Below, in pieces: positions 1-64,000 of a stretch of 64,000 nucleotides of DNA. Under the pieces are notes generated by a model. The model had not been told where the DNA came from and made no database searches. It worked only from the letters and a program-made list of their open reading frames with translations. Source of the DNA: Candidatus Nomurabacteria bacterium (GTDB taxonomy: Bacteria; Patescibacteriota; Minisyncoccia; Phycocordibacterales; UBA9973); assembly GCA_026396015.1 (NCBI GenBank), contig JAPLXP010000003.1, positions 26,626 to 90,625 of the forward strand, in the 5' to 3' direction. A program made the position numbers and the translations under genes. How positions within the stretch are numbered: the stretch's first letter is position 1; every line of letters begins with the position of its first letter.

Positions 1-363
1 TGCTATGCCATTGATACATTCACTACGAAATTTATCTACACTAAGATTTTCTTTTATGTCTTTTTGAATATTTGCGGTCAGTGGAGCCAAAAAATCACTA
101 GTGGGGACTGATTTAAAACCATTCATCGCCATACTTAGTCCTAATGTGGCCGCGGTGGTTCCTGCATCAGAAATAATATTTGTGAATGTCGAGCTTATTT
201 TGTTTGTAATATTGCCACATCCTGGTACAGATCGAACAAGGTCAGAATTCATGACATTGTCCATATTTATATCGTATTGACCAGCAAAGGCGATAAAAGG
301 AGTTGTACTAATAGAGAGTACTATCGCAGCTGCAGATATAATTTTTTTTATTGGATATCTCAT
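1..363 (-). CDS. Hypothetical secreted protein, partial (5' end at 363, continues past window start)
   Basis: Minus-strand ORF starts at ATG 363 with a signal-peptide-like N-terminus (MRYPIKKIISAAAIVLSISTTPFIAFA) and runs off the window edge. No recognisable family. Confidence 0.4.
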   Translation of the reverse strand, partial: MRYPIKKIISAAAIVLSISTTPFIAFAGQYDINMDNVMNSDLVRSVPGCGNITNKISSTFTNIISDAGTTAATLGLSMAMNGFKSVPTSDFLAPLTANIQKDIKENLSVDKFRSECINGIA

Positions 364-368
364 TTAAA

Positions 369-1256
369 TTATAATTTTATTATACCATTTTTTTCAAAAA
401 AACTACCAATATTTTCTATATCAAATACGATCACATCGTAATATTTTTTATATTGCACTATGGCACGCATGCCAGAGAGAGGGTCATCTATCATATCTTT
501 CATGGAGAGTATCGCTTCGCCTGTATTATTGTAAGCATTTGCTAATATAATGTTCTGTCCTACTAGAGAAGACGGTACGTTGATCTTAGTGAGGTCTTCG
601 CCAAAATTTTTATAGGCATCACCAGTGTTGAGGAGCAGTTTAAGAGCTTGTGAATCTTTATTGTCCAGTGCTTGAGCAATAAGAGGTAGTTCCCCACCTA
701 AATCTTGATCAAAATATCTATCATTTATTTTATTTAAGTCTGCGCGGTAAGCTTTTATCGTTGTTGTTGTTGTGAGGACACTGTGAATATCTTTTTTTGT
801 ATACAAGTCTGCTGGTTCAGCGACTATGACCTGCTTGCCAATTTCATCAGCTATAAGGTCTTGAGCCTCTGGGGTGAGGCTATTTGTCTGCTTGAGTGAT
901 ACCACTAGAGTCAAAAGCTCTCTAGATAGAACTTCGTTCTTAGTAAGAGGTTTGTCAGAATCACTATTTCCGTTTTTTTTATTTAGTTCTGCTTTTTTTG
1001 CCAAAATAATAGTTCTATTTTCATCACCATTTTTTGTTGGGTCAAGACCCCAGAGGGTCTCCTCCCAGTCAGGTATGCCGTTTGTATTGGAATCTTTAAT
1101 GACTAGCTCTTTTATTGTCAAATCTTTTTTACTACGCAGTGTTATTCCCACTAGAAAAGGTTTTATTTTTATAAATATAAATACAAAAACAACCACAGCT
1201 AGTATGATAAAAGTATTTATTATAAAAATCTTACTGGGTAGATAATTTTTTGGCAT
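369..1256 (-). CDS. Hypothetical membrane-anchored protein
   Basis: 295-aa ORF with a single N-terminal TM helix (FIINTFIILAVVVFVFIFI). No recognisable motif. Confidence 0.5.
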   Translation of the reverse strand: MPKNYLPSKIFIINTFIILAVVVFVFIFIKIKPFLVGITLRSKKDLTIKELVIKDSNTNGIPDWEETLWGLDPTKNGDENRTIILAKKAELNKKNGNSDSDKPLTKNEVLSRELLTLVVSLKQTNSLTPEAQDLIADEIGKQVIVAEPADLYTKKDIHSVLTTTTTIKAYRADLNKINDRYFDQDLGGELPLIAQALDNKDSQALKLLLNTGDAYKNFGEDLTKINVPSSLVGQNIILANAYNNTGEAILSMKDMIDDPLSGMRAIVQYKKYYDVIVFDIENIGSFFEKNGIIKL

Positions 1257-1265
1257 TAGTTGTCT

Positions 1266-1631
1266 TTATTTTATAGTTGTAAAGTTGAATACTGGCATTG
1301 GTCCAGTCGGAGTAATACACTCATTGTAAACCATAGGGAATGGTCTATAAAAACCAAGAAATGGTTTTAATGGATAAATTTTTACCAAGAGATCACCTTT
1401 TCTTTTTGTTTGCCAGTCTATATTTAAAGGAAAGGGTGGAGCTATATTTGCTGGAGCAACTATCATTGGTCCTATATTACCAGGACCAGCACAGGTTGCT
1501 ATCCCTGGTAATTGAGTAATAATTCTCCCTCCAATAGGCAGGTTTAATCCAAATGCTTGAGTCTGTGTAGGAAAATTAATCAATGTGAATAAAAATACAA
1601 CAATTGATAATAATAAATATAGATGTTTCAT
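1266..1631 (-). CDS. Small secreted hypothetical protein
   Basis: 121 aa with a cleavable-looking signal peptide (MKHLYLLLSIVVFLFTLINFPTQTQA). Gly/Pro-rich. Confidence 0.45.
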   Translation of the reverse strand: MKHLYLLLSIVVFLFTLINFPTQTQAFGLNLPIGGRIITQLPGIATCAGPGNIGPMIVAPANIAPPFPLNIDWQTKRKGDLLVKIYPLKPFLGFYRPFPMVYNECITPTGPMPVFNFTTIK

Positions 1632-1678
1632 TCATTTATTATATAATATAAAAATAAATAAGTCATTTTATATTGCAA

Positions 1679-2515
1679 CTATTTTAGAAAATCTAGCCAA
1701 TTTGAAAGATTTATATCTTCTGCTCGGACTTTTTCATTGATATTATAGAACTTGAATAATTCAGATATTTTTTCTTTTGGCATTGCATCCTCGAGGTTCT
1801 TCTTCAGTACCTTTCTTTTGTGGGCAAAGCCAGCCTTTACTATCTCAAAGAATCTATTTTCTTGTTCTTGATCCTTGAAATTCTTTTTTGATATACCAGT
1901 TATTGAAATAATTGCAGAATCTACCTTTGGGGCAGGAGAAAAGAATCTTTTTTCTACCTTCATCATGTATTTTGGTGTTCCATATGCTTTTACACTGATA
2001 GATAGGATACTCTCCTTTGCATCTCGGGCTACTATTCGCTCGGTTACTTCCTTTTGGATCAGTAACACCATGCGTTCTGGTTGATTTATACTAGAGAGGA
2101 ATTTTTTGAGTATTGCACCAGTGATATTGTATGGAATATTGGCGATTAATTTGTATTTTTCAGCACTGGGTGTGTATTCTAGGCAGTCCCCTTGTACCAA
2201 TTCCAATTTTCCACTTTCAATCTCTGGCCCAAATTTTTCTTTCAAAAAGTCTATAAGGTCACGATCCTTTTCAATAGCTATGACTTTATTGGCTTTTTCC
2301 AATAGTTTTTCTGTCAGGGCCCCTTTTCCTGGGCCGATCTCTACTATAGTATCTGCCTCCCCTACCTCGCCGGCACTGATCATCATATTCAATGCTGGTT
2401 TACTCTTGAGAAAGTTTTGCCCTAAAGATTTCTTTGCCTTGAAAGAAGTCTCGGGCGAAAAACTTCTAGAAGGAAGTTTTTGTAGCCCTAAAGATTTTTT
2501 AGCTTTATGAATCAT
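1679..2515 (-). CDS. rsmA: 16S rRNA (adenine1518/1519-N6)-dimethyltransferase RsmA/KsgA
   Basis: SLGQNFL motif followed by the SAM-binding VEIGPGKGALTEKL, typical of KsgA. Length is consistent. Confidence 0.85.
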   Translation of the reverse strand: MIHKAKKSLGLQKLPSRSFSPETSFKAKKSLGQNFLKSKPALNMMISAGEVGEADTIVEIGPGKGALTEKLLEKANKVIAIEKDRDLIDFLKEKFGPEIESGKLELVQGDCLEYTPSAEKYKLIANIPYNITGAILKKFLSSINQPERMVLLIQKEVTERIVARDAKESILSISVKAYGTPKYMMKVEKRFFSPAPKVDSAIISITGISKKNFKDQEQENRFFEIVKAGFAHKRKVLKKNLEDAMPKEKISELFKFYNINEKVRAEDINLSNWLDFLK

Positions 2516-2628
2516 ACGTTTATTGTAGCATATTTGTATTAGAGCTCCTTATTTAAAGAGTATTTACCCATTACGGTGTATTGACTTTTAATATAAAAAG
2601 ATGTATAATATACACAAATATAAGAAAA

Positions 2629-3093
2629 ATGAAAAAAATAATAGCAATCGCAATAGTTTGCCTAGGATGGGCAAATCTTGCAAAAGGTCAAAACCTTGGT
2701 TATTTACCAAATAATATACAAGGTATGCCCCAAAGTGAATTTGTACAAAGAGTATGTATTGAAAACAACATACAAAATCAGGGTATTACTGATAATATGT
2801 TTTTAATTTGGAAAACTGCACACTTTTCAAGTGTGAGTGAATCAAATGGAAAACAAATTATTTCCAAGCCTTCCAGCTATTGGAGTAATGGTTATTTTGC
2901 AATTAACCACATGTTTAATAGCACAAAAGCGGGACAAGCCATGTTCGATTTACAGGATCGAGTTGGCAAGAAAATTGGATTGCAGCCGTCATATGATATG
3001 AATGGCATGCTGGTTTGCATTCCCCCGTATTACAATGAAACATGTGAATTATATGTTTCTAGATTGCTTGAACAATTCAATCAGTCTAACTAA
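2629..3093 (+). CDS. Secreted hypothetical protein
   Basis: Start chosen at MKKIIAIAIVCLGWANLAKG (signal peptide) inside ORF 2581..3093. No family recognised. Confidence 0.45.
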   Translation: MKKIIAIAIVCLGWANLAKGQNLGYLPNNIQGMPQSEFVQRVCIENNIQNQGITDNMFLIWKTAHFSSVSESNGKQIISKPSSYWSNGYFAINHMFNSTKAGQAMFDLQDRVGKKIGLQPSYDMNGMLVCIPPYYNETCELYVSRLLEQFNQSN

Positions 3094-3168
3094 ATTCAAA
3101 AAGGACTTCGATATTCTCGAAGCCCTTTTTTGTTTACAATAGTAATTGTTTATTCTTGGTGTAGCCGT

Positions 3169-5100
3169 TTAAATATATATTATTTTTTCTCCATTGCCTC
3201 CGCCTCTTTCATGCTTCACTAGGTGCGATGGGATGTCTTCTAGGAATTCACTCGGTGTATTCACTTGCTTCATTCCGAATATCGTTCGCAGTGATGCGTG
3301 GCATAGATATAGCTTCTTTTCAGCGCGAGTCAGTGCTACGTAGAATAGTCTACGCTCTTCTTCGCTATCCTCCTTCTTGCCACCACCAGGTCTTGAATGC
3401 GGGAATAAATCTTTTTCAAGGCCTGTGATAAATACATATGGGAATTCAAGACCTTTTGAGGCGTGCACAGTCATGAGTCGCACCCCACCGGGCTTTGGCT
3501 TGTTTATCAGACTGTCCTGATCGCTAGATAATGCTGCGTCTTCGAGGATCTTGTCTATACCCTCCTCGATGTCGAATCCATCGTAGCGTACAGCTAGTGT
3601 CACCAACTCCTTCATGTTCTCTAGTCTTTCTAGGTCGTCGCTGGTACCCTTTTTCAATTCATCTTCCAGTCCACTCTTTTCAATAATGAATTTGATGATA
3701 TCGCTTGGCTTGTTCACCATAGCGAATTCATGGATATTGTCGAGCAGTGTATAAAAATTGCTGATCTTCATCTGCATACTTGCAGGTAGGTCATTCAATC
3801 CTCCGGAAAATAGCTTTACCAATGTGACTTTGCCGATACCTCGAGCTGGTGTATTGATTACCCGCTTGATATCTGACAGGCTATCACGATTCAGTGCCGC
3901 ACGTAGATATGATAGTACGTCTTTGATTTCTCTTCTATCAAAGAATTTTGTGCCGAGGACTTGATAAGGGATATTCTTGGAAAGCATTGCCTCTTCGAGT
4001 ACGCGGGATTGGAAATTCGCACGATAGAGTATAGCTATATCCTCGGGTTTGTTCTCTCTTAGTAGTTCGTGGATCTGATTTGCTACATATTTACCCTCGT
4101 ATACCTCGTCGAATGCCTCATACACTGTGATATCCTCCCCTGTCTCCTTTTCTGTGAACAATGTCTTTGGTACACGGAAAATATTTTTATTGATCACATT
4201 GTTGGCTGCCTCGATGATATTCTTTGTAGAGCGATAATTTTGCTCGAGCATCACGATCTTGGTACGAGGATAATCTTTTTCAAAGTGCAGCATGTTCTTG
4301 ATATTTGCTCCGCGCCAGCTGTAGATATTCTGATCTGTATCACCCACTACGCAGATATTCTCCCTTGGTCCTACTAGTAGCTTTACCATCTCGTATTGCA
4401 CCTCGTTGGTATCCTGATACTCATCCACGTGGATATATTGCCATTGATTCTGATAATGTAGTTTTACTTCTGGGTACTTTTTCAATATCATCACGGTCTC
4501 GATCAGTAAATCATCAAAGTCTAATGCCTTTTCGGCTTTTAGTGTTCTCTCGTAATCACGCCAGATAGTAGCGACGACGCTCTCAAATCCTGATTTTACT
4601 TCATTTGCATATCTATCTAGATTTATAAAGTCACCTTTTGCACGGGAGATGATGTTCTTGATCTTCCTGGGTTCATATTGCTTTGGATCAATGTCGCGAG
4701 CTTTTAGGGATTCCTTTATTATCTTCATGCAGTCATCATCATCAGATATTACGAAATGTTTCGTCAAACCTAGTAAGTGCGCATTCTCCTTGATAATCCG
4801 TACGCCGAGTGCGTGAAATGTAGAAACGAATGGATAACCACTATGTCCACCAGCGGGGGCACCATTTTCCCTCTGTGAAAGTAGTCCTATCACTCTTTCC
4901 CTCATCTCTTTTGCAGCCTTATTGGTAAAAGTCACTGCCAATATGTTTTCCGGTTTCACTCCGCCATGTACTATATGTACGATTCTGTGTGTCAGAGTCT
5001 TGGTCTTGCCTGCTCCGGCCCCTGCCACTATTAATAAAGGCCCTTGTGTATAAAGGACCGCTTCGCGTTGTTTTTCATTTAGTGTATTTAAATATTCCAC
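3169..5100 (-). CDS. ATP-dependent DNA helicase, UvrD/PcrA/Rep family
   Basis: N-terminal LNEKQREAV...AGAGAGKTKTLTHR (Walker A), VDEYQDTN (motif II, DEYQD), and a C-terminal UvrD_C-like region. Confidence 0.85.
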   Translation of the reverse strand: MEYLNTLNEKQREAVLYTQGPLLIVAGAGAGKTKTLTHRIVHIVHGGVKPENILAVTFTNKAAKEMRERVIGLLSQRENGAPAGGHSGYPFVSTFHALGVRIIKENAHLLGLTKHFVISDDDDCMKIIKESLKARDIDPKQYEPRKIKNIISRAKGDFINLDRYANEVKSGFESVVATIWRDYERTLKAEKALDFDDLLIETVMILKKYPEVKLHYQNQWQYIHVDEYQDTNEVQYEMVKLLVGPRENICVVGDTDQNIYSWRGANIKNMLHFEKDYPRTKIVMLEQNYRSTKNIIEAANNVINKNIFRVPKTLFTEKETGEDITVYEAFDEVYEGKYVANQIHELLRENKPEDIAILYRANFQSRVLEEAMLSKNIPYQVLGTKFFDRREIKDVLSYLRAALNRDSLSDIKRVINTPARGIGKVTLVKLFSGGLNDLPASMQMKISNFYTLLDNIHEFAMVNKPSDIIKFIIEKSGLEDELKKGTSDDLERLENMKELVTLAVRYDGFDIEEGIDKILEDAALSSDQDSLINKPKPGGVRLMTVHASKGLEFPYVFITGLEKDLFPHSRPGGGKKEDSEEERRLFYVALTRAEKKLYLCHASLRTIFGMKQVNTPSEFLEDIPSHLVKHERGGGNGEKIIYI

Positions 5101-5128
5101 ATTTATATTATATACTTTTTTGTACCCC

Positions 5129-5158
5129 TTGACAAAGTGGCACTAAATATGCTATACT
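5129..5158 (+). promoter_or_regulatory. Sigma70-like promoter (TTGACA-18-TATACT) upstream of lipoprotein gene
   Basis: ttgacaaagtggcactaaatatgctatact read directly from the sequence. Confidence 0.4.
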
Positions 5159-5203
5159 TATACCTAAGTTCATTGAAATAGTGCTTGGTTGAGATTTGCT
5201 CAG

Positions 5204-5256
5204 ATATAAGAATTTTCCTTGGAAATAATCCTTGTTTTTAAGGAAAATTCTTATAT
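5204..5256 (+). promoter_or_regulatory. 17-bp perfect inverted repeat (leader hairpin) between promoter and lipoprotein start
   Basis: atataagaattttcctt ... aaggaaaattcttatat with a 19-nt loop. Confidence 0.35.
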
Positions 5257-5288
5257 CATAAACAAATCTAAAAAAACAAGCAAACAAA

Positions 5289-5879
5289 ATGAAAAAATCA
5301 ATGTTATTTACAATTGTCACTGCGGTGATAATCATGTTCTCTTTAACTTCATGTGTTCAAAGAGTAAATGTACCAGCTTCTAGCTCCCAAGTTCAACAGT
5401 ATCCTCAGCTTTATGTTGGAGGTGAGCAAGTTTCCATTCCTCAAGAAACCCACGAACTTTCAACAGTTCAAGGTAAAGACTGCAACGGCAAAACAGTTAC
5501 TTGGCAAAAAATTGGGAAAAATTGTAATGACCCTTATAAGGTTGTTACAACTCAAGGTCAGCCAGTAATATTTATGCCAGCACCATCTTCTCAGAATGGT
5601 ATCGATTCATATATCGACTGGAGTTCATTGTATGTGTTAGCCTGGATTTTGGGTATTATTGGTTTGATTTGGTTGTTGAGCATGATGCCATGGTCAACAT
5701 GGAGATCTCGAACAAATCACAATCATTACTACCCTTCTTACCACAGTGGTCCTAGTTGTAGAAATGATTATAGCAGACCTGTAGATTATACAGAGAATAC
5801 TAAAACCACTACAACTACAGATACTTCTACAACAAGAACGTATCACCATCCTGAAAATAATCACGGTGGAGGACATTAA
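5289..5879 (+). CDS. Hypothetical lipoprotein with internal TM segment and His/Thr-rich C-terminus
   Basis: Lipobox-like MKKSMLFTIVTAVIIMFSLTSC. A second hydrophobic segment LYVLAWILGIIGLIWLL. C-terminus rich in T/H/N. Confidence 0.5.
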   Translation: MKKSMLFTIVTAVIIMFSLTSCVQRVNVPASSSQVQQYPQLYVGGEQVSIPQETHELSTVQGKDCNGKTVTWQKIGKNCNDPYKVVTTQGQPVIFMPAPSSQNGIDSYIDWSSLYVLAWILGIIGLIWLLSMMPWSTWRSRTNHNHYYPSYHSGPSCRNDYSRPVDYTENTKTTTTTDTSTTRTYHHPENNHGGGH

Positions 5880-5953
5880 TCTGCTCTTTGTTTACCTTCT
5901 AAAAACAAAAACCCATTCAATTTTTAATTGGATGGGTTTTTATCTTCTAATTA

Positions 5954-8900
5954 TTATTTGTAAAGTTCTTCTATCAAGTTTTTTGTGTATTGTTCAGCAC
6001 TTATGCCATCCATTTTTGGCATTTCATACTCTTTCCTACCTGTTGCTTCCATCACTCTTGACCCCAGTTTTTTTATTGCTAATGTGATTGAATCATTAGG
6101 ATGTTTGAACATAAAATTACTCAAATCTTTTATTCTACCCAAGTTAACATCTGGAGATTCCATGTCCCAACTATTTTGACCTTCTGATGATTGTGATATT
6201 TTTCCAAAATTTTCATACATCCACAATCTGTGTCCTATTTCTGGTGTCTCAATCAGTTTTGTGTCTGGGTCCAGGTTCATTTCCGATTTTATTTCTGATA
6301 GTGCAACCTTATCAAATTGCTCTCTAGAAATCCCCGCCACTTTTTCATCCATAGGGAATGCCTTTGAAGCATAGTTGAATCCAGAATGTATTTTGTTTTC
6401 AGTGGGGATATTCTCTGCTGCTACCTTTGCTTTATTTTCAGTTATAACTTCAGCTACCTTATTACCCCCACCTGCTGATTTTAATTGAACAGGATCTGGT
6501 CCTGTGTGGGGTTGTGATGTTATCTCACCTACTTCATGGCCATTTATGTTGTGTGTTTCTCTGACAATAATATTTGAGTATGTCCCGTCTTCAAGTTTAA
6601 ATGATTTATCGTATGTATCTGCTGAATTTTCGAGAGATAGTTTATTTAATCCTGTTTGTTGAAATATTTCTTTACTTGCATTGCTGTTTGCCATATCTCT
6701 AGCATATTGTATATGTTCTAGGTCTGGACTCGTTCCTGTTGATATTGCTCGTAGTGTTTTTCCATCAGACTCATATAGAATACCTTTTTCCTTTAGGTCT
6801 TTTATTAATTCTGTGTAATTTTTCTCACCCAGTTGATTTTTTAAGTCAGCCAATTGAATATTTTGTATTTCGTGTATTTTTTCAATACTATTGAATCCCC
6901 TGAATGAATCTGCTCCAGCTGTAGCGCTCTCTATAACTGTATTTCCGGATGTGTGTAATATTGGAGTTTCTATAAAGTGATTTTTAATTGCGTAATCTTG
7001 TACTTTCAATAATTGAACTTGATCCAAGTGCCCGTCTGGCATTACCAACGGTTTATCGATTATGTGATTTTCCAATGCTATTTTTTGAAATAGTGAAAAT
7101 TGTCCCGGAGTTATTCCATATTTTTGTATATCACTAATAGAATTTAATTCTATTGAACCCCCTCCCCCTAATTGGGTTGGTACTTGGCCATTATCAAATA
7201 TATTCTTTTGTGAATTTATATTGTTTGATATTCCATGGGGTGCACCGTTTATGTTTGAACCCTTGTAATCAAACATCTTTCCATGGTAGTCGGCACCTTT
7301 TGAAATATCCTTGCCCCATTCAAATACATCGGATTCACCAGTCACTGGGTCCTTGAATGTCAGATTGCCTTGATCGTCCATGTGGAAATTTGCACCCTTG
7401 TGAAGCATGGCGGACTCATCTATTTGACCAGGTTTGAATCCACCGAATTCTTTTGCTAGGTCTGCATTACTTGTATTCATTATATGTTTTACACTCTCTG
7501 GTGCATTAGACATATCGGAACCCCATTTTTCAGCTACTGCATGCTTTAATTGACCAGCAAAATGAATCATACCTTGACCTCGGTCGATAGTCACATCTAA
7601 TCCATGACCTGCATCTGGTATTGGGAGTGTTTCTGGTGTTGGACTAGGTGTAGGCGTCACTCCGCCGTGCAACCATCTTTGGTAGTATTGACCAGCTACT
7701 GCACCAGCAAGACCTATAGCTGCTCCACGTACAACTGCACCCATTACTCTTGCGGTTCTCTTGTCTTCGTATATAGATTCTTGATAATTATCAAATCTTT
7801 TTATTCGATTGAGGCCATTTTCCGTAATATCATTACCGTCCTTATCTTTTTTTCCTGTTTTATAACTGTATAAATCCTCGATACCCTTCATCATAGGCTC
7901 ACCATTTTTATAGACAAGAAGAGCGGCAGTCCCTGTTGCTATTGCTTTGTTTAGTTCAAAGTTTTTTGCAATGTCATCTTTCTTTCCATAGTTTATAAAT
8001 CCTTTGTATTCTTTGTTGTTGATATAGTCTAGTCTAGATTTAATTCTTTGAGCCAAAACTTCTTTTTGTTCTGGGGTTTTTCCTTCTTTGTTTAATTCCT
8101 CAACTAAAAAGCTTATTTTTTTTATTTGATCATCGGCATTTATAAATCTATCTACTTTACTTTCTGAATTTTTTAAGCCAGCATTTTTTGCTTCGAGACG
8201 AGTCATTGATACTTGGTCTCCCTTGTAATCATCTTTTATACTTTTTTTACCAGTAAAAAAACCTCTAATACCTCCCCATATTGCGCCGCCACCATATGCA
8301 CCAACGGTGCTCTTTATTGCCATTCCTATCACTCCTCCACCTGCAAATGTAGTCAAATCACCTGTTAGTAATTTTTTATATGCTTTTTGGGTTGCGCTAT
8401 TTTCCAGTAATGCGGCTGCCTCTGGGTATTTACGAGTATAATTTAAATAATCAAAACCAAGCTCAGATTTTCTTATTGCATCAAGAGCCATCAATCGGGC
8501 TTCTTTTGCACCGTTACCTTGTGATAGGTAATGATTTTCCATTGAAGATATTAGATTATTTCGAATTGCATTATAGGCTGAGTCTATTTTTTGAAATTCT
8601 TTGTACTCATTACTTTTGAAAGGGTTTAGGCCATTTTTGTTTGCAGTTTTCTCATGTTGCCAATCTGTAGGCATCTTCATATATCTATTTGCAATTTCGT
8701 TGTATGCTCTGATCTGCTCTGCCTCTGCCCTCGTACTCATACCTTCGGGAGCCTTAAGAAATACTACCTCACCCGTCTGTTCATTTACTGTTAGGTTTAA
8801 TTCTTTAATTCTTGCCGAAATTTGACCAATAGTCTCAATATCTACACTATGTTCACCATTTCTTATTTGGCCTGCTATTGTTTTTTCAGCACTCGCCTTT

Positions 8901-10834
8901 TGGAAATTTTTTGAGAGACCATGTAGTACCTTCATAAAAATATTTTTATTTGCATAAGATGCAGCAACACGATCTTTTGTTAACTCTTCCATCTTTCGAG
9001 CATTTCTTTGGTTTATCTCCTCTAATACTAGAAGTTGCTCTCCAGTAGAAAGCTTTACGAATCCAGGTACATTTTCAAGGTCAGAAACTTTTAAACCACT
9101 AGAACCAAGATTTTTTGCCCATAGGGGTGACTTGTTTGCAGTGTCTAGCTTTAGTTTTTCTATGATATCAACCTTAACAGCCTCTACCTTTGCAGCTTTC
9201 GTTGCTTCTTTATCATCAAATCCACCATAATTTACAATCGCACTTTCTTTTTCTTCTTCTGCGTGAAATCCTCCAGTCGCCTCTATTACTTTTGCTCCAC
9301 TTCCTATTTCTGATTCATTTAAATCTTCAATTTTTGAAATATGCTCTGCACCTTTTTTGTGCTTTTTCTTCATGTCTTCAAGCTCTTGTGCTCTTTCGTA
9401 ATCTCCTGATTCTTGTGCTTTTTTTGATTCAGCATCTAGTCTTGCTATTGAATCTTTGTCTGCACCTGTTTTCTTTTTATCTAAAGCCACTAATGCTCTA
9501 ATGTTTTTTTCAAATAATTCTGCCGCTTCATAATCTCCTGACGCTTGAGCTGCTGCAGATTTTGCACGCAGGGATTCTATTGTGTCCTTACCACCCAATT
9601 CATGTGTTTTATTATTTATTTTTTTAGGTATTTCCATGGTATTTAAATCTTTTTTAACATCTTCTGGTTCGACTTTAGCTTCTTCTTTTGTATCTAAATC
9701 TTCTTTAATAATTTTTTCTTCAGTCACTACGTCTTCTTTTTTATCTTCTTCTGGTGTTTTTTTTGTTTCTTTTGCTTTCCTTTCTTTTTTTATTATTTCG
9801 TATTTATTTTTAAAGAGAAGTTCTTCCATCTTTTCCCTGTCTATGTTTACTGGTATATCTGCACCCTCTTCTTTGAATTTGATAGTCTTTTTTGTAGCGT
9901 TCAGTATTTCATATTTTTTACCATTCACCAGTACTGTATCTCCCTTTGATAAAAAAATATATTTTTCAGTTTTTCTGTAATCCTCGATCATTTTGATTAA
10001 GGTTTCTCTATTTATTGGTACTTCTTTACCTTCCCCTTTCAAGAATACCCTGTGTCTTGTTTCTCCATTTTTATTTGTCCAAGGTTTTACTGCTGTTACT
10101 ACGAATGTCTTTTCTGGCGGTATTATTTTAAGATAATTATTTATTTTCCTTACCAGACCTTCGCTTTCCATAACTGCCCCTTTTTTAATTTCAATGGAAT
10201 TGTTTGGTTTTTCAGCTTCTTTTGTTTCAGCTGGTTTTTCAGCTTCTTTTGTTTCAGCTGGTGTTTCTTCTGTTTTTTCTTCTTTGTATTCCATTTTAAT
10301 ATTGGGCGGTATTGTTATTGAGTCTATTGTTGGGTGGTGCTCTTTTTTATCTTCTTCTTGTTGCCTCTTTAATCTTTCTTGTGATTCTATCTGCCTTTTC
10401 TTTTTCTCTGCTTTTTTGTTCTCTCTATCTAATTCTTCTTGCTCATTTTTTAGATCATTTTGTTCTTTTATTTTATTTACTAGTTCTTGTCCTTCTTCGC
10501 GTACTTTTATCTTTTCCTCATCTAGTTTTTCTTTGTACATTTCTGCTGCTGTTAGGATGTCTGATATGGTCACTGTGTATGCCTTTTTTTCATCTGATTC
10601 ATTGGATGTACGCATTTTATCTTCAAGCATTTTTTTTGCCCTTTCAGGTTCTCCAGATAGGGCCATTTTTATGGCACCTTCAAAAAAACGATAAAAACCA
10701 AGTGTGATAGTACCCGTTCCTTCTTTTGTTGATTCTAAGTATTTTATTGTTTCTTGAATTTTTTGATCAAGTAGTTTTTTTTCTTGCTCTATTGTATTTT
10801 TGTGTACCACTACTTGTTCTGGAGTCTTTTCCAT
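5954..10834 (-). CDS. Giant (1626 aa) hypothetical protein with low-complexity and coiled-coil regions, TPR-like SGDYE repeats and glycine-zipper hydrophobic segments
   Basis: Single uninterrupted ORF. K/E-rich stretches, AETKEAEKP x2, SGDYEAAELF/SGDYERAQEL repeats, GGGVIGMAIKSTVGAYGGGAIWGGIRGFF and VMGAVVRGAAIGLAGAVAGQYY glycine-rich hydrophobic segments, TPTPSPTP linker. No catalytic motif recognised. Confidence 0.55.
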   Translation of the reverse strand: MEKTPEQVVVHKNTIEQEKKLLDQKIQETIKYLESTKEGTGTITLGFYRFFEGAIKMALSGEPERAKKMLEDKMRTSNESDEKKAYTVTISDILTAAEMYKEKLDEEKIKVREEGQELVNKIKEQNDLKNEQEELDRENKKAEKKKRQIESQERLKRQQEEDKKEHHPTIDSITIPPNIKMEYKEEKTEETPAETKEAEKPAETKEAEKPNNSIEIKKGAVMESEGLVRKINNYLKIIPPEKTFVVTAVKPWTNKNGETRHRVFLKGEGKEVPINRETLIKMIEDYRKTEKYIFLSKGDTVLVNGKKYEILNATKKTIKFKEEGADIPVNIDREKMEELLFKNKYEIIKKERKAKETKKTPEEDKKEDVVTEEKIIKEDLDTKEEAKVEPEDVKKDLNTMEIPKKINNKTHELGGKDTIESLRAKSAAAQASGDYEAAELFEKNIRALVALDKKKTGADKDSIARLDAESKKAQESGDYERAQELEDMKKKHKKGAEHISKIEDLNESEIGSGAKVIEATGGFHAEEEKESAIVNYGGFDDKEATKAAKVEAVKVDIIEKLKLDTANKSPLWAKNLGSSGLKVSDLENVPGFVKLSTGEQLLVLEEINQRNARKMEELTKDRVAASYANKNIFMKVLHGLSKNFQKASAEKTIAGQIRNGEHSVDIETIGQISARIKELNLTVNEQTGEVVFLKAPEGMSTRAEAEQIRAYNEIANRYMKMPTDWQHEKTANKNGLNPFKSNEYKEFQKIDSAYNAIRNNLISSMENHYLSQGNGAKEARLMALDAIRKSELGFDYLNYTRKYPEAAALLENSATQKAYKKLLTGDLTTFAGGGVIGMAIKSTVGAYGGGAIWGGIRGFFTGKKSIKDDYKGDQVSMTRLEAKNAGLKNSESKVDRFINADDQIKKISFLVEELNKEGKTPEQKEVLAQRIKSRLDYINNKEYKGFINYGKKDDIAKNFELNKAIATGTAALLVYKNGEPMMKGIEDLYSYKTGKKDKDGNDITENGLNRIKRFDNYQESIYEDKRTARVMGAVVRGAAIGLAGAVAGQYYQRWLHGGVTPTPSPTPETLPIPDAGHGLDVTIDRGQGMIHFAGQLKHAVAEKWGSDMSNAPESVKHIMNTSNADLAKEFGGFKPGQIDESAMLHKGANFHMDDQGNLTFKDPVTGESDVFEWGKDISKGADYHGKMFDYKGSNINGAPHGISNNINSQKNIFDNGQVPTQLGGGGSIELNSISDIQKYGITPGQFSLFQKIALENHIIDKPLVMPDGHLDQVQLLKVQDYAIKNHFIETPILHTSGNTVIESATAGADSFRGFNSIEKIHEIQNIQLADLKNQLGEKNYTELIKDLKEKGILYESDGKTLRAISTGTSPDLEHIQYARDMANSNASKEIFQQTGLNKLSLENSADTYDKSFKLEDGTYSNIIVRETHNINGHEVGEITSQPHTGPDPVQLKSAGGGNKVAEVITENKAKVAAENIPTENKIHSGFNYASKAFPMDEKVAGISREQFDKVALSEIKSEMNLDPDTKLIETPEIGHRLWMYENFGKISQSSEGQNSWDMESPDVNLGRIKDLSNFMFKHPNDSITLAIKKLGSRVMEATGRKEYEMPKMDGISAEQYTKNLIEELYK

Positions 10835-11034
10835 ACTTAAATTATACCACTATTTATATAGCCTATCAAAGTTTTATCTGTATTTTTTATTTTTCTAAAA
10901 TAGGGTGAATTTTGCCATCTGTGCATAACTATGGTTGACGAGCACCCCACCCTGGGGTACCATATATAGATAAGGGGTTCGCCTCTTTAGATACTGGAAA
11001 GTGGATAAATACCAGACGATGACAGCCAGACCGA

Positions 11035-12288
11035 ATGACCACATTTCTTATGCAATCATTTTTCTCTAAAAAGGAGACTTTGAGCAGTAAACTCTCAGAC
11101 ACGAAAGCCAATTCTCCAAAAATAGCCTTATTTTATAAAGCCTCTGTGGTAGGGGTGACTTTTTTGACTGTGACTACAATAGGAGCATTTATGTATCCTC
11201 ATACAGTATCTGCAAGTTTCTTTGGTGATATTTTAGACAATATTGTAGGCAATACTACCCAAGCTGTGCCCATCCTAGTAAACCCAAATAATTCGCAAAC
11301 AGTCCCTCTTCTTGAATCAAATCTAACTCCAGAACTAAAGAATACAGTTACAGATTTAAGTCAAGGGACTGTAGGTGAGCAGGCAATAGAGACTATTGAA
11401 GGTGCAAATACTGGCCGAGATATTGAAAAATATGCAACTTCTGCTGCTATTCGTAAATATGTAGTCAAAAAAGGTGATTCTATAGATAGTATTGCTCGCA
11501 AATTGAAGGTTTCAAAGGATACTATCGCCTACGCTTCAGATTTGGATAAGGGTGAGTCTCTAAAGGTTGGCCAAATATTGGCTGTTATTCCTGTGGATGT
11601 GCCAGTAGAAAAGACTGATAAGGCAGAAAAAGTAGATAAGGTAGAAAAAACAAAACAAATTGCTGATAAAAACGACAAAAAGAAGGAAACTGCTGTAGTT
11701 GTATCAGAAAAATCAAAGAAAATTGTCGCAGTTGCACCTGTAGTAGACGATGAACCTGAAAAGCCTGTAGTCGTACCGACTACTCCGGCACCTATAGCTA
11801 CTCCTGCTATCGATGTGAATAATACAGACTCAACTGTAAATAATCAGCCAGTTGAGCAGACTACTCCGACAGGACAGCCAAAAGGTACTATCTCAAATGG
11901 TTATATATGGCCATTTCCAGCTGGTGTAGGACGTATCTCTCAGGGTAAACATGCAGATAATGCTCGGGATTTTGCGGCACCAAAGGGTACACCTGTATAT
12001 GCAGTCCATGATGGTACTGTATTGATCGCTCATCCAACTGGATATAATGGAGGATATGGATTATACGTGGTTATCGACTTTACAGATGGACGCCAGGCAA
12101 TATTTGGCCATATGAGCAAGGTGTTGGTAGGGCCAGGTGATGTGGTAAAGCAGGGTGATGTTATTGGTCTTGTTGGTTCTACTGGTCATTCTACTGGTCC
12201 ACACTGTCATATTGGTTGGCATGGTACAGGTGGTGATCCTTATGATGGATTAAAAGTTAATGCGACAGATTTTATTTCAAATGACTAA
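11035..12288 (+). CDS. LysM-domain M23 family metallopeptidase (cell-wall endopeptidase)
   Basis: N-terminal TM. LysM region (YVVKKGDSIDSIARKLKVSKDTI...GQILAVIP). C-terminal M23 signature (GTPVYAVHDGTV...GHMSKVLVGPGDVVKQGDVIGLVGSTGHSTGPHCH). Confidence 0.8.
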   Translation: MTTFLMQSFFSKKETLSSKLSDTKANSPKIALFYKASVVGVTFLTVTTIGAFMYPHTVSASFFGDILDNIVGNTTQAVPILVNPNNSQTVPLLESNLTPELKNTVTDLSQGTVGEQAIETIEGANTGRDIEKYATSAAIRKYVVKKGDSIDSIARKLKVSKDTIAYASDLDKGESLKVGQILAVIPVDVPVEKTDKAEKVDKVEKTKQIADKNDKKKETAVVVSEKSKKIVAVAPVVDDEPEKPVVVPTTPAPIATPAIDVNNTDSTVNNQPVEQTTPTGQPKGTISNGYIWPFPAGVGRISQGKHADNARDFAAPKGTPVYAVHDGTVLIAHPTGYNGGYGLYVVIDFTDGRQAIFGHMSKVLVGPGDVVKQGDVIGLVGSTGHSTGPHCHIGWHGTGGDPYDGLKVNATDFISND

Positions 12289-12562
12289 AAAAATTATTTC
12301 AATCTTTATACTTTGTTCATTTATCCTTGGATATAGTCCGATGCTGGCTTCTGCTGCAAAGACTACTAAAAAAGTGACAGTAGTAAAGAAAAAGAAAAAA
12401 GCTAGAAAAGAGAAGCTCACTCTTAACCCACCATTATTTACACTAGAGACAGCTCCCCATTCCCCAAGGCCTATCGCTCGCGGTAAAAGGAAGTCAACTA
12501 AAAAAGTAGCAATCAAAAAACCAGGTACACCCTCAAAAGTAGTAGCTACAAAGAAAAAATAA
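12284..12562 (+). CDS. Small secreted lysine-rich basic protein
   Basis: Signal peptide MTKKIISIFILCSFILGYSPMLASA followed by a K-rich tail. Overlaps the end of the peptidase gene. Confidence 0.4.
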   Translation, partial: TKKIISIFILCSFILGYSPMLASAAKTTKKVTVVKKKKKARKEKLTLNPPLFTLETAPHSPRPIARGKRKSTKKVAIKKPGTPSKVVATKKK

Positions 12563-12592
12563 CACTTGAATAATCAAGTGTTATTTTTTTAT
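12563..12592 (+). terminator. Rho-independent terminator hairpin
   Basis: aacacttgaataatcaagtgtt followed by a T-run. Confidence 0.5.
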
Positions 12593-12808
12593 TGGTTTTT
12601 CTCTTTTTCTCTTTTTCTGTTTTTCTTTAGTTTTCCACCATGCTTTTTACTCATATATAGTAAAAATAAAAAAATAACGATGAAAATACAAAAGAGTATA
12701 AGCCAATCTTTGATGTCTGTGCTCTTTTGCATAGTAGATTTATTTATTCACAGTATATATCTTTTTGACTGGATGTGAAACAAATTAAAATCACTCAATT
12801 GGGTGATT

Positions 12809-14380
12809 TTAATTTTGAGTGCGGGGGCGGTATTGGAGGGCTTCGAGGATATGAGGAGTGGTGATGCGCTCACTACTCTCTAGATCTGCGATTGTGCGGG
12901 CAAGTTTGATCACACGGTGATATGCACGGGCTGAGAGTTGGAGGCGCTCTGCGCTACTATGTAGTATCTCCCTCACTTCGGGTGATAGAGGTGCAAAGGT
13001 GTTCAATTCTTTTACATTCATCTCACTATTTGTTTTTATATTTCTCGTAGTGCTTTTGAATCTCATTTCCTGAATGTTACGGGCGCGAGCTACACGCTCC
13101 TTGATGGTCTGTGTACGATCACCCTCCACACCCTCACTTGCAAGCTTGTCGTAATCTACCGATGATACATTCACCCAGATGTCGATACGGTCGAGGATCG
13201 GTCCTGAAAGTTTTCTGTTGTATCTATCCAGGTCCATTGGTTTGCAAATACAAATTTTTTTCTTGTCACCACGATTGCCACATGGGCATGGATTCATCGC
13301 AGCTACGAGAATAAAATTTGAAGGAAAAATTGCAGAGCCTCGTGCACGAGAGATGGATACGATATTATCTTCGAGTGGCTGACGGAGTGACTCGAGAACT
13401 TTTTTTTCAAATTCTGGGAACTCATCTAAAAATAAAACTCCTTTGTGTGCGAGAGTGACCTCACCTGGTTTTGGATTTGCTCCACCTCCGATCATCGATA
13501 CGTAGCTCGCAGTATGATGTGGTGCACGGAATGGTGAATCAGTCACGAGTGCTCCATCGAGTAATCCGACAACAGAATGTATTCCAGTAATTTCCAAAAT
13601 ATCTTCCTTGGATAATTCTGGTAGGATGTGAGAGAAGACTCGTGCGAGCATCGTCTTGCCTGTACCAGGTGATCCACTCATCGCAATGTTGTGTCCACCG
13701 GCAGCTGCGATTTCCAGTCCTCTTTTTGCACCCTCTTGGCCACGGATGTCAGAAAAATCTATTGTATGTTTTTTATTTTCAAAAATTATTTTTGTCTCGG
13801 GTGTAGGTGTGATTTTATTTTTCTCTGGCTCTAATAAATTTCCTTTTTTATCACGTCGCGGGGTAGATAGATGGTCAATGACTTCGCGGAGATTTCTCGC
13901 TCCAAATATTTTTATCCCCGACACTAGTGCAGCTTCACTCGCATTCCCGACCGGTAAAAATATTTCTTTATAGCCTCTTTTCTTCGCCTCCTCAGCCAGT
14001 GGTAGTGCACCTTTAATATTTTGTAGTTCACCGTTGAGTGAAAGCTCTCCTAAAAATATTTTTTCCTCAGGGTCAAAATCTATCTCACCTGCTGATAGTA
14101 AATATGCTAGCGCGATACCGAGATCAAAGTACGGCCCCTCCTTTTTCAAATCTGCTGGAGAGAGTGAGATGACTATTTTTTGATTTTGATTTTTTGGGGA
14201 ATTGAATCCCGAATTTTTTAGAGCTGAACTCATGCGGTCCTTGGATTCATCGACTGCCTTGTCTGGTAATCCGACAAGAGTAAAAGCATGGAGTGTACCC
14301 TTTGTGATGTCCACTTCGATAGTTACTACTTTGCCTGAAAGTATTTGTGTCTGCGCAGAATATATTCGCGAGAATGACAT
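12809..14380 (-). CDS. comM: ComM/YifB-family Mg-chelatase-like AAA+ ATPase
   Basis: N-terminal Lon-protease-like domain, Walker A (SGSPGTGKTMLA) and a ChlI-type C-terminus. Overall architecture is YifB/ComM. Confidence 0.85.
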   Translation of the reverse strand: MSFSRIYSAQTQILSGKVVTIEVDITKGTLHAFTLVGLPDKAVDESKDRMSSALKNSGFNSPKNQNQKIVISLSPADLKKEGPYFDLGIALAYLLSAGEIDFDPEEKIFLGELSLNGELQNIKGALPLAEEAKKRGYKEIFLPVGNASEAALVSGIKIFGARNLREVIDHLSTPRRDKKGNLLEPEKNKITPTPETKIIFENKKHTIDFSDIRGQEGAKRGLEIAAAGGHNIAMSGSPGTGKTMLARVFSHILPELSKEDILEITGIHSVVGLLDGALVTDSPFRAPHHTASYVSMIGGGANPKPGEVTLAHKGVLFLDEFPEFEKKVLESLRQPLEDNIVSISRARGSAIFPSNFILVAAMNPCPCGNRGDKKKICICKPMDLDRYNRKLSGPILDRIDIWVNVSSVDYDKLASEGVEGDRTQTIKERVARARNIQEMRFKSTTRNIKTNSEMNVKELNTFAPLSPEVREILHSSAERLQLSARAYHRVIKLARTIADLESSERITTPHILEALQYRPRTQN

Positions 14381-14402
14381 AGGTTCATTATAATATGAAT
14401 TT

Positions 14403-14551
14403 TAAATTATTTAAATAGCTTCTCTCAAAAAGCATGAATATTTTTTTGGTAAAAAATTTCTCTGCTCGTCGATCAAGAAAATAATATTCGTAAACTCATT
14501 TATTTTCTAATCTCCTGTGCAAGACTTTTTTCAAGAACTATTTAAATAATT
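14403..14551. ncRNA. Copy A of a three-copy structured-RNA-like element (novel; strand unresolved)
   Basis: Terminal helix aaattatttaaatag / ctatttaaataattt (perfect 15 bp). Internal hairpin atttttttGGTaaaaaat. Conserved core ...ctctgctcgtcgatcaagaaaataatattcgtaaactcatttattttctaatctcctgtgcaagactttt. Lies 23 nt 5' of the comM start. Confidence 0.45.
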
Positions 14552-14552
14552 T

Positions 14553-14581
14553 TTACCAATAAAAAAATCCGCAATTGCGGA
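14553..14581 (-). terminator. Rho-independent terminator of dksA-like gene
   Basis: aaaaaaatccgcaattgcggattttttt palindrome with flanking A/T runs. Confidence 0.5.
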
Positions 14582-14589
14582 TTTTTTTA

Positions 14590-14931
14590 TTACATACAAT
14601 TTTTACAAGTCAGTGCAGATGGGTTTGCTTCGATGCGGTCTTCTTCAATCTTACCTCCGCATGTATCGCATACTCCATAAGTCCCCTCCTCTATTTTTAG
14701 TAATGCTTTGATGGTTGTGTTTAGTTTTTTTACGAGCACATTGATGAGTGAAGATTTTTCTTCGTAGTCTTCACTGCGGTCATCCATGTCACTCTCGTCA
14801 GCTTCAGTAGCACCTGAATCATCACTGACTGCTTGCCATTCACCAGTCTCTGAATTCTTTTTACCCAAGCCAGAGAGCTCTTCTTCTAATAACAATTTCT
14901 CTGTTTCAAGTTGTAGTTTATATTTTTCCAT
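14590..14931 (-). CDS. DksA/TraR-family C4-type zinc-finger protein
   Basis: C-terminal CDTCGGKI...CKNCM four-Cys finger. Coiled-coil N-terminus. Confidence 0.65.
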   Translation of the reverse strand: MEKYKLQLETEKLLLEEELSGLGKKNSETGEWQAVSDDSGATEADESDMDDRSEDYEEKSSLINVLVKKLNTTIKALLKIEEGTYGVCDTCGGKIEEDRIEANPSALTCKNCM

Positions 14932-14967
14932 AAATAAATTTTAACACTTTAACCTAAAACCACAAGG

Positions 14968-15852
14968 CTACAAGGGTTTTATGTTTTGTGTAACTAGCCT
15001 TACTAATATTTCACGAATAGAATCTTGGTCATCTGTTATTACTAATTTATCTTTACCTAAGAACATATAAGTGAGTAATTCTTTTCCATTTTCATCTCTC
15101 AGTACTCTGGAATCTTTGTTTTCAATGATCTTGTCTGACCAGGGTGTTTCAAAGATGCTCTGCGAGCCTATTGAAACGTCTGTTTGGAATAGTGTAAACA
15201 TGTCGGAAAGGATATTGGATTCCCATGAAAGCATTCCTGCGAATGATTGATTGTAGTCATTTGTCTTCAATATTATAAACAAATGATTCTTTGCATTGTT
15301 GTTGTAAACACCAATCATGAAACTATTGTCCAAGGATCTAGATAATGCACCGGGCATATTTACTCCGAGTAGATTCAAGAATGTCGGAGTGTCCATAATC
15401 TGTGATACACCGTTGACTGTAGTGATTGGAATTATTGATGCAATTTTATTATTTTTAACTTCACCCTTGCTCGCATTTATTATCGCAGTGGCCATATCAT
15501 TTTTGTTCGTGATCGCGGTGACATCTAATAGTGTTTGACTGTCTCCGTGAACTAGAGTTTCTATTTGAATTTTTGGTTGAGATACTTGCGAAGCTTCTTT
15601 ACCTTTTTGAATCAAAAATATTGTTCCCCATATCGCAAGAGCTACCAAAAATATTCCACCTATAACATAAAATATATTCATCGAGAATGCTTTCTTTGTC
15701 TCTACTACAATCTCCTCATTCTCACGTCTTGCCTTTTCTGCGAGAGCGATCTTGATGACAGTCCCCTCCTGCTCTCGAACAGCATCAGCCATGTCTGATT
15801 CGTAGGTGTGCAGTTGTCTTATTTTTTGATTTGCAATATTTTGTTCGTCCAT
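14968..15852 (-). CDS. Hypothetical single-pass membrane protein
   Basis: 294 aa. TM at IFYVIGGIFLVALAIWGTIFLI. No family recognised. Confidence 0.45.
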   Translation of the reverse strand: MDEQNIANQKIRQLHTYESDMADAVREQEGTVIKIALAEKARRENEEIVVETKKAFSMNIFYVIGGIFLVALAIWGTIFLIQKGKEASQVSQPKIQIETLVHGDSQTLLDVTAITNKNDMATAIINASKGEVKNNKIASIIPITTVNGVSQIMDTPTFLNLLGVNMPGALSRSLDNSFMIGVYNNNAKNHLFIILKTNDYNQSFAGMLSWESNILSDMFTLFQTDVSIGSQSIFETPWSDKIIENKDSRVLRDENGKELLTYMFLGKDKLVITDDQDSIREILVRLVTQNIKPL

Positions 15853-15869
15853 ATTTTTTAAATAATTTA

Positions 15870-16022
15870 AATCTTACATAAAATAGCTTCTCTTGAAAAG
15901 CACACATAATTCTCTGGTGAGAATTTGCTCTGCTCGTCGATCAAGAAAATAATATTCGTAAACTCATTTATTTTCTAATCTCCTGCGCAAGACTTTTCTC
16001 GAGAACTATTTTATTACAGATT
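15870..16022. ncRNA. Copy B of the three-copy structured-RNA-like element
   Basis: Terminal helix aatcttacataaaatag / ctattttattacagatt (covaries relative to copy A). Hairpin aattctcTGGTgagaatt. Core nearly identical to copy A. Lies 18 nt 5' of the start of membrane-protein gene 14968..15852. Confidence 0.45.
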
Positions 16023-18162
16023 ACTTTATTTCTGTAGGAACTACTATTTTTGGTTTGAAGAAATCTTTGTTTGCTTCTTTGATTGAAAAGTTTAGTCTTC
16101 CCTTTTCATCTACCTTTATTATTTTTACTGGAACAGTGTCTCCTTCCTTAAGCATATCAGAAACTTTCTCTACACGGAATGGTGCGATCTCTGAGATGTG
16201 CACTAGACCTTCTGTACCAGATGCGATAGATACGAATGCTCCGAATTCCATGAGCTTGACTACAGTACCCGTAGCCTCTTCGCCTACTTTGTATTCGTGT
16301 GTCATGTCTGCGATTATCTTCTGAGCTTTTTCTGCGGCACCATTTTTACCTGTGACAAAGACTGTTCCATCTTCTTCAATTGTAATTTCTGCTCCAGTCT
16401 TTTCACGAATCATGTTTACATTTTTTCCTCCTGGGCCGATGACCATACCGATCTGATCTTTATTTATTTTTACTGTCAAAATCTTTGGAGCGTTCACAGA
16501 AATGTCTGCGCGGTTTGTAGAAATTTCTTTTGTGATTGTCTCTAGTATTTGTAGTCGAGCAGCTTTTGCACGAGTGAGTGCGTCCTTCAAAATAAATACG
16601 CTGATGCCTCCGACTTTGATATCGAGTTGGATAGCAGTGATACCATTCACAGTTCCTCCTACTTTGAAGTCCATGTCTCCGTAGTGATCCTCTGGTCCTT
16701 GGATGTCAGAGATGAGTGCGTACTTTGTGTTGTCTTTTTCATCGATCATAACCCCGATTGAAATTCCTGCTACTGGAGTCTTGATCGGTACTCCCCCATC
16801 CATCAACGCAATTGTCGATGCACAAATACTTGCTTGCGAAGTTGATCCATTTGAAGCTGTAGATTCAGATACTACACGAATAGTGTAAGGGAAAATTTCT
16901 TTTGCTGGAATAACTGGGATCAATGCTTTTTCTGCTAGGAATCCATGACCCATCTCTCGGCGATTGATACCACCTACGCGACCTGTCTCTCCTGCTGAGT
17001 ATGGAGGGAAGTTGTAGTGATGCATAAATCTTTTCTTTGCTGAAAATTCTATTCCATCGATTGTGAACATACTCTCTGGTCCAGCTAGTGTGAGCACTGA
17101 TAGTACGTGAGTCTCTCCTCGGTAGAATATTCCAGAGCCATGTAGGACTTCTGATATTCCTCCAGCCTTGGCATACAGACTACGAACTTCATCGAGCTTT
17201 CTTAGATCTGGACGCTTTGATTCTAGTAGTGCCGCATCGTGAATAACCTTGTTGATATATTCCTCGATGTAATCTTCTGCTACGAATTTTGTCTCAGGCA
17301 TGTCTGCATATTTCTCATCTACTATTCCCTTCCAGATGTGCCATGCATCATCGAGAACTTTTTTACTATTTGGTCCGAATGCACCTTCGTCTAAGATTGG
17401 TTTTATTTTTTCTGCGAATAGTTCTGATAGCTCTGCTGGAGTCTCCGGCTTTGGGAATGAAAGTTTTGTTTTACCAAATTCTGCTACGAGCATCTTTTGG
17501 AAATTTTCCCATTTTTCAATCTCGGCAACTGCACGATCAAAACCTTCACCGATTACTTCTTCAGATAGTTCGAATGCCATTGCTTCGATCATCGCGATGT
17601 TGCGATCCTTTCCACAGACCATCAGGTCGAGTGTGTATACTGGCTCGTCTGCTTGAGGGATGTAATTGTTGATTGCTATTGTAGGATCATCATTTGTCAT
17701 AGACATATGGACTGCACCGATTGGTCCGTGCCATGGGATGTCTGATGTACATAGTGCGATAGAGGCAGCATTGGTACCTAATGTCTTTGGGTCTGCCTTG
17801 CCTACTGCGATCACAGTCACGATCACTTGAACGGCATTTTTGATGTGGTGTTCAAACAATGGACGGATTGTACGGTCGATCACACGAGCGGCTAGAATCG
17901 CCTGCTCACTAGGACGGCCTTCACGACGAGTGAATTGAGATCCTAGTATTTTGCCTGCAGCGTAGAACTTTTCTAGATATTCTACTGTCAGGTTAAAGAA
18001 TCCTGGATTAGATTTACCATCACGACTGATAACTGCAGTAGCCATGACAACTGTACCCTCGCACTTGAGCATTACAGAGCCATTTGCCTGGTTTGCTAAA
18101 TCACTAAAAACCGCGACAACTTGCTTGCCGCCTATTTCTAAACTGTATTCTTTACTTTGCAT
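16021..18162 (-). CDS. pnp: Polynucleotide phosphorylase (PNPase)
   Basis: Two RNase PH domains, KH and S1 at the C-terminus. Conserved GGISEVLHGSGIFYRGETHVLSV. rpsO lies upstream on the same strand. Confidence 0.9.
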   Translation of the reverse strand: MQSKEYSLEIGGKQVVAVFSDLANQANGSVMLKCEGTVVMATAVISRDGKSNPGFFNLTVEYLEKFYAAGKILGSQFTRREGRPSEQAILAARVIDRTIRPLFEHHIKNAVQVIVTVIAVGKADPKTLGTNAASIALCTSDIPWHGPIGAVHMSMTNDDPTIAINNYIPQADEPVYTLDLMVCGKDRNIAMIEAMAFELSEEVIGEGFDRAVAEIEKWENFQKMLVAEFGKTKLSFPKPETPAELSELFAEKIKPILDEGAFGPNSKKVLDDAWHIWKGIVDEKYADMPETKFVAEDYIEEYINKVIHDAALLESKRPDLRKLDEVRSLYAKAGGISEVLHGSGIFYRGETHVLSVLTLAGPESMFTIDGIEFSAKKRFMHHYNFPPYSAGETGRVGGINRREMGHGFLAEKALIPVIPAKEIFPYTIRVVSESTASNGSTSQASICASTIALMDGGVPIKTPVAGISIGVMIDEKDNTKYALISDIQGPEDHYGDMDFKVGGTVNGITAIQLDIKVGGISVFILKDALTRAKAARLQILETITKEISTNRADISVNAPKILTVKINKDQIGMVIGPGGKNVNMIREKTGAEITIEEDGTVFVTGKNGAAEKAQKIIADMTHEYKVGEEATGTVVKLMEFGAFVSIASGTEGLVHISEIAPFRVEKVSDMLKEGDTVPVKIIKVDEKGRLNFSIKEANKDFFKPKIVVPTEIK

Positions 18163-18179
18163 ACTATTTTGTTAAGTTT

Positions 18180-18248
18180 GCCTGCAGACTCTAGCTTTGA
18201 AATGGCCATTTTGCCCTTCAACTCTAATTGTCCGGAGGCAAACTCATT
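18180..18248 (-). promoter_or_regulatory. Long stem-loop in pnp 5' leader (candidate RNase III/autoregulatory hairpin)
   Basis: gtttgcct...aggcaaac closing helix around ~50 nt, immediately 5' of the pnp start. Confidence 0.3.
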
Positions 18249-18355
18249 TAACCTATTAATACTGTAATCTTACCAGAAAATAGCCTTTTTTCAAATGAAA
18301 AATATAAATAAAATAGCCCCCGACCTACTGGTCGGGGGCTATTTTATTTAGTTAT

Positions 18356-18859
18356 TTATCTCATCAAATATTTCTGTGGGCTGGCAGATAGGTCGAGGAA
18401 GTCATCGGCGGCATCTTTTAGTTTCATAGATGCGGATTTACCGAATGAAACGACTTCTACCTGGGTACCGTATGTATTCTGTAGATATTCTACGAGCGGG
18501 ATAAAGTCCCCATCTCCAGCTACTAGCACTACTGCATCCAGACGGGGTGCCATCTTCATAGCATCTACTGCTATTCCGACATCCCAGTCTCCCTTCTTTG
18601 CTCCACCGGCAAAAATCTGAAGTTCTTTTGTTTTTGTCTCGATTCCTAGCTTGGTCAATGCGTCAAAGAAGCTCTTTTCATCGCCTGCTTCACTAGTGAT
18701 CACATATGCTGTGGCGCGGACTAATTTACGTCCTGCTACTGCGTCTTTTAATACTGCACCAAAATTAACCTTTCTTTTATAAAGGTTCTTGGCACTATGG
18801 TAGAGGTTGGCTGTATCGATAAATACACCCACTCTCTGTTCTTTGTGTTTTATTATCAT
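18356..18859 (-). CDS. NYN-domain (LabA-like, PIN-related) protein
   Basis: VGVFIDTANLY...VLVAGDGDFIPLV pattern typical of NYN/LabA nucleases. Confidence 0.65.
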   Translation of the reverse strand: MIIKHKEQRVGVFIDTANLYHSAKNLYKRKVNFGAVLKDAVAGRKLVRATAYVITSEAGDEKSFFDALTKLGIETKTKELQIFAGGAKKGDWDVGIAVDAMKMAPRLDAVVLVAGDGDFIPLVEYLQNTYGTQVEVVSFGKSASMKLKDAADDFLDLSASPQKYLMR

Positions 18860-19007
18860 TTTATTTTTATTTATACGGTGACATAATGTTATTTTTGGAA
18901 CAATAATTTTCTGCTGAAAATTATTTCAGGCTTCGGGCCGGCCGCCCTGCAGAAGTCCAAAAATAATATCATGGCACCTCTTAATACTATTACAGTATAC
19001 CAAATTA

Positions 19008-19036
19008 AAATATCTCGACTAACAGTCGAGATATTT
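19008..19036 (-). terminator. Terminator hairpin downstream of rpsO
   Basis: atctcgactaacagtcgagat stem flanked by T/A runs. Confidence 0.5.
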
Positions 19037-19039
19037 TAA

Positions 19040-19300
19040 TTATGCTTTTAATTTTTTACTAACTGTCGCATGGCGAGTCTTGTCTGTCTTTTCTAAATAC
19101 TTTAGGTGTTTTCGGCGGTCTGCAACCATCTTGATAAGTCCACGACGAGAGTGATTGTCCTTCTTGTGTGTCTTCAAGTGTGATGCTAGCTCATCAATCT
19201 TTTCAGTTATTACAGCGATCTGAACCTCTGGAGATCCAGTGTCCTTGTCGTGAAGCTGATTTTTCTTAATGATGTTTGCCTTTTTCTTCGTTGTTAACAT
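19040..19300 (-). CDS. rpsO: 30S ribosomal protein S15
   Basis: MLTTKKK...[14 protein letters not shown]...[19 protein letters not shown] matches S15. Start chosen at the internal Met; the ORF's N-terminal extension is spurious. Confidence 0.85.
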
Positions 19301-19411
19301 AATGCATATAGTATCACATATTGTTTGAAAACGCAAGCTACTTTTGAATAAGCAAAAAGTTATCCCCATACTTTACTTGACTAAAGTACTTTACTCTGAT
19401 AAAGTAGGTAT

Positions 19412-19810
19412 ATGGGCAAGGGAATGAATAAAAATACAAAAGTTGGAGATGTTGAAGAGATTTACGTCCTCTCAAAAGATTTCAATTGGAATACTAAAGA
19501 AAATCGTCAGCTTGTCGATGCGTTTATTTCTATTGATGACAAATCCAAGATGGAAGCATTCCTCCGCGATCTGATGACGGAGAGTGAAATCATCGAATTC
19601 TCAAAACGCCTAGAAGCCGCTCGCCTACTCTCCCGAGATACACAGTATCTCTCTATCACAGAGCGTACTGGCCTCTCCTCTGCTACCGTGGCACGTATTG
19701 CAAAATGGCTAAGGGGTCCACTTGGTGGATACCGTTTCGCGCTATCAAATATTGCAAATCTTTCACAGCATCATCATCCTCTCTCAAAACTTGAGAAAGG
19801 ATTGTCTTGA
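19412..19810 (+). CDS. TrpR/YerC-YecD-like DNA-binding protein
   Basis: LSITERTGLSSATVARI helix-turn-helix typical of the Trp-repressor-like YerC family. Confidence 0.5.
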   Translation: MGKGMNKNTKVGDVEEIYVLSKDFNWNTKENRQLVDAFISIDDKSKMEAFLRDLMTESEIIEFSKRLEAARLLSRDTQYLSITERTGLSSATVARIAKWLRGPLGGYRFALSNIANLSQHHHPLSKLEKGLS

Positions 19811-19955
19811 TAGTATCTATTTATATTTATCTATAAAGCTAACCTCTTCTCAAGTTTTACTTGTGAAGGGGTTTTGTCTTGTATATCTCCGAATGAATCG
19901 GAAAAACGATAAGTCTGCGAAAAGAAAAAAATTTGTTATTTAAAAATTAAATAAA

Positions 19956-20855
19956 ATGGAAAAACAAAAAATCTATGATCATTTCACAAAAGGACTTGAT
20001 CAAGAATTTCGGGGCTGGATTGGATCTGAAATCGAAACACATTTCATTGATGGGAATGGAAAACCAATCACTGTTGACTGCTCACAGCAAATCTTTAGAG
20101 TGTTGGTAGAATCTGGTTGGAAAATTTTAAAGAGAAAAAATTCCTTAATCACAGAAATTGAAAAAGGTGGGGCCAGGATTTTGTATGAATTAGGACGACA
20201 AAATATAGAAATCGCTACTCCTCCTGCCGAGCACAATTTTTTGGTTGAAGTAATCAAATTACTTTTAGCCGAACTTTATGCTGCAGCATGTCTATGTGAT
20301 GCTTATCCTTTGTTTGCGCCCATCATGGAATCTGATGAAGACTTGCTGGTGATTCCAGACGAGCGTGATGCATCATGGCTCGAGCTTGATGGTAGAGAAA
20401 ACCTTACGCCACTTTCCACAACATCTTCTGTTCAATTTACTTTGGAGACAAAGGGTCCAAATAATGCAATATCTCTATTGAATGATTTGGCAGATGTGCG
20501 CAAGCATTTACTCTTTTCTAATCCATATGTCCAAGACAAAATCTGGAGAAAATATATTCAGAATTCAAATGCTGGATATAAAAAAAGTCGTTATGGAGTG
20601 GTAAGACCAAACTCAATCGAGCATTATGTGGATTTGCTGTCAGTTCATGACGTAGTCATCAACGGCAAGCTCGTACCATTCCCAATAGCTGAGCAAGAAA
20701 ATATTGATTTGTTTTTGCGTTCGGTATGGTGGAACTTTCGTTTGCGTAGGTACAACGATCGTCTCTGTATCGAGGTGAGGACGTTTTCTAGAAGGGGTGA
20801 TGATCAGATATTCAGTGATTTGTTATTTTTTGTAATGAATCATTATTGTATTTGA
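19956..20855 (+). CDS. Hypothetical protein, possibly glutamate-cysteine ligase family 2 (carboxylate-amine ligase)-like
   Basis: IGSEIETHFID and NIEIATPP resemble the GCS2/YbdK motifs (lGvEeE...; EiATpp). Weak match. Confidence 0.3.
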   Translation: MEKQKIYDHFTKGLDQEFRGWIGSEIETHFIDGNGKPITVDCSQQIFRVLVESGWKILKRKNSLITEIEKGGARILYELGRQNIEIATPPAEHNFLVEVIKLLLAELYAAACLCDAYPLFAPIMESDEDLLVIPDERDASWLELDGRENLTPLSTTSSVQFTLETKGPNNAISLLNDLADVRKHLLFSNPYVQDKIWRKYIQNSNAGYKKSRYGVVRPNSIEHYVDLLSVHDVVINGKLVPFPIAEQENIDLFLRSVWWNFRLRRYNDRLCIEVRTFSRRGDDQIFSDLLFFVMNHYCI

Positions 20856-20926
20856 TTATTTAAACAAGTGGTGATTTTCTAAAACTAAAAAATGCGACAC
20901 AATGTGTCGCATTTTCTTTGATTTTC

Positions 20927-21610
20927 TTAATGATTTTTTCCATAAATTATATGCAGCAAGTTTTCATCTTCTGTTATGTGTTTGCCTGTAGACTCCAGTA
21001 TGTCCCTGGCAATATTCCCAAGATTTTCTGATATTGAAAATGATCTTTCATTGCAGATTAGTCCCCACTTCTCCTTAAGTTGGTAGTATTGAATTATTTT
21101 TTCAATACTACCAGACTCTTTTGATTTTAAATGTTCAGCTTCTAATAGAGACAATAATCTATCTTCTATTCTACATGTGACTATCAAAACAACTTCGATA
21201 AAAGGTGGTGAATTCAAAATATGAATATTTTCTTTTAGCCAGCCGTTTCTGTATTGCCTTTTGAATTCATCACTTCCAAATACAAATGGTTCAACGGTGG
21301 CCCTCTTGATAAAATCCATTATTTCTAGGCATCTCCCTAAATCCCAAGCATCTATTTCTTCTAACGTTGAATCACAAAGGATTAAAGATTGAAACTCTTT
21401 CAAATATTCGTGCATTTCATTCGAAAAAGTAGTGAGATCATAGTTGTAGAAATCAGCGTATTTTATCTCCTCTTTTAGCATCAAGATCAAATTGTAGAGT
21501 CCCCCGCGTATTAACACATAGCGCAGATAGAATATCTTTATTTTTTGAAGGTTAAATATGCATAGTATGAAAAATCCAACTATGCATAGTATAGCAAGTG
21601 TAGCTTTCAT
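20927..21610 (-). CDS. Hypothetical protein with N-terminal TM helix
   Basis: 227 aa. TM at ILCIVGFFILCIF. No family recognised. Confidence 0.4.
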   Translation of the reverse strand: MKATLAILCIVGFFILCIFNLQKIKIFYLRYVLIRGGLYNLILMLKEEIKYADFYNYDLTTFSNEMHEYLKEFQSLILCDSTLEEIDAWDLGRCLEIMDFIKRATVEPFVFGSDEFKRQYRNGWLKENIHILNSPPFIEVVLIVTCRIEDRLLSLLEAEHLKSKESGSIEKIIQYYQLKEKWGLICNERSFSISENLGNIARDILESTGKHITEDENLLHIIYGKNH

Positions 21611-21691
21611 TTTTTTAATTTTTTATTCATCATATATTAAAAATACAAAATATCAAATGTCATTGTGGTATAATTATTTTACGACATTAAT

Positions 21692-22609
21692 ATGACACAA
21701 CTAGAAAAATTAAAAAGAGAATTCCTCGAGCATGTAGAGATTGAAAAGGGCAATAGTCTGCTGACTGTGCGCAATTATGATCATTATATATCTCGTTTTT
21801 TTCAGGTGGCCAAAGTCTCTGACCCTACAGATATCACAGATGATGTGATACGTGAATTCAGATTGCATATAAATAGATTACCAGGCATGAAAGTTCGTGG
21901 TCAGTCTGCTGCAACATTGAAAAAGAATACACAGAACTATCATCTGATAGCGTTGCGTGCATTCCTAAAATACATGATGAAGCGCGGAGTCACATCCCTA
22001 TCCCCTGACAAGATAGAACTAGCCAAGATAAAAGAACGACATCTGGATTTGATATCTGTAGATGAGCTCGCTCGCTTGATGAATGCACCCGATATGGCTA
22101 CACCAAAGGGTCTTCGCGACAAGGCGATACTGGAATTATTCTTCTCGACTGGACTTCGTCTCTCTGAATTATGTTCACTGAATCGCGATCTGGATCTATC
22201 TAAAGATGAATTCTCTATCCGCGGAAAGGGTGAAAAGGTGCGAGTAGTATTCCTATCCCCTACAGCCAAGGAAGCCATCAAGGTATATTTGAAAAATAGA
22301 AAGGATCTTGACGAGCCACTATTCGTACAGAATTCTCGTAATCGTTCTGATTCAGGACGCCTCACTCCCCGATCTATCGAGCGTATAGTAAAATACTATG
22401 CTATCAAGGCTGGAATATCTAAAAAGGTCACTCCTCACGTGATTCGCCATAGCTTTGCTACTGACCTACTGTCCAATGGAGCAGACATCCGCTCTGTGCA
22501 GATGATGCTCGGCCATGCGAATATCGCCACTACACAGATCTATACCCATGTGACAGATAGTCAGTTGAGAGATGTTCACAAGAAATTCCACTCAAAAGGT
22601 AAAAAATAA
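21692..22609 (+). CDS. xerD: Tyrosine site-specific recombinase XerC/XerD family
   Basis: C-terminal HVIRHSFATDLLSNGADIRSVQMMLGHANIATTQIYTHV with the catalytic R..H..R..Y pattern. Confidence 0.85.
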   Translation: MTQLEKLKREFLEHVEIEKGNSLLTVRNYDHYISRFFQVAKVSDPTDITDDVIREFRLHINRLPGMKVRGQSAATLKKNTQNYHLIALRAFLKYMMKRGVTSLSPDKIELAKIKERHLDLISVDELARLMNAPDMATPKGLRDKAILELFFSTGLRLSELCSLNRDLDLSKDEFSIRGKGEKVRVVFLSPTAKEAIKVYLKNRKDLDEPLFVQNSRNRSDSGRLTPRSIERIVKYYAIKAGISKKVTPHVIRHSFATDLLSNGADIRSVQMMLGHANIATTQIYTHVTDSQLRDVHKKFHSKGKK

Positions 22610-22862
22610 CCCCCGATCTTACTCGAGGGTATTTTAAATTAAGGCGGCTTCGGTTAGTTGTTTGCTACTGCGTAGTTTCTTCGACCATCATTGTCGAAAT
22701 CTTTGTGCTTTTTGTTTTTCATCGTTTTGTTGATTAAATTACCTAATCACAAGGTGATTTTCTTGTGTTTCTACAATTCTTGTTTGTACAAGTGGCCTTG
22801 AGTTCCCATTTATGATAATGGTATCACGCTACAATTTTTTGTAAATATGATATTCTATAATA

Positions 22863-23657
22863 ATGAAAATAATTTCTTGGAATACTAATGGATTGAGGGC
22901 TACGATAAAGCAAGGCAATTTTGATCCCCTTTTCAATAAATACAAGCCAGATATCGTCTGCCTCCAAGAGACAAAGGCTGAAAAAGAGCAGCTTCCAAAT
23001 GAAGTCCAGAATTATTTTGGATATAATTCATATTTTTCACATTCACGGACTCGCAAGGGTTATAGTGGTGTAGCTATTTATACTAGGGTAAAACCAGATA
23101 AAGTAGAAGAAGGCATGGGTATAGAAGAGTTGGATCAAGAGGGTCGCCTGCTCGTACTGTACTTTGAAAAAGGACTTACGGGAATGAAGAATAAAGTAAT
23201 TCTGATAAACGGATACTATCCAAATGGTGGATCGGGTCCAGATCGTCTGGAATACAAGCTCAAATTTTATGACGCATTCCTAAAATTCATAAATAAAAAA
23301 AGAAAGCTCGGCTATGAGATTATATTTACTGGCGATGTGAATACTGCGCATACTGCTATCGACCTGGCACGACCAAAGGCAAACGAAGAGAATACAGGAT
23401 TCCTCCCTATCGAGCGTGCATGGATAGATAGTGTGATCGCGAATGACTATATAGATACATTTCGTCATCTGCACCCAGATACTCTTGATATGTATACATA
23501 CTGGGATCAAAAGACTGGTGCCCGAGCCCGCAATGTCGGCTGGCGCATCGACTATTTCTTTGTTTCTTCACCTCTTATTAAAAAAGTAAAAGATTCATAT
23601 ATGCTCACGGATTATATGGGGTCTGATCATTGTCCACTAGTATTGGAGCTGAAATAA
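22863..23657 (+). CDS. xth: Exodeoxyribonuclease III (AP endonuclease)
   Basis: MKIISWNTNGLRA...DIVCLQETK and C-terminal SDHCP. Classic ExoIII. Confidence 0.85.
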   Translation: MKIISWNTNGLRATIKQGNFDPLFNKYKPDIVCLQETKAEKEQLPNEVQNYFGYNSYFSHSRTRKGYSGVAIYTRVKPDKVEEGMGIEELDQEGRLLVLYFEKGLTGMKNKVILINGYYPNGGSGPDRLEYKLKFYDAFLKFINKKRKLGYEIIFTGDVNTAHTAIDLARPKANEENTGFLPIERAWIDSVIANDYIDTFRHLHPDTLDMYTYWDQKTGARARNVGWRIDYFFVSSPLIKKVKDSYMLTDYMGSDHCPLVLELK

Positions 23658-23689
23658 AAAAACGGAACATATTTGTTTCGTTTTTTTAT

Positions 23690-25234
23690 TTATACATTAT
23701 GCTTTTTTCTCAATTCCCCTATTTCTTCATTCTCTAATTCATCTTTGAGCTCTTTTGCTTTATCTGCTAGCTCTTTTAATGTTTCATCAGTCATATCATT
23801 TAGCTCCCGCACTCGGATATCTAGATATTCTCGAGTGTTTTTTGTTGGGTCTTCGAGGACTTCTTCCAGGAGTGCGTGGAGAATCCAACCCATTCGGCGA
23901 CCGGGTACTACGCCTAGCTCCTCGCGCATAATATTGCCATCTACTACGAGCTGTCCGACAGATATCGGATCACGTAGGCATTCCTCGATCATCGCATGAT
24001 ATTTTCTTAGTCTATATGGAGCCTCAGCCTTTTTCATCCCTACCCTGTCGCATTCACGGATCTCCATCAATTCCCAGATATGTTCGGGTCTGACATTCTG
24101 TATCACTCTGCGGACTGCAGATAGAGTAATCTGCTCTGTATCAGAGAAGAACATGTGTCTGCGAACCATATTGGATACAAATTCTATTGTATCCTTTGGA
24201 AATTTGAGTCTTTCCATTATCATCCGCGTCATCCTGGCCCCTACTACCTCATGGCCATAGAATGTAGGCTTGTTGATCCCATTTCTCTTGGTTCTCGGTT
24301 TGCCTATATCGTGGAATAGTGCAGCAAGGCGGATATTAGTAGAATATCCCTTGTCAGTAGCATGTCCGAGTGCACCTAGGCAGTGAGTGAATACATCATA
24401 GATATGTGCGCCACCCTGATCGCATCCTATACCCTCTTCTAGTTCAGGAATTATATATTTTAGTAGTCCAAGTTTTTGTAGCATCCCTACCCCTTCGACG
24501 CTTCGAGGGCTCTCGATGATCTTGATGAATTCATCACGAATTCTCTCCCCGGAAATATTCTTTAAAAGATGCGAGTTATCCACAGCCCCTGCCATAGTAT
24601 CAGAATCGATCATAAAGCCGAGCTGTGATGTGAATCGTACTGCACGTAGCATTCGTAGGCCATCCTCTTGGAATCTCAAGGACGAGGCACCTACGGCCCG
24701 TATAACACTGTCCGTTAGGTCTTGTTGTCCTTTATATAGGTCAATAACTTGTCCTTTATCTATATTGTAGGCCATAGCGTTGATTGTGAAGTCTCGTCTC
24801 TGAAGATCCTCTGATATATCTTTGCTGAACTTTACTTCATCTGGATGCCTATTATCGCTATATTTTGCTTCAGTTCTATACGGTGTGACCTCCATTATGT
24901 GGTATTCAGCCTTTATTTCTGATGGAATTGTTACATGTGTAACATCTTCTACTGTTTCTTGTGTAACTATTGTGTTAGTTTCATGTGTAACCTTTGGGAT
25001 ACATACGCCCACTGTTCCGAACTTGTTCTCGTATATAGTCTTTTCGAATAGTGGGATGATTTCCTCTGGATTGGCATTGGTTGTGATATCCCAATCCTTT
25101 ACTTCCCTGCCGATCATCAGGTCTCGTACACAACCTCCAACGAGAAATGCCTCGAAACCAGCGTTTTCGAGGGTAGATGTTACATGTGTAACATATTCAG
25201 GTATATTTGAATTGTTTATAGGTTGTAGTTTCAT
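23690..25234 (-). CDS. cca: CCA-adding enzyme / poly(A) polymerase family tRNA nucleotidyltransferase with HD domain
   Basis: Head-domain motif LVGGCVRDLMIGREVKDWDITT. HD motif HDIGK. Start placed at MKLQPINN (25234); the longer ORF would overlap tRNA-Arg. Contains an unusual inserted loop with VTHVT/VTHET repeats. Confidence 0.8.
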   Translation of the reverse strand: MKLQPINNSNIPEYVTHVTSTLENAGFEAFLVGGCVRDLMIGREVKDWDITTNANPEEIIPLFEKTIYENKFGTVGVCIPKVTHETNTIVTQETVEDVTHVTIPSEIKAEYHIMEVTPYRTEAKYSDNRHPDEVKFSKDISEDLQRRDFTINAMAYNIDKGQVIDLYKGQQDLTDSVIRAVGASSLRFQEDGLRMLRAVRFTSQLGFMIDSDTMAGAVDNSHLLKNISGERIRDEFIKIIESPRSVEGVGMLQKLGLLKYIIPELEEGIGCDQGGAHIYDVFTHCLGALGHATDKGYSTNIRLAALFHDIGKPRTKRNGINKPTFYGHEVVGARMTRMIMERLKFPKDTIEFVSNMVRRHMFFSDTEQITLSAVRRVIQNVRPEHIWELMEIRECDRVGMKKAEAPYRLRKYHAMIEECLRDPISVGQLVVDGNIMREELGVVPGRRMGWILHALLEEVLEDPTKNTREYLDIRVRELNDMTDETLKELADKAKELKDELENEEIGELRKKHNV

Positions 25235-25257
25235 ATGAAACTTATGTGCACCCGCCA

Positions 25258-25329
25258 GGATTCGAACCTGGAACAACTGCTTCGAAGGCAGGCATGATAT
25301 CCATTTCACTACGGGTGCATACGTTTATT
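25258..25329 (-). tRNA. tRNA-Arg (anticodon UCG)
   Basis: Minus-strand GCACCCGTAGTGAAATGGATATCATGCCTGCCTTCGAAGCAGTTGTTCCAGGTTCGAATCCTGGCGGGTGCA. Cloverleaf with anticodon loop CUUCGAA. Confidence 0.7.
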
Positions 25330-25452
25330 TATTTGACGACTATGGCATTATATACTAAAACGCTGTTTTAGTAAATAATGTTTAAATATAAGGGAAAAGT
25401 CTGTATTGCATTTTTTGCTGTAAAATATTATAATCTATGTGTTATTTTGTTT

Positions 25453-25523
25453 GCGGGATTAGTTTAGTGGTAGAACTACAGTTTTCCAAACTGTTGGCAG
25501 GCGTTCGATTCGCCTATCCCGCA
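25453..25523 (+). tRNA. tRNA-Gly (anticodon UCC)
   Basis: GCGGGATTAGTTTAGTGGTAGAACTACAGTTTTCCAAACTGTTGGCAGGCGTTCGATTCGCCTATCCCGCA. Anticodon stem ACAGT/ACTGT, loop UUUCCAA. Confidence 0.7.
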
Positions 25524-25539
25524 CTATAAGGGTATTTTT

Positions 25540-25657
25540 GCGGGATAAAAAGCAAACTTCTTTGCTTTTGTAGGAGAATTGAAAGACTTTTAACTGTTCG
25601 TCTCCTGACGAACCAAAAAAGTACCTGACTACGTGGTAGTGATTCGCCTATCCCGCA
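25540..25657 (+). pseudogene. tRNA-Gly gene fragment / disrupted duplicate (5' gcgggat ... 3' gattcgcctatcccgca around a ~95-nt non-tRNA insert)
   Basis: Shares the acceptor 5' 7-mer and the 3' T-arm/acceptor 17-mer with the adjacent tRNA-Gly(UCC), but lacks D and anticodon arms. Confidence 0.4.
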
Positions 25658-25936
25658 CTATATTTATTTAAATACTTTTAATGGACGTCCTTAATTTGTC
25701 CCTTTATCCCCATGTTAATCCCCTATAATATAAGTGATTATGTGGATAACTATGTGTGTATTGTTTATAAGACAGGGTTTTATTGGATAAAGTCATCTTG
25801 GTATCTGATAGGACAATATATGAAATATCATTATTTACCAAGCTATTTTAGTGAAAGACACATTGCGAAACGATTTTGATGTCTAATAAATAGGAAAACG
25901 TTTCACGTGGCACACTTTATTGGTTACACATGTAAC

Positions 25937-26347
25937 ATTATGAAGAAATTTACTTCAAATACTCAAAAAATAGGGGAATTGGGTGAAGGTGTCGCCTGCA
26001 CGTTTTTCGAGAAACAGGGTTATTCTATATTGGAGCGTAATTATACAAAGAAGTGGGGAGAGATAGATATTATTGCTGAAAAGGGAAATATCCTTTATTT
26101 TATTGAGGTAAAGTCTAAATCTGTGTCAGATCTGGATTACGTTACACATGAAACCGGAAATAGCTTCTTTAGGCCTGAGGAGAATGTGCACATATGGAAG
26201 CGCAAGAGATTGGCACGTGTTATTCAGACATACCTAATTCACAACAGGATAGGGAATAGAGATTGGCAATTTGATATATTAGTGGTTTATCTGGATTTAG
26301 AGAACAGGAAGGCGAGAGTAAAGAGGATGGAGAATATAATACTTTAA
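25937..26347 (+). CDS. YraN/UPF0102-family endonuclease-like protein
   Basis: GELGEGVACTFFEKQGYSILERNYTKKWGEIDIIAEKGNILYFIEVKSK matches the UPF0102 (PD-(D/E)xK) core. Start at MKKF. Confidence 0.65.
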   Translation: MMKKFTSNTQKIGELGEGVACTFFEKQGYSILERNYTKKWGEIDIIAEKGNILYFIEVKSKSVSDLDYVTHETGNSFFRPEENVHIWKRKRLARVIQTYLIHNRIGNRDWQFDILVVYLDLENRKARVKRMENIIL

Positions 26348-26536
26348 GAGAAAGATAATCGGCTAAATTAGAGAATCGGATATGGGTGTTTTTATCTGGC
26401 CACAAATAATTTCTCGCCGCCGCTCAAAATTTTCGCGACCCCGCCTCGTGGTTTTGCATGCTTGCAAAACATCACTCCGGCTCACAAAAACGAGAAAGAG
26501 CACTTAAATAGTGCTCTTTCTTAATTCACGTTTTTG

Positions 26537-26607
26537 TGCGGGATAGGAGAATCGAACTCCTGTCTCATCCTTGGCAAGGACGTGTTCTACCACTAAACCA
26601 ATCCCGC
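26537..26607 (-). tRNA. tRNA-Gly (anticodon GCC)
   Basis: Minus-strand GCGGGATTGGTTTAGTGGTAGAACACGTCCTTGCCAAGGATGAGACAGGAGTTCGATTCTCCTATCCCGCA. Anticodon loop UUGCCAA. Confidence 0.7.
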
Positions 26608-26765
26608 ATATGCCTATTCTATTTTAAGCCTTATATTGCTACATGGCTTTGTTGACACGATAAACCACTAAACCAATCCCGCATATGCCTATTCCATTTT
26701 AAAGCCTTATATTACTATAATGGCTTTGTTGACACGATAAACCACTAAACCAATACTGCTTTAGA
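26590..26765. repeat. Tandem ~75-bp repeats (2+ copies), each a 5' fragment of tRNA-Gly(GCC) plus its upstream promoter-like region
   Basis: atgcctattc[t/c]attttaa(a)gccttatatt.cta...tggctttgttgacacgataaaccactaaaccaat repeated directly. Each copy ends in accactaaaccaat(cccgcat), which is the reverse complement of the tRNA 5' end. Confidence 0.6.
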
Positions 26766-26816
26766 AGCTATTATATACTATTTTTTTTATATTTTCAAAT
26801 ATAGTATGATTAGGGT

Positions 26817-27554
26817 ATGGAGAAACATCTGGAAGTTATAAAAAAATATGTAGAATCAAAAGAAGTGGAAGATCTTGCTTTGTGTGTTAAGAATCTAATT
26901 GAAAAGAATGGACAGGAGGCAGGTGAGGGTGCCAATGCTGATGTATTTCGATTAAACCATGAAACATTTGGTCAAATATGTATTAAAAGATCAAAGAAAA
27001 TGAGAAAATTTAAAATTATTGATGAAGAAAAGGAATTTGATACACAAGAAGAAATTTGGGAAAGAGGTGTGTCTTCTCCTAGGCCAATAATTCTAATTGA
27101 AGATAAGATTTCAAAAGATCGTTATATTGCTATGAAATTTATTGAAGGTTGCACTATCGGAGAGATCATGGAGGGTAAACAAGAACTACCTGAGACATAT
27201 GATCATGAAAAATTTTGGAAAAAAGTCGAATCAGATATTGGTTTGATGCATGATAAAGTTGGTAAATACAATAAATCTATTCACCATAGAGATCTACATC
27301 CTTATAATTTAATGATTGAAAGAGCTACGGGTATTCCTGTATTGATAGACTTCGGTTCTTCTGGCGAAGATTTTGGTGGTGGAGATGTATATAGAGAAGA
27401 TATTCTAATGCTGAATGAAGAAAAGGGGAATTATGAATTTAGAAAGAATTACCCTCTTAAAAATGATTTGATGCAGATGAATTCTATTAAAAAGGAAATG
27501 TTTCATAAATCATTGACAATTAGGTCGAAAAGTGATATAATACCAAAGAAATAA
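26817..27554 (+). CDS. Protein kinase-like (eukaryotic-type/RIO-Kdo-like) protein
   Basis: Catalytic-loop HRDLHPYNLMI and VLIDFGSSGE (DFG). ATP-binding region with lysine (ICIKRSKK). Confidence 0.6.
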   Translation: MEKHLEVIKKYVESKEVEDLALCVKNLIEKNGQEAGEGANADVFRLNHETFGQICIKRSKKMRKFKIIDEEKEFDTQEEIWERGVSSPRPIILIEDKISKDRYIAMKFIEGCTIGEIMEGKQELPETYDHEKFWKKVESDIGLMHDKVGKYNKSIHHRDLHPYNLMIERATGIPVLIDFGSSGEDFGGGDVYREDILMLNEEKGNYEFRKNYPLKNDLMQMNSIKKEMFHKSLTIRSKSDIIPKK

Positions 27555-27561
27555 AGAATAT

Positions 27562-27795
27562 ATGTTCATACTATCAAAATCATTGCGAAAGCAAATTATC
27601 GCAAGAGCAAAAGAGATCTTGGATTCACAAGAGCAGAAAGGGGATTCTTTGATAAGTGAATTCACTAAAACTAAGATTACTGTCTTAGAAAAGAATGATA
27701 CAAATATTCCAAGTGAATACCTTGTAATTATTAATGATATTACAGTAAACGAAGAACCAGCTCTGGTAAACAAAAAGATTTTTTTCGGAAATTAA
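27562..27795 (+). CDS. Hypothetical small protein
   Basis: 77-aa ORF followed by terminator hairpin gcggtccaa..ttggatcgc. No family recognised. Confidence 0.3.
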   Translation: MFILSKSLRKQIIARAKEILDSQEQKGDSLISEFTKTKITVLEKNDTNIPSEYLVIINDITVNEEPALVNKKIFFGN

Positions 27796-27835
27796 AAAAG
27801 GCGGTCCAATTTATTTTGGATCGCTCTTTTTTTTG

Positions 27836-27906
27836 TCGGGGTGCAGGGAATTGAACCCTGTTCTCACGGTCCCAAACCGCGTATACTACCGGTGTACTAC
27901 ACCCCG
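27836..27906 (-). tRNA. tRNA-Pro (anticodon UGG)
   Basis: Minus-strand CGGGGTGTAGTACACCGGTAGTATACGCGGTTTGGGACCGTGAGAACAGGGTTCAATTCCCTGCACCCCGA. Anticodon loop UUUGGGA. Confidence 0.75.
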
Positions 27907-28014
27907 AAACGTCTTTTCATATTAGCATATTTTAGATTAAACACAAATTTAGCAAGAAAAAACACCTTAGATAGAATAAGGTGTTTTTTCGTTTTTCATA
28001 TTTAAAAGCTTTGA

Positions 28015-28287
28015 TTACTTAACTGCGTCCTTTAGAGCCTTTGCTGCTCTGAACTTTGGAACTGTAGTTGCAGCAACCTTTACTTGTTCTCCAGTCTTTG
28101 GATTGCGAGCCATACGAGCTGCGCGAGCCTTAACTGAAAAGATTCCAAGACCTGCGATTGATACTTCGCCACCTTTTTTCAAAGTTGCAACGATTGCATC
28201 AAACATACCGTTCACTACTTCTTCTGCTTGTACTTTTGTACCGCCCAATTTTTCGTGAACCAATTCTACTAATGCTTGTTTATTCAT
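28015..28287 (-). CDS. hup: DNA-binding protein HU
   Basis: MNKQALVELVHEKLGGTKVQAEEVVNGMFDAIVATLKKGGEVSIAGLGIFSVKARAARMARNPKTGE matches HU/IHF. Start at the internal Met. Confidence 0.85.
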   Translation of the reverse strand: MNKQALVELVHEKLGGTKVQAEEVVNGMFDAIVATLKKGGEVSIAGLGIFSVKARAARMARNPKTGEQVKVAATTVPKFRAAKALKDAVK

Positions 28288-28663
28288 ATTTTTTGTAGCA
28301 CCTATTTTTACAAATAGGGGACTAGTTGAATAATATTCGACCGTTTGCAAACGATCCCTGATAAACAGGAGTAAAACCATTATACACCAATGCATTTTAA
28401 AAGGGAAATATTGACTTTTGATTTATAGGTGGTATATTGTAATTAAATTAATTTAAAATGAAAAAAAATAGAATTGAATTCTCGCCATTTACACTGAAAT
28501 TGTTCTCAATATTTAGAGCAATTTGGTTGATAATACTAGTATTTATAGTGAGACCTATCGCTTTTTTAGCCATAGATATTTCTAATTATTTAAAAAGTCT
28601 ACCTAAAAAAAATAAATTTTAATTTTAAAAAATTTCAAAAAACCCTTTAAAAATAAAAGAAAT

Positions 28664-28945
28664 ATGCCAAAAGGATTTAATCCACCCGCAAAACGCACGT
28701 GCAATTCCAAAAAAGCACCTGTGAAAAATGGTCTTGATTTGACCAACAAAAAATCTGAGAAAGAAAAAGCAAAAGACAAATTGACGAAAAGAGAAGAGAA
28801 GAAGAAGCAGAAATTAGTTACTCACTACAGAAATATCGGACTCGATAAAAATGGTAACGAGAAACCGAAAAAGATTAAGAGTGACAGTGGGGATATCCCT
28901 GTTGATATCAACGTGTTAAAGGTGCATGATTTTATCAAAGATTAA
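28664..28945 (+). CDS. Lysine-rich hypothetical small protein
   Basis: 93 aa, K/E-rich. No family recognised. Confidence 0.35.
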   Translation: MPKGFNPPAKRTCNSKKAPVKNGLDLTNKKSEKEKAKDKLTKREEKKKQKLVTHYRNIGLDKNGNEKPKKIKSDSGDIPVDINVLKVHDFIKD

Positions 28946-29044
28946 AATCTTACCTAAACAACAAAATGTTTTTATAAATAAATCTCGTAATAGAAATATT
29001 ACGAGATTTTATATTTCCTTGCTTTTTTTTGAGATTATGTTATT

Positions 29045-29435
29045 GTTAATCTTGTTCCGCAGCGAGTGAATGCTCTAAGATGTGAATGCATGGGGCTAAA
29101 CCCTTTAGGGTCGCCCGAACATGCGAAGCATGTTTTAGGGAGGAAAGTCCGAACACTCAGTGAATGAAAATTCATTAAACGTAGCAGGTAACGCCTGCCG
29201 TCGGCAACGATAGAGGTGCGAGCAGAGACGCCTGATGTCGAAAGACTAGGGTATCTAAAATTTATTTTAGATAAATCTTTATAGTGATATAGAGGGTGAA
29301 ACGGCTAAATCCTTACGCGAGTGCAAGATCGTGTCCGAGTTTTCTCGGAAGAATCGCTCGAGCTATATGGCGACATATGGCCCAGATAAATATTCACTTA
29401 GAAACAGAATTCGGCTTACGAATGCGAAATATATG
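29045..29435 (+). ncRNA. rnpB: RNase P RNA (bacterial type); ends approximate
   Basis: Universal P4 elements GGGAGGAAAGTCCGAAC and ACAGAATTCGGCTTA. AGGGTGAAACGGC matches the conserved AGGGUGAAA motif. Region is GC-enriched relative to flanks. Confidence 0.75.
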
Positions 29436-29564
29436 GAGATACACCAGACCAAAGCTGGTGTATTTTCACGTCTGGGTGTTATCGGAAAAAGGACGGTCCT
29501 TTGTTGGGCCCAAGGTCCGTCCTTGGGGAGAATAAATATTTTGTGATACAATCACTTGTAATAT

Positions 29565-29960
29565 ATGCATAAAAAAGTAACTAGGACATTCCTGCGAACT
29601 GACGAGACGATGGAAAAATATATGAGAATTTCATCTGAAAGAAAAGAACTCGGTCATAAAGTTGATCACTTTTTACGATGGCAAGAGAATTTAGTTAAAG
29701 AATTCGATAATTGGGTCATAGTGACCAATGAATTCCCCTATGATGCAGTGGCTAGTACTAGTCATATGATCGCTACAAAGAGGGAGGTGGGCTTTGATTG
29801 GGCATTACTGTCTACTGAAGAGCGTGAAGAATATGAATTGATAAAGAAGACATATCTAGCAGAACACTACGATGCTATCTGGGAGAATCTTCCACGAGGA
29901 TCTACCGTGGCTCATCACTTTCATGTGCATTTGATAGTACTGAAAAGAGAAGAGATCTAA
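29565..29960 (+). CDS. HIT-family (histidine triad) hydrolase-like protein
   Basis: C-terminal AHHFHVHLIVL fits the HxHxHxx histidine-triad motif. Size is appropriate. Confidence 0.45.
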   Translation: MHKKVTRTFLRTDETMEKYMRISSERKELGHKVDHFLRWQENLVKEFDNWVIVTNEFPYDAVASTSHMIATKREVGFDWALLSTEEREEYELIKKTYLAEHYDAIWENLPRGSTVAHHFHVHLIVLKREEI

Positions 29961-29972
29961 ATAAATACAAAA

Positions 29973-30000
29973 TGAGCGCGGCCTATGGCCGCGCTCATTT
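29973..30000. terminator. Bidirectional terminator hairpin between HIT-like gene and rny
   Basis: gagcgcggccataggccgcgctc followed by a T-run. Confidence 0.5.
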
Positions 30001-30016
30001 TGTATTTAGTGTTCTA

Positions 30017-31543
30017 TTATCTTGCGAATTCTACGACTCTGTTTTCTCGGATCATTGTTACTTTGATCTCTCCTGGGTAGGTGAGTTCTTGTTCGATTTT
30101 CTTTGCTATCTCACGAGCCATGTCTTTAGCTTGAACATCAGTTACTTTTTCTGGAGTTACAAATATTCGGATCTCACGGCCGGCTGCTAGGGCGTATGAC
30201 TTTTCTACTCCTGCAAATGTCTTGGTTAGAGCTTCGAGATCTTGTAGGCGTTTGATGTAGTTCTCTACACTGTCACGTCTTGCACCTGGGCGTCCACCTG
30301 AGATATGGTCAGCGGTCTGCACGATCACCGCTTCGATAGATTCATGTGGGCAATCATCGTGGTGAGACTTCATTGATGTGATGATTCGTGGGTCAGCACC
30401 GAATTTCTGGAGGATGCGGATACCGATGTCGATATGCGTACCTTGTACCTCGTGGTCTAGGGCCTTACCGATATCGTGTACCAATGCACCTGCCTTTGCT
30501 ATTTGGATATCTGCACCTAGCTCTTCAGCGAGCATTCCTGCGATGTGTGCCATCTCGATAGAGTGCTGGAGTACATTTTGTCCATAACTTGTTCGGAAGT
30601 AAAGTCTTCCTGCTATTGCTACTATACGTGGGTCAAGATTGAAGATTCCACATTCGTATACTGCCTGATCTCCCTTGTCTTTGATAATCTTGTTGATATC
30701 TTCTTGAGCCTTGGCTACTACCTCTTCGATCTTTGCTGGTTGGATACGGCCATCTAGTATAAGGTTTTCCAATGCTAGACGTGCTACTTGTCGGCGTACT
30801 GGATCAAATGAAGAGATTACTATCGCACCTGGAGTCTCGTCTATCACTAGCTCTACTCCGGCTGCTCGTTCGAATGCACGAATATTTCTACCTTCCTTAC
30901 CGATAATCTTTCCCTTGATCTCATCATTTGGGATATTTACAGAAGTCATCATCATCTCACTAGCAGTTGAAGCTGCAAGACGATTGATAGATGTAGATAG
31001 GATGTCTTTTGCACGACGATCCAGCTTTTCAGCATTAGTAGTCTCCATCTTTTGCATTCGTACTAGCAAATCTTCTTCATACTTTACTTCGATATTCTTC
31101 ATCAAGATCTCTCGAGCATCATCGGCGGATAGATGGGCGACTTTTTCAAGTTCTTTTTGCTTTTCTTCCTGCATGCCATCTACTCGCTCTTTGATCTTTT
31201 TTACCTCTTCAACCTTTGTCTTTATCTTTTCGACTTCACGATCAATCTCGCTTTGGCGGGAATCGAGCATTTCGTCTTTTTTGATAAGGCGCTGTTCTGT
31301 GGCTTTCCACTCTACCTCTTTTTTCTTTTCTTCTTTGTGAAGTTCGGCTGTCCGTTCCTCTGCCTTTTTCTTGGCTTCGTCGAGGACTTTTTGCGCGTCT
31401 TCTTTTGCGCCCATTAACATCTGCTTGATCTCAAGATCCATAGAACCTTTTTGACCAAGGGAGATGATTAGACGCAAATAATAACCAATACCTACTCCTC
31501 CTGCGAGGGCGGCGATTGCTATAATTATTGCGATTAAACTCAT
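30017..31543 (-). CDS. rny: Ribonuclease Y
   Basis: N-terminal TM helix, long coiled coil, KH domain (IGKEGRNIRAFERAAGVELVIDETPG) and HD domain (HSIEMAHIAGMLAEELGADIQIAKAGALVHDIGK). Confidence 0.9.
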   Translation of the reverse strand: MSLIAIIIAIAALAGGVGIGYYLRLIISLGQKGSMDLEIKQMLMGAKEDAQKVLDEAKKKAEERTAELHKEEKKKEVEWKATEQRLIKKDEMLDSRQSEIDREVEKIKTKVEEVKKIKERVDGMQEEKQKELEKVAHLSADDAREILMKNIEVKYEEDLLVRMQKMETTNAEKLDRRAKDILSTSINRLAASTASEMMMTSVNIPNDEIKGKIIGKEGRNIRAFERAAGVELVIDETPGAIVISSFDPVRRQVARLALENLILDGRIQPAKIEEVVAKAQEDINKIIKDKGDQAVYECGIFNLDPRIVAIAGRLYFRTSYGQNVLQHSIEMAHIAGMLAEELGADIQIAKAGALVHDIGKALDHEVQGTHIDIGIRILQKFGADPRIITSMKSHHDDCPHESIEAVIVQTADHISGGRPGARRDSVENYIKRLQDLEALTKTFAGVEKSYALAAGREIRIFVTPEKVTDVQAKDMAREIAKKIEQELTYPGEIKVTMIRENRVVEFAR

Positions 31544-31764
31544 AAATGTGACCGTGTCACATTAAAATACTACGCTTTAAAAGCGCTTTAGAATATAGGT
31601 ATTTTTATACAAACGAGGAATTATGGGAAAAATTTTGTTCATAGAAATAAATATCATTTTAGGAATTACCAGATAAACCGTACTTTAAATTAGACACCTT
31701 GCTAACTATTAAAATTCGATACATACATAGTACCGCAAAAGAGTATCTTTGTACAGAGGAGTTT

Positions 31765-32517
31765 TTATTTTGAAATTGGTAATGAGATGTAAAAAATAGT
31801 TCCATTGTTTGGGTCTTTTGACTGAAAATTTATTTTACCATAATGATGGTCAATGATATTTTTTGCTACATATAGCGAAAGTCCCATACCATCGGTGTTC
31901 ATTTTTACGGCCGCTGCGCTACGGTAGAATCTTTTAAATACATTTCTTTTGTCTTTCCATTTCATGCCAATACCAGAGTCTTCGATTGCTAACACAATAT
32001 TACTATCCTCCACTTTTGCCCCAATAGATATCGTACCTTCGGTCTGTGAGTACCGTATCGCATTTTCTAAAACCGCATGAATTGCAAAAGAAATCTTTTT
32101 TGTATCTACTGATAATAATGGTAGGGAATTTAGGGCTGATATTTGGAGATGAATTTTCTTTTCATTTATTGGGTTGTGATATTTAGCGATACCTTCCTCT
32201 ATAATCTCTCGCAGTGATACTGTCTTCATAAAATACAATGAACTATTGTTCACATCTTGTATTCCCGCAAGAGTGTCAACTATTTCTAGTAGGTGATTGG
32301 TTGTATTTGAAATATTTTTATTTATTTCTATTTGTTCTGTGCGGGGCAAATCAGGGTTCATATTGTCGGTCATCCACTTTATGCGAGTTAGTGGTGTGCG
32401 AAAAGTATGATTTACTATTGAAATAAAGGATTTTTCAATGATTTTACCGTCTATATGTGTTTTTATTGAATAAATAAATAATGCGATTAGCAGAATAAAT
32501 AAAATTGTTGTTTGCAT
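31765..32517 (-). CDS. Sensor histidine kinase (orphan, single TM)
   Basis: H-box NHTFRTPL. HATPase_c with DSGIGM and GMGLSLYVAKNII. No adjacent response regulator. Confidence 0.75.
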   Translation of the reverse strand: MQTTILFILLIALFIYSIKTHIDGKIIEKSFISIVNHTFRTPLTRIKWMTDNMNPDLPRTEQIEINKNISNTTNHLLEIVDTLAGIQDVNNSSLYFMKTVSLREIIEEGIAKYHNPINEKKIHLQISALNSLPLLSVDTKKISFAIHAVLENAIRYSQTEGTISIGAKVEDSNIVLAIEDSGIGMKWKDKRNVFKRFYRSAAAVKMNTDGMGLSLYVAKNIIDHHYGKINFQSKDPNNGTIFYISLPISK

Positions 32518-32524
32518 ATATTTA

Positions 32525-32558
32525 TTATAACAAAAAACCTCACGCTGTGTGAGGTTTT
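32525..32558 (-). terminator. Terminator downstream of clpP
   Basis: aaaaaacctcacgctgtgtgaggtttttttt. Confidence 0.5.
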
Positions 32559-32565
32559 TTTTATT

Positions 32566-33150
32566 CTACTTCTTTACTTTTGTGATTATCTGATCGATGA
32601 TACCGTATTTCTTTGCTTCGTCTGCAGACATCCAGTAGTCGCGGTCTGCATCCTTTTCTACTTCTTCAAATTTTTTACCAGTATTCTTTGCCAATATTTT
32701 ATTTAAAGTGTCTTTACTTCGCAAAATATGTTTTGCAGAGAGTGCGATATCACTGGCTTGACCTTCGGCACCTCCCATCACCTGATGTATCATAACTTCA
32801 GAATTCGGTAATGTGAATCGCTTGCCTTTTTCTCCTGCAGATAAGATCAGTGCACCCATAGATGCAGCTACTCCTACGCAGATTGTAGATACATCACTCT
32901 TGATAAAGTTCATCGTGTCGATGATAGCTAGCCCCGCAGTCACAGATCCGCCAGGGGAGTTGATATATAGGGAAATATCTTTTTTGTTGTCTGTATGCTC
33001 GAGATATAGCAGCTGGGCTATGACGAGATTGGCCATATGGTCATCGATACCACCGGCTAGGAAAATAATACGCTCATTTAAAAGGCGAGAGTATATATCA
33101 TATGCTCTTTCGCCATTTATTGTCTTTTCTATTACTGTAGGGATTAACAT
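32566..33150 (-). CDS. clpP: ATP-dependent Clp protease proteolytic subunit
   Basis: [18 protein letters not shown]...[11 protein letters not shown] (catalytic Ser) ...HQVMGG (His). Classic ClpP. Confidence 0.9.
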
Positions 33151-33177
33151 AGTTTTGTATATAATTAAATTATTAAA

Positions 33178-33292
33178 GCGAATCTTAAAATTAGCTCTTC
33201 TCTAAATGCACGCATGATTTTCTGGTGAAAATCTGCTCTGCTCGGCTACCCGCCTGCGCAAGGCATTTCTCAAAGACTAGTTTTAAGATTCG
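33178..33292. ncRNA. Copy C of the three-copy structured-RNA-like element (shorter variant)
   Basis: Terminal helix gcgaatcttaaaattag / ctagttttaagattcgc (16/17, with one U-G if on + strand). Hairpin gattttcTGGTgaaaatc. Core ctgctctgctcg...cctgcgcaagg conserved, but the ~45-nt variable hairpin of A/B is replaced by a short segment. Lies 27 nt 5' of the clpP start. Confidence 0.45.
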
Positions 33293-33399
33293 CAAATTAC
33301 CTATATATCTTAACAAAATAAGGGGAATTTACCCCATTGACAAAAGGGGTATAAATATGATATAATATACACAAGAAAACAAATTAACTAAATACGGAT

Positions 33400-34011
33400 A
33401 TGAAAAATAAAAATGTTCTTTTAATCGTTATAGCTTTTGTTGCTATAACCTCAGCAATCTCTTGTAGTCCTTGTTGTTCTACCTGTGGATGTGCAGGTAC
33501 TGTAAGTCCACAGTATCCACAATCTGTCGTGCGTAAAACACACGAGAAAATTGTAGTTGGTGGTGCAACTTTTCATGATGGGTATTTATTTACCTGTCTA
33601 GTAAATGGATTTGGTGACGTGCGAGATATAAATGGTAATCACCCCATTCACATGCCGTGTACTGATCCGTTGATTAAACAAAGGTTAGACCCCAACCAGG
33701 GTGGTTGGAATTTTGCTTGCCAAGGTGCATGTCGCGTAGGTGGATCATGTGACGCTATCGTTTTAGTCTATGATGACGATGGCACCCTAGTAAATCATCC
33801 AGATTATCCAAAAACAGTTGGAAATTGGGTGTTAGATGAATTCCTTGGTGACGACCAACATTTTGTGAAGCTGATCGATAAAGCTAAACTACCGAAGGTA
33901 GATATAAGCTTTAATCTTCCAGTTAGCATTCAAAGTCTTAGGGAATTACAAAAGGATACTATTATTCCTTTTGAAGGACCGAAAGAAATCATTTTTACCT
34001 TTACTAAATAA
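33400..34011 (+). CDS. Cys-rich secreted/lipoprotein-like hypothetical protein
   Basis: Signal peptide then SCSPCCSTCGCAG. Multiple Cys throughout. Confidence 0.45.
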   Translation: MKNKNVLLIVIAFVAITSAISCSPCCSTCGCAGTVSPQYPQSVVRKTHEKIVVGGATFHDGYLFTCLVNGFGDVRDINGNHPIHMPCTDPLIKQRLDPNQGGWNFACQGACRVGGSCDAIVLVYDDDGTLVNHPDYPKTVGNWVLDEFLGDDQHFVKLIDKAKLPKVDISFNLPVSIQSLRELQKDTIIPFEGPKEIIFTFTK

Positions 34012-34029
34012 AAGTAATAGGTAATCAAA

Positions 34030-34060
34030 AGGCCAAAACATTTATGTTTTGGCCTTTTTT
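34030..34060 (+). terminator. Terminator hairpin
   Basis: aaaaggccaaaacatttatgttttggcctttttt. Confidence 0.5.
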
Positions 34061-34102
34061 ATTTTTGCTAATCACTAGAAACTAGCTACTAATCACTAAC
34101 CC

Positions 34103-35164
34103 TTATAGACTCTCTAGGAAATTGAAAACTTTTTCATTGCCCATCATCTGCTCTACGTATGCACGAGCTCGGATTGGATCCGCATCTTTGTACATATTTA
34201 GTAGTGCATCTACTTCTTTTTGAATTTCTTCATCACTTGGCTTTAGGTTTTCCTTTTCCATTAGGCGGTGGATGATCATCGCTAGCTTTGCACGCTTTTC
34301 TGCTTCTGGTCTCCACTCTGTACGGAGGTCAGCCTCAGTCTTTCCTACTTGCTTTAGATATTCATCAAATTTGAATCCCATTTGAGTCACATCTGCTTCG
34401 AGTCTATATAGGAGCTTGTCTTCCTCACTCACTGTCAGGATCTCTGGGATCTCTGCTTCTGTTTTCTCTAGGAGCTTTTCTATGATAGCTAGGCGACATT
34501 TGTCTTTATTTTCTGTTTCCTTTTCAGTCTTTAGATTTTCTGCAACTTTTGCCTTCAATTCAGCTACATTTTCAAATTTACCGATTGATTTTGCAAATTC
34601 ATCATCTACAGCTGGTAAATCTTTCTCTTCTGGTTCTGGGTGTTCTGCATGTGGTGCGCCTGGGGCATCATCCTTGTGTAGATCCTGGTGTGCACGCATC
34701 TTGCGTAGATCTAGTAATACTTTTTCGATATCTGCCTCTTCTATTACTACTTCTTTCTTGTATTCTTCCTTTGCATTTTCCTCTTTTGCGATCTGTGTAT
34801 AGTCTGGGAGGTTTATCTCTGGTAGGACTGCAGTCTTGATTGTGAATTCAAGGTCATTGCCTCGTGCGATCTTTGTAATACTGATCTCTGGGCGTCCGAT
34901 AGCATCAATCTTCTCCTGTTCTAGCATCTCTGCATATGCAGATGTGATAGCACGCTCTGCCATCTCTTCTAATAGCATCATATCGTTGATATTTTGCTTT
35001 ACCATCTCAGCTGGGACTTTACCTGGGCGAAAACCTGGCAATTCCATGCGAGTTCCAATATGTGCGAGGGCTTTGTCTTCATAAGACATAAAAACAGAGG
35101 CTTCTATTACGCCTTCTATTGCTACTTCACTTTTTTCTAATTTTTTAACTGTTGTTTTAATCAT
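34103..35164 (-). CDS. tig: Trigger factor
   Basis: MIKTTVKKLEKSEVAIEGVIEA...ELPGFRPGKVP. Start at the internal Met. Close to clpP, as in many bacteria. Confidence 0.85.
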   Translation of the reverse strand: MIKTTVKKLEKSEVAIEGVIEASVFMSYEDKALAHIGTRMELPGFRPGKVPAEMVKQNINDMMLLEEMAERAITSAYAEMLEQEKIDAIGRPEISITKIARGNDLEFTIKTAVLPEINLPDYTQIAKEENAKEEYKKEVVIEEADIEKVLLDLRKMRAHQDLHKDDAPGAPHAEHPEPEEKDLPAVDDEFAKSIGKFENVAELKAKVAENLKTEKETENKDKCRLAIIEKLLEKTEAEIPEILTVSEEDKLLYRLEADVTQMGFKFDEYLKQVGKTEADLRTEWRPEAEKRAKLAMIIHRLMEKENLKPSDEEIQKEVDALLNMYKDADPIRARAYVEQMMGNEKVFNFLESL

Positions 35165-35246
35165 ACGTTCCCACAGTCTATATAAATAGAGCCTTTTTGT
35201 CAAAAACAATAAAGCACCCATATTTATATGGGTGCTTTATTGTTTT

Positions 35247-35831
35247 TTAGTCTAATTTTGGGGCGTATTCCTTTTCGTATTTCTCAGTACACTCTTTTAG
35301 GACCTTGATTGCTTCTTCTGGTCCGTAGAATGTCTCTACTACTCCGGTACCTGGTTTCTTTAGGTATTTTATGTTTTCCCAGAAATATTTAGTCTCTGTT
35401 TTAAAATATTCACCTAAATCTTCAACAGTTTTGATGTGGTCAGACCGGCGATCATCAGCGAGTACTGCGATAATCTTGTCATCTACCTCACCACCGTCTA
35501 TGAATTTCATGACACCGATCACACGAGCTTCTACTAGGGATCCTGGTACGAGGGGCTCTGTGATGTTTACGATCTCTACATCTAGTGGATCACCATCATA
35601 ATCCCAAGTCATAGGGATCGCTCCGTATGTGAATGGGTATGCTAGTGTCGAATATCCTACACGATCCAGCTTCAGCTGGCCTGATTCTGTAATCATCTCG
35701 TATTTATTGATGCTACCAGCAGATACTTCGATTATTGTATTGATCACACCTTTTTCTTCGTTTGCAAATGCAGGTAGCACGTGCAATAGATTGTACATGA
35801 ATTTACTAGGTTTTTGATTTATGTTTGCCAT
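35247..35831 (-). CDS. ppa: Inorganic pyrophosphatase
   Basis: DYDGDPLDVEIV and surrounding family-I PPase motifs. Confidence 0.85.
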   Translation of the reverse strand: MANINQKPSKFMYNLLHVLPAFANEEKGVINTIIEVSAGSINKYEMITESGQLKLDRVGYSTLAYPFTYGAIPMTWDYDGDPLDVEIVNITEPLVPGSLVEARVIGVMKFIDGGEVDDKIIAVLADDRRSDHIKTVEDLGEYFKTETKYFWENIKYLKKPGTGVVETFYGPEEAIKVLKECTEKYEKEYAPKLD

Positions 35832-35922
35832 AGAATTAGTTTCTAGTAACTAGGGGCTAGTTGCTAGTGTAATTTATTTATAATTTTTTCTAGTCACTAG
35901 AACCTAGTTACTAGCTTGCTAA
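35832..35922. repeat. CTAG-built palindromic intergenic repeat (family member 1)
   Basis: tagtttctagtaactaggggctagttgctagt ... ctagtcactagaacctagttactagc. Between ppa and nusA. Confidence 0.6.
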
Positions 35923-37107
35923 TTAATTTGTTCCATCATCTACTATTCCATCATCTAGTACATCTTCTGATGCTGTATCACCACTGTCTACTGTCACAGC
36001 TTCTGCACCATTGATATCGATTCTCCATCCTGTGAGTTTTGCTGCAAGGCGTACATTTTGTCCACCCTTGCCTATAGCTAGTGATAGCTGATCTGCGGCT
36101 ACTTCTACTGTAGCCTTGTGATCTGCTTCATTTATAGTCAGACTGAGGACTTTTGCTGGAGATAGGGCACTAGTTACGTATTCACCAGTATCTGCTGACC
36201 ATGGGATGATGTCGATCTTTTCACCGGCAAGCTCACTCATGACTGTAGTCACGCGGATACCTTTTTGACCTACACATGATCCTACTGGATCAATATGCTC
36301 ATCATTTGAATATACTGCGATTTTTGAACGACTTCCAGCTTCGCGGGCGATAGATTTGATCTCTACTGTGCCACCTGCTATTTCTGGAGCCTCAACTGCG
36401 AACAATCCTTCGATAAATTGAGGATGTGTACGAGAAAGCTTTAGATTGATACCTCTTGGAGTCTCTTCGACTGCATATAGATATGCACGGATTCTCTCTC
36501 CACGCTTGTAGAATTCTCCTGGAATTTGCTCTTCTGGGAGCATGATACCTGTCGCACGGTTAAATTCAATATATACGATACCTCTTTCTACTTTTTGTAC
36601 GAAACCATTAATGATTTCTCCTTCTTTTGCACCGTATTCATCGATAATACTTGCTCTCTCTGCTTCACGGATCTTTTGGATTATTACTTGTTTTGCTGTC
36701 TGAGCGGCAATACGTCCATAATCTTCATGTGTCTCAAGGGGGAATATGAGTTCTTCTTCTAGTTGAACGTCACTCTTTATCTTTTTTGCATCTTCGATTA
36801 GGATATGATGCTCTTCGTTAAAGCGTGTACGCTCATCGTCTTCTGCTAGTTCTTCCTCTTCAACGCCTTCAATATTCTTTGGGATGTATACTATTGTCTC
36901 ATCTACTGCGATTTTTACTTGGTAGAAATCCATAGCACCAGTATCCAGGTCAAAGCGATTGCGGATTATCTGGCCCTTCTTACCGTATTCCTTTTTGTAA
37001 GCAGCAGCCAAAGCTTGCTCTATAGCATCGAGAATTTTATCTTTTGGTATTTTTCTCTCAGTCTCGAGTTGTTCGAGTGCTGATTTCATTGTTTTTATGT
37101 CTATCAT
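35923..37107 (-). CDS. nusA: Transcription termination/antitermination factor NusA
   Basis: N-terminal NusA domain, S1, and two KH domains (GQKGIRVTTVMSELAGEKIDII ; IGKGGQNVRLAAKLTGWRIDI). Confidence 0.9.
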   Translation of the reverse strand: MIDIKTMKSALEQLETERKIPKDKILDAIEQALAAAYKKEYGKKGQIIRNRFDLDTGAMDFYQVKIAVDETIVYIPKNIEGVEEEELAEDDERTRFNEEHHILIEDAKKIKSDVQLEEELIFPLETHEDYGRIAAQTAKQVIIQKIREAERASIIDEYGAKEGEIINGFVQKVERGIVYIEFNRATGIMLPEEQIPGEFYKRGERIRAYLYAVEETPRGINLKLSRTHPQFIEGLFAVEAPEIAGGTVEIKSIAREAGSRSKIAVYSNDEHIDPVGSCVGQKGIRVTTVMSELAGEKIDIIPWSADTGEYVTSALSPAKVLSLTINEADHKATVEVAADQLSLAIGKGGQNVRLAAKLTGWRIDINGAEAVTVDSGDTASEDVLDDGIVDDGTN

Positions 37108-37160
37108 ATTAGTTTCTAGGTTTTAGTTTCTAGTTGCTAGCTAAAACTAAAACTCTTTTT
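37108..37160. repeat. CTAG-built palindromic repeat (family member 2) in nusA upstream region
   Basis: ttagtttctaggttttagtttctagttgctagctaaaactaaaac. Confidence 0.55.
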
Positions 37161-37318
37161 ATTAAATTATAATTTTTTTATTTTAAACCAAGCCTGGTTT
37201 AAAATAAATAAAGTCCGGTTCGAGACGGACATTAATAACATCATAATACCAGTTTTTTCACATAAAAGCAATATTTTATTTTGCTCAATGTTTCTATTGA
37301 TGATATAATATTTTTATA

Positions 37319-37609
37319 ATGATTGATTTTAAGAATAAAAATATTTTGGGCAAAATATTAATTGGTTTAGTTATTTTTTCTATTGTTTGTTCTTATTTTG
37401 GTTTTAAATATTACAAAAAAATTGCCGCTCAAAATAGACTTAATAAAAATATCCAACAGATCTCAGATTCAGCCTTGAAAGTTAAGGTTTCAGAAGACCA
37501 AAAACTACAATCTATCAATGAACTATCTAGTCAATCTTCTGAAAAAATATCTCCTGAAGAAGCATCAAAGCGTGAAGCTGAAATTATTAATCAATTAAAT
37601 TCTAAATAA
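37319..37609 (+). CDS. Small membrane-anchored coiled-coil protein
   Basis: TM at ILIGLVIFSIVCSYFGF. Stop overlaps the start of the next gene. Confidence 0.4.
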   Translation: MIDFKNKNILGKILIGLVIFSIVCSYFGFKYYKKIAAQNRLNKNIQQISDSALKVKVSEDQKLQSINELSSQSSEKISPEEASKREAEIINQLNSK

Positions 37610-37610
37610 T

Positions 37611-40187
37611 ATGCGTATTCGTTCTATATTGATGTCACCCTTATTGCTCTCTTTAGTCTTTTTGCTATCTATTTTTATGGGTAGTTTCAAGGTTGAGGCT
37701 GCCTCTGTGTCAAATGATTTGTTTGGAGCGGCATATTCTAATAACATAGGCCCTGTTTCCTTTAATAATTGTGCTAGCTCTGACCCTGCTAGTTGTAGTG
37801 GACAATCTTACAAAGTGACTACTTTTTGGGATTCAAGTAATCCTAATTGGACATATTTAACTGGGTACGCCTGGAGTGATAGTATTGGCTGGATCGCTTT
37901 TTCAAATAGCTATGTGTCTACTTCAGGTTGCCCACCAATTCCTAATTGGTATAGTTGTCAGATTGCCTACAGTACCAATACTGGTGTTATCTCTGGATGG
38001 GGTCGTGCTGTTTCGTATGGTGATGGCTGGGATGGTTGGATAAACTTTAGTGGTGTCACTGTAGGTAGTGCTGGGCCTTCTGGAATCAGAGCCTTGTCTG
38101 GTAATGCTTGGGGTTCAGATATTGTTGGTTCATTGAATATGTCTGGCGTAAATATAAAGGAAACACCACCTACTAGCTCAGTAACATTGGTCGCAAGTCC
38201 TAATCAAGTTGGTCCTGATGGTAGTGGTGCTAGTAATCAAACTACATTGATATGGTCAGGTCAAAATGTGACTAGCTGTACAGCATCAGCTTCTTCTTCA
38301 AGAGGTGATTGGACCGGCCCTCTCGGTACTAGTGGTACAAAAGTTGTTCAAGTTGGCCCAAGTGTTACATATTCTATAGATTGTATAAATAATGTTACCA
38401 ATCAAGTTGCATCAGCTAGTGCTCCTGTGACTACTGGAGTAGCACCTAGTGATGATCTTGATGTAATTTTCCTTAATTCATTTGGTAAAACTATCAATGT
38501 TAGTAGTGTTGGTACTTGGAGTAATACGATCACTGCTATATTGACTAGTCATAGTGGTGCTACGAATGTGTCACTTTTTATAGATCCTAATTCTGGAGGC
38601 CCTAATCCTTCAGAAATTACTGATTTGAGTAATTACAATATAAAAGTGTATAGCTCTTATAATTTTAATGTTTCGGGTCAGTGTAGTGGAAATGTTATTT
38701 TTAGCAGTGCTAATCCTCAATCTTTTTCAATTCCCGCTCGAGAAGTGTATTGTGTTGAAGTTAAATCAAAACTTCCAGTATTGCCACCGACAGGTCCTTA
38801 TGGTAGCTATTACAATTTATTCTTGGTTGCTACCAGTCAAAATGTTACTACACCGGTTAATACTCCATTTGGTGGTAATGGTTTTCAGGTTAAAGTTACA
38901 AATAATACACCAACACTTACTTTTGTTGCTAGTACTACTCCGAGTAGTGGATTGCCTTACACTGGAGGGCCCGTTAGATTAAATTGGGATAGTACAAATA
39001 CCACAGATTGTACTGCAAGCACTAATTGGTCTACTTGGGCCGGTTCGCCTACTTGGGCTGGTGCAGGTATGACACCGAAGAAGCTTGGTGATGTGAAGGG
39101 AACGGCTTCAGGTAACATTACCAACACGGAAACATTTACTATTTCTTGTAATTATATTGGTTCACCAACTCCAATTACAGCCAGCGTTGTCGTAACTGTT
39201 CCTCCTGATCCTGCGTTACCGACTGTTAGTCTGACTGCAAGTCAAACTAAATTTACTGGGTCAATAGGTAAACCTACATTGTCTTGGACTAGTACAAAAG
39301 CTGTGAGTTGTGGTCCTGAAAGTTGGACAAAAAAGACATCTACTAGCGGATCAGAAGTTGTGACTGTTAATACTAGTACTACTTTTAATTTAACTTGTTA
39401 TAACTCATCCAATGGTTCAACTACAGATACAGTAAAAATTACAGTAATTCCAGGTCAGTTGCCAGAAATATATATGTCGGCATCTCCAGATACTCTGGGC
39501 ACAGGTGGAGGAAATACTGTCATATCTTGGGACTCTAGACCATATGGTACTTCTTGTGGTAGTCCAACTATCGGTGGTAGTGTGTCATCTCCTGCATGGA
39601 CAACAAAAACTTCTGCATATGGCTCACAGAGTGGCTCACAGAGTGTTTCTCTGACGACAGGGTCTACTTATGGCATTAGTTGTTCTAATTCCTTTGGAAC
39701 AACAAAATCTTCTATTACTATTCCAGTTGCAAATACTCCACCAGCTCCAGCAGTACTAATGCAGGCCACTTTGATAAATGGAAATAATTATAAAATATCA
39801 TGGAGCAGTACAGACACAACGTATTGCGGAAACCCAACAGTGTCACCTGCATCTTCAAACCCTTGGACTACAAAAGATACAGTTGATGGTTTTGAAAATT
39901 TGTCCATCAGTGTTAATACATCTTTTGGAATTACTTGTTATAACTCAAATGGAGATTCAGCTATAGATAATGTGAGTGTGACTCCTGCTCCACCTATTCT
40001 TCCAAATATAATTATGTCAGCAAAACCCCATTCTCTGGGCACAGGTGGAGGAAATACTGTCATATCTTGGGACTCTAGACCATATGGTACTTCTTGTGGT
40101 AGTCCAACTATCGGTGGTAGTGTGTCATCTCCTGCATGGACAACAAAAACTTCTGCATATGGCTCACAGAGTGACTTATGGCATTAG
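37611..40187 (+). CDS. Giant secreted Ser/Thr/Gly-rich surface protein with tandem Ig-like repeat modules, N-terminal part (likely one gene with 40045..42891)
   Basis: Signal peptide MRIRSILMSPLLLSLVFLLSIFMGSFKVEA. Repeated ~90-aa modules with W(S/D)S...C and F.I.C.N motifs. Ends at a stop created by a 32-bp length difference inside a 540-bp tandem repeat. Confidence 0.6.
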   Translation: MRIRSILMSPLLLSLVFLLSIFMGSFKVEAASVSNDLFGAAYSNNIGPVSFNNCASSDPASCSGQSYKVTTFWDSSNPNWTYLTGYAWSDSIGWIAFSNSYVSTSGCPPIPNWYSCQIAYSTNTGVISGWGRAVSYGDGWDGWINFSGVTVGSAGPSGIRALSGNAWGSDIVGSLNMSGVNIKETPPTSSVTLVASPNQVGPDGSGASNQTTLIWSGQNVTSCTASASSSRGDWTGPLGTSGTKVVQVGPSVTYSIDCINNVTNQVASASAPVTTGVAPSDDLDVIFLNSFGKTINVSSVGTWSNTITAILTSHSGATNVSLFIDPNSGGPNPSEITDLSNYNIKVYSSYNFNVSGQCSGNVIFSSANPQSFSIPAREVYCVEVKSKLPVLPPTGPYGSYYNLFLVATSQNVTTPVNTPFGGNGFQVKVTNNTPTLTFVASTTPSSGLPYTGGPVRLNWDSTNTTDCTASTNWSTWAGSPTWAGAGMTPKKLGDVKGTASGNITNTETFTISCNYIGSPTPITASVVVTVPPDPALPTVSLTASQTKFTGSIGKPTLSWTSTKAVSCGPESWTKKTSTSGSEVVTVNTSTTFNLTCYNSSNGSTTDTVKITVIPGQLPEIYMSASPDTLGTGGGNTVISWDSRPYGTSCGSPTIGGSVSSPAWTTKTSAYGSQSGSQSVSLTTGSTYGISCSNSFGTTKSSITIPVANTPPAPAVLMQATLINGNNYKISWSSTDTTYCGNPTVSPASSNPWTTKDTVDGFENLSISVNTSFGITCYNSNGDSAIDNVSVTPAPPILPNIIMSAKPHSLGTGGGNTVISWDSRPYGTSCGSPTIGGSVSSPAWTTKTSAYGSQSDLWH

Positions 40188-42891
40188 TTGTTCTAATTCC
40201 TTTGGAACAACAATATCTTCTATCCCTATTCCAGTCGATAATACGCCTCTTCCTCCTTCTGTGTCCATGCAAAAAACATTGATAAGTGGAAATAATTATA
40301 AAATATCATGGAGCAGCACAGATACAACATCTTGTGGAAATCCAACATCAATACCTATATTGTTTGGTGCTAATTCTCCGAACCCTTGGACTTCACAAAA
40401 TGCAACTACTGGTTTTGAAAATTTGACTATTGAAACGAATACATCTTTTGGAATTACTTGTTATAACTCAAATGGAGATTCAGCTACAGATAGTGTGAGT
40501 GTGACTCCTACTCCTGTCACACCCGAAATATCTATGTCTATATCTCCGGCAATCTTGCCTGCTGGTGGTGGAAATTTTACTGTTTCTTGGACAAGTGCAA
40601 ATACTGTATCTTGTCATGCCGTGACTCCTGTTGATTGGACTACAAAAACATCAACATCTGGATCTGAGAGTATGACAATCGGTGATAATCCTGGAACTTA
40701 TGACATAGTAATATCTTGTTCTAATGCTATCGGTGTACTGGCAACAGTAAGTAGTAGGATTAGTGTCCCTGAGCGTCCTAAATTGAGTGCAACAATTTCT
40801 GTTACTCCCGTCGTAGGAGGAATGACAGATATATCTTGGAAAAGTGAGGGAACTAATAGTTGTAGCGCCACTTGGACAGAATATCGGGCCACAAAAGGAA
40901 CACAAAGGAATGTGCTGGTTCGTGGGTCAACAGAATTCGGCATTACTTGTTTTAATGGAGAAAAGAGTGTGACAGCTTCGACTATTGTGGTAGTAGGTGG
41001 GGGAGAAGTAACAGTTACCTTGAGTGCTATTCCTGCTTTTTCTGGTGGAGAGGCTACTCTTGTCTGGGAATCTACAGATACTGGACCTGGACCTGTTTCT
41101 TGTTATCAAAATAATTCAAAAGAAAACATTAATTGGAGTTCTTGGGCAGGAGCTACCACTGCTGGTAGTGGTTATGCAAAAGGGGATGTTGCAAAAACAG
41201 ACACATTTAGTATTACTTGTAAGGATGTAAACAGTCCAGATTCTAAGGCATCTACAGCATTTGTTTCTATTTCTGTTGTTAAATCAAATCCTATTTCTGC
41301 TTCATTGTTTGTCTCACCTTCAGCCCTGTCTTCTCCTGGAAATGTTGATTTGAGTTGGAATAGTATTGGAACTGTGAGTTGTACTCCAAGTTGGTCAAGC
41401 TCAAATTTTGCTACTAGTGGCACTGAGACTGTCGCTGTGAATAATAAAACACAATTTACTGTTGTTTGTACTGATGGCAAGAGTAGTTTTACTACTGCTT
41501 CAGCTACTGTATTGGTTGGTGGTTCTTCCTCTGGTATCACATTTAATACAAATATTTATGCCAACCCGAATGTTTTATATGAAGTAGGAACAACAAAAAT
41601 AACATGGAGTTCTGGTTCTAATGCTACTTCTTGTGTAAAAGATTGGATGGATCCTTTAAATACAGCTACTAATGGCACAGATACTTTGAATGTATCAAGT
41701 ACAAAACTTTTTACTGTCACTTGTTCTGATGGTTCGGGAAATGAAGAAAAATCTTCTGTATCTGTCGTTGTAAAGACTCCCTCTAAACTTCGAGTGTCTA
41801 TCTCAGCGACACCTTCTTCTAGTTTTGGTAGTCGCTCTGTAGTGGGTAGTGGTGCTGGTCCTGTGACTCTCGACTGGTCAAGTATAAGTGCTACGGATTG
41901 TACTCCAAGTTGGAATAGTGCTAAAAAGGGTGATTTAAATGGCAGTGAGAGTATTTGGTTGTCTGAAACTACTACTTTTGTTATTGATTGTACTGATGGT
42001 AATCAGAGTGCCTCTGCATCTGTGGTTGTAAATATTGTGGATACTGATAAACCATTGATGAATAGTTCAATCTTTGCAAATCCACCATCCCTACCTTCTG
42101 CAGGTGGAATTGTAAAACTTATTTGGAATAGTATTGGATTATCGGATTGTTCACAGAGGTCTTCCTCAAATTCAGGCGGTAGAGACTGGACTGATTGGTT
42201 GGGGGCAGATCCTTCTACCGGTGGTAGTGCTAAAAAGTTCCTTTCTTGGAGTGATTTGTTTAGTATTACTTGTACTGGTCCAGAGCATTCTGCTACTACC
42301 GGTTTTGTAGTGTCTCCTTCAAGTAATTTTGACTTACATGTTTCATTGTCTACTGATAAGACAGTATTTGACACAAATGGAAAAGCCCTACTTTCTTGGG
42401 ATAGTAATGCAGATAATTGTACTCCAAGTTGGAATAGTTCAAAAAATGGTAAAAAGGATAGTGAACTTGTAAATATTACAGGTACAGAAACATTTACTGT
42501 TGTATGTCATACAAACAAAGCTGAGGCGAGTTCTACTATAACTGTGTTCATGGTTGATTCTGATGGATCATATGTCAATTTAAGTGCTACTCCGAGTACT
42601 CTTTTCGGGAAAGGTAAATCAAAGATTGTATGGAGTGGTAGTAATAATCTTAAGTGTGTAAAGGATTGGATGGATCCAGCAGATACAACATCAGATGGTT
42701 TTGATATCATAGATATTGTACAACAAAAAACATTTAAAATTTCCTGTACAGCAATAGGTAGTATCGTTCCAATCAAGAGATCTGTAACTGTCGGGTATAG
42801 AGAGGACCTAGGTGGTGGAGGAGGCTGCAAGGGGTGGTGTCCTATTTCTACTGGTTCTGCTATTCATAAATCAAAATACAAAGAAAGATAA
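40045..42891 (+). CDS. Giant secreted Ig-repeat surface protein, C-terminal part (continuation in +1 frame)
   Basis: Same module architecture repeated about 12 more times. First 133 nt are identical to 39493..39625 in the upstream ORF. C-terminus GGGGGCKGWCPISTG. Confidence 0.6.
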   Translation: MEEILSYLGTLDHMVLLVVVQLSVVVCHLLHGQQKLLHMAHRVTYGISCSNSFGTTISSIPIPVDNTPLPPSVSMQKTLISGNNYKISWSSTDTTSCGNPTSIPILFGANSPNPWTSQNATTGFENLTIETNTSFGITCYNSNGDSATDSVSVTPTPVTPEISMSISPAILPAGGGNFTVSWTSANTVSCHAVTPVDWTTKTSTSGSESMTIGDNPGTYDIVISCSNAIGVLATVSSRISVPERPKLSATISVTPVVGGMTDISWKSEGTNSCSATWTEYRATKGTQRNVLVRGSTEFGITCFNGEKSVTASTIVVVGGGEVTVTLSAIPAFSGGEATLVWESTDTGPGPVSCYQNNSKENINWSSWAGATTAGSGYAKGDVAKTDTFSITCKDVNSPDSKASTAFVSISVVKSNPISASLFVSPSALSSPGNVDLSWNSIGTVSCTPSWSSSNFATSGTETVAVNNKTQFTVVCTDGKSSFTTASATVLVGGSSSGITFNTNIYANPNVLYEVGTTKITWSSGSNATSCVKDWMDPLNTATNGTDTLNVSSTKLFTVTCSDGSGNEEKSSVSVVVKTPSKLRVSISATPSSSFGSRSVVGSGAGPVTLDWSSISATDCTPSWNSAKKGDLNGSESIWLSETTTFVIDCTDGNQSASASVVVNIVDTDKPLMNSSIFANPPSLPSAGGIVKLIWNSIGLSDCSQRSSSNSGGRDWTDWLGADPSTGGSAKKFLSWSDLFSITCTGPEHSATTGFVVSPSSNFDLHVSLSTDKTVFDTNGKALLSWDSNADNCTPSWNSSKNGKKDSELVNITGTETFTVVCHTNKAEASSTITVFMVDSDGSYVNLSATPSTLFGKGKSKIVWSGSNNLKCVKDWMDPADTTSDGFDIIDIVQQKTFKISCTAIGSIVPIKRSVTVGYREDLGGGGGCKGWCPISTGSAIHKSKYKER

Positions 42892-42905
42892 TATATTAAA
42901 TAAAT

Positions 42906-43442
42906 ATGAAAGAAAATAATAAAAAAAATAATATAGAAGACAATAATTATAATACTCGAGAATCTCTAGTAGTAATTCTAGTGGGGATTCTTTTCTTTGG
43001 AAATGTTATATTTGCGGAACCTTCTTCTACTCCACCATCTGGTAATCCTGATATCCCAATCAATGCACTTGCATTGCCTCAGTATAAAGAGGGTGAGGCT
43101 ACAAATGGTTATGTAAATAGAGCACTCGGGGTAGGGTATACTCCAGGTTCATTGCCTGTAGGTGTTACACTTGGTGTTTTTGGTCAAATGAAAATTGGAA
43201 CACTCTCTGGGACATCTGATGGTATGTCTGTATTTGGGGATATGAGAGATATTAATACTACGGTTTTGTGTCAGACTAGTCATACTTATAGTAGTCACTC
43301 AACACCTTGTGGGGCTGCGGGCACCAATAATACTAGTGATGGAAATGTAATTGTTACAAGTTTGAGCGGAAGTGGCTCGAGTACTTCTGTGTGTGTGCAG
43401 CTAGATAATGAAAATAGAAAACAATTAGTACGTTGTCCATAA
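42906..43442 (+). CDS. Small membrane-anchored fibre-like protein, paralog 1
   Basis: N-terminal hydrophobic anchor. Shared ALGVGYTPG...VTLGVFGQMKIGT motif. Ends LVRCP. Confidence 0.5.
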   Translation: MKENNKKNNIEDNNYNTRESLVVILVGILFFGNVIFAEPSSTPPSGNPDIPINALALPQYKEGEATNGYVNRALGVGYTPGSLPVGVTLGVFGQMKIGTLSGTSDGMSVFGDMRDINTTVLCQTSHTYSSHSTPCGAAGTNNTSDGNVIVTSLSGSGSSTSVCVQLDNENRKQLVRCP

Positions 43443-43447
43443 AATAT

Positions 43448-43807
43448 ATGTCAAAATCTTTAAAAAAATCACTATATACAATATTATTAGGCCTTGGTGT
43501 CGCATGGGTGTCTTCATTGGCTCCAGTTGTTTTTGGTTTTAATTACACTCCTATATACAAGAATAATCAAGTTCAAGAAAAATTCGGCTCTCTTGCAATT
43601 GGTAAAAATTCAAACCCTCTACCTTCAGTAAAACTAGAAGTTCCCGGGATTGTTGTTGCTAATGGATTTATCTCTAGTGGGGCAGCCGGAGTGAATATTT
43701 ATGGAAATCTTCAGGTTAAAAGGTTATTTTTAGATAATTTAACTGCTACTTCAACTCCGAGTCCTGTGTGTTCTGATACTAACGGTAATTTGATTAATTG
43801 TCTATAA
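43448..43807 (+). CDS. Small membrane-anchored fibre-like protein, paralog 2
   Basis: Anchor LYTILLGLGVAWVSSLAPVVFG. LAIGKNSNPLPSVKLEVPGIVVANGFISSG. C-terminal Cys pair VCSDTNGNLINCL. Confidence 0.5.
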   Translation: MSKSLKKSLYTILLGLGVAWVSSLAPVVFGFNYTPIYKNNQVQEKFGSLAIGKNSNPLPSVKLEVPGIVVANGFISSGAAGVNIYGNLQVKRLFLDNLTATSTPSPVCSDTNGNLINCL

Positions 43808-43816
43808 TTTAAATTT

Positions 43817-44233
43817 ATGATTAAAATTTTAAGAAACAAAAAGATATTTCCAGCAACCATTATTTTATTAGGATTTTTATTGTTCGCGAGTGTCACATAC
43901 AGTTATACTGCTTATAATGCTAGTTGTTCTGTTGCTGGTTGTAATTTAGGGCCAATAAATGAAGGCGATCAGCCTCAGTATAAAATCGGACCATTGGCAC
44001 TAGGAAAGGCGTCCGATCCAGTTTCCGGTGCTAGTTTGGATGTTTCAGGGACAATAAATGTTTCTAGTTTGTTGTCTTTTGGTAACATTACAGTAAATAA
44101 CCCCTCAGACAATTCTCTTGGTAATTATAGTGCTAGTAATATGCAGATTGATAATTTTTACAATTCTGGTGCTATTAAACGCCCAGTGTGTACAGATCAA
44201 AATGGTAAAATATCTATCTGTTCTTCAAATTAA
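43817..44233 (+). CDS. Small membrane-anchored fibre-like protein, paralog 3
   Basis: Anchor ATIILLGFLLFASV. LALGKASDPVSGASLDVSGTINVSS. C-terminal VCTDQNGKISICSSN. Confidence 0.5.
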   Translation: MIKILRNKKIFPATIILLGFLLFASVTYSYTAYNASCSVAGCNLGPINEGDQPQYKIGPLALGKASDPVSGASLDVSGTINVSSLLSFGNITVNNPSDNSLGNYSASNMQIDNFYNSGAIKRPVCTDQNGKISICSSN

Positions 44234-44417
44234 TTATTAAAACCTATGTATTGTGCCTTTTTTAGAATTGAACCCCTTGTTTTTTGGGGATAGACGAAAG
44301 AAAACTCTTGTAATCTATGTGGAAGAAGTGGTTATGTAAAAGTGACTTTAGTAGCATTTGCGTGTTTATTTAGGAAAAAGTTCTAATAAATAAGCTAACA
44401 ATATAATGCAAAAAATA

Positions 44418-44456
44418 AATCCCTCATGGGCATGGCCTATGAGGGATTATTTTTTT
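44418..44456. terminator. Bidirectional terminator (AATCCCTCA...TGAGGGATT stem family)
   Basis: aaatccctcatgggcatggcctatgagggattattttttt. Confidence 0.55.
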
Positions 44457-44462
44457 AAGTCT

Positions 44463-44798
44463 TTATTTGAGTAAATTCTTGAAGAATCCTTTAATTCCTT
44501 TCTCTTTTTTCTGAACTTCCTCCTTTAAGAAAAATTCTTTGTCTCCAGGAATTGCAGAAAATTTCTTCTCTTCAGTCTGAGCGTTTGTTTCAGACAATTT
44601 ATCTTTGATTTCCTCCTGAACCTTCGTGATTTGTGCTTGATTCCTTATGTTTTTCTCATCTATTTCCTCTTGTGTCATAGGTCGAGTCTCTTCTTTTAAG
44701 ACATATTCATCTTTAGCTATAATTGCAGAAAATTTCTTTTTTTCTTGCCCAGGTACAGTTGAGCCCTGGTCTTCTTTTTTGTTTAGTTCTTCGTTCAT
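44463..44798 (-). CDS. K/E-rich hypothetical small protein
   Basis: 111 aa, low complexity, internal repeat KKFSAI..KE..LKEE x2. Confidence 0.35.
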   Translation of the reverse strand: MNEELNKKEDQGSTVPGQEKKKFSAIIAKDEYVLKEETRPMTQEEIDEKNIRNQAQITKVQEEIKDKLSETNAQTEEKKFSAIPGDKEFFLKEEVQKKEKGIKGFFKNLLK

Positions 44799-45050
44799 GA
44801 TAAATATATTTTAAATCTTCGTATATATTTTGTCAATATTTTGTACTTCTTATTACACAAAACCTATCAATTTGACTTTTTGCTGAAATTTGCTAATATA
44901 GGCTAATCGCATTTTCTGCGTGCCCTCCTAAAAAAGGGACCCGAACCTTAGCTAGGTAAGGGAGAAAAAATAATTATTAATAATTTATGTTTGTATATTA
45001 TAATAGAACCTTTTAAGGCTCCGTTATTTTTATAAACCAATAAAACATAT

Positions 45051-46250
45051 ATGGCAGAAGAATTTAATCGTTCAAAGCCGCACGTAAACGTTGGTACTAT
45101 TGGCCACGTTGACCACGGCAAGACGACTTTAACAGCAGCAATCCTTAACACATTGGCTCGCCAAGGTGGTGGATATAGTGCAAAACTAAAGGGGGTAGGG
45201 GATATTGACTCAGCTCCTGAAGAAAAAGCTCGTGGAATCACTATCGCGCTTTCTCATAACGAGTATGAAACTCCAGCTCGTCACTACGCTCACATTGATG
45301 CTCCAGGTCACGCTGACTACATCAAAAACATGATTACTGGTGCCGCTCAAATGGATGGTGCTATCCTCGTAGTTGCTGCAACTGACGGTGCGATGCCTCA
45401 AACAAAAGAGCACGTGCTTCTAGCAAAACAGGTTGGTGTGCCACAATTCGTTGTGTTTCTAAACAAATGCGACATGGTGGAGGACCAAGACATGTTGGAA
45501 CTAGTTGAAGAAGAAATCCGTGATTTGCTTACAAAAAATGGATATGATGGTAAAAATACTCCAGTTATCCGTGGTTCAGCTCTAAAGGCTCTAGAATCAG
45601 CAGATAACAATGACGAATGGGCAAAGAAGATCCTAGATCTTACTAACGCTCTAGATACATACATTCCACAACCAGAACGCGATATTACAAAGCCATTCCT
45701 TATGCCAATCGAAGATATCTTTTCTATCGAAGGCCGTGGAACAGTGGTTACAGGTAAGATCGAGCGCGGTATCGTGAAAGTAGGACAAGACGTAGAAATC
45801 GTTGGTATCAAGGATACAGTGAAGACTACAGTTACTGGTATTGAAATGTTCAACAAATCTTTGAAAGAAGGTATGGCTGGAGACAATGCTGGAATCCTAA
45901 TCCGTGGTATCAAAAAAGAAGATATTACTCGTGGACAAGTTCTTGCAATCCCAGGTTCAGTTACTCCACACTCAGAATTCGAATGTGAAGTTTACGTTCT
46001 AAAGAAGGAAGAAGGTGGTCGCCACACTCCATTCTTTACTGGATACAAGCCACAATTTTACATCCGTACAACAGACGTTACAGGTGAATCAACTCTTCCA
46101 GAAGGTGTAGAGATGGTTATGCCAGGAGACACTGTTAAACTAAAGGTAAAACTAGTTACTCCAGTAGCTCTCGAAGATCAAACACACTTTGCTATCCGTG
46201 AAGGAGGTAAGACAGTCGGTGCTGGTGTCGTAACAAAGGTTATCGCTTAA
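45051..46250 (+). CDS. tuf: Elongation factor Tu
   Basis: [18 protein letters not shown] and NKCD G-motifs. Full-length EF-Tu. Confidence 0.95.
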
Positions 46251-46345
46251 GTTAGGTGCTAGTAACTAGGGACTAGGTTCTAGTTTGAATTTAATTCAAC
46301 TAGAAACTAGAAACTAGAAACTAGAAACTAGAAACTAAAAATATT
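46251..46345. repeat. CTAG-built palindromic repeat (member 3) with a (CTAGAAA)x5 heptamer tandem array
   Basis: gctagtaactagggactaggttctagtttgaatttaattcaactagaaactagaaactagaaactagaaactaaaaa. Confidence 0.6.
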
Positions 46346-46699
46346 ATGACTACAACTACCGTTAAAAAAGAAAAAAAGGTGAAAGAGGATGGTATCGTCC
46401 GTCTCCGTATCCGCGTAAGAGCTTATGAAAATAAGATTCTTGACACTAGTGTCAAGCAGATTATCGATACAGCACTCCGCTACGATGCAAAGATCGTTGG
46501 TCCAATCCCTCTTCCAACTGAAATAAAGAAGTACACTGTGAACCGTGCATCATTCGTTTTTAAGAATGCTCGTGAACAGTTTGAAATAAGAATTCACAAG
46601 CGTGTTATCGATATCCTGAATCCAAATCCAAAGACTATCGAGGCGTTGACTAACTTGTCTCTTCCGTCCGGAGTAGATATTGATGTGAAAATGATGTAA
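46346..46699 (+). CDS. rpsJ: 30S ribosomal protein S10
   Basis: RLRIRVRAYENKILDTSVKQIIDTALRYDAKIVGPIPLPT matches S10. Protein has a ~15-aa N-terminal extension. Confidence 0.9.
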   Translation: MTTTTVKKEKKVKEDGIVRLRIRVRAYENKILDTSVKQIIDTALRYDAKIVGPIPLPTEIKKYTVNRASFVFKNAREQFEIRIHKRVIDILNPNPKTIEALTNLSLPSGVDIDVKMM

Positions 46700-46781
46700 T
46701 TAAAATTAGGTTTCAGTAGCTAGTGATTAGTTTTTAGTATTTATATACTAGACCCTAGAAACTAGAACCTAACCCCAATAT
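46700..46781. repeat. CTAG-built palindromic repeat (member 4)
   Basis: tagctagtgattagtttttagt...actagaccctagaaactagaacctaacc. Confidence 0.55.
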
Positions 46782-47381
46782 ATGAAATTTATTCTAGGTA
46801 AAAAACAGAATATGGTGCAGTTCTTCGATGAAGATGGCACAGTAGTCCCAGCAACGATTATCGATGCGGGTCCTATTGTAGTTACTCAAGTCAAGACTCC
46901 AGAGACTGATGGCTACACTGCTGTTCAAGTAGCATTCCTCGATCAAAAAAAGGAGCGTGCGACTAAAGCGCACCTGGGCCATGTTAAAGAAGGTGCTTAC
47001 AAGCATCTTCGAGAGTTTCGCGATATCGAAGAAATCGCAGTCGGTGATCGTATCACAGTGAGTAGTTTTGCTGCAGGTGATACAGTTATCGTATCAGGTA
47101 TTTCAAAAGGAAAAGGTTTTCAAGGAGTTGTGAAGCGTCACGGCTTTGCTGGAGGTCCTCGCACACACGGTCAGAAACACTCTGAGCGTGAGCCAGGTTC
47201 TATCGGCGGAGGTCTTCGTAATCGTGTACCAAAAGGTATGCGCATGGCGGGACGTATGGGTGGTGATCGTATCACAGTTCGCAACTTGAAAGTGGTCGGC
47301 GTAGATGTTGAAAACAACCAATTACTCATTAAAGGCGCAATCCCTGGACGACGTGGTACTCTAGTGGAAGTCATAGGATAA
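46782..47381 (+). CDS. rplC: 50S ribosomal protein L3
   Basis: ILGKKQNMVQFFDEDG...GKGFQGVVKRHGF matches L3. Confidence 0.9.
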   Translation: MKFILGKKQNMVQFFDEDGTVVPATIIDAGPIVVTQVKTPETDGYTAVQVAFLDQKKERATKAHLGHVKEGAYKHLREFRDIEEIAVGDRITVSSFAAGDTVIVSGISKGKGFQGVVKRHGFAGGPRTHGQKHSEREPGSIGGGLRNRVPKGMRMAGRMGGDRITVRNLKVVGVDVENNQLLIKGAIPGRRGTLVEVIG

Positions 47382-47385
47382 TATT

Positions 47386-48054
47386 ATGGAAACACAAGTA
47401 TACAATCAAAAGGGTAAGTCTGTTGGAACTTTAAAACTTCCAGAGACAGTATTCGGTCTTAAATGGAATGGCGACTTGGTTCACCAAGTTGTTACAGCGA
47501 TGCAGGCAAATGCCCGCACTCCTGTAGCTCACGTCAAAACTCGCGGAGAAGTTCGTGGAGGAGGACGTAAGCCATGGAAACAAAAGGGAACAGGTCGTGC
47601 TCGTCACGGTTCATCTCGTTCTCCAATCTGGGTTGGTGGAGGTGTTACACACGGTCCACGCAATGATAAAATCTACGCTCAAAAGATCAACAAAAAGATG
47701 AAAACAGCAGCATTGTTCACAGTTCTTTCAAAGAAATTCAAGAATGGTGAAATAATGTTTGTTGAAGATCTTTCAATGAAAAATATTAAAACAAAGGACG
47801 CAATAACTGTACTAAAAGACTTGAGTTCTGTATCTGGCTTTGAAAAAATGTCAGGTGGTACAAAACCAAAAGCTTATATCACAGTTCCTGCAAAAAATGA
47901 TGTCTTAAAGAAGAGTTTTGCTAACATCCCAATCGTTGAGGTTGATGAAGTTCGCAATATGAATCCAGTCGACCTTCTTTCATTTAAATATCTTATTATT
48001 GCTTCTCCGACAGAATCCGTTGCGTTTTTGGGAGGTAAGCTAGAAAAGAAATAA
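47386..48054 (+). CDS. rplD: 50S ribosomal protein L4
   Basis: GGGRKPWKQKGTGRARHGSSRSPIWVGGG matches L4. Confidence 0.9.
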   Translation: METQVYNQKGKSVGTLKLPETVFGLKWNGDLVHQVVTAMQANARTPVAHVKTRGEVRGGGRKPWKQKGTGRARHGSSRSPIWVGGGVTHGPRNDKIYAQKINKKMKTAALFTVLSKKFKNGEIMFVEDLSMKNIKTKDAITVLKDLSSVSGFEKMSGGTKPKAYITVPAKNDVLKKSFANIPIVEVDEVRNMNPVDLLSFKYLIIASPTESVAFLGGKLEKK

Positions 48055-48058
48055 TTTT

Positions 48059-48394
48059 ATGGCTACAACAAAAACAACTAAAAAAGCAGTAGAAAAGGTA
48101 GTAGATGAAAAGAAAGTTGCAAAGACACATCCTCTTATAAAAGGTCTTCGTATTACTGAAAAGGCAGCCAAGCAAGCTTTAAACAATGCCTACACATTCA
48201 ATGTGGCACCAAATGCAAATAAGAGTGAAATCAAAAAAGCAATCAAGATGATGTATGGTGTCTCACCAGTACGTGTGACTACTACACAAATCAAAGAAAA
48301 AATCACATTCCTTCGTGGAAAACTTGGAAAGAAACAAGGTGGTAAAAAGGCGGTCGTATATTTAAAGAAGGGCGATAAGATTGAATTTGTATAA
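48059..48394 (+). CDS. rplW: 50S ribosomal protein L23
   Basis: Position between rplD and rplB. LRITEKAAKQALNNAYTFNVAPNANKSEIKKAIKMMYGV matches L23. Confidence 0.85.
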   Translation: MATTKTTKKAVEKVVDEKKVAKTHPLIKGLRITEKAAKQALNNAYTFNVAPNANKSEIKKAIKMMYGVSPVRVTTTQIKEKITFLRGKLGKKQGGKKAVVYLKKGDKIEFV

Positions 48395-48399
48395 TTTTT

Positions 48400-49245
48400 A
48401 TGAAAACATATAAACCTACAACACCATCAAAGCGTCATCAGACTACTGTCTCTTACCGTAGCGTACTTACTACAGACAAGCCAGAAAAATCTTTGACTCA
48501 TGGATTCAAGCGTTCAGTTGGACGCAATCACCATGGTCGCATTACTACTCGCCATAAGGGGGGTGGTCACAAGCGTCTATATCGTGAAGTTGACTTTATG
48601 TACAACAAGCATGATATTCCTGCAAAGATTACTTCTATTGAATATGACCCAAACCGTAATGCATTTATCAGTCTCGCAGTATTTGCTGACGGAGAAAAGC
48701 GTTATGTAGTGGTTCCAAAATCAGTGAAAGTTGGAGATAAATTCATCGTTGGTGAAAAAGCTCCTCTTACAGTTGGAAACCGCGTTCCTCTAAAGTTTAT
48801 CCCAGTGGGTACATTCGTGTACAACATTGAGATAAAGCCAGGAAACGGTGGAAAGCTCGTACGATCTGCTGGAGCATTCGGACAAGTTGTTGCTAATGAT
48901 GCTGGTTTTACTAACATCAAGATGCCATCAACAGAAGTTCGTAAAGTTTCAGAAAATTGTTGGGCATGTATCGGTGAAGTTTCAAATGGTGAATATCATC
49001 TTCAGAATTTTGGTAAAGCTGGACGTTCACGCTGGAAGGGTATCCGCCCAACAGTACGTGGAAGTGCCATGAACCCTGTAGACCACCCATACGGAGGAGG
49101 TGAAGGAGCTCAAGGACGAGGTCTACGCCGTGCCAAGACTATGTGGGGAAAGCCATCTGGAAAGGGCCAAAAGACTCGTACACCAAAGAAATACTCAAAT
49201 ATGCACATTGTCTCACGACGACGTGTTGGAAAAGCAAAGAAGTAG
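48400..49245 (+). CDS. rplB: 50S ribosomal protein L2
   Basis: GRNHHGRITTRHKGGGHKRLYR and SAMNPVDHPYGGGEG match L2. Confidence 0.95.
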   Translation: MKTYKPTTPSKRHQTTVSYRSVLTTDKPEKSLTHGFKRSVGRNHHGRITTRHKGGGHKRLYREVDFMYNKHDIPAKITSIEYDPNRNAFISLAVFADGEKRYVVVPKSVKVGDKFIVGEKAPLTVGNRVPLKFIPVGTFVYNIEIKPGNGGKLVRSAGAFGQVVANDAGFTNIKMPSTEVRKVSENCWACIGEVSNGEYHLQNFGKAGRSRWKGIRPTVRGSAMNPVDHPYGGGEGAQGRGLRRAKTMWGKPSGKGQKTRTPKKYSNMHIVSRRRVGKAKK

Positions 49246-49349
49246 AAAAAACAAAAATAGTCTATCCTATTTTAAAAAAGTTCTATCACAAAAAGCACCC
49301 GAAAGGGTGCTTTTTGATTGCTTGACAAAATTATACCAGAATATATACT

Positions 49350-49631
49350 TTGGTATATATGACTACAACAACAATGCTTATAAAAACAAATAAAGAATTA
49401 AAAACCAAGGCTCAAATTCTCGCAAAAGAGATGGGCCTACCTTTGGGTACTCTTATAAACAATTATTTAAAGACTTTTGTGATTGAAAGACAGGCTGTCT
49501 TTACTGCCCCAATGCCCAATAAAAAGACTATAAAGGCTATTGAACAGGCAAGACGTGATATAAAGGCAGGAAAGAATTTAGTTGGACCATTTGATAATGT
49601 AAAAGATATGATGAAAAGCCTCAATTCATAA
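49350..49631 (+). CDS. dinJ: RelB/DinJ-family antitoxin
   Basis: LINNYLKTFVIERQAVFTAPMPNKKTIKAIEQARRDIKAGK parallels E. coli DinJ (LVRITLTKVAREKALPFDLREPNQLTIQSIKNSEAG). Confidence 0.6.
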   Translation: MVYMTTTTMLIKTNKELKTKAQILAKEMGLPLGTLINNYLKTFVIERQAVFTAPMPNKKTIKAIEQARRDIKAGKNLVGPFDNVKDMMKSLNS

Positions 49632-49645
49632 TCTTTAAAAATAAT

Positions 49646-49903
49646 ATGATATTTGGTTATTCTCATTCATTTAAAAAAGATTATAAAAAACTTCCTCCTA
49701 AAATCAAGAAGCAACTTGGTATTAGGATTGAAATTTTTAAATTAAATCAATTTGATCGAATCCTGAATAATCATGCCGTACATCATCCATATACAGGATG
49801 TAGAAGTATAAATATTACAGGAGATTTACGAGCTTTGTATGAGGTAGATGGTGATAAACTCATATTTATCCGAATTGGTACGCATAGTGAATTATATGAA
49901 TAG
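49646..49903 (+). CDS. yafQ: YafQ/RelE-family mRNA interferase toxin
   Basis: Size and C-terminus ALYEVDGDKLIFIRIGTHSELYE parallel YafQ (ILIYKLTDKLLRFERTGTHAALFG). Immediately follows the DinJ-like gene. Confidence 0.6.
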   Translation: MIFGYSHSFKKDYKKLPPKIKKQLGIRIEIFKLNQFDRILNNHAVHHPYTGCRSINITGDLRALYEVDGDKLIFIRIGTHSELYE

Positions 49904-50343
49904 TTAAATAAAGAAGCATCCGAAAGGGTACTTTTTGTTTATTTATTCTATATATTATGGAAAATATAAAGCCTGAGGATTATGAAAATTCAAAATATAT
50001 AATTCAAAACAAAATAGATATTAATTTTAATAATTTATTAAAATCTCAAAAAGTCTTTTTAAAAGTATCTAAAATTTCTTTAGTAATCGCAATTCTTGGA
50101 TTTTTTTTGGAGTAATAGGTATATTGGTGATGGTGGCAGAAATGGAAACATTTTTATGTTTTCTGGCCCAGTTTCGTTTATTTCATTTTTGGGTTTTAAG
50201 TCTGATTCAGTAAGATTATCTAAAATAGAAAAATAGCAAAAAGCACCCACATGGGTGATTTTGATTGGGGGTAGGGGAAAAATTTGACAATTATTTTAAA
50301 TTTGCTAGTATAACCCTACGAGCTCAGTTAGAGCTTCTTTATA

Positions 50344-50697
50344 TTGTATATGACAAGATCACTAAAAAAAGGCCCATATGTAGATGAAAGGCTCTTGAAA
50401 AAGATTGCCGGAAAAAAGCCGATTGAAACGGCTATGATTAAGACTTGGTCTCGACCATGTGTTATATCACCAGAAATGGTTGGTTTTATGTTCGGTGTAC
50501 ACAATGGTAAGACTCATGTCGAAGTATTAGTAAGTGAAGACATGGTGGGTCACCGATTGGGCGAATTCTCTCCTACAAAGAAATTCGTACGTCACGGAGG
50601 TAAAATGCAGAAAGAATTAGAACAGAAGAAAAAGGAGGCCGAGATTACAGCCGCAAAGTCAGCAAAGGCTACAACGACCGACACTAAGAAGAAATAA
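50344..50697 (+). CDS. rpsS: 30S ribosomal protein S19 (with K/E-rich C-terminal extension)
   Basis: [15 protein letters not shown]...[28 protein letters not shown] matches S19. Confidence 0.9.
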
Positions 50698-50707
50698 TAT
50701 TTAATTT

Positions 50708-51130
50708 ATGAAAGCATTTCTAAAAAACTATAGACAGTCTCCTCGCAAGGTTCGCCTTGTAGCGGGACTCATTAAAGGCAAAAGGGTTGCTGATGCTAAC
50801 ACGCATCTGTCTTTCTTACCAAAGAGAGCATCACTTCCTATACAAAAGCTACTGAATTCAGCTGTTGCGAATGCAAAGCACGCTGGTATCAATACAGATA
50901 ATCTGATCGTGGCTACAGTTACAGTAGACAAGGGTATCGTCATGAAGAGATTCATGCCTCGTGCTCGTGGTTCTGCTTCACGCATCAACAAGCGCACAAG
51001 TCACGTAGTACTAACTCTTGCTGAGAAGGTAACTACAGAAAAAAAGTCGAAATCAACACCAAAGAAAGTATTGGCCTTAAAAGTAGCAAAGACTACAAAG
51101 AAGGTTACAAAAACTGCTAAAAAAGCTTAA
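50708..51130 (+). CDS. rplV: 50S ribosomal protein L22
   Basis: RQSPRKVRLVAGLIKGKRVADA...KRFMPRARGSASRINKRTSHV matches L22. Confidence 0.9.
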   Translation: MKAFLKNYRQSPRKVRLVAGLIKGKRVADANTHLSFLPKRASLPIQKLLNSAVANAKHAGINTDNLIVATVTVDKGIVMKRFMPRARGSASRINKRTSHVVLTLAEKVTTEKKSKSTPKKVLALKVAKTTKKVTKTAKKA

Positions 51131-51143
51131 TCTATAATATTAT

Positions 51144-51806
51144 ATGTCAAAAGTTGTCCATCCATACGCACATAGAATTGTAATCCTCCGTGATTGGAAA
51201 TCACGCTGGTTTGCTGATAAGAAATACAGTGACTTGCTAGCAAGTGACGTTGTTATCCGTGAATTCCTAGCAAAGAAGCTACGTGGTTTTTATGTTTCTC
51301 GTGTTGATATTGAAAGAAATGCAAAAGCAACAAAGGTTATCGTTCACACATCTCGCCCTGGTATGATCATCGGACGTGGAGGGGATGGTGCTACAAAGCT
51401 AAAGGCAGATATAATCAAGGCCCTAGCAAAGCGTAGAATCAAGGCTACTGAAGATTTGAAGCTCGACATAGTCGAAGTATCAAATCCAGATGCAGATGCT
51501 GCTATCGTGGCATGTATGATCGCTGAAGGTCTAGAAAAGCGTCTTCCTTACCGCCGTGTACTAAAGCAGACAATCGAAAAGGTTATGGGTGCTCGTGGAG
51601 TAAAGGGAGCACGTATATTCCTAGGTGGACGTCTTGCTGGTTCAGAAATAGCTCGTACAGAAAATATTAAACGTGGTTCTATTCCTCTTCAAACTTTTCG
51701 TGCTGACGTTGATTTCGCTCGCGAAAAGGCCCACATGAGTTATGGAGATATCGGTATCAAGGTCTGGATTTACCGTGGTGAAGTCTTTAGTGACGAAAAA
51801 AAGTAA
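51144..51806 (+). CDS. rpsC: 30S ribosomal protein S3
   Basis: KH domain and IGRGGDGATKLKADI. C-terminal S3 signature. Confidence 0.9.
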   Translation: MSKVVHPYAHRIVILRDWKSRWFADKKYSDLLASDVVIREFLAKKLRGFYVSRVDIERNAKATKVIVHTSRPGMIIGRGGDGATKLKADIIKALAKRRIKATEDLKLDIVEVSNPDADAAIVACMIAEGLEKRLPYRRVLKQTIEKVMGARGVKGARIFLGGRLAGSEIARTENIKRGSIPLQTFRADVDFAREKAHMSYGDIGIKVWIYRGEVFSDEKK

Positions 51807-51819
51807 TTAAATAATCTTT

Positions 51820-52242
51820 ATGTTATTACCCAAAAAAGTAAAATTTAGAAAATGGCACACAGGTCGCAAGAGCGAATCTCGTATGCAAAGTGGAGTTGAG
51901 ACTCGTGGTCTTACTGTTGCTTTTGGTTCTTATGGCCTAAAAGCTATATCAGCTGGACGCATCAAATCAAACCAACTAGAATCTGCTCGTAAGGCTGCTA
52001 CTCGTGCAGCTACAAAGGCAGCTCGCATCTGGATCCGTGTTTTCCCTGATAGACCATTTACAGCAAAGCCAGCAGAGGTAGGTATGGGAAAGGGTAAAGG
52101 AGATCCACAAGGTTACTGCGTAGAAATATTCCCTGGACGTATGTTATTTGAAGTAGATGGTATTCCAGAGGCTCTTGCAAAAGAAGCACTCCGAAAAGCC
52201 GGTACAAAGTTACCAGTTAAGACTCGCGTGGTAGCACGATAA
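51820..52242 (+). CDS. rplP: 50S ribosomal protein L16
   Basis: [16 protein letters not shown]...[12 protein letters not shown] matches L16. Confidence 0.9.
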
Positions 52243-52247
52243 TATAT

Positions 52248-52490
52248 ATGAACACAACAAAGATAAATAAGAATAAAGTACTCAAAGGAGTTGTAACAAG
52301 TGATAAGATGGATAAGACAATCGTAGTATCTGTAACTCGCTTCGTAGAACACGCAAAGTACGGAAAGCGAATCAAGAAGAGCAAGAAATACAAGGCTCAT
52401 GATGAAAACAACACAAAGAAAATTGGCGATGTAGTCGAAATCGAAGAGACAAAACCAATGTCAAAAGACAAGCATTTTAAGGTAATATAG
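52248..52490 (+). CDS. rpsQ: 30S ribosomal protein S17
   Basis: [22 protein letters not shown]...[31 protein letters not shown] matches S17. No L29 gene lies between rplP and this gene. Confidence 0.85.
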
Positions 52491-52571
52491 AATTAGTTTA
52501 TAGTAGCTAGGGGCTAGGTTCTAGGGATTGAATTCACTAGAAACTAGAAACTAGAACCTAATCAAAAATTT
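52491..52571. repeat. CTAG-built palindromic repeat (member 5)
   Basis: tagtagctaggggctaggttctagggattgaattcactagaaactagaaactagaacctaatc. Confidence 0.6.
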
Positions 52572-52943
52572 ATGATACAAGACGGAACAGTAGTAAAGAT
52601 CACAGATAATGCCGGCGGTAAAGTCGGAAAGGTTTTCAAAGTGCTTGGATCTTCAAAGCGTCGTTATGCTGGTATCGGTGACCGTGTAGTCCTCTCAGTA
52701 AAAGTTGCTGAACCTCGCAAGGGTGTAAAGAAAAAGGATGTTCTACAGGCTGTCGTTGTACGTACTACAAATGCATTTCGCCGTAAGGATGGTTCATACA
52801 TCCGTTTTGATGACAACGCAGTTGTAATCTTAGAAAAGGACAAGCAGGATCCAAAAGCAGGTCGTGTGTTCGGTCCAATTCCTCGTGAATTGGCAGAACG
52901 TGGTTACCAAAAGATCATATCTTTGGCACCAGAGGTGATTTAA
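52572..52943 (+). CDS. rplN: 50S ribosomal protein L14
   Basis: MIQDGTVVKITDNAGGK...RVFGPIPRELAERGY matches L14. Confidence 0.9.
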   Translation: MIQDGTVVKITDNAGGKVGKVFKVLGSSKRRYAGIGDRVVLSVKVAEPRKGVKKKDVLQAVVVRTTNAFRRKDGSYIRFDDNAVVILEKDKQDPKAGRVFGPIPRELAERGYQKIISLAPEVI

Positions 52944-52961
52944 TAATTTCAATATAATATT

Positions 52962-53177
52962 ATGCACGTAAAAAAAGGAGACAATGTAATAGTTATTGCC
53001 GGAGGAAGTAAAGGAAAGAAAGGCAAAATCGAAAAGGCAATCCCAACTTCAAACATGGTGGTTATTGAAGGTGTTAACATCAAAAAGAAGCACATGAAAG
53101 CTACTCGCGGAGCAAAAGGTCAAATCGTAGAAAAGGCTATGCCTATCCACGTTTCTAATGTTAAGAAAGTAAGTTAA
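52962..53177 (+). CDS. rplX: 50S ribosomal protein L24 (short form, KOW domain)
   Basis: [23 protein letters not shown] (KOW). Position between rplN and rplE. Confidence 0.8.
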
Positions 53178-53184
53178 AATATTT

Positions 53185-53724
53185 ATGGAAACAACAAAGA
53201 CAAAAGAAAAGAAGGCATACAGTACAATGAAGGCTGAATTCGGCTACAAGAGTAGTATGGCAGCCCCACGCCTCACAAAGGTAGTAGTTGCTTGCGGTAC
53301 TGGTTCAGGTGTAAAGCGTGATAAGGATCGCAATAAATTTATTGCTGATCGTATCGCAAAGATCACTGGACAGAAGCCATCACTCCGTGGAGCAAAGAAA
53401 TCAATTGCATCATTCAAGGTTCGTGAAGGGGATCCAGTAGGAGTCATGGTGACTCTACGTGGAGCTCGTATGTACGGATTCCTAGACAAGCTAATCAATG
53501 TAGCTATCCCTCGTACAAAGGACTTTCGTGGAATTGAACGCAAGATCGTAGACAACATCGGTAATCTGACTATGTCTATCAAGGAGCACACAATCTTCCC
53601 AGAGACTGGCGACGAAGAACTAAAGGATGTATTCGGTCTAGCAGTCACAATCGTGACTACAGCTGGAGACAAGAAAGAGGCTACAAAATTCTTTGAGCTT
53701 ATCGGTGTACCATTCAAGAAATAA
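53185..53724 (+). CDS. rplE: 50S ribosomal protein L5
   Basis: VTLRGARMYGFLDKLINVAIPRTKDFRG matches L5. Confidence 0.9.
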   Translation: METTKTKEKKAYSTMKAEFGYKSSMAAPRLTKVVVACGTGSGVKRDKDRNKFIADRIAKITGQKPSLRGAKKSIASFKVREGDPVGVMVTLRGARMYGFLDKLINVAIPRTKDFRGIERKIVDNIGNLTMSIKEHTIFPETGDEELKDVFGLAVTIVTTAGDKKEATKFFELIGVPFKK

Positions 53725-53790
53725 TCTAGTTTTCATAAAAATCCCTCATCCGAGGGATTTTTTGTTAGTTATGGCGCATAATTCATTTAT

Positions 53791-54027
53791 GTGGTATTAT
53801 ATTTGTATATGAAATTCCCAAGTGTTATACAATTTTTTATCCAAAATGCTGAAGAGGGGGGTTACACCGCTTCTGCTGTTGGTTATTCTATTTATACTCA
53901 AGGAGAGACCCTCGATGAAACTGTTCGCAATATAACAGAAGCAGTTGAATGTCATTTCGGAGAAGATGAAGTAAAATCACGTTCTCTTCCCATTATGGTT
54001 AATTTTGCAGTGCCTACATTGGCGTAA
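53791..54027 (+). CDS. hicB: HicB-family antitoxin
   Basis: IQNAEEGGYTASAVGYSIYTQGETLDETVRNITEAVECHF parallels the HicB/UPF0150 core (EDGGY..FPDLPGC.T.GDTLEEA..NA.EAL.LH). Confidence 0.6.
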   Translation: MVLYLYMKFPSVIQFFIQNAEEGGYTASAVGYSIYTQGETLDETVRNITEAVECHFGEDEVKSRSLPIMVNFAVPTLA

Positions 54028-54032
54028 TCTCT

Positions 54033-54272
54033 ATGCAGAAATTGAAGCAACTTTCAGGCAGGGAAGTAGTAAAAATTTTTGAATCCCATGGTTTTCAAGT
54101 AAAACGAATAGTAGGAAGTCATACTCGACTGACATTACTTAAAGATGATAATTCCTACCATGTGACTATTCCACTCCACAATCCGGTCAAAAAGGGGACA
54201 CTGCACAGTATTATGAAAGATTTTGAACTTTGTTTTGGAAAAGAAGAAACAAATAAATGCTTTTATAATTAA
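54033..54272 (+). CDS. hicA: HicA-family mRNA interferase toxin
   Basis: GREVVKIFESHGFQVKRIVGSHTRLT...VTIPLHNPVKKGTLHSIMKDF parallels HicA/YcfA (GFELVRQKGSHH.F....TV..H...L..GTL.SIL). Confidence 0.6.
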   Translation: MQKLKQLSGREVVKIFESHGFQVKRIVGSHTRLTLLKDDNSYHVTIPLHNPVKKGTLHSIMKDFELCFGKEETNKCFYN

Positions 54273-54276
54273 TGAC

Positions 54277-54358
54277 AAAATTCTTTGAGGCTTTAGGTGT
54301 ACCATTCAAAAAAGCATAATCTAGTTTTCATAAAATCCCTCATTTGAGGGATTTTTAT
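54277..54358 (+). repeat. Direct-repeat copy (~88% identity) of rplE 3' end plus its terminator (53689..53770), flanking the HicBA cassette
   Basis: acaaaattctttgag[ctt/gct]t..ggtgtaccattcaa.aaa...taatctagttttcataaaa(a)tccctcat..gagggattttt in both places. Confidence 0.65.
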
Positions 54359-54398
54359 CTGTTACAAAATTTACATCCAAATATGGTATAATAAGATT

Positions 54399-55181
54399 AT
54401 GAAAAAAATATTAATTGTTTTATTAGTCCTGCTTGTTTTTTGTAGTCTTTTTTATTTTTTAAAAAATAATTCTATTAATATATTAGATAAACCTTCTCCT
54501 CAAATAGAGAATATTAAAACTCAAGCAAGCGAGACAACAAAAACCGAGAATAATATTCAAACAAATCCTAATATTTTACAAGCTGGGTCAATTAGACTTA
54601 TAGAACCATTTGATGGTGAAAAGTTAATCTCTGGTTCTAAAATCAGTGTGCAGTATGAGATATTAGGACCTATAAAATTTGGGTCTATTTTAATATCAAA
54701 GGATTGTAATCATACAATAAATTTACAAGAAAATATTGGAAAACATTCATTTGATTGCACTTTACCAAAAACAATTGGCAATTTAAAGATTGGAATTCAA
54801 GAAATGATATATTCACCAAAGGTAGAAAGTAAAGAGGCGAATGGAAATTTAACTTTAATTGAATCAAATGATTTATCAGTTAAGGATATCTTATATTACC
54901 CTGAACAAATTTTTATGGATGCAACACCTAAAAAACAAAATGATGGGTACGTGTCATTTAAAGTACTTTATAGTGATGGAACAAAAAACGAAGTTGATAC
55001 CTCGTTGTTCGATATTCATATTAAAGATGAATCAGTTGCTTCAATTTTTGGGAAGTCAAATGGAGGGATTGTCAGCTTGGATGGAAAAAAAGAGGGTCAA
55101 ACTCAAATGATTGTTAATTATAAAGGTATCAATAAAATTATTCCAATTGAAGTTTATCCTCACGACGATTCTTTACAATAG
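54399..55181 (+). CDS. Secreted/anchored protein with C-terminal bacterial Ig-like (Big_2-like) domain
   Basis: N-terminal TM/signal. C-terminal ...GGIVSLDGKKEGQTQMIVNYKGINKIIPIEV typical of Big_2. Confidence 0.45.
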   Translation: MKKILIVLLVLLVFCSLFYFLKNNSINILDKPSPQIENIKTQASETTKTENNIQTNPNILQAGSIRLIEPFDGEKLISGSKISVQYEILGPIKFGSILISKDCNHTINLQENIGKHSFDCTLPKTIGNLKIGIQEMIYSPKVESKEANGNLTLIESNDLSVKDILYYPEQIFMDATPKKQNDGYVSFKVLYSDGTKNEVDTSLFDIHIKDESVASIFGKSNGGIVSLDGKKEGQTQMIVNYKGINKIIPIEVYPHDDSLQ

Positions 55182-55204
55182 TTCTATTTATAAATCTAAA
55201 AAAT

Positions 55205-55459
55205 ATGAATGAAATAAAACCATTAGTGAATAATCCCAATATCAATAAACTCAAAACACCAACTTTAGCTATCATCCTACTTAGTAGTGGAATAGTATGT
55301 TTTGGTTTATTCTTTTTTCTATTAATGTACTCATGTAAAGGGGATGATTTTGTTTGTGGAATAGGTTTATTCATTAAAGGCATGGTAATAATACTACCTG
55401 CTTCACTAGTACTATTGATTTGGGGGTTGATTGAGCTTCATAAATTTTTCAAGAAATAA
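55205..55459 (+). CDS. Small two-TM membrane protein
   Basis: Two hydrophobic helices. No family recognised. Confidence 0.35.
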   Translation: MNEIKPLVNNPNINKLKTPTLAIILLSSGIVCFGLFFFLLMYSCKGDDFVCGIGLFIKGMVIILPASLVLLIWGLIELHKFFKK

Positions 55460-55544
55460 TCTCGTTTCCATAAAAATCCCTCAATGAGGGGTTTTTTGTA
55501 CGTGTGTGATAAAATTATGATAGATTTTTATTAACTTATATTTT

Positions 55545-56771
55545 ATGCAATCAAATATTTTTAAAAGATTTTTTGTTTTGATTCTGATCTTCCTGATTCC
55601 TATCTCCAATGCTTTTGCTCGTGGCGGCGGGGGAGGGTCTGGCGGCGGGGGCTCTGGTAGTGGTAGTTCTGGTGGAGGGTCTTTACTCCAGCCAGCTGTT
55701 GCTTTGATGGTCTTCATTACTATTACAATAGTAGGTGTTTATAATAGGAATAAGAAACTTAAACAAACAAAATCATTATTGGAAAAGGCCGTATCTTCAG
55801 ACCCAGCCTGGGGCGAGGCTGGAATAAAACAAATAGCGTCAGATACCTTTAATAAATTCCAAAAAGATTGGAGTGATTTTAATTGTGATGGTATGAAGTC
55901 TTATTTGACTGAGAGTTTCTATCAGAGGGTGTCTTTGGAATTGAACGTCTTAAAAAATCAAAAAAGACAAAATCTCATGTCAGATGTGTATTTGGGTAGT
56001 GTGGTTGTTTGGAATTTAAAAGATAACGAAGGGGTAAATAGTGATTCTGTAACACTTGAAATGTCTGCTTCTGCAAAGGACCAGCTTGTAGACCTTGAAT
56101 GCAATAAAGTTTTGTATACTGATAGTGAACCCTTTATCGAATATTGGACTTTTGTGAGGGTCAACAGTGGGTGGAAATTGAATTTGATAGAGCAAGCCAC
56201 AGAAGATAGGGCTATGAGAGAGGATTCTATTGCAGATTTTGCAGAACGTAACAAATTCTTTTATGATGCTGACTTTGGTTGGCTCATGATGCCTTTGAAT
56301 GGAGTCGTATTCAGAAAGGGGAATCTGACTGTGTCAGATATAAATAATCATGTCATTGGTTCATTCAAGGATAAAATCGTTGAATTTTATACATTCATTC
56401 CAAACCCACAGTCATTTTCTAAAAAGAACTATATTGTCGCTCAGGCCATACTGCCAATAAAATACAAGGATATTCTGGTTAGAAGGAAGAGAATGTTGTT
56501 CAACCTTAGTCCACGTGGACTAAGGAGGGTCAGGACAGAGAGCAACGATTTTGACCGCAAATTCTGCCTCTGGGCGCATCCTCAGGATCAGATTAATTCA
56601 TTCGAGCTATTAACTCCTGATTTTATGGTCAAGATTTATGATCTGCCGTTTGAGTTGAATATCGAGATAGTAGACAATATCCTGTATTTCTATGCTGAAT
56701 CTAGGAAGGATATAGATTACGACGTTATGCTCGATCTCCTGGGTAGAGCATTTGACGATATGGAAAGATAA
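55545..56771 (+). CDS. Membrane protein with Gly/Ser-rich linker and Tim44-like domain
   Basis: Signal/TM, (G/S) run RGGGGGSGGGGSGSGSSGGG, second TM, then a region resembling the Tim44-like fold (DPAWGEAGIKQIASDTFNKFQKDWSDFN...YWTFVRVNSGWKL). Confidence 0.4.
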   Translation: MQSNIFKRFFVLILIFLIPISNAFARGGGGGSGGGGSGSGSSGGGSLLQPAVALMVFITITIVGVYNRNKKLKQTKSLLEKAVSSDPAWGEAGIKQIASDTFNKFQKDWSDFNCDGMKSYLTESFYQRVSLELNVLKNQKRQNLMSDVYLGSVVVWNLKDNEGVNSDSVTLEMSASAKDQLVDLECNKVLYTDSEPFIEYWTFVRVNSGWKLNLIEQATEDRAMREDSIADFAERNKFFYDADFGWLMMPLNGVVFRKGNLTVSDINNHVIGSFKDKIVEFYTFIPNPQSFSKKNYIVAQAILPIKYKDILVRRKRMLFNLSPRGLRRVRTESNDFDRKFCLWAHPQDQINSFELLTPDFMVKIYDLPFELNIEIVDNILYFYAESRKDIDYDVMLDLLGRAFDDMER

Positions 56772-56971
56772 TAAAGTCCCCGAAAGGGGCTTTTATTATT
56801 GTTTTTGCATTTGACATTATCCTACCTATCTGATAGGATAGGGGGACGTGATTGATGGATCCGTTCTTCTCCTTAAGAGATAATAATACTTTTAAGAAAA
56901 GGAATGAGATATCGCAATCATATCCCTAGGGTATATCCCTCGGGTCAGTTTTATTAAAGATAAATTATAAT

Positions 56972-57157
56972 ATGGCAAAAACATCAGTTATAGCAAGACA
57001 TTTAAAGAAGAGTAAGTTTACATCTCGAGAAACAAATCGTTGTTTTCGTTGTGGTCGTGGACATGCATTTATGAGAGATTTCGGTCTATGTCGTATCTGT
57101 TTCCGTGAACTAGCTAATGAAGGTATGCTACCAGGTGTTCGTAAGTCTTCTTGGTAA
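56972..57157 (+). CDS. rpsZ: 30S ribosomal protein S14 type Z (zinc-binding)
   Basis: 61 aa with [23 protein letters not shown] four-Cys motif. Confidence 0.9.
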
Positions 57158-57186
57158 TCTCAAAATAAACTTTTAACTAAAAATAT

Positions 57187-57573
57187 ATGGATCAAATAGC
57201 AAACATGGTAAATATGGTAAAGAATGCAAACCGCGTAGAGCGCGAGTCTGTGACTGTTCCATATTCAAAATTAAAGCAATCAATAGCAGATGCACTAGTA
57301 GCAGAAGGGTACCTAAAGAAGGCTACAAAGAAGATGCAAAAAGGATTCCCTACACTAGAACTAGAATTGGTATATGTAGATGGATCACCAAAAGTTACAG
57401 GAGTAGAACGTGTTTCAAAGTCATCATGTCGTGTTTACAAGGGTGTAAAGGAAATCCGCTCTGTTCGTCATGGTTTTGGATCAATGTTTCTTTCAACACC
57501 AAAAGGTATCTTAACAGACAAGCAAGCTCGTAAAGAGATGGTCGGAGGCGAAGTATTATTTAAAATCTGGTAA
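57187..57573 (+). CDS. rpsH: 30S ribosomal protein S8
   Basis: IADMLTRIRNA-like N-terminus (IANMVNMVKNANRVE) and C-terminal GGEVLFKIW match S8. Confidence 0.9.
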   Translation: MDQIANMVNMVKNANRVERESVTVPYSKLKQSIADALVAEGYLKKATKKMQKGFPTLELELVYVDGSPKVTGVERVSKSSCRVYKGVKEIRSVRHGFGSMFLSTPKGILTDKQARKEMVGGEVLFKIW

Positions 57574-57582
57574 TAACATTTT

Positions 57583-58119
57583 ATGTCACGTATAGGAAAA
57601 CAAATAATAAATATCCCCGCAGGAACTGAGGTAAAGCAGACAGGTACTAGCATGTCTATAAAAGGACCAAAAGGAACACTCGTACGAGATTTCCCTGGTA
57701 CTGTTGCTATAAACATCAACGGCGCAGAGATAACTCTCACTCCAAAGAATGAAAACGACAAGACAGAGCGCTCTCTATGGGGTACTTATGCTTCTCATAT
57801 CAAGAATATGGTAGCAGGAGTAAATACAGGATACACAAAGAAATTGATCCTAGAAGGAGTTGGATTCAAGTCAGAAGTAGCAGGCAAGGTATTAAAGCTT
57901 GCTCTTGGTTTTTCACACCCAGTAAACGTTGATATCCCAGAAGGTCTTACAGTCACAGCAGAAAAGAACATTGTTACAGTTACAGGTATCGATAAGGAGC
58001 TCGTTGGTCAATGGACAGCAGGTGTTCGCTCATTGAAAAAGCCAGAACCATACAAGGGTAAAGGTTTCCGTTACGATACTGAAGTTATTCGTCGTAAGCA
58101 AGGTAAGAAAGCTGCATAA
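57583..58119 (+). CDS. rplF: 50S ribosomal protein L6
   Basis: [18 protein letters not shown]...LILEGVGFK... matches L6. Confidence 0.9.
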
Positions 58120-58124
58120 AATAT

Positions 58125-58466
58125 ATGAACAAGAAACAAGAAAAAAGAATAAGATTAAAGAAAAAGATTCGTGCAAAGATTGGTGTTGGTTCTTCTCGCC
58201 CTCGTCTTTCAGTGTTTCGTTCAAATGCATTTATCTATGCTCAGGTTATTGATGATACAAAGGGTATAACACTCGCTTCTTCTTCAGACATAAAAGTAAC
58301 ATCTGGCACAAAATCAGAACGTGCTGCCGCAGTAGGTGCAGAAGTTGCAAAGCTAGCTATCGCAAAAGGAATCAAAGAAGTAGTTTTTGATCGTAATGGA
58401 TTTAAATATACAGGTCGCGTAAAAGCATTAGCTGATGGGGCTCGCTCCGGTGGCTTGCAATTCTAA
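58125..58466 (+). CDS. rplR: 50S ribosomal protein L18
   Basis: [20 protein letters not shown]...[42 protein letters not shown] matches L18. Confidence 0.9.
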
Positions 58467-58475
58467 TAAATTTTT

Positions 58476-59108
58476 ATGGATACAAATAACAAACCAAAAC
58501 CAAATACAGCTACACCTACAAGTACAAGACCTCGCTACGGAACACGTCCAGCAGGAACAGGAGCAAGACCAGGTACAGGTGGAACTGGTGACAGAAAGCC
58601 TCGTGCATTCTTTGAGAGACCAAAACCAGAATTTGATCAGAAAATGGTTTCTATCCGTCGCGTTACTCGTGTGGTATCAGGTGGACGTCGTATGACATTC
58701 GCTGTAGCACTAGCTATCGGTGACAAGAAGGGTTCAATCGGACTAGGAACAGGTAAGGGTGCTGACACAGCAGTTGCAATAGCAAAGGCTCTACGTGCAG
58801 CAAAGAAAAGTATGTTCAAGATTGCTCTTACAAAAGAAATGTCTATCGCTCATGAGACAGCTGCAAAATTTGGAAGTTCAAAGGTTGCAATCATGCCAAA
58901 CAAGGGTAAGGGACTAGTTGCAGGTAGTACAGTTCGTGATATGCTAGTTCTAGCAGGAGTCAAGAATGTAACTGCAAAATTGCACTCTGGAAGTAAAAAC
59001 AAACTAAACAATGCTCGTGCTGCCTACGATGCTCTCGCATCAGTAAAAGCAAGAAAGGTTGTAGCAAAGAAAGAAGCAGAAGTAGTAGAAGCTGTAGAAG
59101 CAAAATAA
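58476..59108 (+). CDS. rpsE: 30S ribosomal protein S5 with ~50-aa P/T/G-rich N-terminal extension
   Basis: VSIRRVTRVVSGGRRMTFAVALAIGDKKGSIGLGTGKGADTAVAIAKA matches S5. Confidence 0.9.
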   Translation: MDTNNKPKPNTATPTSTRPRYGTRPAGTGARPGTGGTGDRKPRAFFERPKPEFDQKMVSIRRVTRVVSGGRRMTFAVALAIGDKKGSIGLGTGKGADTAVAIAKALRAAKKSMFKIALTKEMSIAHETAAKFGSSKVAIMPNKGKGLVAGSTVRDMLVLAGVKNVTAKLHSGSKNKLNNARAAYDALASVKARKVVAKKEAEVVEAVEAK

Positions 59109-59122
59109 TCTAAAATAATTTT

Positions 59123-59551
59123 ATGCAATTAAACGAATTAAAAAGAAATAATCCAAATAGAAAAGCTCGTCAAGTTGGACGCGGAGGTATTCGTGGTAAA
59201 CAAGCTGGACGTGGAGGCAAGGGTCAGACAGCTCGTGCAGGTAACAAGCGCCGCCCTCAAATTCGTGATATCATAAAGAAGCTTCCAAAGCTCCGTGGTT
59301 ACCGATTCAAGTCTACAGTTTTGAAGCCAAACGTTGTAAACGTGTCAGCATTGAATGTATTCGAAGCTGGTACAGTTGTGACTCCTACATCTCTATTTGC
59401 AAGTAAGCTAATCCGTAAATCTCATGGAAAGCTTCCAAAGGTAAAGATCCTAGGAACAGGTGAGTTGACTACAAAGATAAATGTTGAAGGTTGTATCGTT
59501 TCTGAAACTGCCGCAGCAAAAATTAAACAAGTTGGAGGAACTATCAAATAA
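59123..59551 (+). CDS. rplO: 50S ribosomal protein L15
   Basis: MQLNELK...GRGGIRGKQAGRGGKGQTARAG matches L15. No L30 gene precedes it. Confidence 0.9.
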   Translation: MQLNELKRNNPNRKARQVGRGGIRGKQAGRGGKGQTARAGNKRRPQIRDIIKKLPKLRGYRFKSTVLKPNVVNVSALNVFEAGTVVTPTSLFASKLIRKSHGKLPKVKILGTGELTTKINVEGCIVSETAAAKIKQVGGTIK

Positions 59552-59558
59552 TAACTAA

Positions 59559-60830
59559 ATGGAAAAGTTTTTACACAAACTAAAGATAGTATTCACCGAC
59601 CGCGCGCTGCGAAAGCGTGTCTTGTTTGTTCTTGCACTACTAGTAGTGTTCAGACTATTGGCTGCTATTCCAATTCCTGGAGTAGATGCTATGAAGCTAC
59701 AAGCTTTTTTGAATAACAATCAATTTCTAGGAGTACTGAATGTATTCTCTGGTGGGGGATTGTCACACCTTTCATTGATCATGCTTGGGGTAGGACCATA
59801 CATTACTTCATCTATCATCATGCAGCTTTTGACTATCATGTCACCTCGTATCAAGGCTATGTATCAGGAGGATGGTGAGATCGGACGTAAAAAGTTCAAT
59901 CGCATCAGTCGTTTTGTTACTATCCCTCTTGCTATAATCCAAGCTATCACATTTATAATGCTTCTTTCAAAGCAAGGAGTACTAGGTGATATCACACTAT
60001 TTGCAAAGATCGCAAACATCTCACTAGTTGTCGCTGGTTCAATGCTGCTTATGTGGCTCGGTGAATTAGTTTCAGAATTTGGTATTGGTAATGGTGTATC
60101 ATTGATCATCTTTGCTGGTATCGTAGCTAATCTTCCAAAAGAAATTAGTCAATTCATGTTTACTTTTGATGCTGCTAGTATTCCACTTTACATACTATTT
60201 CTACTTGTTGGAATCTTGATCATCATCGGTGTAGTAGTAGTTACAGAGGCAGAGCGCCCAATTCCAGTTACTTATGCTCGTCAGATTCGTGGTGGTGCTA
60301 CTTCAGGTGGTACATCTACATACATACCTCTACGAGTGAACCAGTCAGGTGTTATTCCAATAATCTTTGCATTGTCTATATTGCTATTCCCTCAGATTGC
60401 AGGAACATTCCTCTCTACAATGGCAAATCACACACTAACAACTATCGGTGCTGGACTGCTATGGTTCGTACAAAATGTATGGCTATACTCACTTGTATAC
60501 TTTATATTCGTATTCCTATTTACATATTTCTATACAGCTGTGACATTTGATCCAAATCAGCTCGCAGAGAACCTACAAAAGAATGGTGCATTCATCCCAG
60601 GTATTCGTCCAGGTATCGCTACTCGTGACTATATCGCAAAGGTATTGAATCGTATCACCTTGATGGGTGCTATATTCCTCGGAGTTATCGCTGTTCTTCC
60701 ATTGATAATGAAAGCAATCACAGGTATTACTTCATTCGCATTGGGTGGTACTGCGTTGTTGATCGTTGTTTCAGTAGTGCTTGATATTATTAAAAAAGTT
60801 GAAGCCGAACTCTCCATGAGAGAGTACTAA
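59559..60830 (+). CDS. secY: Preprotein translocase subunit SecY
   Basis: Ten TM helices. Position after rplO. Confidence 0.9.
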   Translation: MEKFLHKLKIVFTDRALRKRVLFVLALLVVFRLLAAIPIPGVDAMKLQAFLNNNQFLGVLNVFSGGGLSHLSLIMLGVGPYITSSIIMQLLTIMSPRIKAMYQEDGEIGRKKFNRISRFVTIPLAIIQAITFIMLLSKQGVLGDITLFAKIANISLVVAGSMLLMWLGELVSEFGIGNGVSLIIFAGIVANLPKEISQFMFTFDAASIPLYILFLLVGILIIIGVVVVTEAERPIPVTYARQIRGGATSGGTSTYIPLRVNQSGVIPIIFALSILLFPQIAGTFLSTMANHTLTTIGAGLLWFVQNVWLYSLVYFIFVFLFTYFYTAVTFDPNQLAENLQKNGAFIPGIRPGIATRDYIAKVLNRITLMGAIFLGVIAVLPLIMKAITGITSFALGGTALLIVVSVVLDIIKKVEAELSMREY

Positions 60831-60874
60831 AATCCCTCATTTAATTGAGGGATTTTTTGTGGTATATTAAAATT

Positions 60875-61465
60875 ATGAAAACTTATACATTTGTATTTTT
60901 TGGAATAGCTGGATCTGGAAAGGGAACTCAAGGTGCCTTGTTGGAAAAATTTTTGAAAGAGGGTAAATTGACTGAAGATATAATATATATAGCTCCAGGT
61001 GCAGAATACCGCAAATTGGTAGACAATGGTGGTTATACTGGTCAGATTATAAAGAGAACTTCAGAGAAGGGTTTCCTTCAGCCAGATTTCCTAACTACTA
61101 GTCTATTCACAAATATACTTATCTCAAATATGACAGCAAATATGTCTTTTATCGCTGATGGATACCCTAGGACAATTTCACAATCAGAGAGTTTTGAAAA
61201 GGCAATGAATTTTTACGAAAGATCAGATATTCATGTTATCTATATAGAAGTAAGTAAGGAGGAGGCTGTAAAGCGTATGAAAGTCCGTGCTCGTGCTGAT
61301 GATACTGATGAGGGTATAGAGACTCGTTTTGATGAATATGTTAAGAATGTACTGCCTTCTATGAAATACTTTGAAGGTAAACCAGGATATACTCTGCATA
61401 CAATAAATGGCGAACAGACTGTAGATCAGGTTCACGCAGATATTATTAAGACATTAGGAATGTAA
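60875..61465 (+). CDS. adk: Adenylate kinase
   Basis: P-loop GIAGSGKGTQ and LID region. Start at MKTYTF within ORF 60845..61465. Confidence 0.8.
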   Translation: MKTYTFVFFGIAGSGKGTQGALLEKFLKEGKLTEDIIYIAPGAEYRKLVDNGGYTGQIIKRTSEKGFLQPDFLTTSLFTNILISNMTANMSFIADGYPRTISQSESFEKAMNFYERSDIHVIYIEVSKEEAVKRMKVRARADDTDEGIETRFDEYVKNVLPSMKYFEGKPGYTLHTINGEQTVDQVHADIIKTLGM

Positions 61466-61469
61466 TCTG

Positions 61470-62165
61470 ATGGATTCTGTAAATAAACAAAAAAGAATTG
61501 TAATATCATTGGGTGGTTCATTAATCGTACCCAATCAGATAGATATAGATTTTATATCTTCTTTTGTTCATTTGATTAATGAATATACATCTTCTGGTTT
61601 TAAATTTATTGTTATTACTGGGGGTGGACATATCTGTCGCAATTATAATAATGCGATAAAGGTGATAGTAGAGCCGACAAATGAAGACCTAGACTGGATG
61701 GGAATTGCAGCTACAAGATTGAATGCTGAATTTATTCGTATTGCTTTTGATGGACTAGCATATGAAAAGATAATGCTTGATCCAGACGAGCTCCCCGATA
61801 CAGATAAATCTGTGATAGTAGGAGGTGGATGGCAGACTGGTAACAGTAGTGATCTAGCAGCAGTACACATAGCTCGTGCATCTGACGCAGGCAAGGTCAT
61901 CAATCTTTCAAATATTGATTTTGTTTATGATAAAGATCCAAAGAAACATGACGATGCAAAACCTATAGAGAGCACTTCATGGGCAGAATTCAGATCAATC
62001 CTTCCTAAGGAATGGGATCCAGGTCTAAACTCTCCATTTGATCCGATAGCAGCACAAGAATCAGAATCATTAGGATTAGAAGTTGTAATCATGAATGGAA
62101 AGAATATAGATAATTTGAGAAAGTATTTAAACGGAGAAGTATTTACGGGTACAGTAATAAAATAA
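61470..62165 (+). CDS. pyrH: Amino-acid-kinase-family protein resembling archaeal-type UMP kinase (PyrH)
   Basis: RIVISLGGSLIVPNQIDIDFI, ITGGGHICRNY, MGIAATRLNA, DKDPKKHDDAK and DPIAAQESESLGLEVVIM parallel archaeal PyrH (RIVFDIGGSVLVP.NPDIDFI; VGGGKLARKY; IGIQITRANA; DPKKDPTAKK; DPLAAKIIARSGIKTIVI). Confidence 0.6.
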   Translation: MDSVNKQKRIVISLGGSLIVPNQIDIDFISSFVHLINEYTSSGFKFIVITGGGHICRNYNNAIKVIVEPTNEDLDWMGIAATRLNAEFIRIAFDGLAYEKIMLDPDELPDTDKSVIVGGGWQTGNSSDLAAVHIARASDAGKVINLSNIDFVYDKDPKKHDDAKPIESTSWAEFRSILPKEWDPGLNSPFDPIAAQESESLGLEVVIMNGKNIDNLRKYLNGEVFTGTVIK

Positions 62166-62171
62166 AAATAT

Positions 62172-62939
62172 ATGGCAATAATAATAAAAACACCAGAAGA
62201 AATAGAGATACTACGCGAAGGTGGTAAGATCCTAGCAGAGATATTGGCAAAGGTGGCAGAAAAAGTAAAACCAGGTATTTCTACCTGGGAGCTTGATCAA
62301 TATGCATACAAATTAATCCGTGAACAAGATGGTGATCCAGCTTTCTTAGACTACCGCCCAGAAGGGCATCAGAAGCCTTATCCAGCATCACTCTGCTCAT
62401 CTGTGAATAGTGAGATTGTGCACGGTATACCAAAGCGTGGAATCATTCTAAAAGAAGGGGATATTATCTCTATAGACCTAGGTATCAAGCACAAGGGCCT
62501 ATTTACTGACCATGCGATGACTGTAGGCGTAGGTACAATATCTAAGAGAGATCAGGCTCTGATGGACGATACTCGTGAGGCACTAGAGATTGGTATCTGG
62601 GCTGCTCGTGGAGGTGCTACGACAGGTGACATCGGTCATGCTATCGAATCATTCGTACACAAGCGCTATGGTATCGTACGTGAGCTCTCAGGGCACGGCG
62701 TAGGCAAGAAGATTCACGAAGATCCATATATCCCAAACTATGGTAAGGCTGGCCGCGGTGCCAAGCTCGTACCAGGTATGGTAGTAGCGATCGAGCCGAT
62801 GCTGACTCAAGGTAATCCAAATATCTATGTAGCGGACGACGGATACACAGTAAAGACTATAGATGGTGGACGTGCTGCACACTTTGAACACACAATCCTC
62901 ATCACCGAAGGCGACGCAGAAATTCTAACTAAAATATAA
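62172..62939 (+). CDS. map: Methionine aminopeptidase type I
   Basis: Pita-bread fold motifs: ...GHGVGKKIHEDP..., metal ligands D..D..H..E..E. Confidence 0.9.
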   Translation: MAIIIKTPEEIEILREGGKILAEILAKVAEKVKPGISTWELDQYAYKLIREQDGDPAFLDYRPEGHQKPYPASLCSSVNSEIVHGIPKRGIILKEGDIISIDLGIKHKGLFTDHAMTVGVGTISKRDQALMDDTREALEIGIWAARGGATTGDIGHAIESFVHKRYGIVRELSGHGVGKKIHEDPYIPNYGKAGRGAKLVPGMVVAIEPMLTQGNPNIYVADDGYTVKTIDGGRAAHFEHTILITEGDAEILTKI

Positions 62940-62967
62940 AACAAAAAAACATCACGACACCGTGATG

Positions 62968-63000
62968 TTTTTTTGTTACCCAATCTGTTAATGATATAAT
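62968..63000 (+). promoter_or_regulatory. Sigma70-like promoter (TTGTTA-N16-TATAAT), copy 1 of a 33-bp direct repeat
   Basis: tttttttgttacccaatctgttaatgatataat. Identical (1 mismatch) to 63821..63853. Confidence 0.45.
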
Positions 63001-63006
63001 TTAAAT

Positions 63007-63390
63007 ATGGATAAAGAGTTTGATGAGTGGAATATACAAAAGAAGAATTTAAATTCTAAATTCGAATTATTTTCAAACATAAGAGAAATTTGGTGGTGTT
63101 CACTTGGTCTAAATATAGGAGTTGAGATTGATGGTAAAAATCAAAATTTTGAACGCCCAGTTTTAATATTGAAAGTATATAATAAAAATATGATTTTAGT
63201 TGCTCCACTATCTACAAAATTTAAAGATAATCCGTATTATTTTCCAGTTAAAATTTCAGAAAATAAAACTTCATATGTAATTCTTTCACAATCAAGATTG
63301 GTTAGTAGTAAACGATTGGTAAGAAAAATAAGTCGTTTAAATAAAAAATCATTTGAAAAGGTTATAAATGCTTTTAAAAATCATATATAA
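63007..63390 (+). CDS. PemK/MazF-family toxin-like protein (no adjacent antitoxin ORF)
   Basis: EIWWCSLGLNIGVEIDGKNQNFERPVLIL...VAPLSTK...RLVRKISRLNKKSFEKVINAF parallels MazF/PemK (EIWLVDLGP..GSEQ.G.RP.L.V...v.PlT....RLVRKLGRLSEEDMEKVDEAL). Confidence 0.55.
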   Translation: MDKEFDEWNIQKKNLNSKFELFSNIREIWWCSLGLNIGVEIDGKNQNFERPVLILKVYNKNMILVAPLSTKFKDNPYYFPVKISENKTSYVILSQSRLVSSKRLVRKISRLNKKSFEKVINAFKNHI

Positions 63391-63593
63391 AACAATCGGA
63401 CCCCCCACTTTCGTGGAGGGTCCTCGGAGCCCGAAGGCCTAATAAACATAATATATCATATATTCTTAAATTCTGCAATATCCACACAAAACCCTTTAAA
63501 ATATGAACATTTTTACTCATTGACAAAATGGGTATTTTTATGCTATAATATACACAATAAATAAGTTTTTTAAAATTTAAACCAAAATAAAAA

Positions 63594-63785
63594 ATGAAAA
63601 CATCAGTATTCTGTGGATTTATCCTAATTGCATTGTTTGCCGTAGTAATCGGTTTCAATGCATTTTTCCCAACATTATCTACTCCTGAACAGAAAGTAAA
63701 CTGTTCATTGTTGGCATTACTTTCCCTTGTAGTTGGAATGGGCTTACTGGTCTATAGTAGAAATAAAGGATATAAAATTCTTTAA
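63594..63785 (+). CDS. Small two-TM membrane protein
   Basis: 63 aa, two hydrophobic helices. Confidence 0.3.
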   Translation: MKTSVFCGFILIALFAVVIGFNAFFPTLSTPEQKVNCSLLALLSLVVGMGLLVYSRNKGYKIL

Positions 63786-63820
63786 AAAATAAAATCGTTA
63801 TCTTAATTAAAGGGTAACGG

Positions 63821-63853
63821 TTTTTTTGTTACCCAATCTATTAATGATATAAT
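63821..63853 (+). promoter_or_regulatory. Sigma70-like promoter, copy 2 of the 33-bp direct repeat
   Basis: tttttttgttacccaatctattaatgatataat. Precedes ATG at 63860. Confidence 0.45.
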
Positions 63854-63859
63854 AATCGG

Positions 63860-64000
63860 ATGATTAAAGCTGAGTCATTTATTTTTTATGGATATAAAAT
63901 TAATCCTAAAAAATCTAGAATAGAATTTACTTATAGAATTGAATTAAAAAACGGTAAAACTAGAACCTACACAGATAACTTATTCTTTAAAAATGTTACA
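63860..64000 (+). CDS. Hypothetical protein, partial (continues past window end)
   Basis: ATG 6 nt after the promoter copy. MIKAESFIFYGYKINPKK.... Confidence 0.3.
   Translation, partial: MIKAESFIFYGYKINPKKSRIEFTYRIELKNGKTRTYTDNLFFKNVT

Follow-up and report, generated by a model that had tools for sequence, protein, structure and literature searches.

CTAG-based heptanucleotide dyads at gene junctions of a Nomurabacteria genome as putative copies of a dispersed intergenic repeat family

Six intergenic sites in a 64,000-nt stretch of a Candidatus Nomurabacteria genome (hereafter, the window; G+C content, 37.7%) consist of tandem CTAG-containing 7-nt units. We interpret these sites as members of a REP/MITE-like family of intergenic repeats that is dispersed and made of heptanucleotide arrays, an interpretation to which we assign about an even chance of being correct. 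The repeats look dispensable rather than like a dedicated control switch.

Periodicity and location of the CTAG repeats

The pattern CTAGNNNCTAG occurred 21 times in the window, as compared with 0.59 ± 0.78 times in 100 dinucleotide shuffles (largest value, 3). A scan of the whole 64 kb placed all 21 of these CTAG-N3-CTAG pairs within six spacers, which together comprise 441 bases and contain 32 of the 225 CTAG tetranucleotides of the window. The period of the arrays was strictly 7, with 21 CTAG pairs at a distance of 7, 13 at 14, and 9 at 21. All six copies were intergenic, and no further arrays were found in an extension of 3.4 kb past one edge of the window. These results agree with the preliminary description, which had reported a family of palindromic, REP-like intergenic repeats: the family is real, each of the six locations contained the CTAG-built element described, and the strings quoted from the tuf/rpsJ element were present (ctaggttctagtTTGAATTTAATTCAActagaaactag at 46273–46310, and the CTAGAAA array at 46300–46334, followed by CTAA). 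The avoidance of CTAG that the description ascribed to many bacterial genomes did not apply to this genome; its observed/expected ratio in the window was 1.02 based on composition and 1.16 based on a Markov model, with a density of 3.25 per kb in coding sequences.

The gene names assigned to the junctions were borne out by NCBIfam searches. The flanking genes tuf, rpsJ, rplC, rpsQ, rplN, nusA, and tig scored above the cut-offs, and ppa fell under its cut-off, yet was unambiguous. The elements are accordingly placed, as had been proposed, at junctions inside or beside gene clusters for translation and transcription.

Anatomy of the elements

The coordinates and predicted RNA folds of the elements are listed in Table 1. 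The four full elements (tuf/rpsJ, rpsJ/rplC, rpsQ/rplN, and nusA/ppa) shared a common plan, in which a 5′ arm of 3–5 units (XTAG plus a mostly G/T triplet) and an opposed 3′ arm of 3–6 units (XTAG plus a mostly A/C triplet) were separated by a short A/T-rich centre. At the outer ends, the left core was often TTAG and the right core CTAA, a complementary pair. Full elements began 0–10 nt past the upstream stop codon and ended 2–14 nt before the next ATG.

Table 1. Coordinates of the CTAG heptad elements in the window and of the parts of the tuf/rpsJ element.
Feature	Position	Strand	Description
Full element, tuf/rpsJ junction	46251..46345	+	RNA MFE -27.5 kcal/mol, z -5.4
5′ arm, tuf/rpsJ element	46252..46283	+	TTAG GTG CTAG TAA CTAG GGA CTAG GTT CTAG
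A/T-rich centre (loop), tuf/rpsJ element	46284..46299	+	tttgaatttaattcaa
3′ arm, tuf/rpsJ element	46300..46338	+	(CTAGAAA)x5 then CTAA; rpsJ ATG 7 nt further
Full element, rpsJ/rplC junction	46700..46781	+	MFE -18.8, z -3.4
Full element, rpsQ/rplN junction	52491..52571	+	MFE -18.9, z -2.3
Full element, nusA/ppa junction	35832..35922	-	MFE -30.7, z -6.4
Short element immediately upstream of nusA ATG (37107)	37108..37160	-	weak hairpin, z -2.5
Single-arm array, five in-phase 7-bp units	34062..34102	.	between terminator and tig stop

The tuf/rpsJ element spans the whole junction between the tuf stop codon (46248–46250) and the rpsJ ATG (46346). The cores of its 5′ arm start at 46252, 46259, 46266, 46273, and 46280, and its loop ends in attca ahead of the 3′ arm, a feature found again in copies of other genomes. 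The cores of the rpsJ/rplC element are partly decayed (TTAG, TCAG, CTAG, TTAG, and TTAG in one arm; CTAG, CTAG, CTAG, and CTAA in the other). The rpsQ/rplN element directly adjoins the rpsQ stop codon TAG (52488–52490) and is followed by the rplN ATG at 52572, and the nusA/ppa element contains 4 + 4 CTAG cores flanked by outer AATTAG and CTAATT, with the ppa ATG lying 2 nt beyond its end. In the short element upstream of nusA, the coding strand reads ...GCTAGCAACTAGAAACTAAAACCTAGAAACTAATATG, and the 5′ arm is degenerate. The five dyad sites were 53–95 nt in length with A/T-rich arms, and every element of the window contained TAG or TAA stop codons in all six frames.

The statement that each element is a long imperfect palindrome held for these five dyad-symmetric sites and failed for the sixth (34062–34100 as originally delimited), which is a single arm. 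Its five units (CTAATCA, CTAGAAA, CTAGCTA, CTAATCA, and CTAACCC) formed no palindrome (fold z-scores, −0.9 and +0.55) and lie between a T-tailed terminator (34027–34058) and the tig stop codon (34103–34105, minus strand). The arrays share with heptanucleotide long simple-sequence repeats (SSRs) the presence of at least three tandem 7-nt units in intergenic sequence, as in (CTAGAAA)5 and the 3–5 in-phase units per arm. They share with MITEs terminal inverted repeats, namely the AATTAG...CTAATT outer ends and the dyad symmetry of the whole element.

Long RNA stem-loops, which had been predicted for these elements, were recovered for the four full elements (MFE, −18.8 to −30.7 kcal/mol; z-scores, −2.3 to −6.4). 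The folds were ladders composed of 4–5-bp rungs with internal loops of 2–3 nt between them.

Expression signals at the junctions

Related loci belonged to Patescibacteria and were annotated as Nomurabacteria or Paceibacteria metagenome-assembled genomes (MAGs). An exact copy of the window sequence is present in the samples SRR20698640 and SRR20698644. No Shine–Dalgarno (SD) sequence was found at any gene of the window, and TATAAT was located 5–8 nt ahead of the ATG in many of them. The genome possesses textbook terminators with a GC stem between A and T runs, and such T-tailed terminators and TATAAT promoters occupied most of the other 33 window spacers of at least 40 nt. The CTAG elements of the window are found at junctions of co-directional genes that have neither. 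On the coding strand, the elements lacked the T tail of an intrinsic terminator, and sigma-70-like sites were not enriched (61 against 54 expected); we therefore rejected identification of the elements as terminators or promoters. An Rfam search of the elements produced no match at the gathering score or at E ≤ 1, and only four tRNAs in the window passed the gathering score.

Two further candidates were discarded. GTTAGGT at 46251 fits the GTTRRRY motif of integron attC sites, but it has the wrong position and order. Insulation by stop codons in three frames does not provide a general explanation, because other heptad flavours, such as AATTACG, contain no stops. A Pfam scan of 30 non-ribosomal proteins of the window identified no transposase or RAYT (Y1/HUH) gene and one XerC/D-type integrase.

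Copies of the element in other contigs

A metagenome scan with the pattern CTAGGTTCTAG-N4-34-CTAGAAMCTAG identified at least 120 loci, and, to judge from these sequences, the family occurs beyond this genome in many Patescibacteria and Chloroflexota. Among the matches listed, 80 of 112 distinct elements exceeded the number of in-phase units set by the pattern; at least 63 of the listed loci showed a G+C content below 45%, and at least 42 showed one at or above 55%.

The low-GC loci yielded the consensus stop TAA-ATTAGGTT-NTAGCTT-CTAGGTT-CTAG-aaaAttca-CTAGAAA-CTAGTCA-CTAGCAA-CTAGCAA-CTAATTC-ATG. This asymmetric consensus precedes unrelated genes in many Patescibacteria contigs (e.g., rplT, map, and a gene for an ABC ATPase), and the copies in the window conform to it, including the attca loop end. 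Several asymmetric features were common to different loci and genomes, namely the AATTAGGTT and CTAATTC ends, TCA in the second unit, and the attca loop end. Because these non-repetitive features are shared across loci and genomes, the elements are homologous copies rather than independent microsatellites. The same features weigh against the view that each array is a pure SSR that arose independently at its own junction, by slippage during replication and template switching at hairpins, without being copied from one locus to another, as does the similarity of the rpsJ/rplC and rpsQ/rplN flanks beyond the arrays. That view is in keeping with the polymorphic unit number, the many heptad flavours of related genomes, and the fact that, among long bacterial SSRs, those of period 7 are the most common (Mrazek 2007, as cited in PMC4679880 and PMC4692102), but we consider it very unlikely. 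The genes that follow the module in other contigs, which include an ABC ATPase gene, map, livM, and genes of unknown function, also show that the link to high expression proposed for the window is not general.

At the high-GC loci, the arms were composed of CTAGGTG, CTAGGTT, and CTAGGGG units around the centre GGAAGAGCGCTCTTCC. We assigned these copies to Chloroflexota because an acyl-CoA dehydrogenase encoded next to one of them was 99% identical to a protein of Ca. Promineifilum breve; one of these sites is livH/livM. In the Chloroflexota copies, the upstream open reading frame often terminates in the first TAG of the element. One contig with 57% G+C carried elements at both rpsQ/rplN and rplN/rplX, and the sole named near match of its L14 was a Pseudomonadota MAG (92%).

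Among the matches listed, most elements lay 0–20 nt from both neighbouring genes and between co-directional genes, with some between convergent genes. In larger spacers, contact with a stop codon was about as frequent as contact with a start codon. Several elements were located at contig ends. The hairpin pattern gave zero matches in 2.9 million viral contigs, indicating that the elements are not phage-borne. A scan of the viral contigs with the degenerate pattern (CTAGN3)3CTAG was uninformative, as the matches listed were generic tandem repeats.

Gain, loss, and resizing among close relatives

Close relatives are represented here by contigs that encode an identical S10, L14, or Ppa and whose DNA proved to be 83–100% identical to that of the window; individual loci are designated by L and a number. 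The rpsJ/rplC spacer, which is filled in the window strain and bears a variant filling in L007, was only 15–20 nt long and unstructured in seven relatives (L001, L002, L003, L005, L008, L009, and L010), one of them at 98% identity. Similarly, the rpsQ/rplN spacer, with a CTAG-type element in the window strain, was reduced to 9 nt in L331 and L333–L338 (87–94% identity), and in L332 (97.6% identity) a GTAG/CTAC-type hairpin stood in place of the CTAG element.

At tuf/rpsJ, the 3′ arm comprised five CTAGAAA units in the window against four in L005 (98% identity; triplets AAC, AAA, AAC, and AAA), and shorter versions were found in L002, L003, L008, and L010. Heptad hairpins of an AAGT/ACTT type occupied this junction in L001 and L007, and another palindrome did so in L009. 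An AAGT/ACTT-type element was also present at nusA/ppa in L001 (83–91% identity), and a 129-nt AATTTTT-type dyad was found at rplN/rplX in L335. The variation in unit number between close relatives is that of heptanucleotide SSRs; the presence/absence polymorphism, together with homologous copies at unrelated loci, is that of MITEs. Neither a target-site duplication nor a clean empty site could be recovered at three junctions, where the whole stop-to-start spacer differs in the filled alleles; the AATT at both ends is uninformative in this regard because AATT is itself palindromic.

The comparison with related genomes that the preliminary description called for did not favour an indispensable role: the junctions that carry elements in the window are without them in relatives, and the elements are therefore dispensable. 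The tuf/rpsJ CTAG copy retained its register and most of its cores in 10 species, nine of them other than that of the window, with flanks down to approximately 70% identical, and this copy is old. At nusA/ppa, L342 (95.9% identity) kept 8 of 8 cores, with 7 of 22 loop bases changed. Conservation of cores and register, the better conservation of arms than of the loop in L342, and the double changes in the inner stem described below would also be expected of a functional element.

DNA-level and RNA-level selection

We compared the symmetry of the elements with that expected from their composition. Among the matches listed, mirrored triplets were complementary at 54.5% of positions, as compared with 54.1% after shuffling and 53.9% at one unit off register, and we accordingly rejected compensatory triplets, none being found beyond composition. 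Pairing was carried by the self-complementary cores, and the outer triplets were not complementary. In the alignment of tuf/rpsJ orthologs, the full ladder was paired in 70.7% of cells against 69.4% after shuffling (reached by 68 of 500 shuffles), and double changes were found at 9 pairs against 5.6 expected (19 of 500), with outer triplets almost never paired. RNAalifold retained only the inner 11-bp stem of these orthologs, which showed a few convincing double changes, such as CTAGCTTCTAA/TTAGAAGCTAG in L138.

Folding exhibited no preference for the sense strand. G-U pairs numbered 47 in the sense strand and 66 in the antisense strand in a strand-symmetric test, and the sense-strand MFE was the lower of the two in 16 elements and the higher in 28. 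An apparent sign of RNA-specific selection, an excess of G-U over A-C (45 against 22; RNAfold, sense strand only), was discarded as an artefact in light of the strand-symmetric counts. Other features were modestly asymmetric relative to the genes. The start-proximal arm was the longer one in 21 of 28 informative cases, with 7 opposite; the asymmetric consensus was oriented forward, facing the ATG, in at least approximately 15 independent loci against approximately five reversed (among the matches listed); and mismatches were A-rich on the sense strand (GA + AA, 53; TC + TT, 19). This asymmetry in arm length, orientation, and mismatches indicates some selection on the transcribed strand. On balance, the dyad symmetry seems to reside at the level of the DNA, with slight additional constraint on the mRNA close to the start codon.

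These data bear on the proposal that the elements are selected, cis-acting RNA hairpins, which would act as sites of processing by RNase III or another enzyme, as barriers to 3′-exonucleases, or as attenuators, and which would set the relative levels of the tuf, S10/spc, nusA, and ppa products. Since the outer triplets are unpaired and folding shows no sense-strand preference, it is not evident that a particular hairpin has been selected as an RNase III site or attenuator, the roles suggested in the preliminary description. The stability of the folds argues for the proposal, as do the inner 11-bp stem kept with some double changes, the arms of L342, and the genes for RNase Y, PNPase, and an NYN nuclease encoded in the window. 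Further evidence on both sides comes from the tuf/rpsJ spacer, whose length was bimodal across 77 related species: 44 spacers of at most 39 nt were without structure, and 33 were at least 43 nt long. Approximately 30 of the 33 long spacers folded strongly (z ≤ −2.6) into mutually unrelated palindromes, heptad ladders as well as ordinary GC-rich stems. The recurrence of hairpins of unrelated sequence at one junction fits a selected structure, but the 44 species with no hairpin there do not, nor do the close relatives that lack an element, the mirrored triplets at shuffled level, the absence of a U tail and of an Rfam family at E ≤ 1, and the occurrence of the module ahead of unrelated genes that are not obviously highly expressed. 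We consider a selected RNA hairpin unlikely.

Heptanucleotide arrays at start codons

The loci of 80 related species contained approximately 45 arrays of 7-nt periodicity, nearly all just upstream of ribosomal protein starts. Their units were genome-specific (AACCTAT, AACCTAA, CTAATNT, AATTACG, ACTTTAT, CTACTTA, and GCCTAAG), with dyads in some species and direct repeats only in others. Heptads of the latter type filled the space between stop and start codons in L146 (CTAATNT) and in L159, L182, and L188 (AATTACG).

Intergenic heptanucleotide repeats are on record in other bacteria. PMC4692102 and PMC4679880 cite both the STRR of Calothrix and the finding that heptamers are the most frequent long SSRs. 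GGGAATC arrays have been described in Xanthomonas and Nostoc, some as inverted pairs (PMC4692102), and TAACTGA arrays of Beggiatoaceae, Cyanobacteria, and Bacteroidetes are positioned directly upstream of SD-less starts, including those for L3, S4, S1, and fusA (PMC4679880). None of the three types is known to have a demonstrated function. The present arrays resemble them in their tandem 7-nt units (2–6 or more), intergenic location, and variable length, in the inverted pairs of the GGGAATC class, and in the proximity of the TAACTGA class to SD-less starts inside ribosomal protein operons (here, with gaps of 2–14 nt at rpsJ, rplC, and rplN). In contrast to all three, they have a CTAG-plus-three unit, a regular dyad, a longer consensus with defined ends, and hosts in other phyla; compared with the TAACTGA type, the unit differs, and two opposed arrays replace direct repeats only.

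This likeness raises the alternative that the elements are start-proximal leaders of the TAACTGA type, in which the A/C-rich array would be the functional part, bound by S1, Csp, or a different post-transcriptional factor or serving as its landing pad in a host without SD sites. The 5′ arm would then have a lesser role. Consistent with it are the absence of SD sequences in the window, the short distance from array to ATG, the direct-only arrays that run from stop to start, the longer and A-rich start-proximal arm (21 cases against 7), and the published parallel at L3, S4, S1, and fusA (PMC4679880). We nevertheless regard it as improbable, given that stop codons are adjoined about as often as starts in larger spacers, that copies exist between convergent genes and the tig copy lies 3′ of its gene, that relatives dispense with the elements, and that heptad sequences are wholly different between genomes.

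Relation to mobile and regulatory repeats

REP/BIME sequences of Enterobacteria and Pseudomonas, which are associated with RAYT transposases, resemble the present elements as short, imperfect, extragenic palindromes in several copies. Both are often located between cistrons or 3′ of genes, differ from strain to strain, and form mRNA hairpins other than classical terminators. However, a REP/BIME unit is a single GC-rich stem of 20–40 nt with a 5′ GTAG, whereas the elements described here are A/T-rich arrays of 7-bp units with a CTAG core. They also differ in their stop-to-start span and in their Patescibacteria and Chloroflexota hosts, and no RAYT gene was seen among the 30 window proteins scanned. 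The Correia/NEMIS MITEs of Neisseria are similar in size (~50–150 bp), terminal inverted repeats, proximity to genes, and strain polymorphism, and when transcribed they fold into hairpins open to cleavage by RNase III. In contrast, no target-site duplication, related insertion sequence, or internal unique sequence was found for the CTAG elements, and their inverted repeats are tandem arrays.

We found no open-access paper on CTAG-heptad dyads or on such elements in Patescibacteria or Chloroflexota. A string search of the open-access literature for the element sequences retrieved primers only, and papers on CPR repeats and on leaderless translation contained nothing specific. The CTAG-heptad dyads are undescribed in the open-access papers searched, and intergenic heptanucleotide arrays as such are already on record.

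Proposed origin and persistence of the repeats

According to the reading as a dispersed repeat family, each arm is an array of 7-bp units (CTAG and three bases), and the two arms stand head to head around an A/T-rich centre, with CTAG plus G/T-rich bases in the 5′ arm and A/C-rich bases plus CTAG in the 3′ arm. The repeats would be DNA-level entities copied between junctions by an unspecified route, with unit number altered by slipped-strand or hairpin mispairing, which should be easy because the CTAG core is self-complementary. Gain, loss, resizing, and replacement would proceed on the time-scale of strains.

Survival at junctions of coupled genes may depend on translational inertness. In mRNA, the foot of the ladder hairpin would bring the stop codon of one gene next to the start codon of the following one. 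The element offers stops in every frame, and its start-proximal arm is A-rich and devoid of start codons. Such self-folding would explain why palindromes are found in almost every long operon-internal spacer of the clade, as well as the tight stop-to-start fit and the dispensability of the elements. If the elements influence expression, they probably do no more than modulate it, through segmental mRNA stability or processing or the degree of translational coupling, and do not serve as an essential or dedicated control.

A more specialized alternative is that the CTAG dyads and the sister families that take their place at these junctions (AAGT/ACTT, GTAG/CTAC, AACCTAT, and others) constitute an intercistronic module purpose-built in SD-less Patescibacteria and also present in Chloroflexota. 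The ladder hairpin, by which stop and start would be juxtaposed, would then be read by a dedicated heptad-binding factor (a protein or ribosome-associated) that sets termination–reinitiation coupling, and the switching of families would reflect co-evolution with this factor. We judge this highly improbable; if true, it would define a new class of translational coupling element.

If the reading as dispersed repeats is right, the elements represent an abundant, undescribed family of palindromic heptanucleotide arrays in Patescibacteria and Chloroflexota, which would break metagenome assemblies, serve as markers of differences between strains in ribosomal operons that are otherwise invariant, and possibly mediate rearrangements. 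The elements also offer a concrete example of why heptamer repeats might gather at gene starts in non-SD organisms, a pattern known since 1990 in cyanobacteria and since 2015 in Beggiatoaceae, and never explained. One testable idea is that a junction between translationally coupled genes tolerates an insert only if the insert folds on itself.

A TrpR-like protein as a candidate reader of the arrays

The arrays might instead be operator-like sites for a multimerizing DNA-binding protein, with one dimer bound per 7-bp unit (a CTAG box and a 3-bp spacer) and the units arranged as direct and inverted repeats. The operators of the ribbon-helix-helix proteins omega of pSM19035 (heptads) and ParG (tetramer boxes) and of tandem TrpR are similarly built from 7–8-bp units, direct and inverted, with a conserved core (CTAG in the case of TrpR) and a variable spacer. 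The elements described here differ from these operators in being intra-operonic rather than promoter-proximal. This reading accommodates the conserved cores with variable, non-complementary intervening triplets, the directional units that flip at a dyad, and the strand-symmetric structure.

The E. coli trp operator, with its AACTAG repeats, likewise resembles the present arrays. Because E. coli TrpR reads CTAG, we tested the TrpR-related protein of the YerC/YecD family encoded at 19412–19810 as the array reader. This protein was identified with a Pfam E-value of 1.6e-12 and a TIGR02531 score above the cut-off, and its structural-genomics homologues include 3FRW, 3G1C, and 3KOR. Upstream of the yerC-like gene, a pair of ACTTTA-N6-TAAAGT palindromes was conserved in six species, namely that of the window and five other Paceibacteria. 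The pair overlaps a TTGACT/TAAAGT promoter and contains no CTAG, and exact matches to ACTTTA-N6-TAAAGT were absent from the rest of the window. The helix-turn-helix of the protein was nearly invariant across species. We therefore rejected it as a CTAG reader on account of this different conserved site and its invariant helix-turn-helix, and the earlier suggestion of a nucleoid or regulatory protein binding the elements is conceivable but has no support. The operator reading is also opposed by relatives of 87–98% identity in which CTAG is absent or swapped for AAGT, GTAG, or other heptads, by the location of the sites inside operons instead of at promoters, and by their presence in two distant phyla; we regard it as quite unlikely. 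Separately, the AAGT-type ladders of L001, L007, L183, and L191 are built on a TAAAGT/ACTTTA core.

Possible rearrangement and related heptad arrays at gene junctions

Comparison of loci suggested that recombination within the CTAG elements, the intergenic palindromes built of opposed 7-bp CTAG units, leads to rearrangement. Three loci (L313, L255, and L260) were identical to L320 in the end of the upstream gene and in the 5' arm of the element but differed in the downstream gene, which was an unknown ORF in one case and map in the other, and the 3' arm was chimeric.

Heptad ladders were also built on cores other than CTAG, namely AAAGT/ACTTT, GTAG/CTAC, and AATTTTT. In other loci, these sister ladder palindromes took the place of the window's CTAG elements at the corresponding junctions. 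Heptad arrays in direct orientation only, lacking an inverted partner, were found at several sites each in four loci (L146, L159, L182, and L188), where they were placed stop-to-start before rpsG, rplV, and other genes. Their sequences included (CTAATNT)4 and AATTACGAATTATCAATTACGAATTACGAATT, and an AATTACG block was almost the same in three different species.

A 12-bp-period repeat, (CTAG-c-CTAG-gtt)n, with at least eight units, was located at the contig ends of L232, L305, and L321 adjoining the conserved sequence ggcgacgcctatataagcacac, and is probably unrelated to the CTAG dyads. A further recurrent palindrome family, with the core GTCCG...CGGAC or GTCGGAC, occupied the tuf–rpsJ spacer of other species; in the window, it lay upstream of nusA.

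Putative operator of the YerC/YecD gene

In the window, the TrpR-related YerC/YecD gene is divergent from rpsO and is preceded by two tandem ACTTTA-N6-TAAAGT palindromes, both of which overlap a leaderless-type promoter (TTGACT/TAAAGT). Five other Paceibacteria, with YerC-like proteins 58–84% identical, preserved this site at nearly every base, and the palindrome pair is likely an autoregulatory operator of this protein family. A hexamer was common to this putative operator and the AAGT-type ladders. One of the five loci (L346) also encoded a second TrpR-family paralogue, adjoining a class-Ib tRNA synthetase.

Gene starts and other conserved sequences

Across the whole window, no Shine-Dalgarno sequences were found at gene starts; many genes had TATAAT 5–8 nt ahead of ATG (leaderless type), and operon-internal junctions typically consisted of TAA, 3–5 A/T, and ATG. 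A block upstream of tuf, in which a promoter-like TTGACT site precedes ggctaatcgcattttctgcgtgccctcctaaaaaagggacccga.ccttagctaggt.agggag, was conserved among strains and had no match in Rfam.

Non-ribosomal genes that varied among close relatives broke up the S10 cluster at a point between rplB and rpsS; in the relatives, these genes encoded YafQ/ParE-toxin domains, diacylglycerol-kinase domains, or unknown products.

A conserved, strongly folding sequence of 115–150 nt, reading TAGTTCTTGAGAAAAGTCTTGCGCAGG ... CGAGCAGAGCAAATTTTCACCAGAAAAT...GAGAGAAGCTA, was present in three copies in the window (mean column identity, 77%), which precede a ComM-like gene, a 294-aa ORF, and clpP. It had no match in Rfam and may represent a shared leader or small RNA.

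Coordinates of the features in the window and in compared loci (L handles)
Feature	Window	Compared loci
Sister ladder palindromes		L001 10354 (upstream region) and 784-863; L007; L183; L191; L208; L332 1424-1501; L335 1872-2002
GTCCG...CGGAC/GTCGGAC palindromes	37213-37230	L150, L154, L194 (tuf-rpsJ); L143 about 1480-1500
YerC/YecD gene and upstream site	19370-19810	L346-L350 (upstream region of homologous gene)
Block upstream of tuf	44860-44990	L001 8532-8660; L003 4815-4945
rplB/rpsS interruption	49246-50343	L001 12835-14604; L002 3489-5377; L004 2938-4043
Three-copy sequence	14410-14560, 15870-16020, 33185-33300 (minus strand)

Follow-up and report, generated by a model that had tools for sequence, protein, structure and literature searches.

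Organization of the rplB–rpsS region

We analyzed a 64-kb stretch of DNA from Candidatus Nomurabacteria (CPR/Patescibacteria), referred to below as the window. Its genes for ribosomal proteins L2 and S19 are separated by a gap of 1,104 bp, and the insert of about 1.1 kb between rplB and rpsS that had been reported in a preliminary description of this DNA is therefore real. The gene order is tuf-rpsJ-rplC-rplD-rplW-rplB upstream of the gap and rpsS-rplV-rpsC-rplP-rpsQ-rplN-rplX-rplE downstream of it. Seven contigs from seven sequencing runs (independent assemblies) showed the identical rplB–rpsS arrangement. Within the gap, two open reading frames of 90 and 85 residues lie on the same strand with a spacer of 14 nt; they encode an antitoxin and a toxin, respectively. 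The start of rpsS was assigned to the ATG at 50350, which is conserved in relatives (the mechanical ORF begins with a TTG at 50344). Terminators, promoters and the leaderless start in the gap are predictions. The features of the region are as follows.

48400–49245, forward strand: rplB (ribosomal protein L2), ORF with Pfam Ribosomal_L2_N/C on identical contigs; closes the predicted upstream transcription unit
49289–49316, forward strand: H1, predicted intrinsic terminator of rplB, CAAAAAGCACCC-GAAA-GGGTGCTTTTTG; RNA fold −16.5 kcal/mol, z −5.6; orthologues in relatives
49322–49349, forward strand: predicted promoter of the toxin-antitoxin (TA) cassette, TTGACA-16 nt-TATACT; 11/12 consensus positions
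49332–49357, no strand assigned: predicted palindromic operator TATACCAGAATAT/ATACTTTGGTATA (inverted repeat I23) covering −10 box and start site
49359–49631, forward strand: DinJ/RelB-like antitoxin, NCBI MCX6755887.1 (NTX85_00910); TIGR02384 match and profile to DinJ
49646–49903, forward strand: YafQ/RelE-fold toxin, NCBI MCX6755888.1; Pfam and NCBIfam profiles, AF2 model
49914–49935, forward strand: H2, a second hairpin of the rplB-terminator type, weakened, directly 3′ of the toxin gene, GCATCC-GAAA-GGGTAC; fold −9.3
49957–50115, forward strand: 52-codon ORF, NCBI MCX6755889.1 (hypothetical); begins like dgkA of relatives
50241–50262, no strand assigned: H3, third hairpin copy, GCACCC-ACAT-GGGTG, terminator-like on both strands; fold −9.9
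50284–50311, forward strand: predicted ancestral rpsS promoter, TTGACA-16 nt-TG-n-TAGTAT; conserved in 39 aligned species
50321–50335, forward strand: stem-loop (AGCTC-loop-GAGCT) with which the rpsS mRNA is predicted to begin; stem invariant and loop variable in 39 species
50350–50697, forward strand: rpsS (ribosomal protein S19); opens the predicted downstream transcription unit

Fold and active site of the toxin

The toxin is already labelled as RelE/StbE family in the NCBI deposit. It passes the cut-offs of Pfam YafQ_toxin PF15738 (41.1 bits, cut-off 30), ParE_toxin PF05016 (31 bits, cut-off 23) and NCBIfam RelE_StbE TIGR02385 (39.1 bits, cut-off 27.9) and scores 35.2 with the stricter YafQ model TIGR00053, under the cut-off of 87.25. 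An AlphaFold (AF2) model, built from 41 homologues, reached a pLDDT of 92.5 and a pTM of 0.81. With this model, a Foldseek search returned V. cholerae YafQ (PDB-entry 9lew_B) as the top PDB match (E 6.8e-8, TM 0.75); the TM score with E. coli YafQ (4mmj) was 0.79, and YoeB and RelE ranked next. The best sequence-profile matches belong to the HP0894/HP0892 family of H. pylori (1z8m, 4ltt, 2otr; E 1e-10).

The active site of YafQ contains H50, H63, D67, R83, H87 and F91, with roles that we took from two published studies (PMC4652777 and PMC7584586). His87 acts as the general acid, and either His50 or His63 has been proposed as the general base (PMC4652777). An alignment of the toxin-family profile to E. 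coli YafQ (4ml0_B, E 7e-7) places H43, D60, R76, H80 and Y84 of the toxin at the positions of H50, D67, R83, H87 and F91, i.e. equivalents of five of the six residues are present. The position of H63 is occupied by Asn56, and this asparagine is invariant across the 41 homologues of the CPR subfamily. The catalytic set thus appears plausible and is not identical to that of YafQ. Since an asparagine replaces His63, the chemistry of the toxin may differ from that of YafQ. Profiles, predicted fold and active-site alignment together bear out the YafQ/RelE-like toxin that had been proposed at 49646–49903.

The antitoxin

The antitoxin is deposited at NCBI as hypothetical. It matches TIGR02384 (RelB_DinJ) with E 8.3e-10 and 38.8 bits, yet this is under the cut-off of 45.65, and the score with PF04221 (18.4 bits) is under the cut-off of 22.4 as well. 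With a profile built from eight cassette antitoxins, E. coli DinJ (4q2u_A) ranked first among the PDB matches (E 1.9e-5) and DinJ of V. cholerae next. The earlier assignment of a RelB/DinJ-like antitoxin to 49350–49631 is supported with respect to the family and needs correction at its start: both the gene callers and the alignment of homologues favor the ATG at 49359, and 49350 is an in-frame TTG upstream of it. The antitoxin-toxin pair with its 14-nt spacer is conserved among homologous cassettes.

Two strain haplotypes of the antitoxin gene differ by 17 substitutions within 150 bp, and the toxin is identical in both. Because these differences fall mostly on third codon positions (14/17) and only two of them alter an amino acid, the variation indicates purifying selection on the antitoxin. 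The two ORFs apparently form an intact TA system of the DinJ/YafQ type, as judged from profiles and the predicted fold, and the assignment holds. PADLOC defence models gave no match for this pair, for the second TA pair of the window (between rplE and rpsN, see below) or for the island proteins.

Predicted promoter and operator of the self-contained cassette

The predicted promoter of the cassette is the best promoter-like match in an 11-kb scan. It is also conserved upstream of homologous antitoxin genes (loci L089, L090, L091, L093, L098, L033 and L066). The upstream module of the homologous cassettes combines TTGAC(A/T), a spacer of 16–17 nt and TATACT with a palindrome whose centre lies at the −10 box. 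The antitoxin ATG follows 7–9 nt past this box, and the mRNA should therefore be leaderless or nearly leaderless. The half-sites of the 26-bp palindrome co-vary across eight cassettes (TATACCA/TGGTATA, TATCCA/TGGATA, TATTCAAAAG/CTTTTGAATA), and a repressor would presumably bind here. At the level of the sequence, a palindrome positioned at the promoter is the arrangement of an autoregulated operon. A hybrid promoter, in which the cassette would reuse the −35 box of rpsS, was considered and rejected: the TTGACA belongs to the cassette in all homologous cassettes elsewhere.

The closest homologous cassettes (toxin identity 56–73%, antitoxin identity 50–80%) are found on other CPR metagenome contigs in unrelated contexts, never in a ribosomal protein cluster; their neighbors include CCA-adding-enzyme-like, TMEM175-like and VTT-domain genes. 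Judged by the module shared with these homologues, the cassette extends from a point immediately 5′ of 49322 to one immediately past the toxin stop codon. The GC content is 29.9% for the cassette and 37.7% for the whole window. As delimited by this comparison, the TA pair is a self-contained cassette of ~585 bp (49321 to about 49906) with its own predicted promoter and operator. A tblastn search of a plasmid collection yielded no relative of the TA pair, and viral contigs yielded one distant relative (27% identity). All sampled strains carry the cassette, and no strain with identical rplB lacks it (both contigs found carry the TA pair). Recent mobility within the Nomurabacteria species was therefore not directly seen.

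Hairpins and the region downstream of the toxin gene

Three hairpins of one shared type had been described around the TA genes. All three were found, with the coordinate of the third corrected by about 10 nt. H1 has the form GCACCC-GAAA-GGGTGC. H3, just upstream of the rpsS promoter, is 74% identical to H1 over 42 nt, flanks included. The pattern AAGCAYCC-N4-GGGTRNTTTT identifies H1, H2, H3 and one further site with two mismatches (12787–12810) in the 64 kb, at a chance expectation of 0.04. H1, together with its left flank, is the orthologue of the terminator that follows rplB in the closest relatives (L008–L010). In relatives the rplB terminator is followed by ATGGAAAA, the start of dgkA, and the segment 49906–49966, which comprises H2 and its right flank, matches this layout: over 61 nt it shares 82% identity with the rplB terminator and dgkA start of another relative (L022). 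The cassette thus has a copy of the rplB terminator on either side, and the DNA downstream of it may once have been a dgkA gene. As the H2 hairpin is weak, some read-through past it into the following DNA is likely.

About 300 bp following the H2 region have a GC content of 26.7%. The 52-codon ORF in this part had no family match in profile searches. Its length varies between strains (52 versus 50 codons), with a T8/T7 run and a 7-bp indel upstream, and it more likely represents decayed remains than a gene. Within 49907–50280, searches for the body of dgkA with a protein HMM (DgkA of 44 relatives, against six-frame segments), with a DNA HMM and in three frames yielded only 0–3 bits; apart from the terminator, only the initial ~25 nt of dgkA are similar.

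With decayed-looking DNA at 49907–50280 next to the TA genes and an asparagine in place of a catalytic histidine of YafQ, the cassette itself might be regarded as an inactive remnant. We consider this quite improbable. Both ORFs are intact, as are the promoter and the operator, which are also conserved, and the strain substitutions in the antitoxin are strongly biased towards synonymous changes. The invariance of Asn56 in 41 family members, moreover, marks it as a family trait.

The gap in related species

For comparison we used 80 related species, represented by Patescibacteria MAGs with rplB 71–96% identical, and inspected flanks of 4 kb. Both rplB and rpsS were captured in 52 of the 80. The gap between them measures 531–3833 bp in 44 of these 52 species and 63–224 bp in the other eight, all of which are distant (rplB ≤81%). 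At 28 further loci rpsS lies past the 4-kb flank or past the end of the contig. The premise that rpsS directly follows rplB in essentially all bacteria consequently fails for this clade.

The most common occupant of the gap is dgkA, encoding a diacylglycerol kinase of ~133 residues (Pfam DAGK_prokar, E 5e-31); it was observed at 44 loci overall and in 33 of 49 ORF-labelled gaps with both genes. Other cargo comprises genes for OMP decarboxylase, phosphoribosyltransferase-like genes, a RAYT-like gene and membrane proteins. Dihydroorotase-like, dihydroorotate-dehydrogenase-like, IMP dehydrogenase-like, adenylosuccinate synthetase-like and sigma factor-like genes were assigned by reading the sequences. 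TA pairs of other types occupy the site in four species, namely DinJ-like with ParE/RelE-like proteins in L033 and L066 and HicB-like proteins with HicA in L052 and L086. We found no description of the rplB–rpsS site as an insertion hotspot in the literature on TA systems, insertions and synteny in ribosomal protein operons, as far as our incomplete coverage extends. The hotspot is notable and apparently undescribed.

The signals at both ends of the gap are older than the cassette. Dozens of relatives share the rplB terminator, and its stem shows compensatory changes among them (TACCC/GGGTA, GCACCC/GGGTGC, TTCCC/GGGAA, CTCCC/GGGAG, GCGCC/GGCGC). At the other end, conservation covers the ~70 bp that precede rpsS in an alignment of 39 species, among them the species whose gap is short. 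In this alignment the TTGAC (TTGACA at 50284–50289 in the window) and the extended −10 box (TG-n-TAGTAT, 50303–50311) are invariant or nearly so. The DNA conservation of the promoter and the 5′ stem-loop, for which we infer a function, amounts to 75–89% in about 40 related species without the TA pair. The promoter is also found where the gap spans only 125–224 bp, and in the most distant relatives it abuts the rpsS start codon. A search of Rfam covering 44.8–58 kb with E values up to 1 gave two sub-threshold chance matches and no known leader. Promoter-like matches as a class are not enriched in the region (31 found versus 32 expected); the promoters are credited because they are conserved, not by their consensus score.

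At the level of predicted signals, the terminators and promoters that had been noted around the cassette are thus supported. The promoter in front of rpsS does exist, but it is not fresh, being conserved in about 40 species without the TA pair. Had the TA genes, on insertion, split an S10 operon that used to be continuous and supplied a new promoter from which rpsS is now expressed, one would expect what is seen in the window: the cassette lies at precisely this junction, terminators flank it, and a strong promoter-like site precedes rpsS. This reading, which was that of the preliminary description, is nevertheless scarcely tenable. About 40 species without the TA pair, some with gaps of only 125–224 bp, have the rplB terminator as well as the promoter and leader of rpsS in conserved form, and the cassette's own predicted promoter is the one at 49322, which would drive the antitoxin and not rpsS. 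A loss of the TA pair from every one of these relatives, with retention of its promoter, is not suggested by how the sequences are related. Since terminator, promoter and leader are conserved in relatives without the TA pair, the split of the operon is ancestral and predates the cassette. The TA pair is, by this comparison, one of many later occupants of the gap; it neither made the operon break nor supplies rpsS expression.

A function of the TA pair in ribosome synthesis, e.g. as a stress switch that tunes the adjacent ribosomal protein genes and is kept at the site for this purpose, would agree with the action of YafQ-type toxins on translating ribosomes (PMC4652777) and with the presence of TA pairs at rplB–rpsS in five species and at rplE–rpsN in the window. 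We regard such a link as very improbable, however: the types of TA pair vary by species, most species carry non-TA cargo, close homologues of the cassette lie in unrelated places, and the cassette is predicted to be insulated by terminators and to have its own autoregulated promoter.

A second island and the arrival of cargo

The window contains a second island (53725–56971) between rplE, which ends at 53724, and rpsN at 56972. Its first genes are a HicB-like ORF and the gene of a HicA toxin (Pfam E 7e-15), and on both sides of the two lie direct repeats, R1 and R2, of ~85 nt, which include 45 nt of the coding 3′ end of rplE; a third, shorter repeat of the rplE end forms the C-terminus of an 84-residue ORF. 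The copies are different alleles: the functional copy ends in ...ELIGVPFKK* and the second in ...EALGVPFKKA*, and the ending FKKA* occurs in other species.

Repeats around cargo were also observed at rplB in relatives. In L041, a terminator repeat of 55 nt (94.5%) surrounds a RAYT-like gene and a peptidase-like gene; the former is the first cargo gene (NF047646, E 5e-12, under the cut-off). L076 has a terminator repeat of 35 nt after two purine genes. L009 carries a two-gene insert of 2.4 kb between two hairpin copies, and the same site is empty in L008 and L010.

These observations can be read as the work of a dedicated system, targeted to hairpins or 3′ ends, that builds cassette arrays at the ends of ribosomal protein genes (integron-like, of the HUH/RAYT type or with an integrase acting in trans). 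The terminator copies, including H1, H2 and H3, would then be attachment sites. The bracketed cargo, the occupied and empty sites of close relatives, the three occurrences of the rplE repeat and the RAYT-like gene all speak for such a system. We consider it unlikely all the same. Neither 49246–50349 nor 53725–56971 contains an integrase, transposase or recombinase, and the sole tyrosine recombinase in the 64 kb is Xer-like, 27 kb away, and scores 128 bits with the integron-integrase model (cut-off 265). No Y1 HUH transposase or RAYT homologue is present in the window, and RAYT-like genes occur as cargo only in the relatives L041, L028 and L071. On inspection, the repeats are perfect terminator hairpins of 26–30 nt or copies of gene 3′ ends, with no attC; the hairpins are plain terminators with 11-bp stems and T-runs. 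Repeats were found at only 4 of ~70 occupied sites, and the divergence of the rplE copies fits inter-lineage recombination equally well. Direct repeats as in an integrative element are present at the rplE island, and at the rplB island the repeats comprise the terminator only.

Two routes fit the arrival of cargo, namely recombination anchored in a strongly conserved ribosomal protein gene (with an illegitimate or Campbell-type second join) and site-specific insertion at gene ends. We favor recombination over site-specific insertion, with room for an enzyme acting in trans. A more far-reaching idea, which we put forward tentatively and regard as rather doubtful, is that the ends of rplB and rplE with their terminators are the attachment points of an undescribed cassette-acquisition process in Nomurabacteria/Paceibacteria. 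Each insertion would duplicate the terminator or 3′ end, and arrays of promoter-bearing cassettes, TA cassettes included, would build up in the S10-spc block without a resident integrase.

Proposed mode of action

Based on the gene assignments and the comparison with relatives we propose that the locus holds an autonomous, mobile type II TA cassette within a pre-existing, clade-old terminator-promoter gap between rplB and rpsS that serves as a hotspot for accessory genes. We assign this reading a probability of roughly 0.7. Transcription from rpsJ to rplB would end at H1. The sigma-70-type promoter of the cassette would then yield a leaderless or nearly leaderless mRNA for antitoxin and toxin. 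The DinJ-like antitoxin would occupy the 26-bp palindrome at the −10 box and start site, repress its own operon and neutralize the toxin. Toxin that is free of the antitoxin would act like YafQ and cut mRNA on the ribosome. Read-through would be blocked by H2 and H3, and the conserved rpsS promoter would restart transcription from rpsS to rplE. Its addictive nature is probably what maintains the cassette, at a position that takes insertions without harm.

The TA pair itself is ordinary. The wider point is that the 'universally syntenic' S10-spc block, which serves for concatenated ribosomal protein trees and for judging the integrity of contigs, is cut twice in a large CPR clade by conserved terminator-promoter pairs. 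Variable cargo, up to several kb long, accumulates at both sites, rplB–rpsS and rplE–rpsN, which bears on the binning and interpretation of contigs. Pairs of occupied and empty sites provide natural material on how gene-poor, plasmid-poor CPR bacteria acquire genes. TA cassettes in CPR genomes appear here as compact units, each with its own promoter, that become established at the ends of genes.

Comparison with known systems

The canonical S10 operon of E. coli is a single transcript from rpsJ to rpsQ. The window shares its order rpsJ-rplC-rplD-rplW-rplB ... rpsS-rplV-rpsC-rplP-rpsQ. Unlike the canonical operon, the cluster of this clade is divided at rplB–rpsS and rplE–rpsN by a conserved terminator and promoter, and rpmC is absent between rplP and rpsQ.

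The TA pair is an additional member of the DinJ-YafQ systems known from E. coli and V. cholerae (4q2u, 4ml0, 9lew), in a CPR subfamily with Asn for His63. It has the same order of antitoxin and toxin, an antitoxin profile with DinJ as top PDB match, a toxin model that fits the YafQ fold, equivalents of H50, D67, R83, H87 and F91 and a palindromic operator, here predicted, over the promoter. It differs in that the identity is only about 23–31%, His63 is replaced, the toxin has 85 residues instead of 92, the antitoxin scores under the curated family cut-offs and the mRNA is predicted to be leaderless. With the YafQ-family toxins HP0894/HP0892 of H. pylori the toxin has the C-terminal motif RxGxHSELF in common; these proteins come from another host phylum and keep the second catalytic histidine, where the toxin described here has an asparagine. 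The family comprises many species-specific subtypes, which are often mobile (PMC7584586).

Sedentary chromosomal integrons carry promoter-bearing TA cassettes (PMC13108822). The islands resemble them in having small, self-promoted TA units among their cargo and repeated hairpin-forming sites in between. In contrast to integrons, no integron integrase and no attC site is found here, and the repeats copy the terminator or the 3′ end of the upstream gene.

Compared with integrative and conjugative or mobilizable elements (ICE/IME), the islands lack an integrase, relaxase and conjugation genes, the inserts are smaller units of 0.6–3 kb, and the repeats at rplB comprise the terminator only. Direct repeats that flank ICE/IME at gene ends contain the 3′ end of the gene and can be tandem. 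The repeats of the rplE island match this arrangement. Insertion at the end of a ribosomal protein gene is likewise common to the islands and to streptococcal ICE/IME, for which insertion in the 3′ ends of such genes, e.g. rpsI and rplL, is reported (PMC4701971, PMC5704250).

Promoter and stem-loop upstream of rpsS

The promoter in front of rpsS is strongly conserved, both in the window (50284–50349) and upstream of rpsS in the related loci L012–L086. Downstream of it, at the predicted 5' end of the mRNA, lies an invariant AGCTC-loop-GAGCT stem-loop, and after this an AU-rich stretch; the whole arrangement was seen in 39 species. An Rfam search of the window from 44.8 to 58 kb assigned this stem-loop to no family. 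It may serve to stabilise the 5' end, as an attenuator or as a DNA operator. Among the relatives compared, the most distant (L077, L079, L080, L082 and L087) have the promoter inside a gap of only 63–127 bp. Since its -10 box is located 6–9 nt before the rpsS ATG in these five loci, the sequence implies that their rpsS mRNA would be leaderless.

Contents of the rplB–rpsS gap in relatives

Three relatives carry a gene resembling REP-associated tyrosine transposases (RAYT-like, HUH motif NHFHL) in this gap:

L041, 4904–5647: RAYT-like gene
L028, 6252–6980: RAYT-like gene
L071, 5715–6389: RAYT-like gene

The gene in L041 is positioned immediately 3' of the rplB terminator, within a pair of 55-nt terminator repeats. 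Pyrimidine biosynthesis-like genes, an unexpected content in the middle of a ribosomal cluster, were observed downstream of rplB in the gap of several relatives (L008, L010, L015, L017, L020, L024, L026, L038, L056 and L063). They include OMP decarboxylase together with phosphoribosyltransferase-like, dihydroorotase-like and dihydroorotate dehydrogenase-like genes.

The toxin-antitoxin cassette at another gene end and between haplotypes

Homologous cassettes occur in two other CPR contigs next to a CCA-adding-enzyme-like gene. In L090 (3489–3860) the cassette appears to have been inserted into the 3' end of this gene, and past the toxin comes the displaced native end (...KLHIKHGVRK*). The gene end of L089 (3100–3232) is intact and lies upstream of the cassette.

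A comparison of the window with the second strain haplotype, L001, revealed 17 substitutions in 150 bp of the antitoxin gene (~11%, 49406–49555), none in the toxin gene and ~1% difference in the ribosomal genes on either side. The pattern resembles allele exchange or a recombination tract, in either case confined to the antitoxin. The 52-codon ORF downstream of the toxin, a probable remnant, ends in a T8 homopolymer (50101–50108); the other haplotype has T7 there and, next to it, AA in place of GG. An indel of 7 bp, TATATAA (49948), lies slightly 5' of the ORF start.

Island between rplE and rpsN

The same ribosomal cluster contains a second island (53690–56971), whose genes are kept apart by three directly repeated copies of the rplE 3' end and terminator:

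~53690–53765, ~54283–54358 and ~55449–55497: direct repeats
53809–54027: HicB-like ORF (weak)
54033–54272: HicA toxin (Pfam E 7e-15)
within the island: 260-aa, secreted-looking protein
within the island: 84-aa, membrane-like ORF
within the island: 408-aa, DUF3137/Tim44-like protein

Between rplP and rpsQ (52242–52248) the window lacks rpmC (L29), as does every close relative, and the 64 kb contain no homologue elsewhere. More distant relatives (L071–L087) carry a 62–70-aa Ribosomal_L29 gene at this position (Pfam E 3e-10).

At 56811–56971 of the window, rpsN has its own promoter (TTGACA, 17 nt, TG-n-TAGGAT) as well as a leader of ~130 nt in which GGATCCGTT...CTCCTTAAG is conserved. Both are also found after rplE in the relatives L021 and L027, and the leader may represent an uncharacterised r-protein leader.

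Follow-up and report, generated by a model that had tools for sequence, protein, structure and literature searches.

Among the described systems closest to the locus reported here are arrays in which modules collect behind a conserved gene. In the orphan modules of rhs and CDI loci, and in the effector-immunity modules of the Vibrio cholerae type VI secretion system, which form sequential displacement arrays (PMC5361080), an upstream conserved gene serves as the homology anchor and the newcomer adjoins it. The old 3' fragment of the anchor and the older modules are shifted downstream and retained, the order of the modules tracks how widely they are shared, and the proposed mechanism is homology-facilitated illegitimate recombination or plain homologous recombination. 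A second point of comparison is the type II toxin-antitoxin system HicAB, for example that of E. coli (PDB 6hpb), with a HicA_toxin domain carrying a G-S-H motif, an N-terminal HicB domain with a partial RNase H-like fold and tight coupling of the two genes. In all of these respects the locus resembles the systems named, and its differences from them are taken up at the end.

The DNA analysed, referred to as the window, is a stretch of 64,000 nucleotides from Candidatus Nomurabacteria (CPR), and every feature given below lies on its plus strand. The conserved anchor is rplE, which encodes ribosomal protein L5 (53185-53724; Pfam Ribosomal_L5, 5e-15, and L5_C, 5.7e-28) and is 65-91% identical to that of 80 Nomurabacteria/Paceibacteria species. 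On the far side lies rpsZ, the first gene of the next transcription unit, encoding zinc-type S14 (56972-57157; Pfam Ribosomal_S14, 1e-21). As a first-pass annotation of this DNA had described, the interval between them is filled by five ORFs. That annotation also reported a repeat of about 88% identity between 53689-53770 and 54277-54358, coordinates that are essentially right. A blastn search of the whole 64-kb window matched 53683-53770 to 54275-54356 (86.7% over 83 columns, E = 7e-14), so that the repeat starts 6 nt further left, and it revealed a third copy that had been missed, with a match at 55448-55483 (94% over 36 nt, E = 7e-11). Beyond copies 2 and 3, the search of the window with 53683-53770 gave no match below E = 0.004.

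Copy 1 (A, 53683-53770) begins at ACAAAATTC, takes in the final 39 nt of rplE coding sequence together with its stop codon, and extends through the native terminator hairpin (53737-53762), which has a 9-bp stem, a 4-nt loop and a T-tract. Copy 2 (A', 54275-54358) consists of the displaced original 3' end of rplE (54275-54319) followed by a terminator (54332-54355). Its coding relic, which is out of frame with hicA, is decayed and encodes ...FEALGVPFKKA and a stop; about 14% of this coding part has changed, and therefore the event was not very recent. Copy 3 (A'', 55448-55497) retains the last 12 nt of rplE, TTCAAGAAATAA, then a spacer and a degenerate terminator hairpin, and matches the rplE end of the relative L001 at 48 of 50 positions. 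A terminator scan called the full hairpins of copies 1 and 2, and a GC-rich hairpin followed by a T-tract, as expected of a Rho-independent terminator, is found at both of these positions and at 56773-56793, where the third unit ends in a terminator of its own that is not an A copy. Within the window the repeat hairpin is confined to the rplE-rpsZ locus; L001, L085 and L086 have the hairpin of copy 1 3' of rplE as well, as does L022, where the site is empty.

Since there are three copies of the repeat, the island consists of successive units, each bounded by a terminator; the five ORFs of the earlier description stand, and its division into one cassette plus three extra genes does not. The island is thus a terminator-punctuated gene-cassette array, in which hicBA is one unit. 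From rplE outward the three self-contained units are hicBA, a pair of genes for proteins of 260 and 84 aa, and a DUF3137 gene, and the first two of these each close with a copy of A.

The second unit opens with the gene for the 260-aa protein (54399-55181, an ORF call), an orphan with an N-terminal hydrophobic segment. The gene has 98.8% DNA identity to L086, and the protein falls in only 3 clusters among 5.8 billion proteins and matched no Pfam or NCBIfam family. It had been called Big_2-like, a label that finds no support in Pfam, as Big_2 gave no match at E <= 0.1 with the whole protein or at E <= 1 with the C-terminal 96 aa. The 84-aa membrane protein (55205-55459, also an ORF call) has an intact ORF in L086, and the last four codons and stop of this ORF (TTC AAG AAA TAA) are supplied by the rplE-derived part of copy 3. 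The most distal unit encodes a 408-aa membrane protein with a Gly/Ser-rich linker (55545-56771). As a DUF3137 protein it passes (5.9e-7, 29.9 bits against a gathering score of 26.1), whereas its earlier description as Tim44-like is weakly supported, Tim44 falling below its gathering score in the window (3.5e-4, 21.2 bits against 29.6) and reaching 30.9 bits in the ortholog of L009. Orthologs occupy the rplE-rpsZ site in L086 (86.6% DNA identity) and L009 (60% aa identity), and of the window's units this is the one shared with the largest number of relatives.

The hicBA insert comprises 512 bp plus the 80-bp duplication. Homology to L089 and reading of the sequence place the conserved left end of the cassette at 53787-53808, where an extended -10 box, TGGTATTAT, at 53792-53800 lies about 8 nt upstream of the hicB ATG and may serve as the hicBA promoter, giving a near-leaderless mRNA. 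hicB (53809-54027) encodes a 72-aa antitoxin and, after a gap of 5 nt, hicA (54033-54272) encodes a 79-aa toxin of the mRNA interferase type. The assignment of HicA, already made at first pass, is well supported: the protein matches Pfam HicA_toxin (PF07927; 7e-15, 55.3 bits, cut-off 27) over profile positions 1-57 of 58, and in the translation its G28-S29-H30 motif is intact within KRIVGSHTRLTL. We take the His of this motif to be the conserved catalytic His of the Gly-x-His motif of HicA studies.

The earlier reading of the upstream gene as HicB-like also stands, and here the support is from the predicted fold. The AF2 model (pLDDT 77.5), when compared with the PDB by Foldseek, retrieved HicB family members as all of its top five matches (6u0i_B, 6hpb_B, 3k6q, 1wv8, 2yzt), with E-values of only 0.017-0.17 and probabilities of 1.0/0.99 for E. 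coli HicB 6u0i_B and 6hpb_B. The match to Pfam HicB_lk_antitox (E = 0.052) is below threshold. Homologs form 89 clusters, mostly of 72 aa, several of them named HicB at source. (Some members of this CPR 72-aa subfamily carry the NCBI name '2-oxoisovalerate dehydrogenase'.) At 72 aa the protein lacks the C-terminal DNA-binding domain (RHH or HTH), and the fold match, over 58 columns, is to the N-terminal domain of E. coli HicB. The DNA-binding domain is common across the HicB family without strictly defining it, and in studied systems it serves autoregulation. Adjacency of hicB and hicA is kept at more than 40 loci. Between the window and L089, dN and dS are 0.059 and 1.22 for hicB and 0.14 and 1.51 for hicA; dN/dS is thus about 0.05-0.09, indicating purifying selection like that on rplE. 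As dS is saturated (1.2-1.5) and about equal to that of rplE, it offers no positive indication that hicBA itself was transferred recently.

The insertion had been placed inside the spc operon, a reading that does not hold in this clade. Because the interval between rplE and rpsZ in relatives holds a terminator and a promoter as well as a structured leader, it is not the interior of an operon; it is a boundary between transcription units and a lineage-wide insertion hotspot. These elements characterize the interval in 59 related species, with the leader detected at 47 of the 59 loci, and empty sites keep the terminator, the TTGACA promoter and the leader. In the window the native rpsZ promoter lies at 56811-56839 (TTGACA, 17 nt, TAGGAT with TG), and the leader RNA, two helices around an internal loop with an invariant UCUCC and a conserved GAAAA, at 56858-56913. 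Compensatory changes affect 12 of its 16 pairs (RNAalifold), pairing holds in 95.3% of cells, as against 37-56% with slid partners, and the covariation score is 0.556 against 0.06-0.15 with the same control. The leader has no match in Rfam 15.

When 20 junctions were compared, only rplB-rpsS and rplE-rpsZ proved hypervariable, with cargo exceeding 400 bp in 37 of 49 and 42 of 59 species, respectively, and heterogeneous across relatives at the hotspot. In the window rplB-rpsS (49246-50349) is built like the rplE-rpsZ island. Three terminator copies, T1 (~49288-49318), T2 (~49909-49938) and T3 (~50234-50265), are arranged around relBE, which consists of a relB/dinJ antitoxin gene (49359-49631) and a relE/yafQ toxin gene (49646-49903). 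A degraded small ORF lies between T2 and T3, the rpsS promoter follows at 50284-50311, and the GC content of this hotspot drops to 0.26-0.29.

Comparison with close relatives identifies copy 2 as a former end of rplE. Window positions 54275-55496, from copy 2 through copy 3, align with L086 positions 176-1396 at 97.2%, and L086 176-217 is the working end of rplE, of which copy 2 is the ortholog (85.7% identical in its left part and 94.4% in its right). In L086 the 260-aa gene directly follows this functional end, with no hicBA between. Indeed, hicBA is absent from L086, from L085 (98% core identity) and from L001, so the five genes are not a stable arrangement among relatives. The cassette therefore sits between the present rplE and an earlier, displaced end of the gene, of which a decaying 39-nt stretch and the terminator remain. 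Because the ortholog of copy 2 is a functional rplE end without hicBA, the repeat records an insertion, as first proposed, although not a target-site duplication of the transposase type. L086 could also have arisen by exact loss of the DNA separating copies 1 and 2, instead of preserving the pre-insertion state, so that it is not proven in which direction the hicBA event ran.

Turnover at the site is extensive. Four close relatives hold four distinct cargo sets between identical flanks, and homology among them is lost right after the terminator T-tract (53766-53770) and regained, in L001 and L085 for example, just before the rpsZ promoter (56800-56803). Against L086 the DNA identity of the window changes in steps at the A copies, from 91.4% in rplE to 98.8% and 97.5% in the genes of unit 2 and 86.6% in the DUF3137 gene; the leader, rpsZ and rpsH are 96-99% identical. 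The DUF3137 unit is present in the window, L086 and L009, unit 2 in the window and L086, and hicBA, among close relatives, in the window's own population only, so that the more distal units are the more widely shared. L086 has three A copies, with the junction before DUF3137 at the T-tract of an unrelated hairpin, and L001 has a DUF5672 gene between two hairpin copies. L002 carries a HigB(Gp49)/HTH_3 toxin-antitoxin cassette, followed by a displaced rplE remnant and an old L008-type terminator and promoter. This remnant starts at about -39 to -42, the same position as in the window, which is not predicted by random illegitimate joining and could point to a site-specific step. A copies are detectable within islands at just ~7 of roughly 60 species loci; for most cargo the footprint may have decayed, or the cargo may have arrived otherwise.

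The hicBA cassette itself recurs elsewhere. In L089 it is again within the rplE-rpsZ island, mid-island amid other cargo and with a copy of the native L089 terminator ahead of it, and the homology to the window is limited to 53787-54273, which reaches from the -10 box as far as the hicA stop. A truncated hicB is found in the corresponding island of L021. Close homologs reside at unrelated loci, after rplJL in L091 and beside TruB and NYN genes in L094. Direct repeats flank 5 of 41 hicBA cassettes and 5 of 176 shifted controls, a modest enrichment (Fisher p = 0.023). In one of the five, L108, the flanking repeat duplicates a 258-nt 3' end of fmt, and in L094 the repeat is an unrelated 73-nt sequence. 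The length of the duplication is thus 80 bp here, 23-84 nt at the rplE-rpsZ site and more than 250 nt elsewhere.

We consider that the probable explanation, held with some reserve, is sequential displacement driven by recombination, through homology of the rplE end and terminator and microhomology of T-tracts. The boundary after rplE would serve as a landing pad for accessory genes across the clade, with units gained, lost and swapped through general recombination between the host genome and DNA of its relatives. Homology would come from the conserved rplE end and the copies of A, microhomology at the remaining joints would come from terminator T-tracts, and a dedicated transposase or integrase would not be needed. 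Judged from its end products, the route may have been Campbell-type insertion-duplication, a double crossover within the A...A' frame or homology-facilitated illegitimate recombination. Once in place, the toxin-antitoxin pair may favor its own retention: on depletion of HicB, HicA would cleave mRNA and so penalize deletion between the flanking repeats. The pair may also provide abortive-infection defence, and the duplicated terminators would keep the units and the rpsZ leader transcriptionally insulated.

Other explanations were weighed against this one. The exact bracketing of the cassette by direct repeats might suggest a small non-autonomous transposon, with hicBA as its cargo and the repeat as its target-site duplication. 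Such duplications are far exceeded by the 80 bp found here, and with 23-50 bp in sister units the length is neither short nor fixed. The only inverted repeats at the island are the terminator hairpins, there being no terminal inverted repeats; the five ORFs and the flanking ribosomal protein genes include no recombinase, transposase or integrase; and the conserved cassette consists of a putative promoter and two genes only. We regard this reading as effectively refuted and its probability as very low. Lower still is that of an artefact of assembly or binning, for instance contigs joined chimerically at the repeat. Contigs of a 99.3%-identical strain (L083, L084) do end within copy 1, at 53742, but two independent Logan assemblies (SRR20698644 and SRR20698640) are 100% identical over the whole island, so the arrangement is not an assembly artefact, and L086, L001 and L002 share the architecture with other cargo. 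It is improbable, too, that the arrangement is old and vertically inherited, with hicBA and the relic ancestral, the repeat arising by local tandem duplication, and relatives losing the cassette by deletion between repeats. Such a deletion would regenerate the exact structure of L086, and the age of copy 2, the hicBA dS equal to that of rplE and the islands of L089 and L021 all fit this history. It would mean, however, that L085, L086, L001 and the majority of the 59 species each lost the cassette independently, and it sits poorly with the setting of hicBA in L089 and with its homologs in L091 and L094. Furthermore, unit 2 is more similar than rplE between the same two genomes (98.8% against 91.4%), so units move.

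A slightly less probable alternative is an integron-like process, in which a recombinase encoded elsewhere would use the hairpin or the rplE end as an att/attC-like site and insert circular cassettes beside rplE. The punctuation of the array by hairpins, the frequency of toxin-antitoxin cassettes, as in chromosomal integrons, and a repeat that contains the 3' end of the target gene, like islands in tRNA or protein genes, would all be accounted for. So would the narrowest distribution of the unit nearest rplE, expected if new cassettes enter beside the conserved gene, and the remnant start at ~-39 in two independent events. On the other hand, the repeat is the native terminator of each genome and varies by site and lineage (the rplB terminator, the 73-nt sequence of L094, the 258-nt fmt end), as does its length. 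Reading of the repeat sequence revealed no attC site (R''-L''...L'-R' architecture, GTTRRRY core, 55-140 nt), no integrase is encoded by the island ORFs, and the pre-DUF3137 junction in L086 involves an unrelated hairpin.

A broader and more tentative proposal, which we think possible though doubtful, is that in Nomurabacteria, and perhaps more widely in the CPR, an integron-like cassette system works independently of recombinases, with the native terminators at the two internal boundaries of the ribosomal protein supercluster as its portable recombination sites. Units of promoter, gene and terminator, among them minimal toxin-antitoxin cassettes spreading by insertion-duplication, would be captured beside the most conserved genes, and natural transformation would pass them from species to species, the ribosomal protein genes providing cross-species homology and the toxin-antitoxin modules guarding the arrays against repeat-mediated deletion.

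How, then, does the island differ from known systems? From studied HicAB pairs it departs in its short antitoxin without an RHH or HTH domain, in the order hicB then hicA, in a probably near-leaderless mRNA and in belonging to a CPR-specific subfamily. From chromosomal integrons, which like it line up small cassettes in tandem with a similar imperfect palindrome after each, often include toxin-antitoxin cassettes and orphan small proteins, and differ in content among close relatives, it is set apart by the lack of attC architecture, attI and intI (in the island ORFs and flanking ribosomal protein genes), by host Rho-independent terminators as the punctuating element and by units that appear to carry their own promoters. 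Integrase-borne islands at gene 3' ends likewise have direct repeats containing the end of the target gene, unlike the present island in that no integrase lies inside it. Known accessory insertions between conserved flanks also vary in content and lie at the borders of operons, not within transcription units; the present sites, in contrast, fall where E. coli has single S10 and spc operons (rplB-rpsS and rplE-rpsN), and are occupied in most species of a CPR clade, with repeated terminator-duplication footprints. Campbell-type insertion-duplication, by single crossover of a circle, leaves the homologous segment directly duplicated on either side of the insert, in a length that varies and far exceeds that of the target-site duplications made by transposases, and is a candidate natural route for the window, seen through its end products. 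The features of displacement arrays found in the window are the kept 3' fragment of the anchor and the wider sharing of distal modules. Unlike the rhs, CDI and type VI secretion arrays, the island is anchored on a ribosomal protein gene, and the event leaves the encoded protein as it was. The displaced material is 12-39 nt of relic coding sequence with a terminator and not a toxin domain, and the cargo has no functional relation to the anchor.

The interval between rplE, which ends at 53724, and rpsZ, which starts at 56972, contains five ORFs and is a hotspot where the end of rplE has been displaced and where units are exchanged as modules, with breakpoints at repeats. The repeats are copies of the rplE end itself. 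The segment 53683-53770 contains the final 39 coding nucleotides of rplE, its stop codon and a terminator hairpin (AAAAATCCCTC-ATCC-GAGGGATTTTT). A second copy lies at 54275-54356 (86.7% identity in an 83-column alignment; E = 7e-14 when the whole window is searched), and the proposal of the first-pass annotation that a direct repeat of the rplE end brackets a hicBA pair is thus borne out. Its count was too low, in that it overlooked a third, shortened copy at 55448-55497, which is made up of TTCAAGAAATAA, a spacer and the hairpin (E = 7e-11). Terminators were called by a scan at 53737-53762 and 54332-54355. The hairpin does not occur outside this locus within the 64 kb, and on this ground we rejected the idea that it is a dispersed repeat or an uptake signal. 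Between about 54200 and 55600 the GC content is 0.25-0.29, compared with 0.40-0.45 in the ribosomal protein genes. A search of Rfam over 50000-60000 gave no match at E≤1. In a 99.3%-identical strain recovered from other samples, the contigs (L083 and L084) stop within copy 1, at window position 53742, which suggests either that the repeat interrupted the assembly or that cargo varies among strains.

Three close relatives share the flanks of this interval with the window, and the four loci carry different cargo. The window has hicBA, then genes for proteins of 260 and 84 amino acids, then a DUF3137 gene. L085 (96-98% core DNA identity to the window) has a single 171-aa ORF with its own terminator, and L001 (86-92%) has a DUF5672 gene between two hairpin copies, followed by a gene for an 88-aa membrane protein. 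In L086 (core 91-99%) rplE and a copy of the repeat are followed by the 260-aa and 84-aa genes, a repeat, a 142-aa and a PG_binding gene, another repeat, and then 180-aa, 109-aa and DUF3137 genes; hicBA is not present at this site. Homology of the window to L001 and L085 ends right past the T-tract of copy 1 (53766-53770) and returns at 56800-56803, immediately ahead of the promoter of rpsZ. The alignment with L086 is informative about the origin of the repeats. Window positions 54275-55496 match L086 176-1396 at 97.2%, and L086 176-217 is the working rplE end of that genome, so that copy 2 is the former rplE end. The hicBA event accordingly comprises 512 bp of new sequence (53763-54274) together with a duplication of 80 bp (ACAAAATTC...GGGATTTTT). 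The coding part of the relic has decayed (85.7% identity to L086, with a 3-nt insertion and a frame unlike that of hicA), and the portion past the stop is 94.4% identical to L086. Copy 2 is nearest to the window's own copy 1 (75/79) and to L001. Its KKA* ending and TAGG codon are similar to the rplE ends of the L008/L024 type, a likeness too slight to show import of an rplE end.

Comparison of the window with L086 along its length shows that DNA identity shifts in steps at the repeat copies. It is 91.4% in the 3' part of rplE, 98.8% over the promoter and the 260-aa gene, 97.5% in the region of the 84-aa gene, 86.6% in the DUF3137 gene, 96.4% over the terminator, promoter and leader, 98.9% in rpsZ and 96.2% in the part of rpsH compared. 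This stepwise pattern shows that the units have been exchanged independently of their neighbors, with breakpoints at the copies of the rplE end. In L086 an unrelated hairpin precedes DUF3137 and homology to the window restarts exactly past its T-tract, so that joints fall at the T-tracts of terminators whether or not the hairpins are alike. The order of the units tracks the breadth of their sharing, the distal ones being the more widely shared: DUF3137, the most distal, is at this site in the window, L086 and another relative, L009, the 260-aa and 84-aa unit is common to the window and L086, and hicBA, the proximal unit, is confined to the window's population.

HicA (54033-54272) matches the whole Pfam HicA_toxin profile at 7e-15 and possesses the G-S-H motif, in agreement with the first-pass annotation. 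Its HicB call is upheld by fold, the sequence matches being weak (HicB_lk_antitox, E = 0.052; PDB 2yzt, E = 0.31). The hicB gene occupies 53809-54027; the start was set at the ATG at 53809, not the GTG at 53791, because homologs start there. The family is found in CPR, is mostly 72 aa long and comprises 89 clusters, several labelled HicB by JGI or NCBI. The NCBI record of the window protein bears the name "2-oxoisovalerate dehydrogenase", likely a propagated misannotation. For an AlphaFold model based on 38 homologs (pLDDT 77.5), the five best PDB matches are all HicB-family proteins, including E. coli HicB (6u0i_B and 6hpb_B, probabilities 1.0 and 0.99). The alignment to E. coli HicB covers the N-terminal domain only, and the protein is therefore a minimal HicB without the DNA-binding domain. 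HicBA is a new member of a known family, in a minimal-HicB subfamily. Comparison with the copy in a more distant relative, L089, gave dN 0.059 and dS 1.22 for hicB, 0.14 and 1.51 for hicA, and 0.11 and 1.44 for rplE; both cassette genes are under purifying selection. Across the cassette DNA identity to L089 is 80%, compared with 70-77% for core genes, but dS has reached saturation and is the same as for rplE, so that nothing here speaks positively for a recent transfer of hicBA. What the two genomes share of the cassette begins at the -10 box (53787) and goes no further than the hicA stop (54273), and it has no terminal repeats.

NCBIfam gave no match for any of the five island proteins. The 260-aa protein has no family match; its designation as Big_2-like found no support, nor did a search with just the C-terminal 96 aa at E≤1 supply any. 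Only three clusters among 5.8 billion proteins represent it, and its distant homologs sit in other flexible regions. The 84-aa product is a small membrane protein. The last four codons and stop of its ORF (F-K-K-*; 55448-55459) derive from the duplicated 3' end of rplE, a small case of a gene end recruited from a relic; L086 also has this ORF intact. The 408-aa protein lies above the DUF3137 threshold and below that of Tim44, which its ortholog in L009 passes; the earlier "Tim44-like" label is weakly supported.

A scan with RplE yielded 80 species-level genomes, all CPR Nomurabacteria/Paceibacteria, in which 20 consecutive ribosomal protein junctions were measured. Eighteen of these are tight, their medians ranging from -3 to 37 bp, with occasional intervals above 400 bp (secY-adk in 8/35, rplX-rplE in 2/76). 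Two are hypervariable: rplB-rpsS exceeds 400 bp in 37 of 49 genomes (maximum 2.7 kb) and rplE-rpsZ does so in 42 of 59 (maximum 4.2 kb). The "empty" rplE-rpsZ sites (132-250 bp) retain the terminator, a TTGACA...TAGTAT promoter and a conserved leader, and rpsZ therefore opens its own transcription unit in this clade. The island is flanked by a terminator on one side and a promoter on the other, and is not inside an operon as had first been supposed. Elsewhere the cargo at rplE-rpsZ is mixed, with pilin-like N_methyl proteins (11), PG_binding_1, adenylate kinase, NUDIX and a sigma factor. Other cargo looks defence-related: a Schlafen/AlbA_2 protein with HATPase_c_4 (L064 6695-8104), RVT_1 reverse transcriptases of about 340 aa (L077 8223-9236; L079 8204-9232) and a Gp49/HTH_3 toxin-antitoxin pair (L002 2929-3560). 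At rplB-rpsS, diacylglycerol kinase is found in 22/49 relatives and is absent from the window, which carries there (49246-50349) a RelB/DinJ-RelE/YafQ pair and a degraded small ORF, split by three copies of the rplB terminator, in parallel with the array behind rplE. The window also lacks rpmC (L29) between rplP and rpsQ (52243-52247), as do about 45/76 relatives, mostly the closer ones; 29 others retain it, and the 64 kb contain no L29-like sequence. Likewise rpmD (L30) is not found between rpsE and rplO, which is the usual state in CPR. Where the ribosomal protein cluster of Gammaproteobacteria and Bacilli has taken up insertions, these typically sit between operons (PMC8046335). Our literature search found no description of hotspots in ribosomal protein operons of Patescibacteria or Parcubacteria.

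The leader upstream of rpsZ-rpsH (56858-56913; promoter at 56811-56839) is present in 47/59 loci. It folds into two helices flanking an internal loop, with an invariant UCUCC and a conserved GAAAA. Among 45 Nomurabacteria sequences covariation is strong, with compensatory changes in 12 of 16 pairs, and 95% of the alignment cells are paired, compared with 37-56% when the partners are slid by 1-3 columns. The leader has no match in Rfam 15. It is a candidate ribosomal protein autoregulatory site for the clade; that S8 or S14 binds it is a guess.

Displacement of an rplE end has occurred at least once more. In L002 (RplE 85% identical) the Gp49 (HigB-like)/HTH_3 pair lies on the minus strand behind rplE. 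Next come a displaced rplE relic with the same start (about -39 to -42) and then the old terminator and promoter; these correspond to the native end in L008. When all the islands were searched with an nhmmer profile of rplE 3' ends, window copy 2 alone was recovered (E = 0.019). The profile was judged too insensitive for 40-nt relics, and it overlooked the L002 relic that blastn found. As for hicBA, the L089 cassette lies in the rplE-rpsZ island amid other cargo, preceded by a degenerate copy of that genome's own terminator, and in L091 hicBA is downstream of rplJ-rplL. Direct repeats on both sides (E≤1e-4) were detected at 5 of the 41 distinct hicBA loci whose flanks were long enough, compared with 5/176 shifted controls (odds ratio 4.75, p = 0.023). 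In L094-96, hicBA lies elsewhere, between 73-nt direct repeats, and the repeat recurs after the next gene. On the unrelated CPR contig L094, this 97%-identical, G-rich element with a TATAAT box stands ahead of hicBA and again ahead of the following gene, which encodes an NYN domain (3847-3919, 4644-4716, 5554-5600); this is another repeat-punctuated cassette series, from a different repeat. In L108 hicBA is flanked by a duplication (2808-3442 and 3984-4611; period about 1.17 kb) that takes in 258 nt across the 3' end of fmt (methionyl-tRNA formyltransferase) and a small ORF, the same topology as at rplE.

How might such an array be built? CPR are described in the literature as encoding DNA-uptake machinery, and we suppose that incoming DNA of relatives is handled by the general recombination system of the host, with homology supplied by the rplE end and its copies. 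Entry could be by Campbell-type insertion-duplication or by a double crossover in a donor's frame of two copies. Alternatively, one homologous end might be combined with an illegitimate or microhomology joint (HFIR), as has been proposed for rhs orphans and for the effector-immunity arrays of T6SS (PMC5361080). Selection would restrict the joints to the short stretch of a few nucleotides that separates the T-tract from the rpsZ -35 box and would favor events that give every unit a terminator. HicA and HicB would penalize repeat-mediated deletion and may add phage defence.

Other explanations seem to us less attractive than recombination with the DNA of relatives. That hicBA was present ancestrally and was lost precisely several times is unlikely. 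Slightly less probable again is a site-specific recombinase acting in trans; the shared -39 boundary is its best support, but the island contains no integrase or attC, and an integron/attC reading was rejected on anatomy. Transposition is highly improbable, as there is no transposase and there are no terminal inverted repeats inside the island. Group IIC introns insert after terminators, and were considered as makers of the boundaries; this found no support, as the only RVT_1 cargo (L077, L079) adjoins rpsZ and not the rplE terminator. Finally, there is hardly any chance that the island is an assembly artefact, because two independent Logan assemblies are 100% identical across it.

These results have implications for the use of this region. 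The ribosomal protein block serves as a phylogenetic and binning backbone for CPR genomes and is held to be invariant. In Nomurabacteria it has two hypervariable hotspots of accessory genes, which may carry strain-specific genes and may break assemblies, as where the contigs of one strain stop within the repeat. Classical mobile elements are scarce in these bacteria, which are believed to depend on DNA uptake, and the island offers a clean natural example of gene gain by 3'-end displacement without mobile-element machinery. Toxin-antitoxin cassettes (HicBA and RelBE, with HigBA in relatives) directly adjoin essential translation genes, and a stabilizing or defensive role is therefore testable. 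The covarying leader before rpsZ-rpsH offers a candidate site of autoregulation. As a whole, the architecture of the island is like that of known displacement arrays and core-flanked hotspots. Three features set it apart from them: it is anchored on a ribosomal protein gene, it is punctuated by a terminator that belongs to the host itself, and its sites interrupt what in model bacteria are the S10 and spc operons.
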